A DNA stretch of 64,000 nucleotides from Podospora anserina (taxonomy: Eukaryota). The notes under the pieces are model-generated. The model searched no databases, had not been told where the DNA came from, and saw only the letters and a program-made list of their open reading frames with translations. Made by a program: the position numbers and the translations under genes. This document shows, one piece after another, positions 1 to 64,000 of this stretch. The stretch lies in contig CM030338.1 of the NCBI GenBank assembly GCA_017654855.1, positions 62,001 to 126,000 of the forward strand, read 5' to 3'. Position 1 is the stretch's first letter; each line of letters opens with the position of its first letter.

Positions 1-670
1 AGCAATGAAGAAAGCTAGTGGGGGTCAGATTGATGTCTGGTGTCAACACAAATAGATCATCCAGCAGTCAAGTATGACAGTAGTTTTGCTGATAGGTCGA
101 ATAGGTGGTAGGAAATGAGTGACCCCAAGGAGTCACCCCTGCCTACGATTGGGAGGGAAAGCAACCAGAAAAGAGTATTGCCGATCGGATGTACCTTATG
201 GAAAGCTCCTAACGAATATAATTTATCATGTATGGAAGAACCTATGTTGTTCTTGTGCAGTTAAACCTTGCAGGTATAACAGTGCACAATCAGACAGAAG
301 AAACTCAGTGAAGAGGCCTTGCCATTTGCAAGATTGTAGCGCTTTCCCCTTTCAGATATAATTCGTTTTATAGAGAACTTGAGGCTAGATCCCTCGGTCT
401 CAGCTTACACCCAAGATAACGGCCCGCTTTGTTCTAACCGGGGTCATTATATAAAGGCTGAACTTACGTTTTCGTCTTAGTCAAGGTATATGCTTTGTAC
501 AGAGAGGCTGGTTTACGGCAATACTCACAGACGATTCAGCTGCAGTGGTTTGTTTTCTAGTGCTCTAGGTTCTCGTAGATAATTCTTTGTCTTTCAGGAC
601 TCTATCACTTAAACTTTCAAATCTAATATCGGTTCCATCTATGCTCCTAGACATGTGCTAAGTACCTCTA

Positions 671-712
671 ACGTATATTATAAGCGAGCGACCAATATAA
701 ACGAGCGACCAC
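671..712 (+). repeat. F1 left terminal inverted repeat (TIR, ~42 bp, two internal AAGCGAGCGACC-like units)
   Basis: Reverse complement of 60597-60638 with 2 transition mismatches. Confidence 0.95.
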
Positions 713-759
713 TTTTTCACAACCTTTATATTATTATCTTTAATTACTATACAACCATA

Positions 760-1431
760 CTAAGAAGCAACCATAATTATATCCGAAATAGCTGAATCAG
801 ACAATTCTATAGCCTCCTGGTAAGTGCGCGCATTATGGCCAAGCTTGCCGCACACACCACAGCACTGAACCTTCGTACGAGCCCCCCCTGCACCACCGCC
901 ATCCGGCTATATTTCTTCCACTGCCTCCCCACCCACGGCCTTCTGGTCCAGTAGATCCTATACATCTTGCACAGTAAGTGATCCTCCGAGCCGTACACGT
1001 GTTTTTTTAGCTCTCCGGCGCTTACTTAGTGCCTCATTGGCCTTACGGAGCGAAGAGACCTCTGCCTGTAAGAGGGCCACTTAATATATTACAGCTATCG
1101 TACCCTTAGTAAATTAATTTATAGCACCTAATATTAAAGTCGGGGAACTATTTTAATGGTTAGTAATACGAGTTTTAATAAGCGTAAAGTGTAAGTTAGT
1201 TTTTCGGGGATTTTATAGTATTTAGAATACCTAAGGGAGTGCCGTGCCTGGCCTTAAGGATAGGGGTATTAGCGTATAAAGCTTTATATCTAGCTTAGAA
1301 AATACCCTCTCTAAATCGTATAGTATAAGGCTAGCACCTATAAAGCTACCCTATATATTTTTCTCCGTTATAAAGATAAATAAGGCCTCGCGGAAGGTAT
1401 AAAGAAACTCGAGCTTATTTATATAGTTAAT
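760..1431 (-). pseudogene. F1 transposase, C-terminal part with CCHC zinc knuckle
   Basis: Minus strand reads GARTKVQCCGVCGKLGHNARTYQEA near 810-885. Stop TAG at 762-760 lies 89 bp from the terminus, as in F2. Confidence 0.9.
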
Positions 1432-1703
1432 TGTTACGCCCTAAGTATAATAACCCCGTAAAGGAACCACTAGGTAGTTCCCGAGGTGCTGGGACACCTT
1501 AGCTAATTATTGGGCCAAGGATAGGAAGACCTATAAAGTCCCCATATAACTAATTAGGAGGTGCTTAGTCTAATTAGTAGCTAAGACCATTAAGCACACT
1601 AAATATATTAATTATAAAAAATTACTTAATTTACTTAGCCGCTAAAACCACTGAGTACACTAAGTAAGGTACAAAAATACTTTAGAAATATATATAGATA
1701 GCT

Positions 1704-2126
1704 TGTAACGAACCTCTATCTAAAACTTCTGAAAGGGATACTAATTAAAGGTAACTTCTAAATAATCCTAATTTAGTGCAGCTAAATAGTGTATAATAAG
1801 ATATCTTAATATAAATACAAAATGCCGTGAATATAAACTTAAATTGTATATTACGGAACTATTTATTTACACTAACTAATTCCTCCGTATATATAGACCT
1901 CGTATTAAGCCCTAATTATAGTGATTATTCCGCTCGTTCCTAATAATTATAATAATCGCTATAATCCTCCGTAGCTCCCTATTAATTATATTACTGCGAT
2001 TACTATATCTTACTAATTTACTATTTATAATCGTATATCTTTATCCTAATTAATCCTACTAGCGATTAACTATACGTTTTATACCCCGCATACGGTCCGT
2101 CCTACCTATTTAGCTTAATTATAATA
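1704..2126 (-). repeat. 3' LTR of B
   Basis: Direct repeat of 58868-59290 with TG...CA-type ends (partly RIPed). Confidence 0.95.
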
Positions 2127-2131
2127 TAATA

Positions 2132-2142
2132 CCCCTCCTTCT
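2132..2142 (-). other. Polypurine tract of B
   Basis: CCCCTCCTTCT on plus is AGAAGGAGGGG on minus, 5 nt from the LTR. Confidence 0.8.
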
Positions 2143-2234
2143 AGGTCGAAGTCCCGTCGACTTAAAGCCTAAAATAACCGCCTATCGCTTACTTTTCTTT
2201 ACTTATAAGTCTTTCTCTTCTCCTTATTACTATA

Positions 2235-2883
2235 ATATTTAACCCTTATAGAGTTTTTAAATCTTTATAACCCTTTATTCCGAACGTTAGTCCGTAATAC
2301 AGTCGTTATTTAACCTTAATTACCCTTATTTATCTTAAAGGCTTTATTATTATACCCTATTTTTTTATACTACCCGTAATTTAATTTATTACTTTTATAA
2401 ACGTTTTTCCCGTTACGGCAAGTATATATATCGAGGCCGTTTATATAACGCGTCGGGCACTCTTACTATTATAAATCGGTTAGTTTATTCCTTTTTTAAT
2501 ACTCTATTTAACCTTATTTAATCGAGTACTTAATTACCGAATATCGCCGTTTATCTTTAAAGAAATTGGCCGCCGAGAAATAACTTTTAAATATTTATTA
2601 TAAAGCCGAAAAGGCTACGCGTAAAGTGTAGGAAACCGTTATATATTTATCCCGCCTTTATTAATAGAAACGATATTTATTAAAGCGGGGTACCGCTATT
2701 ATTAGCGAGGTGGTACCTACGCTCGACCTTCCTATTACTACTACTTTTAATACTAATTTCTTTTTCTTAGATCCTTCCTTAGGCTTCGACTAGCCGCCTA
2801 ACCTTTCCCTAGACCCGGGCGTAGCCGGTCCTTCCTTCCTAACCCCGCAAGGTACCGCCGAGGGCGCACATTCCACTTCCTAA
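2235..2883 (+). pseudogene. Antisense accessory ORF of B: Zn(II)2Cys6-like cluster, coiled coil and low-complexity tail (RIPed; boundaries approximate)
   Basis: Six TAT/TAC codons (RIP of TGT/TGC) at 2358-2446 are spaced x2-x6-x8-x2-x6, needing +1 nt in the T run at ~2361. A downstream frame reads ...LSRL(H)QQKR(H)LLKRG...DPSLGFD(W)PPNL. Confidence 0.65.
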
Positions 2884-2959
2884 AGTAATTAAAACGTATA
2901 ATATTATTTATATTTAGGTCCTTTCACTCTTTCTAACCTCGTAATATAATATATAATAT

Positions 2960-4046
2960 ATTAATTATTACGTTAAAAGCGTAGGTTCGATTCTTATTAA
3001 GGTTTTCGAGTTTTTATATTATCGCTATTTAGCGGTAATTTAAAGACCTATTTTTTTTATTTAGGTTTTAGTCGGTTTAAATATCGTTAGTAGAATTCTT
3101 TTTATTTATTTAAGTAATTAAAATTTATTTTTAATTCCTATAAATTATTTATAATTAAATATTTTAATTAATTAATTAAATACTTTAATTAAACTTTATT
3201 AAACCATAAATTTAATATTTTCTTTATATTATATTTTTATTTTTTATTTTTTATTATAACCTATATATTAATTTTATTTATATATAGTACGGGTTCTAAA
3301 AGTAAGATATAAAAGGTATATAATTATAAACGTATTATATTAAGTAACTCTAATTCGAATATTATCTTTAAGATCTTCTTTTTAACTTTAAATAAGCTTA
3401 CTCTCCTATAGTCTAGCTTTTTATTAGGTTTTTTAATACGTAAATTACGTATAAAAAGAAATATTATATCCTTCCCTTTAAAATAAAGTCTTTCGAGCTT
3501 TTTAATATTATAGTATTTCCGTATCCTTTCCTTTATAAATTTTAATGTTTATTTAAGTTTATTGTAAAGTATATATAATTTATTTACTTTAACCTTAAGC
3601 TTAAATACCTCTATATTTAGTTTCTACTATAACTTTATTTTATATTTAAAATTTATAAAAAACGGTATAGCTTTAATTATTTTAATTAATAATATATTAT
3701 ATATTAATTATATTATAAATAATAATTTAATTTAATCGTTTTATTCGAAATTAATATAATTCCGTAAATATTATTTTATGTTTTAATTAAACCGTTCCGT
3801 TTAACCGTTTATTTAAGGGTAATAGGCCGATAATACTTTATTTATTACCCTTAACTTCGTTATTAATATTTTTTAAAATTTCGATATAAATTTAATATTA
3901 CGGTCCGTAATAAATTTTTTTAATTATATATATATTAATATAATATACTGTAGTACTATATCCGTTAATTATTTTATCGATTAGAATTTTTTATAAAGTA
4001 AAAAGTATATTTATTTAATAAATTTATCGATTACCGTTAATATATT
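2960..4046 (-). pseudogene. B pol, C-terminal integrase and chromodomain (boundaries approximate)
   Basis: De-RIPed minus strand gives a chromodomain-like KYLI.W......NLWE...NL at ~3110-3190 and an integrase YHP(Q).(D)G(Q)TER motif at ~3790-3830. Confidence 0.7.
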
Positions 4047-4680
4047 TATTAATATGTGGGTACTACTAAGTGCCTTACTTACTGCCCTACAGATTAATAT
4101 TATAGTGGGCAGTACTGCTATAAGCAGTAATGGAACTTCCCGGCTTGGATCCCTTTAGAATATTCTTTATAAGGGACCCTTGAAGGCTTATAGGGCTACT
4201 GTAGCCTAAGGCTTAGTTAATAGATACTAGAACCTTCTAAAGTGGCTATAGGCTTACGTAGTAAGTTGCTACAATAATGTAATTTACAGGGCACCTTTGC
4301 TACTGAAGGTTCTATAGATTTCCATAAGTCTATACTAAACCCACCTAAGCCTACTAAATACCTAAAGTGGTATAGGGGCTTCCAGGGCCTACAGGACCTA
4401 TAGTAAGCCTACGAAGGCCTATATATAAACCTCTTCTCTCTCCTGTAAAATAGTTCTTTTCTTTCTTTCCTTAAGGGCAAAAGCTTAAGGCTAAAGCCAA
4501 AGGCCAAAGCTAAGGGTAATAAAGGCAATTCTTATTCTTTATACCTCACTGTATTATAGTGCTTTACCTTCCTTCGGCACTGCCGTCGTATCCTCCCGCT
4601 TCCGCTTACGCACTGCTGTATTTTATAGCAACCCTATATAGGTTCTATATTATAGGCCTATCAGGGCTTACTAGCTAACA
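4047..4680 (+). repeat. 5' LTR of copia C
   Basis: Direct repeat of 51873-52506 and inverted repeat of 54475-55106. Confidence 0.95.
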
Positions 4681-4692
4681 GGTTATGAGCCC
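4681..4692 (+). other. Primer-binding site of copia C
   Basis: GGTTATGAGCCC abutting the LTR's terminal CA, the typical fungal copia PBS motif. Confidence 0.8.
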
Positions 4693-4746
4693 GGGCAACT
4701 ACTTAGCCCGGAATCTAGCCTACTTGTGCGCTTCCAGTCGACGTAC

Positions 4747-4942
4747 TTACAGCACTATACTACAGGCTATACGGCTTCTTACTAAAAAGCCTTTTCCAGT
4801 GGAATTAGCGCTGTACTATAGGCTTTACTACTGCTGTAATTATAACCCTGGCCAATACTTCTAGGCCAATTTACAGCACTATACTACAGGCTGTACAGCT
4901 TCTTACTAAGAAGCTTCTTTAGTGGAATTAGTGCTGTATTAC
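4747..4942 (+). repeat. ~124-bp tandem repeat in the 5' leader of C (continues at 28626-28720)
   Basis: TTACAGCACTATACTA(C/T)AGGCT recurs at 4747, 4871 and ~28688. The second unit is interrupted by D1. Confidence 0.8.
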
Positions 4943-5399
4943 TGAAATGGTGAGAAAACACACAAAACAACCACAACACCACAAATATACCCTCAACAGG
5001 TCTTAGAATGAACATACCTGCGTGACAGTAACTCGCTCGCAGGCCGCACTTCACGTAGGATAAAGAAAAGACACTATAAGCTCGCAGGCTACATAATAAG
5101 CACCGGATTGGCCTAATTAGAGGGCTAGAATTACCTACACGCGTGTAAGGTATAAAATATAAAGAAAAGAATGAAAGTTAATATCCTATCTAAAATAGAA
5201 TGTCCGAAGCAAACCGCTTATATATATAACCCCTAAACCCCTAAGTCCTCTAAGAGCCCCGCTTCTTTACTTATACTTTTAAGCCTATAGCCGTACCCTA
5301 AACTAAATTTCCTTTCGCATTTAATTATTATAAATTAGTAAGTAAATACGTATATAAGAAAAAAATCTTTTATAAATTAAAAAAAAAAATATCGTTTAA

Positions 5400-8300
5400 T
5401 AAAAAAAAAAGAAAATAATATAATTTTATTATTCCTTTATCCATTATTTTTTAATTAAAGAAAAAAACACCTTTACTTTTCGGATTTTAAAATATATTTC
5501 CGTCCCTATCGAATTATTATAATTAGTAACTTAATAACTTCTTTTTTTCGTTTTTAAAGAACTTTAAAAACTTATTTTTATTTTATAAAATTAAATATAT
5601 AATTAGGCGAAAAATATATTATTAATAATTTTAAATAATTATAAGTAAGGGGACGGGTAATTATAGGCTTAAAGAGGAGTAACGAGTTTATTATTATAAA
5701 AGTACGGAATTTAAAAAGGATTATTACCATACTTAATTATTAAAAATTATTTAATATATTACTTAATTTAAACCTTTTATAATTAAAGGGAAGACCTACG
5801 ATATATTTTTTTCCTTTAATAATAATAATTAAAATTAATAAAAAATTAAGGAGGGAAATAAATCGGGGAATTAATAGAGATTTAAAAGGAAATAAAAAGG
5901 TATTTAATAAATTAAATTTTTTTATATTTATTAAGTTTTTTAAGCTTTTCCTCCTTTATTTTTTATTATATACTTTTTAATTAAATTTATAATTTAAAAA
6001 CCTTTTTATATAAATTATTTATAATTTTATTATTTTTTTCCTTATAATATTTATAGTCTTATAATTTTTATAATAACGATCTTTTTTTTAAGTTTTTACT
6101 ACCGTTAAATCTTCTTTTTTACCGTATAAAATATTTTTTTAAAAGTAAGTATAGTAATACTTTAAAAACTAAAAACTATATTTTTATACCCTACTTTATT
6201 TATTATAAACTAACTTCTTTATTTTTATATTAAAGTTATAATAAAAAATGTAATAAATATAAAATATTAAGTAAAAAATAATATTAATTTAATACCTTTT
6301 TTAATTTTTTAATAAATTTATATAAATTAAAATACTAATAATAATATTATAAACACTTATTACTTAATAATTTTCGTTATTAATATAAATAGGGAGGATT
6401 TAATATTATTAATTAAAAATATTATAATTATCGTTAAGTAAAAAAAAATATATTAACGATTTTATTATAATAAAGTTTAAAGGCTTTTTAAAGATCTATA
6501 TATAATGCTCGAGGATTTTTTAAAAAAAATATCGAAAAACGTAAGTAAGGACCGAACTAATAAATTATTATTTAACCTTTAATTAATTTTAAAGGTTATA
6601 TATAATATAAATAAAGGAAATTATATAAATATTATAAATATAAGTCCGATTAGGGGGGGTTATTATTTTTAAATTAAAAAAAAAATATTTAATAATATTA
6701 ATCGAAAATTATTTTACAAAAATAATATTAATTTAATCGGGCCGCTTTTTTATAATATAATTTTTTAGGTTAATAATTAAATTAAAAATAAAATAAATAA
6801 ATTAAAAAGTATTATTACTTTAAGGAAAAAAAATACCGTGCGGGGGACTAAAGCTATAAACCTTATCGATACTTTAAAAACGTATTTTCCGAATAATTTT
6901 TTTAACGAGATTATTAAGAGGGCCGAATTTCTTAATAATAATAAATTTTTCCTATAATATATTATAAATAAATTTTATAAAAAATATTAATAATATTATT
7001 TTATAAAAATTAAAAGGGAATAATATATAGTATAATCTATAATTAAAGGATTATCGAAAGGAAAGTAAAAAAAATTTTTAAAATAAAAAATTAAAGAAAA
7101 AAAAAAATTTTTAATAAATTTTTATTTTTTATTATTTATTTAATTTATAAAGTAAAATTATTAAATAATTATATAAATTATTTAAAGAGGAAAGAATATT
7201 TTAATAAGTTTCTTTCTTATAGAGGTTTATAAAACTAATTATACCGTTCTATTTTTTAATTATAAATACTTATATTAATTTTTTTTATTCCCACTTACTT
7301 TTTATTTTTTTTAATATTTATTAACCGTTTTCTTTTAATAATTTTTTTTTTAAAAAAATTTATTATTTTATCCGATTAAATAATTAATAACCTTATTATT
7401 TAAATATTTATAACCTCTTTTGTTAAAAAACTTTTTAATTAAATCGAGGAAGTTTTTAATTTTATTACGTACGATTAATCCGAGGTCGCTATAAACTTTA
7501 TTTAAAAACCTTTATTTATTACCTTTACTTATTATCCTACCGACTTTACTTATATTTTTAATAATTAAAGTATTATTTATAAAAAATATATTTAAGTTCG
7601 GCGTTTTATTTATATTTATAATTTTATTATATTTAAAAATATTAATATTTATTATAAAATTTTTTTTTTTTATTAAACTACTTTTTAATACTTTAAGATT
7701 TCCTTTTTAAATTTTAAATATATAATTACTTTCCTTTATTTTAAATAATTACTCTTTAATTTAACGAAAAAAAAAATAAAAAAGAATAATAATTATTTTT
7801 TAAGGATATTAGTACGGATAAAACTATTATTAATTATATTTCTAAAGCGTTATTAATCGGTTTTATTAAATAGATTTTTATTAAACGGTTTAATAAATAG
7901 TTTTTCGGGTATTAATTTTTTAAAATCGTTAAACGGGTTTATTATTTTAAAAATTTATTTATTTAAATTATTAAATTATTATAAGTACCGCCTTTCTAAT
8001 TAAATTTAATTTAATATTAATATATTAAATTTAATTATATTAATTTATATAATAAATATAATTAAAGTTATTATTAATCTTTCGTAACGTTCCCCGATAG
8101 GACTAAAACTAAAGTAATATAATTATATTTCAGTTATATAAAAAATAAAGGACTTCGATTAAAAATATAAAAATTATTAATATAAAGGTATTTATTATTT
8201 ATAATTTAATATTAATAAAAATAACTTTTATTTTAAGGATTTTAATAATAATAGGTTATTAAAGTTAAATCGTAATACCGTAAACTTAATTTTTAATAAT

Positions 8301-8500
8301 AAAGAAATTAATTAGGACTAAAAGTAGGAAGAATAGCGGGCTAAATATAAAGAGTTTAAAAAGTAATAAATAAATAAAAAGAAAGAAAAAAAAAAAGAAA
8401 AGAAATAATTTTTTACTTCCTTAAATTAAAGGAAGGGGTATAAAGAAAGGAGTAAATCGGAAAAAAAAATAATAGGAAAAGAAAAAGAAAAAATTAAAAA
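5400..8500 (+). pseudogene. Antisense accessory coding region of D in D1, unknown product (boundaries approximate)
   Basis: A by-eye consensus of four copies gives long frames whose stops are TAA/TAG (RIP of CAA/CAG/TGG), e.g. IDTLKARFP(DD)FF(D)EIIKRAEFL at ~6865-6935. Confidence 0.6.
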
Positions 8501-11500
8501 TTTAATATAATAATTTTTATTTTAATTAATTACTTCCTTTAATATTTTTCTTTCCTTTAAAAATAAATAACTCCTATAATTCTATTCTTATAATATAAAC
8601 TTTAATACCCTTTTAAAAAAAATAATAATTATAATATTTTTATTATTATTTCCCCCTAATTATTTAAAAAGTTCTTTAATCTACCCTTTTTTTAAAACTA
8701 CCTTTATACTTTTACCCTTTTTAAATCTTTTTTATACTTTAATATTTTTCCGTTCTATTTAAATTTTTCCCTTAATTATTATTTTCCTTAATATTTTTTT
8801 TACTATTTTTTTTTCTTTATTTTTATTTTCTACTATATTTATACCTTCCTTTACTTTATTTTTAAATATTTATTTAACTTTCCTTAGTCCTAACTATATA
8901 TCCGTATCCTTTTTATTTATATATACGTTTTCCAACCTAAAAAACTTCTTTACTTTATTTAATATATAAAGAATTTATAATAATATTTTATTTAATATTT
9001 TTAAAAAATAATAAATATTATTTAATTTAATTTTTTTTATTTTAAAAGGGCCGTCCTAATAATACTATAATTTTTTTATTATATTTATATTTAACTTTTT
9101 ATTTATTTTATATATTAATATTAAATTTCTCCTTTTAATTATATTATTTTTAAATTTAATATTATAAATCCCTTTTCTATTTTTTTTTACTATAGCTTTC
9201 TATTTTACTATACTAACCTTCTTAATTACTAAAGTTAAATTTATTTTTTAAGCTTTTAATAGTCTTACCCTTACCTTTATTAAATCTATAGTCGCTCTTT
9301 CCTTTTAATATCTCCCTAATTTATTAAAACTAATTTTTTCCTATTAAATAATTTTTTATAACGGTATATTTTTTTCGATTGATATAATAAAATTAAACCT
9401 ATATATTAAATAGAAAGTACTATACCTATAAATATTTTATATTATAGTCTTATTAATAAATAATATATAAGGGAGTTACTATTTTTATTTTTTCCCCGTC
9501 CTATCTATTATTTTTATTAATATCGATATAATTAAAATATAATTAAATTCCGTTACTCTATTTACTTTTACGTTATAAAATAAAATTATTATCCAAAAAA
9601 CTTTTAATTTTTTTAAAATCTTAATAACTTCTTTCCTAAATTTTAATCCGCCGTTTACTACTACGATTAAAGGGTAACCCTATTTAAAAATAATATTATA
9701 TAGAATAAAGTTTTTAACCCTAAAAACCTTATTTAAATTTTAAACTTTTACTTTTAAATACTTAATTAAGTTATGCTTTATTTTTAGAAAATAAGTTTTT
9801 TCTCCCGAAACTATTAATAAAAATTAAATATTTAAATATTACTTTATAAATAAAATAATTAAAAACTTAATATATAAATATTAATTTTCTTAACGTTTCG
9901 GGCTTTATTATTAATATTATTTATATATTTTAATCTAAACCTCGATATTAATATATATACCTTTTTAATAATAATATTTTATTATTCGGGTATAAATAGT
10001 TTTCCGTCCTTTATAACCTATTTCGTTATAATATATATTAAAGATTTTTTCCTATTTAATTAAAGGGTTAATAATTTTTTTAAGGGGAAAACTTCCTTTA
10101 TTTAATTTAAAAAATAAAATTCTATTTTTAAAAATTATTTTTAAAATATTATTTTTAATAATTTAAACATTAAACTTTATTTTAGCCCTTAGCTCCGTAC
10201 TAGTCGCGAGGAATTCGGCGATAGTATAGGAGTAAAGAAACTATAGTTTATTTAAATAGAGGTTTTACTTAATAATTTCTTTTTTTTTTTTTAATTTTTA
10301 TTTATTTAATATTTATTTTTTAAATATCGTTCTTTTAAATCCTTATATTAATTTTATTATTAATATTTAACTTTAATTTTTTCTCCTTTAAATTAAAGGG
10401 GCTAAATAGTTTTCTCGATAATACGTTTACTATAAGGTTTTTATTTTTAAAAATATAAATAATTATAAAGTCGAAAAGTTTAATTTATTTTAATTATTTT
10501 ATTATTAAAATACTAAAAATATTATTAACCGCCCTTTAAATTTAATAAACTATTATTTAAATATTTATTTCTACCGTAAAATATACTCCGAAAAAATACC
10601 TTTTAAATCTCTTTAAAATATATAATAATCTTTTTAATTCCCTCTTAATAGTATTATACCTTTATTTAACCGGACTTTAAATATTACTTTTAAATTAATA
10701 AAGGTACCGTTTTTTATTAAGTTTTACTTATTTAATTACCGCTCCTTACCCTATTAAATTTATATTAAAAATAATAAAAATTTTATCGAAACGATTATTA
10801 TTAAACGTTAAAGAAATTAAATATAATATTTTTATAATTAAAAAAATAAATTATTTTATCGTACTTTATTAAACTTTTATTTATTCTTATTTTATATCTT
10901 TCTTTATTAAAAAATATAACGGAATTACGATTAAATTAAAGAAAGGTATTTATAGTTAATAGTAACCGGTAATCTTTTAAAAAATATAAATATTTTTAAA
11001 ACTATAGTAAATTCGCTATTCCCTTATTTTTATTATTTTTATTTAATTAAGGAGGCGCCCGTCCGGTATATAAAAATAATTAAAAATAATAATTTCCCAT
11101 TTATATTAAAAGGATTTTAAGGTTATAATTATAGTTCCTATAAATCTATAATTAAATAAAACTATATCGATATTCTTTAAATATTTTAGGACCTACTTTT
11201 TAATTTTTAATTTTTTTTCTTTACTATTATAATCCTACTTTAACCCTTTTACTATAATATCGTTTAAATATAACCGATATACCTATAGGATAAAATTTTA
11301 AAAGACTTTAATTACGATTTTTTAAAATTAAACTATTAAGTTAGTAGCTCTTTAAAGTAAAATATATATCTTAAATAGGCCGATAAATATTACAAAAATA
11401 ATAAAGTTTCGGTTTATTAAAATTAATTTAATTTAATTATATTTAAAAAAAAATTAAGTAAAGAAATAATAAAGTACCTTATAAAATCCTCGCTAAACTC

Positions 11501-14500
11501 TTTAATACTTAGTAAAATAAAAGTATTTCGTTATATAATTTTATTATATTTTTAAGTATCGTTAATTAAACGGAAGTTACTATTTTTTTTTTATTAAAAA
11601 TTAATTATTACGGTAAAGATTATATATTTCTTTAATAATATTTCTTTTAATTCGTTCCTTAAGGAAATTAATAATTTTCTTTATAAATAATTTCGGGATC
11701 GGAATAGATTTGCTTTACTATATTTTATAAAGGATAGTCCTAATATATTAAATAAAAAAATTTTTTTAAAGGATTTATTTATATTTAATAAAGTTTTATA
11801 TTAATATAATTTCCTTTATAAATAAAATTATTATAAATATTTTAACTTTTTAATTTATTAAAATATTAGTAATTTATTTAATTAAATTAATTAAACGTTT
11901 TAAAGTAAAGCGTAACCCTTTAATTATTTTAAAAAACTTAGGGACTATAATATTATTAAATTTTAAACTATATTATAGAGATTCTTTAATTACCGCTTAT
12001 CTCTTACTTTTTAATTCGGATTTCCTTTAAAAGTATTATTATTTAACTTAATATTATTAACCGGCTTTATTTTTTTATTTACTTTTTTATATATTATAAT
12101 AATAATAATAATATTTATAAACGTTAATTAAATTTATTTAAAAGTAATAATTAAATTAATTTTTATATTATTTTTTTTTAAAAGGGGGCGGAGGTAAATA
12201 ACGTTTATATAGTTATATAGTAAAAAGGTTATATTAATTTAATTAAGTAAGGAATTAATTAAATATTTTTAAATATAAAAATATTATATCGGGCTTAAAT
12301 AGAGTTATTTTATTAATTTTTTAATTAAATAGTAACGATATTTTTAATAATAATAATAACGGTATTAAATATAAACCTATTATAAAGGTCGGTAATAACG
12401 GTCGTTCTTTCTTTAAAATTTTATTCGAAATTAAAGTTTTTATTATAATTTTTATTCTTTTAAACTAAAATAAAAACTTTTTTTTTTAATAGTCCCTTAT
12501 ACTTCCTTTCTTTCCTTCCCTTTAATTATTAATATTCTTTCCTCCTTTACTCCTAACATCCCTTTTTTTTATTTTTATAAAAAATAATATTAAACGTTAA
12601 ATAATAATTTAATAATAATAAACTTAATTTCTTTAAAATAAAATTAAGTAAAAAATATTTAACTTCTTTATTTAGTTCTTTAATTACTTTATTCCTTTCC
12701 TTTAGTTTCTCCGTTATTTACTTAGGGATAGGTACTCCTTTATTAATTAATCCTTTAAATATTTATAAAGGTTAGTTAATAAAAAAAATATTATTTCGAT
12801 CTTTATTATTATATTTTACTTTTATTTTATTAATTATTTTTTTTTATTATATAAACTTTAATTAACTTTCCCCTATATAATATATTTATATTAATTATAT
12901 AATCCTTTATAAAATTAAGGGTAAGGTTTATATTTATAAAAAACGGGATATTTAATAATAGGTTATAGAAACTTAAAGTTTTAATATTATTAATAATAAA
13001 AAAATAATATAAAATTAAAACTTTAATTAATATTATTAAAGTTTAAATTTTATTTATAAACGTAATTAAATTTTTATAAAGGTTTTTAAATTATAGGTTT
13101 ATTAATACTATTAATAAATAAAATCTTTTAACTATAGCCCTATTAATTAAATTATATTCCGAATTTATATTTAATATTATTAATACTTTTTTTAAAGTTA
13201 GTAAAACGAAATTATAATATAATAATAAAATATTATAAATTTAAATAACGGCTCTTAAAAAAGTTCGTTTATTATCGGAAAGCCGGCTAATAGACGTAAA
13301 TAGTAAAATCCGTAATCGCTTTTCTAAATTATTACGTAGTTAGACTTTACTTTTAATAATCTTTTTTTAAATACCTCCCTTAATTATATTATATTTATTA
13401 TCCGTTATAATCCTATATAAAATAAGGATAATCTTTCTTTAATTAAACGGAGAAGTTTTACGATATTTAATTATTTAAAAATTCGTCCAAACTATTAACG
13501 GTAAAGCCTTCCTTTTTTATAAAACTTTTTTTTTTTTATCCGGGGTACTTTTAAAAGATTTATATTATTCGATTACTTTAATATTCTTAGCTATATTCTT
13601 TATATAATTTATTAATCGGTAAATAAATATAGGTAAAACCCTATAATATTTTTTTAATATAAATTTAATTTAATTATAAATATATTTTTTAATTTTTTTA
13701 ATAATATAATCTTTAAAGTCCTTTATTTTATTATTAAATAACTTTAAATTACTCCGGATTCTATCCCCCTAATCGGACGAAACTCTTTTTTTAACTACCT
13801 TTAATTTCTTTTATACGGGGGTAAATACTATTTTTAGATTTTCGGTTAAAATTAAATTATTTATATCTTTTTTCGGTTAATCTTTAATCTTTACTTTCTT
13901 CGCTCTTTACGTACTTACCCCTACTTTTACTTTTTAATTATAAATAATTATTAAAATATTATTAAAGCGCTTTAAAATACTTTTAAATAATTATTTTTTT
14001 ATTATATAACGTTATAAAGTATTTTTAATAATATAATTATTAATTAAATTTTTATTAAACAGTATATAAAGTTTAAAGTATTTATAAAACTTATTTAATT
14101 TAATATTTATAGCCCTAACTATTTAAATAATTATTTATTTTTTTTTTAATTAAAAAAACTTTAAACCTATATCCTTTACCTTTACGAGCTTCTTAATATT
14201 TAATTTATTTCGTATAAACTTTATAAACCTTATTTAATTTTAATTTTAATAAAGTTATAGTACGAATTAAATTATTAACCTTCCCTTTATATTACGCCTT
14301 TCTTATATCCTTTTAATTAAATTACGTTTTTTTATTTTTTAGCCACTCCTTTTTACCGATATATACTTTACTTCCTTTAATATAGTATAGTCCTTACGCT
14401 TTATTATACTTTTTTTTTAAATACTCTATTAATTTAATATAATAATTAATTTTGCCGTACTAAAAGTACTTTCTTAATAGAGAAGGACTATCGCGGTACT

Positions 14501-16010
14501 ATTTCCTTAATTTTCTAAACTAGGTTTTAATATTAATAATAAGGAAAATATTAAAAAATAAATTTATTTCTTTATTAAAATTAATATTAAAATTTAAGGA
14601 GTAAAGTACTTAGTTTTTTAAGTATTAAACGTAAGTTTTTATTATTCTAAATTTATTATTTCCCGGTATAAAAAAACTATTATAAATATTTATCTTTAAA
14701 TATTATAGTATTATTTTTTTATTTATTATAGTATTAATCGCTATATATTAGTTAAGTATTTCGGCCGCTTAATTAAAAATAGTAAAGGAAAGTATAATAA
14801 TTAATTTATTTTTTTTATAAATTTTCTTTTTTATATTATACTTATTTTTAATTATATTATTAATTTAATTACTTTAAATAATAAAATTTATAGATTTTAA
14901 ACGACGTTTAAATCTTTTTTAATTAATAAAAGTTATTTTTATTAATTCGGAGAATTTTATTTAAAAGCGGTTAATAACTTTAGCTTTTACTACTTCTTTT
15001 TTTCCGGTCGGTATTCGAGAAAGTAATTTAAAATAATTAAAAATAATTTTGTTTAATTTATTTATACTTTTAAGGATAATTTTAATATAAAAGTTATTTA
15101 ATTCTTTATAAATATTTTTATTTTATTAAAGGTTATAGATTTTAAAGAGGCGTTTAAAGCGTATAATTAAGATAGGTTAAGTATCGGTAAATATAAGTAA
15201 ATTTATATATTTATTAATTTATTTTCCTATATCGAAATTATATTAAAATTTAAATTTATAAATGTAAAAAGTAAATTCTATAATATAATACTCTTTATAA
15301 GTATTTTCGAAACGTTTTAAATATTCCGTAAAATATTCTTTTTTAAAATTATTTTTAAAACCGATTTTTTTCGGATTAAAGAATTTACATTAAAGAAAAT
15401 ATATAAGTATTATAGGATAGGGGGTTAAATAATTAAACGTAGGGGTCCTTTAAAAGTAACGATAGTCGGGATAAGCTCTTATAAAATATAGGTATCCGGG
15501 TTATTAAAATTAATGCGTAAATTTCGGAAGAGGAGCGGGATATTTTATTAATCGAGTGGGAAACGTAATATAATTTTAAGTAATAGGATTTAGGTAAGTA
15601 CGAGGTTTATTTAATATATTAAAACCGTTAAGCCTTATAATCGGGTTACTTTAATTAAAAAAGGGGCGAGGGGTTTTAATATCTTTAAGGTAAGCGCGGT
15701 TCGTAGCCGGGGAAAAAACGAATAATAATAATTCTAGGGACCTAGCCGCCGGAATAACTACCTTTATTACGGAACGAGCCATAAAAGTTTAATACCCCTA
15801 ATTATTATCGGGAAAGCTAATTAAAGCGATAAATAAAATATTATTAAATATATTAATATTTAATAATTATTATTATATTTACGTTAGTAATATAGTTTTT
15901 TCTTTATATATATTATTAAAAATATAAAGACGGTTATCTTTTATAACTTTAATATATAGGTATAAATTATATTTATTTAAATTAAAGGGAAAGTATTTTC
16001 GTTTTTTTAC

Positions 16011-19000
16011 TGGTTTAGGGTACGGCTATAAGCCTAAAAGTATAAGTAAGGAAGCGGGGCTCTCAAAGGACTTAGGGGTTCAGGGGTCATGTATATAAGC
16101 GGTTTACTTCGGATATTTTATTTTAAATAGGACATCAACTTTTATTCTTTTCTTCGTATTTTGTGCCTTATACGCGTGCAGGCAATTCTAGCCCTCTAAT
16201 TAGGCTAATCCGGTGCTTATTATATAGCCTGCGAGCCTATAGTGTTTTTTCTTTATCCTACTTAAAGTGCGGCCTACGAGCGAGTTACTATCACGTAAAT
16301 ATATTTATTCTGAGACCTATTAAGGGTATATTTATAGTATTATAGTTATTTTATATATTTTTTTACTATTTTAAATAGAGGTTATACCCGGGTTAAGTAA
16401 AGCTTAGGGTTTAAACTAAACTTATAAGCCTTAAGTATTAAACAAAGTGCGAAGTTACGAACGATAATAAGTATTAATAACTTTATTAAACCCCGCGTAG
16501 TTTAACGGAAACGATTTTTTTTCGTTTAATCGAATAAAACTTTTTTATTATCGACTAAACTTTAAACTTTTTACCCGCGAGTAAAGAGTTAAATATATAA
16601 TCCGGATAAGACCGGAAAATAAATTAAAAATATTAATTAAAACTAGCTCGTTAATAAACCTTATTTCTATATTAATTATTAAAATCCTTTTTTATTTTTA
16701 ATTAAAAAAAATCCTTTTAATATATTATTTAACGATAATAAATAATTATAGGGATTTCCGGATTAATTTAATTTAGAATATCGGGAATTTAAAAGTAAAA
16801 AAATAAAAATACTTTCCCTTTAATTTAAATAAATATAACTTATACTTATATATTAAAATTATAAAGGATAACCGTTTTTATATTTTTAATAATATATATA
16901 AAGAAAAAACTATATTATTAACGTAAACGTAATAATAATTATTAAATATTAATATATTTAATAATATTTTACTTATCGCTTCGATTAGTTTTTCTAGCGA
17001 TAATTAAAGGTATTAAACTCTTACGGTTTATTTTATAATAAAAGTAATTATTCTGGCGGTTAGGTCCCCGGAATTATTATTATTTATCCTTTCCCCGGCT
17101 ATAAACCGCGCTTACTTTAAAGATATTAAAATCTTTTACCCCCTTTTTAATTAAAGTAGCCCGACTATAAAACTTAACGCTTCTAACGTATTAAATAGAC
17201 CTCGTACCTACCTAAATCCTATTACTTAAAATTATATTATACTTTTTATTCGATTAATAAAATATTCTATTTTTTTTCCGGGATTCGTATATTAATTTTA
17301 ATAATTTAAATATTTATATTTTATAAAAATTTACCCCGACTATCGTTATTTTTAAAGGTCCTTTATATTTAATTATTTAACCTTTTATTTTATAATACTT
17401 ATATATTTTCTTTAACGTAAATTCTTTAATCTAAAGAAAGTTAATTTTAAAAATAATTTTAAAAGAAAGTACTTTACGGAATATTTAAAATATTTCGAGA
17501 ATACCTATAAAGAATATTATATTATAAAATTTATTTTTTACGTTCGTAAATTTAAATTTTAATATAATTTCGATATAGGAAAATAGATTAACGAATATAT
17601 AAACTTATTTATATTTACCGATATTTAATTTATTTTAATTATCCGTTTTAAATATTTTTTTAAAATCTATAACCCCCGATAAAATAAAAATATTTATAAG
17701 GAGTTAAATAACTTTTACATTAAAGTTATTTTTAAAAGTATAAGCGAATTAAAAAAAATTATTTTTAATTATTTTAAATTATTTTTTCGAGTACCGACCG
17801 GGGAAAAAGAAGTAATAAAAATTAAAGTTATTAATTGCTTTTAAGTAAAATTTTTTAAATTAATAAAAATAATTTTTATTAATCGAGAAAAATTTAAATA
17901 TCGTTTAAAATCTATAAATTTTATTATTTAAAATAATTAAATTAATAATATAATTAAAAATAAATATAATATAGGAAAAAGAAATTATAAAAAAAATAAA
18001 TTAATTATTATACCTTCCTCTATTACTTTTAATTAGGTAACCGAAATACTCGATTAATATATAACGGTTAACGTTATAATAAATAATAAAATAATATTAT
18101 AATATTTAAAAATAAATATTTATAATAGTTTTTTTATATTAAAAAATAGTAAATTTAGGATAATAAAAATTTACGTTTAATATTTAAAAAACTAAGTACT
18201 TTACTTTCTAGATTTTAATATTAATTTTAATAGGGAAATAGATTTATTTTTTAATATTTTTTTTATTATTAATATTAAAATTTAATTTAGAAAATTAAAA
18301 GGGTAGTATTATAATAACCTTCCTTTATTAAAAAAATACTTTTAGTATCGTAAGATTAGTTATTACGTTAAGTCGACGGAATATCCGAAAAAAGAATATA
18401 ATAAGGTATAAGGACTATACTATATTAAAGAAAGTAAAATATATATTAATAAAAAAAAATAATTAAAAAATAAAAAAATATAATTTAATTAAAAGAATAT
18501 AAAGAAGGTATAGTATAAAGGGAAGGTTAGTAATTTAGTTTATATTATAATTTCGTTAAAATTAAAATTAAATAGGGCTTATAAAGCTTATATAAAATAG
18601 GTTAAGTATTAGGAAGTTTGTAAGGGTAAGGGATATAAGCCCGAGGTTTCTTTAATTAAAGGGAAAGAATAAATAGTTATTTAGATAATTAAAGCTATAA
18701 ATATTAAATTAAATAAACTTTATAAATACTTTAAACCCTATATACCGTTTAATAAAAATTTAATTAATAATTATATTATTAAAAATATTTTATAATATTA
18801 TTTAATAAAAAAATAATTATTTAAAAGTATTTTAAAGTACTTTAATAATACTTTAATAATTATTTATAATTAAAAAATAAAAATAGGGGTAGGCGCGTAA
18901 AGAGCGAAGAGAATAAAGATTGAGGATTTACCGAAAAAGAATATAAATAACTTAGTTTTAACCGAAAATCCGAAAATAATATTTATTTTTACGTAAAAGA

Positions 19001-22000
19001 AACTAAAGGTAATTAAAAAGGGAGTTTCGTTTAATTAAGAGAATTAAGTCCGGAATAGTTTAAAATTATTTAATAGTAAAGTAAAGGATTTTAAGGATTA
19101 TATTATTGAAAAAACTAAAAAATATATTTATAATTAAATTAAAATTATATTAAAAAAATATTATAAGGTTTTACTTATATTTATTTATCGGTTAATAAAT
19201 TATATAAAAAGTATAGTTAAGGATATTAAAGTAATTAAATAGCGTAAATCTTTTAAAAATATTTTAAATAAAAAAAAAAAAGTTTTATAAAAGGGAGAGG
19301 CTTTACCGTTAATAGTTCGGATAAATTTTTAAACGGTTAAATATAATAAAACTCCTTTATTTAATTAAAAGAAAATTATTTTTATTTTATATAGGATTAC
19401 GGCGGATAATAAATATAATATAATCGAAGGAAGTATTTAAAAAAAGATTATTAAAAGTAAGGTTTAATCGGGTAATAGTTTAAAAAAGTAATTACGGACT
19501 TTACTATTTATACCTATTAACCGGCTTTCCGGTAATAAACGAATTTTCTTAAAAATTATTATTCGAACCTATAACGTTTTATTACTATATTATAACTTCG
19601 TTTTACTAATTTTAAAAAAAATACTAATAATATTAAATATAAGCTCGGAATATAACTTAATTAATAAAGCTATAATTAAAAAGTTTTATTTACTAATAAT
19701 ATTAATAAACCTATAGTTTAAAGGCCTTTATAAAGATTTAATTACGTTTATAAATAAAACTTAAACTTTAATAATATTAATTAAAATCTTAATTTTATAT
19801 TATTTTTTTATTATTAATAATATTAAAGCTTTAAATTTCTATAACTTACTATTAAATATCTTATTTTTTATAAATATAAACCTTACCCTTAATTTTATAA
19901 AGGGCTATATAATTAACGTAAATATATTATATAAAAGAAAATTAATTAAAACCTATATAATAAAAAAAGAGGTAATTAATAAAATAAAAGCGGAATATAA
20001 TAATAAGGATCGAGGTAATACTTTTTTTACTAATTAACCTTTATAAATATTTAAGGGATTAATTAATAAAGAAGTACCTATCCCTAAATAGGTAACGGAG
20101 GAACTAAAGGAAAGGAATAAAGTAATTAAGGGATTAAATAAAAAAACTAAATATTCTTTATTTAATTTTATTTTAAGGGAATTAAATTTATTATTATTAA
20201 ATTATTATTTAACGTTTAATATTATTTTTTATAAAAATAAAGAAAAGGGGGATATTAAGAGTAAAGGAAGAAAGAATATTAATAATTAAAAGTAAAGAAA
20301 GAAGGGAGGTATAAGGGACTATTAAAAAAAAAGTTTTTATTTTAACCTAAAAAAGTAAAGATTATAATAAAAACTTTAATTTCGGACGAAATTTTAAAGA
20401 AAGAACGACCGTTATTACTAACCTTTATAATAAATCTATATTTAGTACCGTCGCTATTACTACTAAAAATATTACTACCGTTTAATTAAAGGACTAATAG
20501 AATAATCTTATTTAAGTTTAATATAATATTTTTATATTTAAAAATATTTAATTAGTCCCTTATTAAACTAGGTTAATATAACTTCTTTACTATATAACTA
20601 TATAAATATTATTTATTTCCGCCCTCTTTTAAAAAAAAAAATAATATAAAGATTAATTTAATTATTATTTTTAAATAAACTTAATTAACGCCTATAAATA
20701 TTATTATTATTATTATAATATATAAAAGGGTAAATAAAAAAGTAAAGCCGGTTAATAATACTAAATTAAATAATAATATTCTTAAAGGAAATTTAAATTA
20801 AAAAGTAAAGAAATAAATAATAATTAAAGAATTCCTATAATATAACTTAGAATTTAATAATATTATAGTCCTTAAGTTTTTTAAAATAATTAAAGAGTTA
20901 TACTTTATTTTAAAACGTTTAATTAATTTAATTAAATAAATTATTAATATTTTAATAAATTAATAAATTAAAATATTTATAATAATTTTATTTATAAAGG
21001 AAACTATATTAATATAGGATTTTACCGAATATAAATAGATTTTTAAAAAAGTTTTTTCTATTTAATATATTAAAATTATCTTTTATAAAATATAATAAAA
21101 TAAATTTATTTTAATCCCGAAACTATTTATAAAGAAAATTATTAATTTCTTTAAGGAATAAATTAAGAAAAATATTATTAAAGAAACGTATAGTCCTTAC
21201 CGTAATAATTAGTTTTTAATAAAAAAAAAATTTAGTAATTTCCGTTTAATTAATAATATTTAAAAATATAATAAAATTATATAACGAAATACTTTTATTT
21301 TATTAAATATTAAGGAATTTAGTAAGGACTTTATAAAATACTTTATTATTTCTTTATTTAATTTTTTTTTTAAATATAATTAAATTAAATTAATTCTAAT
21401 AAACTAAAACCTTATTACTTTCGCGATACTTATTAGCCTATTTAAAATATATACTTTATTTTAAAAAGTTATTAATTTAGTAATTTAATTCTAAAAAGCC
21501 GTAATTAAAATCTTTTAAAATTTTATCTTATAAATATATCGGTTATACTTAAATAATATTATAGTAAAAGGATTAAAGTAAAATTATAATAATAAAAAAA
21601 AAAGGTTAAGAATTAAAAAGTAGGTCCTAAAATATTTAAAAAATATTAACGTAATTTTATTTAATTATAAATTTATAGAAACTATAATTATAACTATAAA
21701 ATCCCTTTAATATAAATAAAAAACTATTATCTTTAACTATTTTTATATATCGGACGGGCGCCTCCTTAATTAAATAAAAATAATAAAAATAAAAGAATAA
21801 TAAATTTATTATAATTTTAAAAATATTTATACTTTTTTAAAAATTACCGATTACTATCGGCTATAAGTACCTTTCTTTAATTTAATTATAATTCCATTAT
21901 ATCTTTTAATAAGGAAGGATATAAAATAAAAATAAACGGAAATTTAATAAAATATAATAAAGTAATTTACTTTTTTAATTATAGAAATACCGTATTTAAT

Positions 22001-25000
22001 TTCTTTAACGTTTAATAATAATTATTTCGGTAAAATCTTTATTATTTTTAATATAAGTTTAACGGGGTAAGGAGCGGTAATTAAATAAGTAGGACTTAAT
22101 AAAAAACGGTACCCTTATCGGTTTCAAAATAATATTTAAAGCCCGGCTAAATAAAAGTATAATACTATTAAAAGGGAGTTAAGAGGATTATTATATATTT
22201 TAAAGAAATTTAAAAAGTATTTTTTCGGAGTATACTTTATAGTAGAAACGGATATTTAAATAGTAGTTTATTAAATTTAAAGGGCGGTTAGTAACGTTCC
22301 CGGTGCTTTAATAATAAAATAATTAAAATAAATTAAACTTTTCGACTTTATAATTATTTATATCCTTAAAAATAAAAACCTTATAATAAACGTATTATCG
22401 AAAAAGCTATTTAGCCCCTTTAATCTAAAAGAAAAAAAATTAAAGTTAAATATTAATAATAAGGTTAACGTAAGGATTTAATAAAACGATATTTAAAAAA
22501 TAAATATTTAATAGGTAAATATTAAAAAAAAAAAAAAAAAAAATTTATTAAATAAAGCCCCTATTTAAATAAATTATAATTTTCTTACTTTTATATTATT
22601 ACCGAATTCTTTACGATTAATATAAAATTAAAAACTAAAACGAAGTTTAATATTTAAATTATTAAAAATAACGCCTTAAAAATAATTTTTAAAAATAAAG
22701 TTTTATTTTTTAAACTAAATAAAAGAGGTTTTTCCCTTAAAAAAATTATTAATTTTTTAATCGAGTAGGAAAAAGTTTTTAATATATATTATAATAAAAT
22801 AAATTATAAAGGACGGAAAATTATTTATACCCGAATAATAAAAAATTATTATTAAAAGGGTATATACGTTAATATTAAAGTTTAAATTAAAATATATAAA
22901 TAATATTAATAATAAAGCCCGAAACGTTAAAAGGATTAATATTTATATATTAAGCCTTTAATTACCCTATTTACGAAATAATATTTAAACGTTTAATTTT
23001 TACTAACGGTTTCGGGAAAAAAAATTTACTTTTTAAAAATAAAAAATAATTTAATTAAATATTTAAAAGTAAAGGTTTTAAATTTAAATAAAATTTTTAA
23101 GATTAAAAACTTTATTTTATATAATATTATTTTTAAATAGGGTTACCCTTTAATCGTAATAGTAAACGGCGGATTAAAATTTAAGAAGGAAACTATTAAA
23201 ATTTTAAAAAGGCTAAAAGTTCTTCGGGTAATAATTTTACTTTATAATATAAAAGTAAATAAAGTAACGGAATTTAATTATATTTTAATTATATTAATAT
23301 TAATAAAAATAACGGATAAGACGGAAAAAAAGTAAAAAAAGTAATTCCTTTATATATTATTTATTAATAGGACTATAATATAAAATATTTATAAATATAA
23401 TACTTTTTATTTAATATATAGGTTTAACTTTATTACGTTAATCGAAAAGAACGTACCGTTATAGAGAATCGTTTAGTAAAAAAAAATTAATTTTAATAAA
23501 TTAAAAAAGTATTAAAAGAAGAGAGCGATTATAGATTTAATAAAGGTAAGGGCAAGACTATTAAAAACTTAAAAAATAAATCTAACTTTAGTAATTAAAA
23601 GAATTAATATAATAAAATAGAAAATTACAGTAAAAAAAAATAAAAAAAGGATTCGTAATATTAAGCTTAAAAATAATATAATTAAAAGGAGGGATTTAGT
23701 ATTAATATATAAAATAAATAGAAAATTAAATATAAATATAGTAAAAAAGTTATAATACCGTTAGGATAACCCTTTTAAAATAAAAAAAATCGAATTAAAT
23801 AATATTTATTACTTTCTAAAAATATTAAGTAAAGTACTATTATAAACTTTTTATATATTAAATAGGGTAAAGAAGTTTTTTAGGTTAAAAGACGTATATA
23901 TAAATAAAGAGGATACGGATATATAATTAGGATTAAGGAAAGTTAAATAAATATTTAAGAATAGAGTAAAGGAAGGCGTGGATATAGTAAAAAATAAAAA
24001 TAAAAAAGAAAAAATAATAAAAGAAATATTAAGGAGAATAATAATTAAGGGAAAAATTTAAATAGAACGGAAAAATATTAAAGTATAAAAGAAATTTAAA
24101 AAAAATAAAAATATAAAAGTAATTTTAAAAAAAAAAAAATTAAAGGATTTTTTAAATAATTAAGGGGAAACGATAACGAAAATATTATAATTATTATTTT
24201 TTTTAAGAGGGTATTAAAGTTTATATTATAAAAATAGAACTATAAAAGTTATTTATTTTTAAAAAGAGGAAAAATATTAAGGAAAATAATTAATTAAAAT
24301 AAAAATTATTATATTAAATTTTTAATTTTTTTTTTTTTTTTATTATTTTTTTTTCCGATTTACTCCTCTCTTTATATTCCTTCCTTTAATTTAAAAAAAT
24401 AAAAAACTATTTTTTTTTTCTTTTTTTTTTTTTATTTATTTATTATTTTTTAAATTCTTTATACTTAACCCGCTATTCTTTTTACTTTTAATTTTAATCG
24501 ATTTCTTTATTATTAAAAATTAAGTTTACGGTACTACGATTTAACTTCGATAACCTATTATTATTAAAATCTTTAAAGTAAAAACTATTTTTATTAATAT
24601 TAAACTATAAATAATAAATATCTTTATATTAATAATTCCTATATTTTTAATCGAGGTCCTTTTTTTTTATATAACCGAAATATAATTATATTATTTTAAT
24701 TTTAGTCCTATCGAGGAACGTTACGAAAGACCGGTAATAACTTTAATCGTATTTATTATATAAATTAATATAATTAAATTTAATATATTAATATTAAATT
24801 AAATTTAATTAAAAAAACGGTACTTATAATAACCTAATAGTTTAAATAAATAAATTTTTAAAATAATAAACCCGTTTAACGATTTCGAAGAACTAACGCC
24901 TAAAAAACTATTTATTAAACTATTTAATAAAAATCCGTTTAATAAAACTGATCGATAATACTTTAAAAATATAATTAATAATAATTTTATCCGTATTAAT

Positions 25001-27837
25001 ATTCTTAAAAAATAATTATTACTTTTTTTTACCCTCTTTTTTTATTAAATTAAAAAGGAATTACTTAAAGTAAAAAAAAATAATTATATATTTAAAATTT
25101 AAAAAATTTTTTTTAAAATATTATAAAGTAATTTAATAAGGGAAAAAAATATTATAATAAATATTAATATTTTTAAGTATAGTAAAATCGTAAACGTAAG
25201 TAAAACGCCGAACCTAAACATACTTTTTATAAATAATATTTTAATTATTAAAAGTACGGGTAAAATCGGTGGGATAATAAATAAAAGTAATAAATAAAAA
25301 CTTTTAAATAAAGTTTATAATAATTTCGGATTAATTATATATAATAAAATTAAAAAAACTTTCGATTTAATTAAAAAGTTTTTTAACGAAAAAGGTTATA
25401 AATATTTAAATAATAAAATCGTTAACCGTTTAATCGGATAAAGTAATAGGTTTTTTTTAAAAAAAGGTTATTAGGAGGAAGCGATTAATAAATATTAAAA
25501 AAGATAAGGAATAAATAGGAATAAAGAGAATTAATATAGGTATTTATAATTAAAAAATAAAATAGTACAATTAATCCTATAAACCTTTATAAAAAAAAAT
25601 TTATTAAAATATTTTTTTTTAAACGGTTTACGTAATTATTTAATAATTTTACTTTATAAATTAAGTAAATAATAAAGAATAAAGATTTACTAAAGACTTT
25701 TTTTTTTTTTTAATTTTTTATTTTAAAAAGAATTTTTTATTTCCTTCTTAATAACTTTTTAATTATAAATTATATTATATATTATTCCCTTTTAATTTTT
25801 ATAAAATTTATTTATAATATATTATAAAAAAAATTTATTATTATTAAAAAATTCGGTCCTTTTAATAATCTTATTAAAGAAATTATTCGGAAAACGCGTT
25901 TTTAAAGTATCGATAGGGTTTATAACTTTAATTTTTTATATAATATTTTTTCTTTTTAAAATAATAATATTTTTTAATTTATTCGTTTTAGCTTTAATTT
26001 AGTTACTAACTTAAGAAATTATATTATAAGAAAGTAATTTAATTAAATTAATATTACTTTTATAAAATAATTTTCGATTAATATTATTAAATATTTTTTT
26101 TTTAATTTAAAAATAACGACCCTCTTTAATTAAATTTATATTTATAGTATTTATATAGTTTCCTTTATTTATATTATATATAACCTTTAAAATTAATTAA
26201 AAACTAAATAATAATTTATTAATTTAGTCTTTACTTACGCTTTTCAATATTTTTTTTAAAAAATCTTTAAATATTATATATAGATCCCTAAAAAGCCTTT
26301 AAACCTTATTATAATAAAGTTATTAATATATTTTTTTTTATTTAATAATAATTATAATATTTTTAATTAACGATATTAAATTTTCTTTATTTATATTAAT
26401 AATAGAAATTATTAAATAATAAATATTTATAATATTATTATTAATATTTTAATTTATATAATTTCGTTAAAAGATTAAAAAGGATATTAAATTAATATTA
26501 TTTTTTATTTAATATTTTATATTTATTATACTTTTTATTATAGTTTTAATATAAAAGTAAAGAGGTTAATTTATAATAAATAAGGTAAGGCGTAGGAATA
26601 TAGTTTTTAAATTTTAAAGTATTATTATATTTATTTTTAAAAAGGTATTTTATATAATAAAAAAAAAAATTTAACGGTAGTAAAAGCTTAAAGAAAAGAT
26701 TATTATTATAAAAATTATAAAACCGTAAATATTATAAAGAAAAAAATAATAAAGTTATAAATAATTTATATAAAAAGGTTTTTAAGTTATAAATTTAATT
26801 AAAGGGTACGTAATAAAAAATAAAAAAGGAGGGGCTTAAAGGATTTAATAAATATAAAAGGATTTAACTTATTAAATACCCTTTTATTTTTTTTTAAATC
26901 TTTATTAATTTTTTAATTTATTTTTTTCTTTAATTCTCCGTTAACTTTAATTATTACTATTAAAAAAAATAAATATATTATAGGTTTTCCTTTTAATTAT
27001 AAAGGGTTTAAATTAAATAATATATCGAATAATTTTTAATAATTAAATAAAGTAATAACTCTTTTTAAATTCCGTACTTTTATAATAATAAATTTACTAT
27101 TCATTTTAAAGCCTATAATTACTTATCCCTTTACTTATAATTATTTAAAATCGTTAATAATATACTTTTCGCTTAATTATATATTTAGTTTTATAAAATA
27201 AAAATAAATTCCTAAAGTTCTTTAAAAATAAAGGAAGGAAATTATTAGGTTATTAATTATGATAGTTTAATAGGGACGGAAATATACTTTAAAATCCGAG
27301 AAATAAAGGTATTTTTCTTTTTAATTAAAGAAAAATAAATAAAGGGATAGTAAGATTATATTATTTTCCTTTTTTTTTATTAAATAATATTTTTTTTTTT
27401 TAATTTATAAAGGATTTTTTTCTTATATACGTATTTATTTATTAATTTATAATAATTAAATGCGAAAGGAGGTTTAGTTTGGGGTACGGTTATAAGCCTA
27501 AAAATATAAATAAAAAAGCGAGGCTTTTAAAGGATTTAGGGGTTTAGGGGTTATATATATAAGCGGTTTACTTCGGATATTCTATTTTAGATAGAATATC
27601 GACTTTTATTTTTCTTTTCGTATTTTATACTTTGCACGCGTGCAGGCAATTCTAGCCCTCTAATCAGGCCAATCCGGTGCTTATTATATAGCCTGCGAGC
27701 CTATAGTGTCTTTTCTTTATCCTACTTAAAGTGCGGCTTGCGAGCGAGTTACTGTTACGTAAGTGTGTTCATTCTAAGACCTGTTAAGGGTATATTTGTA
27801 GTATTGTGGTTGTTTTGTGTGTTTTCTTACTATTTTA
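16011..27837 (+). mobile_element. Large Ty3/gypsy element, copy D2 (uninterrupted, 11827 bp)
   Basis: LTRs at 16011-16373 and 27475-27837. TSD TTAC at 16007-16010 and 27838-27841. PPT GAAAGGAGG at 27464-27472. Confidence 0.95.
16950..24200 (+). pseudogene. D2 gag-pol (boundaries approximate)
   Basis: De-RIPed motifs: zinc knuckle CFWCGKIGH-x6-C at ~18337, protease L(D)x(G)SE(C)NLI at ~19630, RT YL(DD)IxVKG at ~21546, RNase H FGVxFxVETD at ~22225, integrase V(D)GGx(E)FK at ~23162. Confidence 0.85.
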
Positions 27838-28243
27838 TTACTTTTAGGTTTCCGATATTTTAAATTAAATTAACCCGGAAATCCTTATAATTATTTATTA
27901 TTAATAAATAATATATTAGGAGGATTCCTCTTAATTAAAAATAAAAAAGGACTTTAATAATTAACGCGGAAATAAGGTTTATTAATAAACTAATTTTAAT
28001 TAATATTCTTAATTTACTTCCCGGTCTTATCCGGACTATATACTTAATTCTTTATTCGCGAATAAAAAATTTAAAGTTTAGTCGATAATAAAAAAATTTT
28101 ATTCGATTAAACGGAAAAAAATTATTTCTATTAAACTTCGTAGGGTTTAATAAAGTTATCGGTACTTATTATCGTTCGTAGCTTCGTACTTCCTTTAATA
28201 CCTAAAGCTTATAAATCTAATTTAGACCCTAAGCTTTACTTAA

Positions 28244-28260
28244 CCCGGGCACGACCTCCA
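28244..28260 (-). other. Primer-binding site of D1, probably tRNA-Gln
   Basis: Minus strand TGGAGGTCGTGCCCGGG, 2 nt inside the 5' LTR, complementary to a tRNA end ...CCCGGGCACGACCU-CCA. The ACC-U acceptor end fits fungal tRNA-Gln (from memory). Confidence 0.75.
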
Positions 28261-28799
28261 TTTAAAATAGTAAGAAAATATATAAAATAACTATAACACT
28301 ATAAATATACCCTTAACAGGTCTCGAAATAAACATACCTACGTAATAGTAACTCGCTCGTAGGCCGCACTTTACGTAAGATAAAGAAAAGACACTATAGG
28401 CTCGTAGGCCATATAATAAGTACCGGATTGGCCTGATTAGAGGGCCAGAATTACCTACACGCGTGTAAAGCATAAAATACGAAGAAAAGAATGAAAGTTA
28501 ATATCCTATCTAAAATAAAATGTCCGAAGCAAACCGCTTATATATATAACCCCTAAACCCTTGAGTCCTTTAAGAGCCCCGCTTTCTTACTTATATTTTT
28601 AAGCCTATAGCCGCACCCTAAACTACTATAGACTTTCTACTATTATAACCACAACCCTAGGCTAATACTTTTAGGCTAATCGTCGACTTACAGCACTATA
28701 CTATAGGCTGTACGGCTTCCGAGAAGCCTATTTACTAACCTATATAATTATTTTCCACTAAATCCTCGCCTTTACTATAGCTAACTAGCCTATAGATTA

Positions 28800-30599
28800 A
28801 GACTACTTAAGTATTATAGAGGCTACTAGCCCTATAGTATAGGCCTTATAGGCCCGTATCGACACTATTAAGGATAGGCTTCGGCAGGTTATATTACTAC
28901 TTAAAGCTTAGGCTACTAAATAACCAGTAGCTATACCGGCTACCTACACTACCGAGCCTCCCGTAGCTCCAGCTGCTTCAGTACCTTCAGCACTTATTAT
29001 AGAGCCTTTTACAGCGACTTTCAGCACACTTACTACAAAAGAGCTCGCTAAACAGTCCCTGAACCTCGCTAAATAATAGCGCCTTTTAGGACCCGATAAC
29101 TACTAATAGTAGCACCAAGCTATTTCTATATAATTTAGGGCCCTTAGAATACCTAAATTTCTGGAAAATCCTAATTCGGTAAACGCCCGGCTTTCTGACC
29201 TATAGAAGGCAGCCCTGCTATTAACCCTTAGAAATATACTAAAGGAAGGCCCGTTATCCACTATAGCTTTCGAAACCGACCCCGTTGTGGCCTATAAGCG
29301 CCTTCGCTCACAGTACGCTCCGGCGCAGCCTACCCTCCGAGACGAGCTATATAAGGCTTACTACTACTTATAATTCGATAGGTTTATACCTATCGTGGAT
29401 TTTAACGCCCAATTTAATACCTACGTAAGTAGGCTCGGGGCCTTAGGCGTTAAAATAGCCTAAATCGACTAACTAAACTACTATTTTAACGTACTGGAAA
29501 ACTATTTTCTACAGTGGGCCGAGCGCTGTAAAGGCCTACTTCGGTAGGAGCAATAGCTTTACCATACAGAAGGTAAGCCTACTAGGCTAAGCCTTTTGTA
29601 TTTCTAGAAAGACTTTTTAGCTGAAACCCGTAATTCGGCTACTTCCACTGCCTACTAACTACAAGCCCTATAGGCTACCTACAAGCCTATTAGTAGCGAA
29701 AAGAAGCCTAACTTTCAGGCTTCTTAAGCTTACCGGTCCTCACTAAATAAGGACCAAAAGCCCTATAAAAAACAGGGCAATAAGCAGTGGAAGAAAGGCC
29801 TGAAAAAGGACGACCGCTGTAACGACCGCTGTAACGGCCGCAAAGACGGCCGTAAGGACAGTCGCAAAGACGACCGTAAGGACTAAAAGGACCTACTCGC
29901 TACCGAAGCCTTTACTATAGGCTACGACCTTAACTTAGGCACTGTATTTAGAAGTAATATAATTAAAGAATATAGCGACTTAAGGCCTAATTTTCCCGAA
30001 GAATAGCTTAAATTTAGCTACTTAACCGCTACACCACGTACCTAGTGGCTCTTCGATATAGGCTCTACAGTACATATCTGCAATAATAAAGCTTTATTTA
30101 CTAACTTACAGTTCTCTTCTTCCCTAAACTATGTTGGTATAGGCGGTAGCCTAGTTAAGCCACAAGGCAAAGGCACTATAGAAGTTAAATTCTTTAGTGG
30201 TTTTAAGGGCAAAAAAGCGGTATATACTACTGTAGCCTTTAAGGAGACCCTCTATATTCCAGACTTTCCACTAAATATAGTTAGTGGTCACAGGCTCTAC
30301 GCCTCCGGTGGGACCCTTCTTAAGGACCGCCTATATTCGGCTTTTAGGAAGCTACTGGCCCTCCTTAACTTTAAAAAAAATAAGTTCTTTTTTACTACTA
30401 AAACCACGGTTCCAGCTAAAATAAAGTATTTAACGCTACAAGCATACGGCTCTATTTGGTGCTACAGCACTGAAGATAGCGATTCAGACCCTAAATTAAC
30501 CACCATTACGCCTGAATTTCCAGCTACTACAGCGCTTACCACAGCGCTTACCACAGTGCCTACCACAGCGCCTATCACAGCGCCTAAACTAACTACTAT
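28800..30599 (+). pseudogene. Copia C gag and protease (start approximate)
   Basis: LNLAK(QQ)RLLGPDNY(QQW)HQAISI at ~29060 and protease WLFD(T)GSTVHICNNKALF at ~30046. Confidence 0.88.
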
Positions 30600-33500
30600 T
30601 AGTTTAGGGTACGGCTATAAGCCTAAAAGTATAAGTAAGGAAGCGGGGCTTTTAAAGGACTTAGGGGTTTAGGGGTCATATATATAAGCGGTCTACTTCG
30701 GATATGCTATTTTAAACAGGACATCGACTTTTATTCTTTTCTTCGTATTTTGTGCCTTACACGCGTGCAAGCAATTCTGGCCCTCTGATTAGGCCAATCC
30801 GGTGCTTATTATGTGGCCTGCGAGCCTATAGTATCTTTTCTTTATTCTACGTAAAGTGCGGCCTGCGAGCGAGTTACTATTACGTAGGTATGTTTATTCT
30901 AAGACTTATTAAGGGTATATTTATAGTGTTATAATTGTTTTATATATTTTTTTACTATTTTAAATAAAGGTCGTGCCCGGGTTAAATAAAGTTTAGGGTC
31001 TAAATTAAATTTATAAACTTTAGGTATTAAAGGAAGTGCGAAGCTACGAATAATAATAAATATTAATAACTTTATTAAACCCCGTAAAGTTTAACGGAAA
31101 CGATTTTTCTCCGTTTAATTAAATAACGCTTTTTTATTATCGATTAAACTTTAAATTTTTTGCTCGCGAGTAGAGAATTAAATATATAGTCCGGATAAAA
31201 CCGAAAAATAAATTAAAAGTATTAATTAAAATTAATTTATTAATAAATTTTATTTCTATATCAACTATTAAAGTCCTTTCTTATTTTTAATTAAAAGGAA
31301 TCCTTTTAATATATTATTTAATAATAATAAATAATCGTAAGGATTTCCGGATTAATTTAATTTAGGATATCGGGAACCTAAAAATAAAGAGACGAAAATA
31401 CTTTCCTTTTAATCTAAATAAATATAATTTATACCTATATATTAAAGTTATAAAGAATAACCGTTTTTATATTTTTAATAATATATATAAAAAAAAAATT
31501 ATATTATTAATATAAATATAATAATAATTATTAAGTATCGATATATTTAATAATATTTTATTTATTATTTCGGTTAATTTTCCCGGTAATAATTAAAGGT
31601 ATTAAGCTCTTACGGCTTATTCCGTAATAAAAATAATTATTTCGGCGGTTAGGTCTCCGGAATTATTATTATTTATTTTTTTTTTAATTATAAACCGCGC
31701 TTACCTTAAAGATATTAAGACCTTTCGCCCCCTTTTTAATTAAGGTAGCCCGATTATAAAGCTTAACGTTCCTAACGTACTAAATAAATTTTATACTTAT
31801 TTAAATTTTATTATTTAGAATTATATTACGCTTCCCACTCAATATACTAAATATCCCGCTCCTCTTCCTAAATTTATATATTAATTTTAATAACCCGGAT
31901 ATTTATATTTTATAAGAGTTTACTCCGATTATCGTTACTTTTAAGGGTCCCTTACGTTTAATTATTTAACCCCTTATTCTATAATATTTATATATTTTTT
32001 TTAACGTAAATTCCTTAATTTAAAGAAAGTTAGTTTTAAAAGTAATTTTAAAGGGAAATACTTTATAAAATATTTAAAGCGTTTCAAAAATATTTATAAA
32101 AAATATTATATTATAAAATTTATTTTTTACGTTTATAAGTTTAAACTTTAATATAACTTTAATATAAAAAAATAAATTAATAAATATATAAATTTACTTA
32201 TATTTACCGATATTTAATTTATTTTAATTATTTATTTTAAATATTTTTTTAAAATTTATAATCCCTAATAAAATAAAAATATTTATAAAAAGTTAAATAA
32301 TTTTTATATTAAAATTATTTTTAAAGGTATAAGCAAGTTAAAAAAAGTTATTTTTAATTACTTTAAACTATTTTTTCGAGTATCGATTAAAGAGAAAAAA
32401 ATAGTAAGAGTTAAGGTTATTAACCGTTTTTAAATAAAATTTTCCGAATTAATAAAAATAATTTTTATTAATCGAGGAAAATCCAAACGTTATTTAAGAT
32501 TTATAAATTTTATTATTTAAAACGATTAAATTAATAATATAATCGAAAATAAATATAACGTAGGAAAAAAAATTTATAAGGAAAATAAATTAATTATTAT
32601 ACCCTCCTTTATTACTTTTAATTAGGCGGCCGAAATACTTAATTAATATATAACGGTTAACGCTATAGTAAATAAAGAAATAATATTATAGTATTTAAAA
32701 ATAAATATTTATAATAGTTTCTTTATACCGGAAAATAATAAATTTAGAATAATAAGGATCCGCGTTTAATATTTAAAAAACTAAATATTTTATTTTTTAG
32801 ATTTTAGTATTAGTTTTAATAAGGAAATAGATTTATTTTTTAATACTTTCCCTATTATTAATATTAAAATTTAGTTCGGAAAATTAAAAGGGTAGTACTA
32901 CGATAGTCCTTTCCTATTAAAAAAATATTTTTAGTATAATAAAATTAATTATTATATTAAATTAACGGAGTATCCGAAAAAAGAATATAATAAAGTGTAA
33001 GGATTATATTATATTAAAGGAAGTAAAATATATATTAGTAAGAAAAAGTAGCCGGAAAGTAAAAAAACATAATTTAATTAAAAGGATATAAGGAAAGTAT
33101 AGCGTAAAGGGAAGGTTAGTAATTTAATTTATATTATAATTTTATTAAAATTAAAATTAAATAGGGCCTATAAAGTTTATACGAAATAGGTTAAGTATTA
33201 AGAAATTTATAAGGGTAAGAGATATAAGCCCGAAATTTTTTTAATTAAAGGGAGGGAGTAAATAACTATTTAAATAATTAAGGCTATAAATATTAAGTTA
33301 AATAAGTTTTATAAATACTTTAAACTTTATATACTGTTTAACGAGAATTTAATTAATAATTATATTATTAAAAATATTTTATAACGCTATTTAATAAAAA
33401 AATAATCGTTTAAAAGTATTTTAAAGTACTTTAATAATACTTTAATAGTCGTTTATAATTAAAAGGTAGAAATAGGGGTAAGCGCGTAAGGAGCGAAGAG

Positions 33501-36500
33501 AGTAAGGATTAAGGATTTATCGAAAAAGGATATAGATAACTTAACTTTAACCGAAAATCCGAAAATAGTATTTACCTTTATATAAAAGAAATTAAAAGTA
33601 ATTAAAGAGGGAGTTTTATTTAATTAGGGGGATAGAGTCCGAAGTAATTTAAAGTTACTTAATAATAAAGTAAAGGATTTTAAAAATTATATTATTAAAA
33701 AAATTAAAAAATATATTTATAATTAAATTAAATTTATATTAAAAGAGTATTATAGGGTTTTATTTATATTTATTTACCGGTTAATAAATTACGTAAAAAG
33801 TATAATTAAAAATATTAAAGTAATTAAATAACGTAAATTTTTTAAAAGTACCCCGGATAAAAAGAGAAAAGTTTTATAGAAAGGAAAAGTTTTATTATTA
33901 ACGGTTTAAATAAATTTTTAAACGATTAAATATAATAAAACTCCTTTATTTAATTAAAGAAAGATTATTTTTATTTTATACTGAAATAGTAAGAAAACAC
34001 ACAAAACAACCACAACACCACAAATATACCCTCAACAGGTCTCAAAATAAATATACCTGCGTAACAGTAACTCGCTCGCAGGCCGTACTTTACGTAGGAC
34101 AAAGAAAAGACACTATGGGCTCGCAGGCCACATAATAAGCACCGGATTAGCCTGATTAGAGGGCCAGAATTGCTTGCACGCGTGTAAAGCATAAAATATA
34201 AAGAAAAGAATAAAAGTCGATATCCTATTTAAAATAGAATATCCGAAGTAAACCGCTTATATATATAACCCCTAAACCCCTAAGTCCTTTAAGAGCCTCG
34301 CTTCTTTATTTATATTTTTAAACCTATAGCCGTACTTTAAATTAAACTTCCCTTCGTATTTAATTATTATAAATTAGTAAATAAATATATATATAAGAAA
34401 AAAATCCTTTATAAATTAAAAAAAAAAAAAATATTATTTAATAAAAAGAAGGGAAAACGATATAATCCTACTATCTTTTTATTTATTCTCCTTTAATTAA
34501 AAAAAAAAATATTTTTATTTTTCGGATCTTAAAATATATTTCCGTTCTTATTAAACTATTATAATTAATAATTTAACGACCTTTTTCTTTTATTTTTAAA
34601 GAACTTTAAAAGCCTACTCCTATCCTATAAAATTAAATATATAATTAAACGAAAAATATATTATTAACGATTTTAAATAATTATAAGTAAGGGGATAGGT
34701 AATTATAGGTTTAAAGAAAGGCGGCGAGTTTATTATTATAGGAGTATAGAACTTAAAAAAAATTATTATTTTATTTAATTATTAAAAATTATTTAATATA
34801 TTATTTAATTTAAACCTTTTATAATTAAAAGAAAAACCTATAATATATTTATTTTCCTTAATAATAATAATTAAAGTTAACGGAAAACTAAAAAGGGAAG
34901 TAAATTAAAGAATTAATAGAGATTTAAAAAAAATAAAAAGGTATTTAATAAATTAAATCCTTTTACATTTATTAAATTCTTTAAACCCCTCCTCCTTTAT
35001 TTTTTATTATATATCCTTTAATTAAATTTATAATTTAAAAACTTTTTTATATAAATTATTTATAATTTTATTATTTTTTTTTCCGTAACGTTTATAGTTT
35101 TATAGTTTTTATAATAATAATTTCTTCTTTAAACCTTTATTACTATTAAATCCTCTTCTTTACTATATAAAATACCTCCCTAAAAGTAAGTATAGTAATA
35201 CTTTAAAACCTAAAAACTATATTCCTATACCTCGCTTTATTTATTATAAATTAACTTCTTTACTTTTACGTTAAAGCTATAATAAAAAATATAATAAATA
35301 TAAAATATTAAATAAAAAATAATATTAATTTAATATCCTTTTTAATCCTTCGACGAATCTATATAAATTAAAATATTAATAGTAACGTTATAAATATTTA
35401 TTACTTAATAACTTCCGTTATTAATATAAATAAAAAGGATTTAATATTATTAATTAAAAATATTATAATTATTATTAAGTAAAAAAAAACGTATTAATAA
35501 TTTTATTATAATAAAGTTTAAAAGTTTTTTAAAAATCTATATATAACGCTCGAGGATTTTTTAAAAGAAATATTAAAAAATATAAGTAAGGACCGAATTA
35601 ATAAATTATTATTTAACTTTTAATTAACTTTAAAAGTTATATATAGTATAAATAAAGAAAGTTATATAAATACTATAAATATAAGTCCGATTAGGGAAGG
35701 TTATTATTTTTAAATTAAAAAAAAAATATTTAATAATATTAATCGAAAATTACTTTACGAAAATAATATTAATTTAGTCGGGTTACTTTCCTATAATATA
35801 ATTTTTTAGGTTAGTAATTAAATTAAAATTAAAATAAATAAATTAAAAAATATTATTATTTTAAAAAAAAAAAATATTATACGGGGGACTAGAACTATAA
35901 ACCTTATCGATACTTTAAAAGCGCGCTTTCCGAATAATTTCTTTAATAAAATTATTAAAAGGGCCGAATTTCTTAATAGTAATAAATTCTTTCTATAATA
36001 TATTATAAATAGATTTTATAAAAAATATTAATAATATTATTTTATAAAAATTAAAAGGGAATAATATATAATATAATTTATAATTAAAGGATTATTAAAA
36101 GGAAAGTAAAAATTTTTTTTAAAATAAAAAGTTAAAAAAGGAAAAAAGTTTTCGGTAAGTTTTTATTCTTTATTATTTATTTAATTTATAAAATAAAATT
36201 ATTAAATAATTATATAAACCGTTTAAAAAGAAAAAAGTACTTTAATAAGTCTCCTTCCTATAAAGGTTTATAAAATTAATTATACTATCCTATCCTTTAA
36301 TTATAAATACCTATATTAATTTTCTTTATTCCCGTTTACTCCTTATTTTTTTTAATATTTATTAACCGCTTTTTTTTAATAGTTTTTTCTTTAAAGAAAC
36401 CTATTACTTTATTTAATTAAACGGTTAACGATTTTACTATTTAAATATCTATAACCTCTTTCGCTAAAAAACTTTTTAATTAAATTAAAAAAGTTTTTAA

Positions 36501-39500
36501 CTTTACTATATATAATTAGTCCGAGGTTATTATAAACTTTATTTAAAAACCTTTATTTATTACTTTTATTTATTGTTTTACCGACCTTACTTATACTCCT
36601 AATAATTAAAGTATTATTTATAAAAAATATATTTAAATTCGGCGTTTTATTTATATTTATAACTTTACTATATATAAAAATATTAATATTTATTATAATA
36701 TTTTTTTTTTATTAAACTATTTTTTAATATTTTAAGATTTCCCCTTTAAATCCTAAATACGTAATTACTTTCCTTTACTTTAAATAATTCCTCCCTAATT
36801 TAATAAAAAAAAAAGGTAAAAAAAAATAATAATTATTTTTTAAAGATATTAATATAAATAAAATTATTATTAATTATATTTTTAAAATATTATTAACCGA
36901 TTCTATTAAATAAATTTTTATCGAATAATTTAATAAATAATTTTTCGGATATTAGTTTTTCGAAATTATTAAATAAGTTTATCGTTTTAAAAATTTATTT
37001 ATTTAAATTACCGAATTATTATAAGTACTACCCCCTTAATTAAATTTAATTTAATATTAATATATTAAATTTAATTATATTAATTTATATAATAAATATA
37101 ATTAAAATTATTACCGGTCTTTCGTAATGTTTTTCGATAGGATTAAAATTAAAGTAATATAATTATATTTCGGTTATATAAAAAGAGAGGACTTTAATTA
37201 GAAATATAGGAATTATTAATATAAGGGTATTTATTATTTATAGTTTAATATTAATAAAAATAACCTTTATTTTAAGGATTTTAATAGTAATAGGTTATTA
37301 AAATTAAATTATAGTACTATAAGTTTAATTTTTAATAATAAGGAAGTCGATTGGGATTAGGAGTGGGAAGAATAGTGGGTTAAGTATAAAGAATTTAAAA
37401 AATAATAAATAAATAAAAAGAAAGAAAAAAAACAAAAATTTTTTTATTTTTTTAAATTAAAGAAAAGAGTATAAAGAGAAAAGTAAATCGGAAAAAGAAA
37501 TAATAAGAAAAAAAAAAAAAAATTAAAAATTTAATATAATAATTTTTACTTTAATTAATTACTTTCTTTAATATCTTTCTTCCCTTTAAAAATAAATAAT
37601 TTTTATAATTTTATTTTTATAATATAAACTTTAGTACCTTTTTAAAGAAAAATAATAATTATAATACTTTTATTATTATTTTTCTTTAATTATTTAAAAA
37701 GTTTTTTAATCTACCCTTCTTTAGAACTATCTTTATATTTTTACTCTTTTTAAATCTTTTCTATACTTTAATATTTTTCCGTTCTATTTAAATTTTTCCT
37801 TTAATTATTATTCTCCTTAATATTTTTTTTACTATTTTTATTTTTTATTTTTATTTTCTACTATATTTACGCTTTCCTTTACTCTATTTTTAAGTATTTA
37901 CTTAATTTTCTTTAGTCTTAACTATATATTTATATCCTCTTTATTTATATATATATTTTTTAATTTAAAAAACTTTTTTACTTTATTTAACGTATAAGAA
38001 GTTTATAATAGTATTTTATTTAGTATTTTTAGGAAGTAATAAGTATTATTTAATTTAATTTTCTTTACTTTAAAAGGGCCGTTTTAGCGGTACTATAGTT
38101 TTTTTATTATACTTATATTTAATTTTTTATTTATTTTATATATTAATATTAAGTCTTTCCTTTTAATTATATTATATTTAAACTTAATACTGCGAATCTC
38201 TTTTTTATTTTTTTTTATTACGGTTTTTTATTTTATTATACTAACCTTTTTAATTATTGAAATTAAATTTATTTTTTAGGATTTTAATAGTTTTACCTTT
38301 ACTTTTATTAAATCTATAATCGTTCTTTCCTTTTAATATCTTTTTAATTTATTAAAATTAATTCTTTTTTATTAAACGATTTTTTATAACGGTACGTTTT
38401 TTTTAATCGGCGTAATAGGGTTAAACTTATATATTAAATAGAAAGTATTATACTTATAAATACCTCGTATTATAGTTTTATTAATAAATAATATATAAAG
38501 GAATTATTATTTTTATTTTTTTTTTATTTTATTTATTATTTTTATTAATATCGATATAATTAAGATATAATTAAATTCCGTTACTTTATTTGCTTTTACG
38601 TTATAAGGTAAAATTATTATTTAAAGAACTTTTAATTTTTTTAAAATTTTAATAGTTTTTTTTTTAAATTTTAATCTACCGTCCACTACTATAATTAAAA
38701 AGTAATCCTATTTAAAGATAATATTGTATAAAATAAAATTCTTAACCCTAAAAGTTTTATTTAAATTTAAGACTTTTGTTTTTAAATACCTAATTAAATT
38801 ATTTTTCGCTTTTAAAAGATAGGCTTTTTCTTTTAAAGCTATTAATAAAAATTAAATATTTAAATATTATTTTATAAATAAAGTAATTAAAAACTTAATA
38901 TATAAATATTAATTTTCTTAATACTTCGGGCTTTATTATTAATATTATTTATATATTTTAATTTAAACTTTAATATTAATGTATATACCTTTTTAATAAT
39001 AATTTTTTATTATTTAAGTATAAATAATTTTCCGTCCTTTATAACCTATTTTATTATAATATATATTAAAAACTTTTTCCCGCTTAATTAAAAGGTTAAT
39101 AATTTTTTTTAAGGGGAAAGCCTCTTTTATTTAATTTAAAAAATAAAACTCCGTTTTCGAAAATTATTTTTAGAGCGTTATTTTTAATAGTTTAAATATT
39201 AAACCTTATTTTAGCTTTTAACTCCGTACTAATCGCGAGGAATTCGGTAATAATATAAAAGTAAAGAAATTATAATTTATTTAAGTAAGGGCTTTACTTA
39301 ATAATATTTTTTTTCTTTTTTTTAATATTTATCCGCTAAATACTTATTTCTTAAATATCGTTTTTCTAGATCTTTACGTTAACTTTATTATTAATATTTA
39401 ACTCTAATTCCTTCTCCTTTAAATTAGAGGGATTAAATAATTTTTTTAATAATACGTTTATTATAAGGTTTTTACTCCTAAAAATATAAATAATTATAAA

Positions 39501-42500
39501 GTCGAAAAGTCTAATCTATTCTAATTATTTTATTATTAAAACGCCGGGAACGTTATTAGCCGCCCCTTAAACTTAATAAACTATTATTTAAATATCCGTT
39601 TCTACTATAAAATATACCCCGAAAAAATACCTTTTAAATTTCCTTAAAATATATAATAATCCTTTTAACTCCCTTTTAATAATATTATACCTTTATTTAG
39701 CCGGGCTTTAAATACTATTTTTAAACTAATAAAGGTACTATTTTCTATTAGGTTTTACTTATTTAATTACCGCTCCCTACTCCGTTAAATCTATATTAAA
39801 AATAATAAAAATTTTACCGAAATAATTATTATTAAACGTTAAAAAAATTAAATATAATATTTTTATAATTAAAAAAGTAAATTACTTTATTATACTTTAT
39901 TAAACTTCCGTTTATTTTTATTTTATATTTTTCTTTATTAAAAAATATAACGGAATTATAATTAAATTAAAAAAAAATACCTATAGCCGATAATAGCTAG
40001 TAATTTTTAAAAAAATACGAATATCCTTAAAACTATAGTAAGTTCGTTATTCCTTTATTTTTATTATTTTTATTTAATTAAGGAAGCGCCCGTCCGGTAT
40101 ATAAGAATAGTTAAAGATAATAGTTTCCCGTTTATATTAAAAGGATTTTATAATTATAATTATAGTTTTTATAAGTTTATAATTAAATAAAATTATATTA
40201 ATATTCTTTAAATACTTTAAAACCTATTTCTTAACTCCTAACCTTTCTTCTTTATTATTATAGTCCTACCTTAACCCTTTTACTATAATATCGTCTAAAT
40301 ATAACCGATATACTTATAAAATAAAATTTTAAAAAACTTTAATTATAGTTTTTTAAAAATAAATTGTTAAATTAGTAGCTCTTTAAAGTAGGATATATAT
40401 CCTAAATAGGCCGATAAATATTGCGAAAGTAATAAAGTTTCGGTTCGTTAAAATTAATTTAATTTAATTGTATTCGGAAAAGAAATTAAGTAAAGAAATA
40501 ATAAAATATTTTATAAAATCCTTATTAAACTCCTTAATATTTAATAAAATAAAGGTATTTCGTTATATAATTTTATTATATTTTTAAATATTATTAATTA
40601 AACGAAAGTTATTATTTTTTTTTATTAAAAATTAATTATTACGGTAAGGACTATACGCTTCTTTAATAATATTTCTTTTAATTTATTCTTTAAAGAGATT
40701 AATAACTTTTTTTACGAATAGCTTTAGGATTAAAATAAACTTATTTTACTATACTTTATAAAAGATAGTCCTAATATATTAAGTAAAGAAAACTTTTTTA
40801 AGGATCTATCTATATTTAGTAAAGTCCTATACTAATATAGTTTCCTTTATAAATAAAATTATTATAAATATTTTAACCTCTTAATTTATTAAAATATTAA
40901 TAATTTATTTAATTAAATCGGTTAAACGTTTTAAAGTAAGGCGTAACCCTTTAATTATTTTAAAAAACTTAGGAACTATAATATTATTAAATTTTAAACT
41001 ATATTATAAAGATTCCTTAATTACTATTTATTTTTTTACTTTTTAATTCGGATTTCTTTTAAAAATACTATTATTTAACTTAATATTATTAACCGGCTTT
41101 ACCTTTTTATTTACCCTCTTATATATTATAATAATAATAATAATATTTATAAACGTTAATTAAGCCTATTTAAAAGTAATAATTAAATTAATCTTTATAT
41201 TATTTTTTTTTTTAAAAGGGGGCGGAGGTAAATAATATTTATATAGTTATATAATAAAAAAATTATATTAATTTAATTAAGTAAGGGATTAATTAAATAT
41301 TTTTAAGTATAAAGATATTATATCGGGCTTAAATAGGGTTATTTTATTAGTCCTTTAATTAGATAGTAGCGATGTTTTTAGTAATAATAACGACGGTATT
41401 AAATATAAACTTATTATAAAGGTCGGTAGTAATAATCGTTTTTTTTTTAAAATTTCGTTTAAAATTAAAGTTTTTATCGTAATTTCTACTTTTCTAAATT
41501 AAAATAAAGATTTTTCTTTCTAATAGTCCCTTATATTTCCCTTTTTTTTTCCTTTTAATTACTAATATTCTTTCTTCTTTTATTTTTAATATTTTTATTT
41601 TTTTATTTTTATAAAAAATAATATTAAACGTTAAATAATAATTTAATAACGATAAATTTAATTTCTTTAAAATAAAATTAAATAAAGAACGTTTAACTCC
41701 TTTATTTAATCCTTTAATTACTTAATTCCTTTCCTTTAGCTTTTCCGTTATTTATTTAAGGATAAATATTTTTTTATTAATTAATCCCTTAAATATTTAT
41801 AAAGGTTAATTAGTAGGAAAGGTATTACTTCGATCCTTATTATTATATTCCGCTTTTATTTTATTAATTACTTTTCTTTTTACTATATAGGCCTTAATTA
41901 ACTTTCCTTTATATAATATATTCGCGTTAATTATATAGCCCTTTATAAAATTAAAAATAAAATTTATATTTATAAAAAACGAAATATTTAATAATAGATT
42001 ATAGAAATCTAAAACTTTAATATTATTAATAACGAAAAAATAATATAAAATTAAAATCCTAATTAATATTATTAAAGTTTAAGTTTTATTTATAAATATA
42101 ACCGGATTTCTATAAAAGCTTTTAAACTATAAATTTATTAATACTATTAATAAATAAAACCTTTTAATTATAACCCTATTAATTAAATTATACTCCGAAC
42201 TTATATTTAATATTATTAATACTTTCTTTAAAGTTAGTAAAACGAAGTTATAATATAATAATAAAACGTTATAGGTTCGAGTAACGGCTCTTAAGAAAGT
42301 TCGTTTATTATTAAAAAGCCGGCTAATAAACGTAAATAGTAAAATCTATAATTATTCTTTTAAATTATTATCCGGTTAGACCTTACTTTTAATAATTTTT
42401 TTTTAGATACCTCCCTCGACTATACTATACTTACTATCCGCTATAATTTTGTATAAAATAAAGATAATTTTCTTTTAATTAAACGGAGGAATTTTATTAT

Positions 42501-45500
42501 ATTTAGCCGTTTAAAAATTCGTTCGAACCGTTAACGGTAAAGCCTCCCCCTTTTATAAAACTTTTCTTTTTCTATCCGGGGTACTTTTAAAAAATCTATG
42601 TTATTTAATTATTTTAATATTCTCGGCTATACTTTTTATATAATTTATTAATTAATAAATAAATATAAGTAAAACCCTATAATATTTTTTTAATATAAAT
42701 TTAATTTAATTATAGGTATATTTTTTAATTTTTTTAGTAATATAATTTTTAAAGTTTTTTATTTTATTATTAAATAACTTTAAGCTACTCCGAACTTTAT
42801 TTCTCTAATCGAATAAAACTCCTTCTTTAATTACCTTTAATTTTTTTTATACGGAGGTAAATACTACTTTTGGATTTTCGGCTAAAGCTAGGTTATTTAT
42901 ATCCTTTTTCAGTAAATCCTTAATCCTTATTCTTTTCGCTCTTTACGCGCCTACCCCCACTTCTACCTCTTAATTATAAATAATTATTAAAATATTATTA
43001 AAATACTTTAAAATATTTTTAAGTAATTACTTTTTTATTAAATAATATTATAAAATATTTTTAATAATATAATTATTAATTAAGTTTTTATTAAACGGTA
43101 TATAAAGTTTAAAGTATTTATAAAATTTATTTAATTTAATATTTATAACCCTAGTTATTTAAATAACTATTTATTTCCTCCCTTTAATTAAAAAGATTTT
43201 AAACTTATATTCCTTACCTTTATAAATTTCTTAATATTTAATTTATTTTATATAAATTTTATAAACCTTATTTAGTTTTAATTTTAACAAAATTATAATA
43301 CGAATTAAATTACTAACCTTCCCTTTATATTACGCTTTCCTTATATCCTTTTAATTAAACTATACTTTTTTATTTTCCGACTATTCCTTTTTACCGATAT
43401 ATACTTTATTTCCTTTAATATAGTATAATCCTTATACCTTATTATACTCCTTTTTTAAATACTTTATTAATTTAACGTAATAATTAATTTTACTATACTA
43501 AAAGTACTTTTTTAGTAAGAGAAGGTTATTACGGTATTACCCCCTTAATTTTTTAAACTAAATTTTAATATTAATAATAAGGAAAATATTAAAAAATAAA
43601 TTTATTTCCTTATTAAGGCTAATATTAAAATCTAAAAAGTAAAGTATTTAGTTTTTTAAATATTAAATATAAATCTTTATTATTCTAAATTTATTATTTT
43701 CCGGTATAGAGAAATTACTATAAATATTCGCCCTTAAATACTATAGTATTATCTCTCTATTTATTATAATATTAACCGCTATATATTAATTAAGTATTTC
43801 GGCCGCCTAATTAAAGGTAGTAAAGGAAAGTATAATAATTAATTTATTTTCCTTATAGATTCTTTTTCCTATATTATATTTATTTTTAATTATATTATTA
43901 ATCTAATCGTTTTAAATAATAAAATTTATAAATTTTAAACGACGTTTAGATCCTCCTCGGTTAATAAAAATTATTTTTATTAATTTAAAAAAATTTATTT
44001 AAAAGCGGTTAATAACCTTAACTTTTATTACCTTTTTTTCCCCGGTCGGTACTCGAAAAAGTAATTTAAAGTAATTAAAAATAATTTTTTTTAATTCGCT
44101 TATACCTTTAGAAATAACCTTAACGTAAAAGTTATTTAACTCCCTATAAATATCTTTATTTTATCGGGGATTATAGATCTTAAAAAAATATTTAAAGCGG
44201 ATAATTAAGATAGGTTAAATATTAGTAAGTATAAGTAAATTTATATATTTATTAATCTATTTTTCTATATTAAAATTATATTAAAATTTAAATTTATAAA
44301 TACGAAAAGTAAATTCTATAATATAATACTTTTTATAAATATTTTCGAAATACTTTAAATATTCCGTAAAGTATTTCCCTTTAAAATTATTTTTAAAATT
44401 AATTTTTTTCGGATTAAGGAATTTATATTAAAAAAAATATATAAGTATTATAAGATAAAGGGTTAAATAATTAAACGTAAGGGACCTTTAAAAATAACGA
44501 TAGTCGGGATAAACTTTTATAAAATATAAATATTTAAATTATTAAAATTAATATACGAATTTAGAAAGAAAAGTGGAATATCCGGTATACCGAATGGGAG
44601 GTATAATATAATTCTAAGTAGTAGGATTTAAGTAGGTACGAAATCTACCTAATACGTTAGGAGCGTTAAGTTTTATAATCGGGCTACTTTAATTAAAAAG
44701 GAAGTGAGGGGTTTTAATATCTTTAAAATAAACGCGGTTTATAACCGAAAAGAAAATAAATAATAATAATTCTAAAGACTTAATTACCGGAATAATTATT
44801 TTTATTATAGAACGAACCGTAAGAGTTTAATACCCTTAATTATTACTAGAAAGGTTAACCGAAATAATAAATAAAATATTATTAAATATATTAATATTTA
44901 ATAATTATTATTATATTTATATTAATAATATAATTTTTTTTTTATATATATTATTAAAAATATAAAAACGGTTATCCTTTATAATTTTAATATATAAATA
45001 TAAATTATATTTATTTAAATTAAAAGGAAAATATTTTCGTTTCCTTACTTTTAGGTTCCCGATATCCTAAATTAAATTAACCTAAAAATCTTTACGATTA
45101 TTTACTATTATTAAATAATATATTAAAAGGATTCCTTTTAATTAAAAATAAGAAAAGATTTTAATAATTAACGCGGAAATAAAGTTTATTAATAAATTAA
45201 TTTTAATTAATATTTTTAATTTATTTCTCGGTCCTATCTGGATTATATATTTAATTTTCTACTCGTAAATAAAAAGTTTAAAGTTTAGTTAATAATAAAA
45301 GAGTTTTATTTAATTAAACGGAGAAAAATCGTTTCCGTTAAACCTTATAGGATTTAATAAAGTTATCGGTATTTATTATTATTTATAACTTCGTACTTCC
45401 TTTAGTACCTAAGGCTTATAAATTTAGTTTAGACCTTAAATTTTATTTAACCCGGGTACGATTTCTATTTAAAATAGTAAAAAAATATATAAAATAATTA

Positions 45501-46323
45501 TAATACTATAAATATACTTTTAATAGGTCTCAGAATAAATATATTTATATAATAGTAATTCGCTCGTAAGCCGCACTTTACATAGGATAAAGAAAAGATA
45601 CTATAGGCTCGTAGGCTATATAATAAGTACCGGATTAGCCTAATTAGAGGGCTAGAATTGCCTACACGCGTGTAAGGTATAAAATACGAAAAAAAGAATA
45701 AAAGTCGATGTCCTGTCTAAAATAGAATGTCCGAAGTAGACCGCTTATATACATGACCCCTGAACCCCTGAGTCCTCTAAAAGCCCCGCTTCCTTACTTA
45801 TACTCTCAGGCCTGTAGCCGCACCCTAAACTAATATATAGTTAGGATTAAGGAAAGTTAAGTAGGTGTTTAGGAATAAAGTAAAGAAAGGTATAAATATA
45901 GTAGAAAATAAGGATAAAAAAAAAATAGTAGAAAAAATATTAAGGAGAATAATAATTAGGGGGAAGATTTAGATAGAACGGAAAAATATTAAAGTATAGA
46001 AGAGATTTAAGAAAGGTAAAAATATAAAGGTGGTCCTAAAGAAGGGTAGATTAAAGGACTTTTTAAGTAATTAGGGGGAAATAATAACGAAAGTATTATA
46101 ATTATTATTTTTCTTTAAAAGGGTATTAAAGTTTATATTATAAAAATAAAGTTATAGGAACTATTTATTTTTAAAAAAAGGAAAGATATTAAAGAAAGTA
46201 ATTAATTAAAATAAAGATTATTATATTAAATTTTTAATTTTTTCTTTTTCTTTTCCTATTATTTTTTTTTCCGATTTACTCCTCTCTTTATACCCCTTCC
46301 TTTAATCTAAAAAAGTAAAAAAC

Positions 46324-46356
<33 letters not shown>

Positions 46357-49300
46357 TTTACTATTTTTTAAACTCTTTATATTTAACCCGCTATTCTTTT
46401 TACTTTTAATTTTAATCGATTTCCTTACTATTAAAAATTAAGTTTACGGTATTACGATTTAACTTTAATAATTTATTATTATTAAAATCTTTAAAGTAAA
46501 GGCTATTTTTATTAATATTAAACTATAAATAATGAATACCTTTATATTAATAGTTTTTATATTTCTAATCGAGGTCCTCTTTTCCTATATAACCGAAATA
46601 TAATTATATTACTTTAATTTTAGTCCTATCGGGGAACGTTACGAAAGACCGGTAATAACTTTAATTATATTTATTATATAAATAAATATAATTAAATTTA
46701 ATATATTAATATTAAACTAAATTTAATTAAGGGGGCGGTACTTATAATAATCCGGTAATTTAAATAAATAAGCCTTTAAAGCGATAAGCCCGCTTAACGA
46801 TTTTAAAGAGTTAGCGCTTAAAGAACTATTTATTAGACTATTCGACGAAAATCCGTTTAACGGAACTAATTAATAACGCTTTAGAAATATAATTAATAAT
46901 AATCTTATCCGTACTAATATTTTTTAAAAATAATTATTATTTTTTCTTACCCCCTTTTTTCGTTGGATTAAGGAGGAACTATTTAAGGTAAAGGGGAATA
47001 GTTATATATTTAGGATTTAGAGGGGAAATTTTAAAGTATTAAAAAGTAGTTTAATAGGGGAGAGAAATATTATAATAAATATTAATATTTTTAAATATAG
47101 TAAAGTCGTAAATGTAGGTAGGACGCCGAACTTAAATATATTTTTTATAAATAACGTTTTAATTATTAAAAGTACGGGTAAAGTTAGTAGGATAATAAAT
47201 AAGGGTAGTAAGTAAAGGTTTTTAAATAAGGTTTATAGCGATTTCGGATTAATTATATATAATAAAGTTAAAGACTCCCTCGATTTAATTAAAAAGTTTT
47301 TTAATAAAAAAAATTATAAATATTTAAATAATAAAGTCGTTAACCGCTTAATTAAATAAAGTAATAGGTTTTTTTAAAGAAAAGGTTATTAAAAGGAAGC
47401 GGTTAATAAATATTAAAAAAAATAAGGAGTAAGCGGAAATAAAGAAAATTAGTATAAATATTTATAATTAAAGGATAAGATAGTATAATTAATTTTATAA
47501 ATTTTTATAAAAAAGAGATTTATTAAAGCGCTCTTTCCTCTTTAAACGGCTTATATAATTATTTAATAATTTTATTTTATAAGTTAAATAAATAATAAAA
47601 AATAAAGATTTACCAAAGAATTTTTTTTTTTTTTATTTTTTATTTTAAAAAAATTCTTTACTTCTTTTTCGATAATCCTTTAATTATAAATTATACTATA
47701 TATTACTTTTTCTTAATTTTTATAAAATAATATTATTAATACTTTTTATAAAATTTATTTATAATATATTATAGGAAAAATTTATTACTATTAAGAAATT
47801 CGGTCCTTTTAATAATTTTATTAAAGAAATTATTCGGAAAGTATATTTTTAAAGTATCGATAGGGTTTATAACTTTGGTCCCCCGCGTAGTATTTTCTGT
47901 TTTTAAAGTAATAATATTCTTTAATTTATTCGTTTTAGCTTTAATTTAATTATTAATTTAAAAGATTATATTATAGGAAGGCGGCCCGATTAAATTAATA
48001 TTATTTTCGTAAAATAATTTTCGATTAATATTATTAAATATTTTTTTTTAATTTAAAAATAATAATTTTCTTTAATCGGATTTATATTTATAGTATTTAT
48101 ATAACTTCCCTTATTTATATTATATATAACTTTTAAAATTAATTAAAGGTTAAATAATAATTTATTAGTTCGGTCCTTACTTACGCTTTTCGGTATTTTC
48201 TTTAAAGAATCTTCGAGCGTTATATATAAATCCCTAAAGAGCTTTTAAACCTTATTATAATAAAATTATTAATATACTTTTTTTTATTTAACAATAATTA
48301 TTATATTTTTAATTAATAATACTAAATCCTTTTTATTTATATTAATAATAAAAACTATTAAGTAATAAATATTTATAATATTATTATTAATATTTTAATT
48401 TATATAGATTCGTCGAAGGATTAAAAAAGGTATTAAATTAATATTATTTTTTACTTAATATTTTATATTCGTTATATTTTTTACTATAGTTTTAACGTAA
48501 AAGTAAAGAAATTAGTTTATAGTAAATAGGGTAGGGCGTAAAAATATAGTTTTTAAGTTTTAAAATATTACTATATTTACTTTTAGGGAGGTATTTCGTA
48601 CGGTAAAAAAAAAGATTTAACAGTAATAAAGATTTAGAGAGAAGATTATTATTATAGAAATTATAAAACTATAAATATTATAGGGAAGAAAATAATAAAG
48701 TTATAAATAGTTTATATAAAAAGGTTTTTAAGTTATAAGTTTAAATAAAAAGTACGTAATAAGAAATAGAGGAGGAGGGGCTTAAAAAATTTAATAAACG
48801 TAAAAGGATTTAACTTACTAAATATCCTTTCGTTTCCTTTTAAATTTCTATTAATTCCTTAATTTACTTTCTTCTTTAATTCTCCGTTAATTTTAATTAT
48901 TATTATTAAAAGAAATAAATATATTATAGGTCTTCTCTTTAATTATAAAGGATTTAAATTAAGTAATATATCGAATAACTTTTAATAATTAAATAAAATA
49001 ATAACCCCCTTTAAGTTCTATACTTTTATAATAATAAATTTATTACTCCTTTTTAAACCTATAATTACCCGTCCCCTTATTTATAATTATTTAAAATCGT
49101 TAATAATATAGTTTTCGCTTAATTATATATTTAATTTTATAGGATAAAAATAAATTTTTAAAGTTTTTTAAAAATAAAGGGAGGAGGTCGTTAGGTTATT
49201 AATTATAAAAGTTCGATAAAGACGGAAGTATATTTTAAAATCCGAGAAGTAAAGGTACTTTTTTTTTTAATTAAGGGAAAATAAATAAAAGAATAATAGG

Positions 49301-49783
49301 ATTATATTATTTTCCTTTTTTTCTATTAAATAATATTTTTTTTTTTTTAATTTATAAAAGATTTTTTTTTATATATATATTTACCTATTAGTTTATAGTA
49401 GTTAAATACGAAGGGAAGTTTAGGTTGGGGTACGGCTATAGGCCTAAAAGTATAAGTAAGGAAGCGGGGCTTTTAGAGGATTTAGGGGTTTAGGGGTTAT
49501 ATATATAAACAGTTTGCTTTAAACATTTTATTTTAAATAGGATATCGACTTTTATTCTTTTCTTCGTATTTTGTGCCTTATACGCGTGCAAGCAATTCTG
49601 GCCCTCTAATTAGGCCAATCCGGTGCTTATTATGTGGCCTGCGAGCCTATAGTGTCTTTTCTTTATCCTACGTAAAGTGCGGCCTGCGAGCGAGTCACTG
49701 TCACGCAGGTGTGTTTATTCTGAGACCTGTTAAGGGTATATTTGTGGTATTATAGTTGTTTTGTATGTTTTCTTACCATTTTA
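30600..49783 (+). mobile_element. Large Ty3/gypsy element, copy D3 (interrupted by D4; lacks ~4.5 kb of pol)
   Basis: LTRs at 30600-30962 and 49421-49783. TSD CTAT/CCAC at 30596-30599 and 49784-49787. Own sequence is only ~7.3 kb. Confidence 0.92.
33982..45832 (-). mobile_element. Large Ty3/gypsy element, copy D4 (uninterrupted, 11851 bp)
   Basis: LTRs at 33982-34344 and 45470-45832, flanked by ATAC/ATAT. Collinear with D1. Confidence 0.94.
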
Positions 49784-49787
49784 CCAC

Positions 49788-51840
49788 TACGGCGCTTACC
49801 CTTCGCCGTACAAGGCATTCGCCCTACTAACGTAACTAAGTATTAATTTAGGCTGCAAGACTCTAGCACGTTCGATTAGGCTATATAGGCCTAGGCTTTC
49901 TAAAGAAAACTACCCTAATTACTAAGGGCATACCTAATTTATAGAAGGTATAGCCTATAGATTTAACCTGTAAAAGCTATGACGCAGCTAAATTACTGCG
50001 TAAACCCTTTAAAAGGCTTATAACGGACCTACTGTATACGCTGAGTCGAATAGAAGGGGATATGTTTGTAATTTGACCCACCCCACTAAATAGCAGGCCT
50101 TACGGGCTTATTTTAGTGGACCGTAAGACTCGGTACAGGCTTGTTAGGCTCCTAAAAACTAAGGACGAAGTCGCTATAGAGGCTCGCTCCGCTATAGAGA
50201 GCCTATACAATATTTATAAGCGGTACCCGGCACAATTCTACTACGACGGGGGCAAGGAAATTCGAAGGCTACTGCCCTACCTTACTGAAAAAGGTATAAC
50301 CTTTAGTAAGTCTAGCCTATACGCCTACCACTAAAACGGCCTAGCCGAGCGCTCTATTCGGGTAATTTTAGAGTGTTTACGGGCTACTATAGTAGCCTCT
50401 AGCTTACCACTTACCCTCTGGTGCTACGTAATTAGCTCTATTGTGGATATTATTAACCGTATAGCTACTTCCACTAAGGAATTTACGCCCCACTAGTTAT
50501 TTTTTATCGAATTGGTGCCCTTATAAGCCCCTTACGTCCCTAACCTCGGACGTTATAGGGCTATAGGCGCTGAAGTTCTAGTACTTACACCGCCTGAAAA
50601 ACGTATTACCGTAAAGAAGCTAGAACCTAAAGCTTCTAAAAGCAAGCTTCTAGCCGTACTAAGCAATAATATTTACTTAATGTGGCTAAGCCACCGGCAA
50701 GTAATTTAAACGCCATTCGTTAAACTATATGAAGATTATAGGCTTTATTTAGAAGGACCTATAGCCTCTATATCGCAACTAAGGCTTCCAGAACTGGAAG
50801 ATATCGAGCCTTCAGAAGGGGAACCCCCTATAATCACAGAAGGGGCACTTACTGCAATAGCACCTCTTAGGCCTATACTTATAGCAATAGCACCTCCAAA
50901 GCTTACTAATATCGAAGTACTACTTCCGCAGGCCTACGATATAAAGGACTTAGGCCCTACTAAGTTCTTTCTCGGGGTCTAAATTAAAAGAAATAGGCGT
51001 AAAAGGCTACTTTAGCTCTACCAAAAAGCTTATATCCAAGAGGCTGTTAAGCACTTCGAAGTTAACACTCACGCACCCGCCTTACCGCTCTCTCCAGGCC
51101 TTATAGGCCCCGAAACTCCCTCTAATCTACTAAATAAGGCCGACACTAAACTATATTAGAGCCTACTAGGCACTACTACCTACCCGATAACCCAAACCCG
51201 GGCCGATATTACCCACTCCGTTCAGTGGCTTTCACGGCACCTACAAGTACCTAAGGTAGCCCACCTAAAAGCAGCTAAAAAGCTACTAAGCTACCTATAT
51301 AGCACGATGGACCTAGCTATATAGTTAGGAGGTACGGGTAGTATTAAGCCTATAGGCTATACCGATAGCGATTTCGCTAGCTATAAAACCACTGCTCGGT
51401 CTACTTACGGCTACTTATTTTTAGTGGGAGGTGGCCCTGTAAGCTGGAAATCTAAACGAGCGCCTACGGTTGCCTACAGCACCCTCGAGGCCGAATATAC
51501 GGCCTTAATCGAAGGTAACCGGGAAGCCCTATGGCTTAAAGGGCTATACAGTGAAATTTAGCGCTCTCTATAGAGCCCTACCCCCCTAAGGTGCGATAAC
51601 CAAGGTGCTATAGAGATAGCCCATAACCCGAAGCACCATAACCGTACCAAGCACACGCTCCTTAAATTCTAGGGCGTTAGGGAGAGCGTTACAGAAGGAA
51701 ATATTACTATATCCTTCGTACCTATAGAGGATATAGTAGCCGACGGCCTAATAAAGGCCCTACTAGCACCTAAGTTCCAGCGCTTTTTAAAGCTAATAAA
51801 CTACCGGAAGCCCAGTACTTATGAGGGCCCTACGGCCTAG
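49788..51840 (+). pseudogene. Copia C GAG-pre-integrase, integrase, RT C-terminus and RNase H
   Basis: L(W)HVRLG(H)IG at ~49861; integrase DRKTRYR...YDGGKE...(Q)NGLAERSIR at 50119-50361; YD(M)KDLGPTKFFLG at ~50935; GYTDSDFA...GGGPVSWKSKR...STLEAEY at ~51355-51500. Confidence 0.93.
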
Positions 51841-51872
51841 TAAGTGGGCACCTAGTACTCCCACAGAAGGGG

Positions 51873-52506
51873 TATTAATGTATAGGTATTACTAAGTGCC
51901 TTACTTACTACCCTATAGATTAATATTATAGTGGGCAGTACTGCTATAAGCAGTAATAGAACTTCCCGGCTTAAATCCCTTTAGAATATTCTTTATAAGG
52001 GACCCTTAAAGGCTTATAGGGCTACTGTGGCCTGAGGCTTAGTTAATGGATATTAGAACCTTCTAAAGTGGCTACAGGCTTACGTAGTAAGTTGCTACAA
52101 TGGTGTGATTTACAGGGCACCTTTGCTACTGAAGGTTCTATAGATTTCCATAAGGCTATACTAGACCCACCTAAGCCCACTAAATACCCAAAGTAGTATA
52201 GGGGCTTCCAGGGCTTACAGGACCTACAGTAGGCCTACGAAGGCCTATATATAAACCTCTCCTCTCTCCTATAGAATAATTCTTTTCTTTCTTTCCTTAA
52301 GGGCAAAAGCTTAAGGCTAAGGCCAAAGGCTAAAGCTAAGGGTAATAAAGGCAATTTTTATTCTTTATACCTTACTGTATTACAGTGCTTTACCTTCCTT
52401 CGGCACTCCCGTCGTATCCTCCCGCTTCCGCTTGCGCACTGCTGTATTTTATAGTAACCCTGTATAGGTTCTATATTATAAGCCTATTAGGGCTTACTAG
52501 CTAACA
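51873..52506 (+). repeat. 3' LTR of copia C
   Basis: Direct repeat of 4047-4680, preceded by the PPT. Confidence 0.95.
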
Positions 52507-52511
52507 ATATT

Positions 52512-55500
52512 ATTATATTTAACGCCGGTTATTATATTTTTTAATTTTAGTAATTTAAGAATAAAGTTTATTATAATTAAACTTTATAATTATTCTATTA
52601 CTAATAATAACTTTAGAAATCTATAAAGCTTATACCTCGTAACCTTCGTTTTTTTATATATATAGTATAATTAAATAGCTTCTTTAATATCGTCTTTAAT
52701 CTTTAACTAATTAAAATATTATTTAATTTTTTCTATAATCTTCGCGATATCTATATATCCTCCGAGCTTCGATCTATAAATTTTTATTGCTAGTATCGTT
52801 CCATTATTTAGTATTACGTACGTTCGATTTTTATATTATAGTCTTCCTTAATTATTCTTTTAGATACTTTATAGCTTTAATTTTTCCTATTAATATTATT
52901 CTATAATATTATTATTTAGCTTTCCTTAATACTTATTATTAAAAGTAATTTACTTACGATATACTATGTAATACTTTATTTATAATTAAAGTAAATACTT
53001 AAAAGTACCTTCTAACGTTTCTTTAAATAATAGTAGTAACTCCCTAGGTACATCCTTATAGTAATCGGCTCGCCGGCTAAATGTATTTGCTTTAGCGTTC
53101 TCCGAATCTTTTTTATAATTAATTTAGAAATTAAATTCTAAAAGAAATTCTAATTATCGCGTTTACCGCGCGTTAAAGACCTTTATAGTAATAAAGTATT
53201 ATAGATTTTTATAATCCGTATAGACCTATACCTTATAGTTAGTACTATTAAGGTATAGCCTTTACTTTTTAAATACTTTAATAATAGCGAGTAGCTTTTT
53301 ATTATAGATTAGGTAGTTTTAACGTACTCCTTTTAGTTTCTTCGAAAAGAAAGTTATTAAATATAATTTCCCGTTATCGTTTCGCTATCCTAATTACTTA
53401 CCGATTGTATAGTTTAATATATTAACCTTAACCTCGAACGGTCGACTAGGGTTTAGTAATTTAAGTACCGGATCTTTTAAAATAACTTTTTTTAGTTTCT
53501 AAAAGATTTACTCCTCTTTCTACCCCTACCGAAATTCTATATCCTTTTTAATTAAATAATTAAATAATTATATAATTCTTACGTACTTATAAATAAATAT
53601 TTAATAGAAATTTATAAACCCTAAGAATTCCTTAACGTATATTTATAATTATAGTATAAATTAATTTTTAATTACTATAATTTTCCTAAATTCTATATAA
53701 ACTTTATTTAACGATATTAAATATTTTAAATATATTATTTTTTATATTTAGAACTTACTTTTCTCTTTATTAATTAAGAGTCCGGTTCTATATAGCGCGT
53801 TAAGTATCTTTCGTACGTATCGCTTATACTCCTCTAAAGTATATAAATAGATAAGAATATTATTAAAATAATATATTATTATTTTATTAAGGTATTTCCG
53901 GATTATATAGTTAATAAGAGATTAAAATATTACGGGTATATTAGTTAGTTTAAATAGTATTACGAGATACTTAAAATAATTATAGGGTATGTAAAACGCT
54001 ATTTTTTATTTATTTCCTTCTTTAATTTATATATAGGTATACCTAATAAGTATATTTAAGCGTATAAAATAGCGTACCTTTACTAATTAACTTTATAATT
54101 TAGATATTAATAGTAATAAGTAATTATTTTTTACCGTCTCGTTATTTAATTAACAGTAGTTTATATATAGTCGTAAGTTATTATTTTTTGTCGGTACGAA
54201 GAATATAGGGTATTTTATTAGTAATATAGATTCTTTAATATATTTTTTTTTAAATTTTTATTTAAATATTTCCGTAACTTTTTACTTTATTTATTATCAG
54301 TATAATAAATTTTAAATAACTATAGTTTAAATTTTTTTTTAATTTAATTTTATAATCCTACGGTTTTTACTTTAAAAGTCCCTTTAAATATTTAATTATA
54401 AAAACTAAATATCCTCGATATTTTATTAATACCGTTTTTTTCTCGCCTTTTTTTATATTATTATAGTAAGTATATATTAGCTGGTAAGCCCTGATAGGCC
54501 TATAATATAGAACCTATACAGGGTTGCTGTAAAATATAGTAGTGCGTAAGCGGAAGCGGGAGGATACGACGGCGGTGCCGAAGGAAGGTAAAGCACTGTG
54601 ATATAGTGAGGTATAAGGAATAAGAATTGCCTTTATTACCCTTGGCCTTGGCCTTTGGCCTTAGCCTTAAGCTTTTGCCCTTAAGGAAAGAAGGAGAACT
54701 ATTCTACAGGAGAGAGGAGAGGTCTATATATAGGCCTTTATAGGCCTACTGTGGATCCTGTAGGCCCTGGAAGCCCCTATACTATTTTAGGTATTTAGTA
54801 GGCTTAGGTGAGTCTAGTGTAAACTCACGGAAATCCATCGAACTTTCGGTAGCAAGGGTGCCCTGTAAATCATGCCATTGTGGCGACTTACTACATAAGC
54901 TTATAGCCACTTTAGAAAGTTCCAGTATCCTATTAATTAAGCCTTAGGCCACAGTAGCCCTATAAGCCTTTAAGGGTCCCTTGTAAAGAATATTCTAAAG
55001 GGATTAAAGCCGGGAAGTTCCATTACTGTTTATAGCAGTACTGCCCACTGTAATATCAATCTGTAGGGCAGTAAGTAGGGCACTTAGTAGTACCCACACA
55101 TTAACAGTATATTTATTAATCTCCGATATTTTTATTAATATCGTTAACCTTACTTTTTTAATTTTATTATTTATATCGATAAAATATATTATTACTTTTT
55201 AAGTTTTTTACGGTAGTACCGTGGAGGGTGCTTATCCTATACTTTACTCTATATGTACGTTTAATTTCCTATTATTAATTAAATACTTTTAAGGTTTTTT
55301 TAATTATAAATAATTATTATTTTTTTAATCGATATTTAAATTATAATCTTTATACTATAGTTGTTTTAAAATTATATCCTTCGAGGGTCCTATATCTATA
55401 ATATTAAATATAATTAAAGTTATTTTTCCTTTAACTATAATATTTAAAGGTAGTATTTCCTTATAAACCTTTTATATAAAAAATAGTCCTTATATAATAA

Positions 55501-55950
55501 TTTCTTTTTTTTTATAGTATTTTAGTTTAATATACGAATTATAACGAAATTAAGTTTATTTTTGTATTTCCGTTTATTAATATTATTATTTAGATATTTT
55601 TTTGGTCTATTATAATTTAGAGGCGTTTATTCTTTTTACTTTTTTTTTATACGGTAATAACTTTATTAATAAATACCGGATTATTATTTTATACTTTCGT
55701 TTTACATTAATATTTATAAAAATATTATTTATAGTCCGTTAAAGGTTACAGGCCCTCGCGAAGGGCCGTAAATCGTTTTTTAAATAGTTATATTATTTAA
55801 AAGCGTTTTTTTACTCCGGGTTATTTAGTAATATAAAGTCTTTTAATTATACCCGCTTAACTTCCTTTTATTTTCCGTCTTTTACGTACCTAATATTCTT
55901 TCGTATATATATTTAATAACGGTTTTTCACTTTACTTTACTAATACCCGA
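52512..55950 (-). pseudogene. B pol (protease region, RT, RNase H, integrase N-terminus), interrupted by a solo C LTR
   Basis: De-RIPed AFxxPY(GH)F(E)YLV(MP)F(G)LTN at ~53945-54000, YF(DD)ILIY at ~53850-53872 and VYTD(H)KNL at ~53200-53230. Confidence 0.85.
54475..55106 (-). mobile_element. Solo LTR of copia family C
   Basis: Reverse complement of the C LTR (632 bp). TSD GTATA at 54470-54474 and 55107-55111. Confidence 0.95.
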
Positions 55951-55952
55951 TA

Positions 55953-57814
55953 ACGTATATAATAAGCGAGCGACGTAGATAAGCGAGCGACGCACTCTCC
56001 ACCACAACGCGTCTCTTTAATATCTTCTACTACAATTCATTACTAATAACCATGGACGGCCCTTTAAAAAAAGCGAGATTTCTTCTTACCCTCGAAGCTA
56101 TTTAAAATAAAGAGGATTTTAGTATCCGTACTATAGTTAAGTTATATAACGTTCCAGAAGCAATCCTCCGCTATAGGTATAATGGCCGACTAATACGACG
56201 CAATATTCCGATTAACTTACGTAATTTAATAGATTTAGAGGAAAAGACGATAGTTTAATACGTCCTTAAGCTATCTACACGCGTATTCCTACCTAAATTA
56301 AGTAGTATAGAAAATATAGCTAACTAATTACTACGCGTACGCGACGCGCCTCCTATTAATAAACGTTAGGTATATAACTTCGTTAAACGCTAGCTATAGC
56401 TCTATACGCGTTTTATACGTAAATATAATTACTAGAGGGCTAAATACGAAGATCCAAAAGTTATTACCGAATAATTTATATTTATACGGAATACTAAAGT
56501 TAAGTACGGTATTATAAATAATAATATTTATAATTTCGACGAAACTAGGTTTATAATAAATATTATTTTTATAAATATAATAGTTATAACCTTAAACGGC
56601 TTTAGTAAAATAAAATTAAGTTAGTTTAGTAACCGCAAGTAAGTAACGGTAATCTGAAAAGTTAATACTTTCGGTTAAACTATCCTACCCTTTATTATTT
56701 TAGTTATATAATACTATTTTATTAATTAATATACTAAATATAATTTACCGTTTACTTAATATATTATAATTATTAATAATAGTTAGATTATTAATCCGGT
56801 AAGCTTAAATTAAATTAAATATTTTAATTATTATATAGCGTTCTATACGAAAAGTAAATATTGATTATTAATCTTCGATAGCTACAAAAGTTATTATTTA
56901 ATTAAATTCGAACGCTATTATTAATAAAATAATATTATTACGTTTTATATACTTCTATACTCCTCTTACCTTCTTTAGCTACTCGATATTAGTTATTTTA
57001 GGCCGCTAAAATAGGTATATAGCCGCTAAATCGAAAGTTTAATATATATATATATTAATTATATAAATAAATTCGAGTTTCTTTATACTTTCCGCGAAAC
57101 TTTTTTCGCTTCTATAACGGAAAAAAATATATAGGGTAGTTTTACGGGTATTAGCCTTATACTATATAATTTAAAAAAAATATTTTTTAAATTAAATATA
57201 AAGCTTCGTACGCCTATACTTTTATCCTTAAGGCCGGGCACGGTATTACTTTAGGTATTCTAAATACTATAAAACTCCTGAGAAATTAATTTATAGTTAA
57301 CGCTTATTAAGATTTATATTACTAATTATTAAAATAGCTCTCCGACTTTAATATTAGTTATTATAGACTAGCTTATTAAGGGTACGATAGTTGTAATATA
57401 CTAGGTGGCCCTCCTTTAATTAAAAAACACTTCGCTCCGTAAAGCTAATAAGGTATTAAGTAAGCGCCGGAAAACTAAAAAAATATATATACGGCTCGGA
57501 GGATTACTTACTATATAAGATATATAGGATTTACTAGACTAGAAGGCCGTAAGTGAGGAGGTAGTAGAAGAAATATAGCCGGATAGCGGTAGTGCTAGGG
57601 GGGCTCGTACGAAGGTTTAGTACTGTAGTGTGTGCGGTAAGCCTAGCTATAATGCCCGCACTTGCTAGAAGGCTGTAGAAGGGTCTGATTCAGCTGTTTC
57701 TAACGTAATTATAGTTAGTTCTTAATATTATAGTCTAGCAATTAAGGATAGTTATAGTAAGGTGGTGGAGAGTACGTCGCTCGCTTGTCTGCGTCGCTCG
57801 CTTATTATGCACGT
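55953..57814 (+). mobile_element. Fot1/Pot2-like DNA transposon F2 (1862 bp)
   Basis: TIRs ACGT(G)(C)ATAATAAGCGAGCGACG(C)AGA(C)AAGCGAGCGACG. TA TSD at 55951-55952 and 57815-57816. Confidence 0.96.
56052..57725 (+). pseudogene. F2 pogo/DDE_1 transposase (~557 codons, RIP stops)
   Basis: ATG at 56052, IYNFDET(G)F at ~56525, LILD(G)(H)x S(H) at ~56867 and a C-terminal CSVCGKPS(H)NARTC. Confidence 0.92.
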
Positions 57815-57816
57815 TA

Positions 57817-58800
57817 ACTATAACCTCTATAACTTTCGGTCTTTTCGATATAGTAATTACTACGATCTTTCTTTTTTATTCGAATTATTTAAATACTTTA
57901 TAATCCTTTTTAAAGTATCCTACTTTATTATAATTAAAATACTTAAAATTATTTTTATTTTAATTTTATAGCTTTTATTATTAAATAGTATTAACTTTTA
58001 TAGGCCTTACGTATATAGTTCCCGAAATATAAGTTTCGTATAGCCGTCTTTTCCTTTTATCGTTAAGGTAATAAAGTCTTTATACGTATATACCCTTACG
58101 CTTTTTATAATATTAATATTATTAATCGTTAATATAGATTACTATTATAATATACTTATCGATAGTCTCTAATCGTTTTATTTAATATAATTTATCTTTA
58201 ATTTTTTCCTTAAGCCTATTATAAAATAACTATATTAACCCTTTATTATTAATTATACTATAAAATATATTTATTTTAAATACTATAGCGTAATTAGTAA
58301 TAAATCGAGTTTATTTAAAGTTAGTTAGTCGCTTTTAAGCACGCTTACCCTCGTCGTACTTTCTAAATACCTTAATTTTTTTTTAAAGCTTTTATACGAT
58401 TTAAAATATTTTTTCGTAATATCCTCCCTCTTATCGTATTTATTATTAAAGTAATTTCCTAAAATCAATTCGAACTAAATAAATATTTTATCTTTAAACC
58501 GGAACGTAATATATATAACTTTAAATTCCTCGTTTAAAAAACGAAAAGGGTAATACCGAAAGTAAACTTTAAATTAAATTAAGAACCCTTTTAGCTTTCC
58601 CTTTACGCTTCTATAGTAATTAAGTATTTCGAGCTTAATATATTTTCCCTCCTTACGTAAGGTACTAATTTCTTAATAAAGTATAATATTTTTTTACGTA
58701 AGGATATTATAGGAAAGGCGTAATTTATTTTTAAACTCTTAAATACGAGCGAGAAGCTAGTCGATAATAAACTAGATTAAGCCCTCCTAAATATTAATAT
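57817..58800 (-). pseudogene. B gag (boundaries approximate)
   Basis: Minus strand gives KLKGFLI(Q)FKVYFRYYPFRFLNEEFKVIY...(W)FE at ~58470-58600, a retrotransposon-gag pattern. Confidence 0.75.
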
Positions 58801-58867
58801 TTTTAACTATAATATTATTTTAATACCTTTAATTTATCCGTAATAAAATTAAAATAAATATATAACG

Positions 58868-59290
58868 TATAACGAACCCCTATTTAGAATCTCTAAAAGG
58901 AATATTAATTAAAGGTAACTTTTAAATAATTTTAGTTCGGTATAACTAAATAATATACAATAAAATATTTTAATATAAATATAAAATACCGTAAATATAA
59001 ACTTAAATTATATACTACGGAACTATCTATCTACACTAGCTAATTCCTCCGTATATATAGACCTCGTGCTAAGCCCTGATTATAGTAATTATTCCGCTCG
59101 TTCCTAATGATTATAATGATCGCTATAATCCTCCGTAGCTCCCTATTAGTTATGTTGCCGCGATTACTGTGTCTTCCCAGTCTGCTGTCTATAATCGCGT
59201 ATCCTTGTTCTGATTGGTCCTGCTAGCGATTGGCTGTGCGTCTTGTGCCCCGCACACGGTCCGTCCTGCCTGTTTGGCTTAACTGTGATA
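58868..59290 (-). repeat. 5' LTR of B
   Basis: Direct repeat of 1704-2126; its outer half is less RIPed. Confidence 0.95.
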
Positions 59291-59537
59291 TAGCTATATA
59301 TAAATAAGAGGGAGCGCCCAGCGCTCTCCGTATCGAGGAATTTAATTCCTCACGCAAGTAATTAAGTTTATTTATCTATAATCTACTCTTAAGTAGTTCT
59401 TTATAGAACGACTTATTATTAATAGTAAACCCCTTATCTAAGACGCTTGTTATAACCTTCGATTATTCTATTATATTTACTTCTAGCGTACTGCCTTACA
59501 GTCTATATCTACTCCCGGTGCAGGTTGTAATATTAAT

Positions 59538-60539
59538 ATATATGCATATTAAGCCCTCGATCTAGCGGCCGTACACTTATTTTAGCGGCCTAAAGCAGCC
59601 AATATCGAGTGGCTGAAAGAGGTAGGAGGAATATAGAGGTATATAGAGCGTAATAATATTATTTTACTAGCAGTAGTGTTTAAATTTAGTTAAGTAGTAG
59701 CTTTTATAGCTATCGAGGATTAATAACCGGTATTTGCCCTTTATACGGAACGTTATATAATAATCGAAATACTTAATTTAATTTAAGTTTACCGGATTAA
59801 TAGTCTAACTATTATCGGTAATTACGATACGTTAAATAAATAGTAAATTATACTCGGTATACTAATTAATAAAGTAATATTATATAGCTAAAATAATAAA
59901 GGGCGGGATAGTTTAGCCGAGGGTATTAACTTCCTAGATTACCGTTACTTACTTGCGGTTATTAAATTAAGTTAGTTTTACCTTACTAAAGCCGTTCGAA
60001 ATTATAATTATTATACTTATAAAAATAATACCTATTATAAACTTAATTTCGTCGAAATTATAAATATTGTTATTTATAATACTATACTTAACTTTAATAT
60101 TCCGTACGAATATAAATTACTTAGTAATAACTTTTAAATCCTCGCACTTAGCCCTCTAGTAATTATATTTACGCGTAAAACGTGTACGGAACTATAGTTA
60201 ACGTTTAACAAAGTTATATGCCCAGAGCTTGCTAATAGGGGGCGCGTCGCGTACGCGTAGCAGTTAGTTAGCTATATTTTCTACACTACGTAACTTTAGT
60301 AGAAAAGCTCGCGTAGATAGCTTAATAATATAGTAAATAATAACCTCCTTTTCGGATTAAGTAAGCTTCCTCGATCTAGGCGTAATATCGCGTCGTGCAG
60401 GCCGGCCGGCGCGTCGGTATCTAAACGTACTGCGATCGACGTTATATATCTTAATTATAGCTAATATACTTAGATTTTTATTATTTCGAAGAGCCTTAAG
60501 GGCTAAGATTATATGGGCTTCCTTTGAAGTAGATAGCAT
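59538..60539 (-). pseudogene. F1 transposase, N-terminal HTH and DDE part
   Basis: ORF track MLSTSKEAHIILALKAL...IYNVDRST is an HTH_psq-like start; IYNFDE at ~60050. The ATG is 99 bp inside the terminus, as in F2. Confidence 0.92.
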
Positions 60540-60596
60540 TTTGGAATGTTGAGAAAATGAGGTGTTGAGGTTGAGGTTACGCGTCGCGTGAAAAAG

Positions 60597-60638
60597 GTGG
60601 TCGCTCGCTTATATTAGTCGCTCGCTTATAATATACGT
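60597..60638 (-). repeat. F1 right terminal inverted repeat
   Basis: Reverse complement of 671-712. Confidence 0.95.
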
Positions 60639-60720
60639 TATAGCCGATTACCTACTACCTTGGAATCATATGGTAATAGGAATCAAACTTCTTCAGTTAG
60701 TAATATCAAACATTTGCAAT

Positions 60721-60801
60721 GTCGCTTTGGCGGAGTGGTTAACGCGCGGCCCTGCTAAGGCCGTTTCTTCGGAAGCGTAGGTTCGAATCCTGCAGGCGAC
60801 G
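60721..60801 (+). tRNA. tRNA-Ser(GCT): tRNA-Ser, anticodon GCT, no intron
   Basis: Acceptor stem GTCGCTT/AGGCGAC with discriminator G, A box TGGCGGAGTGG, anticodon arm CGGCC-CTGCTAA-GGCCG, long variable arm, B box GGTTCGAATCC. Confidence 0.97.
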
Positions 60802-60805
60802 CTCC

Positions 60806-60810
60806 TTTTT
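60806..60810 (+). terminator. Pol III terminator (T5)
   Basis: TTTTT 4 nt after the tRNA 3' end. Confidence 0.75.
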
Positions 60811-61281
60811 GATGATAGATGCACTTTTTCTATCTACATCTAGCTATATGCCAGATACTACATTGTTTTGTTGCTTCTGTTTATTGGGTTTTGCTTGATT
60901 CCTGGCTACCATCATGGAAATGGAACTTTTTAAAGTTAGTTCTAGAGTGTTCAGAGACCATTTATCCATCTGTCTAGACCAACATTATAATTCTGTGTAA
61001 GGATTCAGAAAATTCAGGTATAGTATGGTGTGCTTTATCTGGTATTAGAGTATTATATGGAGGAATGCAAACACTCTATAGCCAAGGTAAACTGGAATTC
61101 CATGTTCCTGAGACGAGTGTGGAAGCCTTTCCGGTGTTACTCGTCTGCAAAATCCAGGGTCAGCTATTTGACCATGAAAGCATACCTGCCAGATCAAGCC
61201 CAATACCCAAGTGTCCGCCTCTCACTCAGGCTACATGGTTGCCTGCTTCATGGCAGCATTCAGTGAATTATTTGCCAGCCA

Positions 61282-61902
61282 TCATGGAAACCTTCTCACT
61301 CCGCTGATTTGTGGCCATCTGGATTGCCGATAAGGAGTATACCTCGGTGTGGGCGGAAATCTGACAGGCGGTGGGACCGTGATAAAGCCAAAATTGGTTC
61401 GGGTTGCCATGCCTCCTGCATCGCCCATCATGCCTTCAGCGTTCGCAAATCCAAGGCCTCCTGGGCCCCTCAGTCGGTTCCAGTCCCGTGTCGAGGTATA
61501 ATATTCCCTTGTGACTTCGCGTTCACTCTCACTGTTGTCGCTGCCTCTGTCATAAACAATGACACGCTCCTGCCGTCGGCGTCGACGATGACAGGAAAGA
61601 CAACAGCATAGTACCAGAACCAGAAATGCAAAACCCAAGACTGACCCAAGCAAAGCGCCCAGTTGTCCAGGGGAAAGAGTGCCCGAAGATGGCGCCGGTG
61701 GGAGAGTGGCAGCAGGGGCAGCAGCAGGAGCGGGGGGTGGGGGAGGCTCCTCGGTTGGCAGAACCATATCAGCAACAGCCGTCGGGTCTCCTAGGGTGAC
61801 CAATGTAGTGACTGTTGTAAAAGCACGTGTAATTATTTGGGTGATGACTCTTGCCTCTCGAAGCTCAAGGGCGGGAGGTAAGGAGGAAGACTTGTCAGCC
61901 AT
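61282..61902 (-). CDS. Hypothetical single-pass membrane protein (~206 aa)
   Basis: The first ATG in the frame is at 61902 (the track's 62034 start is GTG). Thr/Pro-rich N-terminus, hydrophobic GALLGSVLGFAFLVLVL, CCCLSC cluster, RRRRR stop-transfer. Normal GC content. Introns not excluded. Confidence 0.7.
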   Translation of the reverse strand: MADKSSSLPPALELREARVITQIITRAFTTVTTLVTLGDPTAVADMVLPTEEPPPPPAPAAAPAATLPPAPSSGTLSPGQLGALLGSVLGFAFLVLVLCCCLSCHRRRRRQERVIVYDRGSDNSESEREVTREYYTSTRDWNRLRGPGGLGFANAEGMMGDAGGMATRTNFGFITVPPPVRFPPTPRYTPYRQSRWPQISGVRRFP

Positions 61903-63433
61903 TGGACGTTGGTGTATGCCACGAGAATGGAGCACAAAAGGATTGCGCTTTAGTACACCTGGCCAGCCGGGGGCACCTTGGGTATTTAAGGTAGAGCGCC
62001 ATTCCCCTCTTGCAGAGCCTCCCTCTTCGCTCACACTACGGTTACGTAGCGCAGCATGAGAAAATTGAGAGAACGTGGGGATGATGGGGGCGGGGCATGA
62101 ACTCAGTCAAGAGGTGCCAAGGACTGGCCCGTGTCCCAAAGCAGGGTCACCAAATCTAGGCCACCCATCTTACCGCATACTTATTGAGTATCGTGATAGG
62201 GTGGGACATTGGCGGACTGACTGCTGGACACCTTACCCATCGAGCCCGGGATTAGGCTGCAGCTGCCCTTCGGAGTGGCATTCTTGACAGCTCTATTTTC
62301 TCCGCCAAGTGCGCCTTCTGCAGATGTAACTGCGCGGATTCAAGTCAATCTGGACGCCATCTGTCACCATCCGATCGTATCCGCCGGTCAAACACGGAAA
62401 GGGCGCTCAGTTGCGTTGCGGACATTTACACGCATGTTCTTTTCCTGATGATTGCGGGCATCCAGGCAGGTGGCTTGGGTAACACAACTGTCTCAGTGGA
62501 ACTGAAAGAACACAAGAACTGAGTGGGCTGGCTTTCTATTTGCTGTCCAACCTTTCTCGGGCAACAGGAGACTTCCTGCCTGAGAAGCCTGCAGCATGTT
62601 ATCAGCCAATCTCAGGGCTTAATGGCTTGCATCTAAGGTCTGAAGGTGGCCAAATTACCTGCATCACCGCGCCAAGCTTGAAGTTGTGTGACCAACCTAA
62701 CTATGAGGGATGGGTGCCTCGGCAGTGAATCACATCCTTAAGTTTGATGCGCGGAAATACTTTACTCAGGGGAGCTTTCAAGGAAACACCGATACCTCGT
62801 ACCGGTTGTCTGAATTTAAAACGACAACTTCCACCTGGTAGTCCTAGTAGCACACTTTGCACACAGAACTGGTGATGAGTGAGAGCTGGTGATATTCACC
62901 TGAGGGAGGGAGGGTTATCGTGGTTGATTCTGTCTTCGCCCACAGATATGTCCAAAACCCTTAACACCAATCATCGTCAGGCCAGCTCATCATGCATCGG
63001 CAAAGCTATATTTTCGGGTCAACTATATGAAAAGCTTTGACAGGTCGTTGGCTAGTTCAGGTATCCTAAGGATTGCTATTGGCCTTGTACCATAGTTACA
63101 CCACTACAGCCAGTTACGTGTCTTGGTTTTGGCATCGGCCTAATTTTGGTCCGATTTTGAGTCTCTTGATCAAGGTAGATGACGTGCAGTGGAGAGGTAG
63201 GCCTGGGTGTTTGCCAGCAAGTCTAAGTCGACCTTGGGCATCCGTAAAAGGATCCCAAACAATTTTAAAGTAGACATCCCTGGAATGTGTATTCTCATGC
63301 CATCTTATTCTTGGGTCTTCTCATAAAAGTACATATCTCATCACATCTAAGATTGCCCAAGCAGTAATATCACAAGTTCGTCCTGTCCCCCCCGAACGCC
63401 AATACCATGCCTTTTCTTTCTATGCGAGTTTTC

Positions 63434-64000
63434 CTAAACGCCCATACCTTCAAAAAACTTGACGCATAACACAGCCGCGATTGCGGCAATGCCACCCATG
63501 AGGGCCATTTGGATTCCCTCCCACAAGCTTCTTTTCAGATCCAACCACTTCATTCCCAAAACTATCCTGTGTTTCTTCTGTCCGCTTGTCCCGATCCACC
63601 CGGCCCGAGTCTGGTCCTTTGATTGCTGACTATTGAGGAAATAATCCTTCAAAAGGCCAAATAGGAACAGCGCTAGCAGGCAAACCGCAAAACTCCACCT
63701 GAGGCCCTCCTGCACATGTTCCACAAAGAAATAGGGGAACAATGGTAGCAGCCCGCCTAGAAGATACCCCAGTGACACTGAAAGTCCCACGAGGATGGGC
63801 GATGGTGCAGCTCTCTTTGCTTCGACTTCCTTCTCAATCAAGCTGCCTGTTTCTAAGCAACCATGGCGACTCCGATATCGCTTCTGCTGCTGTTCCAACT
63901 CCCTCAAAATGCCGGGGCATTTGGCCACATGCGACCTGATCTCATCTTGTAGTTTCGGCGAGAGCTCCAGAGGCGCTAAGTATCCCTCTAATAAATCATC
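63434..64000 (-). CDS. VIT1/CCC1-family vacuolar Fe/Mn transporter, 3' part (continues past the window edge)
   Basis: SPILVGLSVSLGYLLGGLLPLFPYFF...ALFLFGLLK...GIQMALMGGIAAIAA is the C-terminal three-helix signature of the family. The frame stays open to 64000. Orthology to CCC1 itself is not established. Confidence 0.88.
   Translation of the reverse strand, partial: DDLLEGYLAPLELSPKLQDEIRSHVAKCPGILRELEQQQKRYRSRHGCLETGSLIEKEVEAKRAAPSPILVGLSVSLGYLLGGLLPLFPYFFVEHVQEGLRWSFAVCLLALFLFGLLKDYFLNSQQSKDQTRAGWIGTSGQKKHRIVLGMKWLDLKRSLWEGIQMALMGGIAAIAAVLCVKFFEGMGV

Follow-up and report, generated by a model that had tools for sequence, protein, structure and literature searches.

Several LTR retrotransposons possess an antisense ORF between pol and the 3' LTR, and Boty, Grande, RIRE2 and Retand are named as carriers in the relevant parts of PMC7264820 and PMC11963269. 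The fungal example, brtn of Boty (2011, Virology 417:248, as cited in PMC7264820, PMC8365987 and PMC4227169), is an antisense ORF that is described as having an unknown function in the portions of these papers that cite it. The plant examples, Grande, RIRE2 and Retand, are Gypsy elements of the Retand/Tat lineage, whose antisense ORFs lie in a long region between POL and the 3' LTR and which are associated with the TRP28 domain (PF04195), according to the sections of PMC11963269 and PMC7264820 on this lineage. Retroviral antisense proteins are likewise mentioned in part of PMC11963269, namely HBZ of HTLV-1 and APH-2 of HTLV-2. Antisense ORFs at the pol-3' LTR position are already known, and family D of the fungus Podospora anserina is most likely a further case, dead in the DNA analyzed here. 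This DNA, hereafter the window, is a single stretch of 64,000 nucleotides that contains the copies D1 to D4.

Like Boty, as outlined in the portions of the literature that concern its layout, family D belongs to the Ty3/gypsy elements of fungi and carries an additional ORF that is located between pol and the 3' LTR and antisense to gag-pol, the two being likened by description only. It differs from the Boty so described in being about twice as long (11.85 kb), in having a 3.2-kb spacer and in showing no intact ORF in the copies seen. With Retand, as characterized in the cited sections, it shares the long region between pol and the 3' LTR (2.9-6.6 kb in Retand against 3.2 kb in D) and antisense coding capacity in most copies of a family. 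Going by the same sections, however, the host of D is a fungus, its pol tail looks chromodomain-like by eye whereas Retand is a non-chromovirus, and it has no real tandem-repeat arrays in the spacer, just short AT-rich low-complexity repeats. Furthermore, the GC-rich relatives P0002, P0003 and P0005 described below lack a match to TRP28 (PF04195), with 0 Pfam families at E <= 10. HBZ and APH-2, as far as that part of the source describes them, may be regarded as analogous in layout only, being encoded opposite gag-pol and near the 3' LTR, with no sequence or domain link to the D spacer.

Structure and landmarks of family D

Family D is an LTR retrotransposon whose pol is encoded by the minus strand of D1 and D4. 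A 3.5-kb query aligned over its full length to each of D1, D2, D3 and D4 at 85-86% identity, which bears out the four places given for these copies in the first-pass annotation. The 3.2-kb stretch which that annotation had noticed between pol and the 3' LTR, with pol on the opposite strand, could also be located in the element layout: the spacer spans the region from the pol end to a short run of purines next to the LTR, at 5306-8544 (+) in D1, 27475-24275 (-) in D2, 34345-37573 (+) in D4 and 49421-46187 (-) in D3. On the alignment consensus the LTR ends at position 362 and pol, on the minus strand, at about 3700.

Self-BLAST and an alignment of eight LTR copies with their flanks delineated the 3' LTR of D1 as a 362-bp TG..CA unit at 4945-5305 (minus strand). 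The further LTR copies lie at 16013-16373, 27475-27837, 28263-28625, 30599-30962, 33984-34345, 45470-45833 and 49420-49783, and D4 is bounded by direct 362-bp LTRs (33984-34345 and 45470-45833). The TG start and CA end are kept in the least mutated of the eight aligned copies. A polypurine run of 9 nt at 5308-5316, read from the sequence on the minus strand (element sense) and 2 nt before the 3' LTR, probably serves as the PPT. Similarly, a PBS-like 19-mer starting with TGG lies 2 nt after the 5' LTR; it is best preserved in fragment D6 (28242-28260, minus, the sense strand), has its D4 equivalent at 45449-45467 and presumably primes from a tRNA.

Pfam searches identified an RNase H domain in pol (RT_RNaseH or RT_RNaseH_2, E 2e-8 to 1e-4) in all three copies scanned, at 10566-10781 (-) in D1, 39573-39785 (-) in D4 and 22035-22271 (+) in D2, with the RT_RNaseH cut-off exceeded in two of them. 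RVT_1 and rve were found in none of the three, sensitivity being poor on RIP-mutated pol. Read by eye, minus frame 1 of the consensus contains, in succession, the YLDD motif of the RT (40290-40301, minus strand, in D4), RNase H and integrase-like motifs. In its LTR and RNase H features the element is a Ty3/gypsy-type LTR retrotransposon.

RIP damage and the reading of mutated frames

The spacer copies show pairwise identities of 0.857-0.871 with few indels. Each pair differs by 496-548 transitions against 14-23 transversions, transitions thus making up 96-97% of the copy differences, and the GC content is 14-20%. All four copies in the window have been killed by RIP (repeat-induced point mutation), for which CpC is the least prone dinucleotide context.

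The first-pass annotation had proposed that taking the C or G allele wherever any copy keeps it yields protein-like frames over this region. With the CpA sites saturated, such a choice among four copies is unable to restore frames: in the resulting consensus (363-3600) the best frame, plus 1, retains 69 stops in 1078 codons, minus 2 has 92 in 1079 and the other four have 103-119, the longest open run being 92 codons. That the stops are almost exclusively TAA or TAG is true (610 of 612), but uninformative because all six frames show the same. A test by stops not explicable by RIP is likewise empty: every stop is a pyrimidine-purine-purine (YRR) codon that RIP transitions can generate out of a codon for Q, W or R.

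A workable alternative to the choice of C/G alleles is the combination of purine/pyrimidine statistics with a profile search for unmutated relatives. YRR codons comprise the stop/Q/W/R class and their count is unaltered by RIP transitions. Two other measures were of little use, as the residual GC of the consensus did not vary with codon phase and was uninformative, and a generic eight-class codon likelihood hardly told mirror frames apart.

A probable ancestral antisense frame in the spacer

The best-supported segment, block S1, lies between the pol end and the LTR on the strand opposite pol and is present in all four window copies. In D1 it occupies 6157-6954 (+), corresponding to consensus 1217-2014 in plus frame 1, as a RIP-destroyed frame of 266 codons. 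By the coordinate map it lies at 35198-35995 (+) in D4, where tblastn recovers 35213-35611 and 35666-35992. In D3 it lies at 47772-48568 (-), with a 1-nt deletion at consensus 1736 (tblastn 48553-48146 and 48047-47775), and in D2 at 25825-26622 (-), with a tblastn match to P0002 at 26154-25828 and none to P0005 among those listed. D2 also has a 26-nt deletion just past S1 (consensus 2032-2057).

In S1 only 17 of 266 codons of plus frame 1 are YRR, compared with 37 and 46 in the two remaining plus frames, and 1 of 1000 shuffles is as low. The period-3 power is 12.0, a value that 0 of 1000 shuffles reach, and purines are most frequent at codon position 1. No heterogeneity among frames is seen in the LTR, which was taken as an internal control (p 0.55-0.57, small n). 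Minus 2, the shadow frame of S1, contains one definite stop and 11 likely TGA over 251 codons, C being retained in any copy at just 3 of the 14 CA-codons with a preceding pyrimidine. As it would hold about 10 stops, this shadow frame is not the gene of S1.

GC-rich relatives

A profile built from the four copies, with stops entered as X, was scored against 1,835,955,588 proteins at a threshold of E <= 0.001 and recovered two matches, P0002 (E 1e-29) and P0003 (E 4e-19), which are clusters of GC-rich peptides of 110-141 aa. Together with the cluster members P0004 and P0005 they correspond to the window at each codon if transitions are disregarded, the purine/pyrimidine class agreeing with the consensus at 110/110, 113/113, 109/110 and 141/141 codons. 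At all ten consensus stops the relatives have Q (seven), W (two) or R (one). Within the window, tblastn places P0002 on all four copies and P0005 on three of them, and neither anywhere else. The inferred GC of the relatives is 0.57-0.64 at codon position 1 and 0.43-0.44 at position 2, as in real genes. These RIP-invariant statistics and relatives support the view that S1 was a genuine protein-coding antisense frame of about 266 codons in the ancestral element. The claim of antisense coding in the first-pass annotation is accordingly supported for this one block, but not for the 3 kb as a single ORF.

None of the copies seen contains an intact long ORF. The relatives provide open pieces of 110-141 aa that end at stops common to the window and the GC-rich relatives, at 6580-6582 (consensus 1640) and 6955-6957 (consensus 2015) in D1. 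The GC-rich copies are found on six and five contigs, and those of P0002 and P0003 extend up to 11,513 bp, so that at least one nearly complete copy has a broken S1 frame. The spacer stretch occurs in 20 sequencing runs from five studies of one organism, with no RNA run among the matches listed. As a sign of a possible intron between the two open pieces, the GTAAGT of D1 was discarded, since it reads A-G in the relative and is hence a product of RIP.

Searches for more distant relationships gave no usable match. Against PDB the best hits of P0002 (E 0.41) and P0005 (E 0.009) were taken as noise, as were those of a profile search with the four-copy alignments (DBF4 at E 0.02, another at E 1.6). 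A word search of proteins for longer relatives of P0002 yielded 141 candidates, none of which scored, and the protein atlas returned nothing usable for P0002 and P0005, whose recognition scores of 1512 and 1174 are in the range of shuffled sequences. The AlphaFold single-sequence model of P0002 has a mean pLDDT of 44 and no confident fold. JGI metagenome contigs, queried with P0002 as well as P0005, and viral contigs, queried with P0002, contained pattern matches but no relative. For a 1239-aa read-through of pol there were at least 7999 candidate proteins, and none of the 7999 considered scored, a result uninformative about pol in the relatives. Pfam found 0 families in the spacer read-through (plus frames 0, 1, 2 and minus frames 1, 2), for which sensitivity is poor on RIP-mutated frames, and 0 in three frames of fragment D5.

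The low atlas recognition, the lack of homologs and the low-confidence fold could be expected if the spacer had never been a gene, i.e. if it were non-coding DNA with a compositional three-base rhythm and the peptides of 110-141 aa were chance ORFs on GC-rich DNA. Chance ORFs of this size do get called (by our own estimate, about 1% for each frame start in DNA of 55% GC), and in-frame stops are common to the window and the relatives. We nevertheless consider this quite unlikely: open stretches of 141 and 110 codons lie side by side in one frame while the shadow frame has about 10 stops, the YRR depletion and the period-3 power are each matched by at most 1 in 1000 shuffles, GC is higher at codon position 1 than at position 2, and the LTR control behaves differently, albeit with its small n.

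Origin and possible role of the antisense frame

The explanation toward which we lean is that S1 is the relic of an antisense ORF between pol and the 3' LTR, preserving the ancestral coding frame of an element killed by RIP. Most likely it belongs with the additional antisense ORFs exemplified by Boty brtn and by the plant Retand/Tat elements. Transcription of such an ORF would have begun within or close to the 3' LTR on the opposite strand, and its product may have acted in the element's own cycle, for instance as a nuclear or regulatory factor, as has been proposed for other ORFs of this kind. In the window S1 is dead and without activity.

If this explanation is true, family D represents the second fungal case, after Boty brtn, of an accessory gene at the position used by Retand/Tat elements and some retroviruses, and the role of such genes becomes amenable to testing in a fungus where GC-rich copies survive, with a protein that matches nothing known. 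For the window itself the practical message is smaller, its copies being dead RIP relics.

A more ambitious version, to which we give a slim chance, is a lineage-specific antisense gene without a known fold, perhaps with multiple exons over most of the spacer and expressed from the 3' LTR side in copies that are still GC-rich, that regulated the element (e.g. through nuclear targeting or by countering genome defence). If so, together with brtn it would indicate that antisense accessory genes are recurrent in fungal chromovirus-like elements.

Coding signals in the rest of the spacer

Codon-like periodicity is also seen in the spacer outside S1 and may reflect additional exons, an ORF in sense direction or ancient coding sequence that has since decayed. 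Over the whole spacer, plus frame 1 has 90 YRR codons in 1079, whereas the two remaining plus frames have 131 and 148 (0 of 1000 shuffles as low), and the purine/pyrimidine period-3 power of 6.8 is reached by 0 of 1000 shuffles. The five peptides quoted in the first-pass annotation are all present, spread over plus frame 2, plus frame 1 (twice) and plus frame 0.

These data bear on the possibility, raised there, that a single ORF of roughly 1000 codons, or else a multi-exon gene, runs antisense across all 3.2 kb. In favor of such a gene, plus frame 1 is the lowest in stop-class codons over the spacer and has the fewest stops after the C/G-allele choice, and there are plus-strand signals at both spacer ends. 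Yet the quoted peptides occur in three frames, plus frame 1 has about 10 stops per 100 codons at consensus 902-1216 and 2018-2400, and the profile search recovered no relative ORF of detectable length in these stop-rich parts (plus frame 1, consensus 1001-1216 and 2018-2260). Moreover, the 110-141-aa ORFs of the relatives end at the window-shared stops at consensus 1640 and 2015, and consensus 2250-3060 would require 70% pyrimidine at codon position 2. A gene across the entire spacer is hence very improbable, and a single ORF of 1000 codons is not supported here.

Strong codon periodicity is also shown by block S2 (7190-8000 in D1, consensus 2250-3060), which reads in minus frame 2, sense to pol, or in its shadow, plus frame 1. 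It was recognized from YRR counts per frame with chi-square, from period-3 power and from a six-frame pseudo-likelihood. In minus frame 2 (consensus 3060-2250) the YRR content is 7.0%, with p 7e-8 among the minus frames, and the measures that RIP leaves unchanged agree with the sense strand no less well than with plus frame 1, the six-frame pattern favoring the sense strand. As an env-like sense ORF, minus frame 2 contains no domain and no open frame and has no relative among proteins of 30-66 aa, and Pfam matches neither frame.

It is conceivable that the spacer is instead a mosaic of decayed foreign coding sequence, with pieces of a host gene or of mobile elements, acquired on both strands by the ancestor, carried as passive cargo. 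The best strand and frame switch five times over the 3.2 kb (+2, -1, +1, -2, +1), the ORFs are interrupted even in GC-rich copies, and gene transduction is one of the origins discussed for such regions of plant elements in the pertinent part of PMC11963269. However, the frame pair +1/-2 is constant over consensus 1200-3300, which suggests one unit. The strand calls lean on purine content, and hydrophobic protein segments could therefore mimic the switches. A Pfam match would be expected for a transposase, an RT or common host domains, and none was found either in the un-mutated peptides or in the RIP-mutated frames, where sensitivity is poor. A mosaic thus appears unlikely, though by no means far-fetched, and the relic of an antisense ORF is the reading of S1 that we retain.

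A further codon-like segment precedes S1 at 5381-5950 of D1 (consensus 441-1010). Its signal belongs to plus frame 2, where YRR codons make up 5.2%, or to minus frame 1 as the shadow, and the segment includes the first two of the quoted peptides and has no Pfam match. Toward the other end of the spacer, a purine-rich tract (R 0.61-0.66) on the plus strand at 8090-8400 contains, in plus frame 0, the stretch that the first-pass annotation had singled out as an acidic end.

Structure and decay of element D

The window is mostly AT-rich repeat, with a GC content of 14-30% from 2 to 60 kb, and its four ORFs of at least 120 aa all lie past 61 kb; those at 61282-62034 (minus strand), 61679-62059 (plus) and 63434-64000 (minus) belong, together with a tRNA-Ser (GCT) gene (60721-60802), to the GC-normal border of the repeat block. 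The four copies of a large gypsy-type element, D, recognized in the first-pass annotation are borne out by four matches at 85-86% identity in which the whole 3.5-kb query is aligned, the stretch itself lying at 5306-8544 in D1 and 34345-37573 in D4 (plus strand), and at 27475-24275 in D2 and 49421-46187 in D3 (minus strand). The D copies (4940-49783) form a nested, inverted cluster: D1 ends at 16038, cut by D2's LTR, the LTR of D4 adjoins D3 at its truncated end (45833), and D fragments at 27838-28628 and 30599-33981 flank a GC-richer insert (28630-30597). Further repeat families, at 80-94% identity, are present between 669 and 4680 and between 51873 and 60325, pairing 669-1431 with 57054-57816, 1687-2128 with 58851-59292, 3966-4680 with both 51873-52506 and 54462-55191, and 56266-57059 with 59532-60325.

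Self-comparison of the window gives a unit of 11.85 kb with 362-bp direct repeats, of which D4 (33984-45833) and D2 (16013-27837) are complete. The least mutated LTR copies start with TG and end with CA; on the minus strand, 2 nt separate one LTR from an internal PBS-like 19-mer starting with TGG, and likewise the other from an internal 9-nt purine run. The 3' end of the tRNA-Ser (GCT) does not match the PBS-like site. The octamer AACCCGGG of this site has one further occurrence, at 51195, within a repeat of higher GC content (50-52 kb) that may be a second element sharing the primer of D.

On the minus strand, all three copies scanned have Pfam matches to RT_RNaseH and RT_RNaseH_2 (E 2e-8 to 1e-4), and none has a match to RVT_1 or rve. 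In the consensus translation the order YLDD, RNase H block and integrase-like motifs could be followed by eye to near consensus 3700. The anatomy first proposed, with pol on the minus strand in D1 and D4 and 3.2 kb between pol and the PPT-like run plus 3' LTR, is therefore right; as pol yields so few matches after repeat-induced point mutation (RIP), negative domain searches on the D copies weigh little. The region from the PBS-like site to protease/RT, ~4 kb (D4 ~41600-45448, consensus 7600-11500), is much longer than a usual gag and recurs in D1, D2 and the fragment 30963-33981; it has coding-like statistics in the pol frame, with 6.4-7.1% pyrimidine-purine-purine (YRR) codons, and no Pfam match in the three frames scanned for the fragment that mutation has affected least.

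The LTR-plus-spacer pieces have pairwise identities of 0.857-0.871 and differ by 496-548 transitions and 14-23 transversions, with rare indels, a signature of RIP. Among recoverable spacer sites, the mutated share over the four copies falls from CpA (0.74) through CpT (0.53) and CpG (0.45) to CpC (0.31), with CpA near saturation (18 CpA sites left in the consensus).

Traces of coding in the spacer

An antisense coding region of ~3 kb had been read between pol and the 3' LTR by taking the C/G allele at every site where it survives in a copy. No frame of such a consensus is open: its GC is still 29.6%, and between consensus 363 and 3600 stops interrupt all six frames, at 69 of 1078 codons in plus frame 1 (plus being antisense to pol), 92 of 1079 in minus frame 2 and 103-119 in the other four, the longest open run being 92 codons. 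The remark that only TAA and TAG stops occur is true (610 of 612 stops in six frames) but equally so of every frame, and the five quoted peptides are all present but spread over plus frames 2, 2, 1, 1 and 0. As every stop codon is YRR and can be produced from Q, W or R codons through RIP, the check suggested there, a search for stops that RIP cannot explain, can never turn any up.

RIP makes transitions only, so the purine/pyrimidine string is ancestral, and YRR codons are expected at ~7% in a true frame and ~12.5% in others. In the pol control, YRR codons make up 6.4-7.1% of the sense frame in three blocks and 9.4% in the fourth, RT-RH; the shadow of that frame on the opposite strand has 6.4-11%, and most remaining frames 10-19%. 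Frame heterogeneity is significant in each spacer sub-block (p 4e-3 to 7e-8) and not in the LTR (p 0.55-0.57, at small n). Across the entire spacer, 90 of the 1079 codons in plus frame 1 are YRR, against 131 and 148 in its two companion frames on that strand; none of 1000 shuffles is as extreme, and the period-3 power of 6.8 is likewise matched by none of 1000. Together these features indicate that most of the spacer formerly encoded protein.

Which strand was coding is difficult to decide, as the signal of a coding frame appears in its shadow too. A six-frame score that was trained on pol and leans on purine content changes along the spacer through +2, -1, +1, -2 and +1; at consensus 2250-3060, minus frame 2 (sense to pol) agrees with the YRR counts of the six frames better than does plus frame 1, whose aligned mirror has 23.8% YRR versus 9-10% in the pol controls. 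A purine-rich plus-strand tract (D1 8090-8490, R 0.61-0.66) adjoins a strongly pyrimidine-rich stretch (R 0.29-0.38) at the end of pol.

GC-rich relatives of an antisense block

A profile of plus frame 1 over consensus 1001-2260, where the range of this search ended, built from the four copies with stops as X, was compared with 1,835,955,588 proteins and gave two matches at E <= 0.001, P0002 (110 aa, E 1e-29) and P0003 (113 aa, E 4e-19), whose clusters bring in P0004 (110 aa) and P0005 (141 aa). Assemblies of public sequencing runs are the source of all four proteins, with P0002 on six contigs and P0003 on five, the longest of 11,513 bp; a GC-rich copy of ~11.5 kb is present in public data. 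The block concerned is termed S1 (consensus 1217-2014; D1 6157-6954, D4 35198-35995, D3 48568-47772, D2 26622-25825). In these proteins the frame of the window is present in a GC-rich form: in purine/pyrimidine class they agree with it at 141/141, 113/113, 110/110 and 109/110 codons, 71/141 and 70/110 residues are identical to the consensus, and where the consensus has its ten stops they carry Q (7), W (2) or R (1). By tblastn P0002 finds all four copies and P0005 three of four (E 2e-25 to 2e-33), with no other convincing place across the window. The GC content inferred for the relatives reaches 0.57-0.64 at the first codon position, compared with 0.43-0.44 at the second.

The minus 2 shadow frame of S1 would carry one definite stop and 11 likely TGA stops over 251 codons; only 3 of 14 CA-codons after a pyrimidine retain C in any copy, CpC being the least RIP-prone context. 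We conclude that S1 was once a genuine coding frame on the strand opposite to pol. The first-pass annotation holds in part, and so does its interpretation: an antisense coding region is supported for S1, and one open frame over the whole ~3 kb is not supported. The best reading, which we hold with slightly more confidence than doubt, is that a large gypsy-type element once had an antisense accessory ORF of ~270 codons, of which RIP has left a dead relic. The remaining spacer was formerly coding, with sense and antisense both as candidate strands. Plus frame 1 at consensus 1001-1216 and 2018-2260 has no ORF of scorable length among the 1,835,955,588 proteins, and a search with minus frame 2 among proteins of 30-66 aa gave no relative.

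The relatives' ORFs terminate at two stops common to the window (consensus 1640 and 2015), and no intact long ORF was seen in the window copies or the relatives. P0003 starts 28 codons after P0005 and has I where P0005 has V, differences which hint that the GC-rich copies may themselves be lightly RIP-mutated. At E <= 10, Pfam gives no family for P0002, P0003 or P0005, and hence no TRP28; a PDB search with P0002 and P0005 gave a best E of 0.009, a word search among longer proteins yielded no relative of P0002, and scans of metagenome and viral contigs none either. The protein atlas returned no usable match for P0002 and P0005, with recognition scores (1512 and 1174) in the range of shuffled sequences. 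AlphaFold predicts five short helices for P0002 from its single sequence, with a mean pLDDT of 44.

Comparison with known antisense ORFs

The antisense ORF of element D would be a further case of an already described kind. Extra antisense ORFs located between pol and the 3' LTR have been reported in the plant elements Grande of maize, RIRE2 of rice, Retand of Silene and PvRetro13 of Phaseolus (PMC7264820). The Retand account gives a POL-3'LTR region of 2.9-6.6 kb with antisense ORFs, TRP28 encoded in 97% of clusters and tandem arrays in half of the elements (PMC11963269). Element D shares this layout of a long stretch between pol and the 3' LTR with an antisense ORF, but differs from Retand as there described in having neither TRP28 nor real tandem arrays, and in its fungal host. 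The fungal case in these sources is the brtn gene of Boty in Botrytis cinerea and Sclerotinia sclerotiorum (PMC7264820, PMC8365987, PMC4227169), which element D resembles in layout: a fungal element with an antisense ORF between pol and the 3' LTR.
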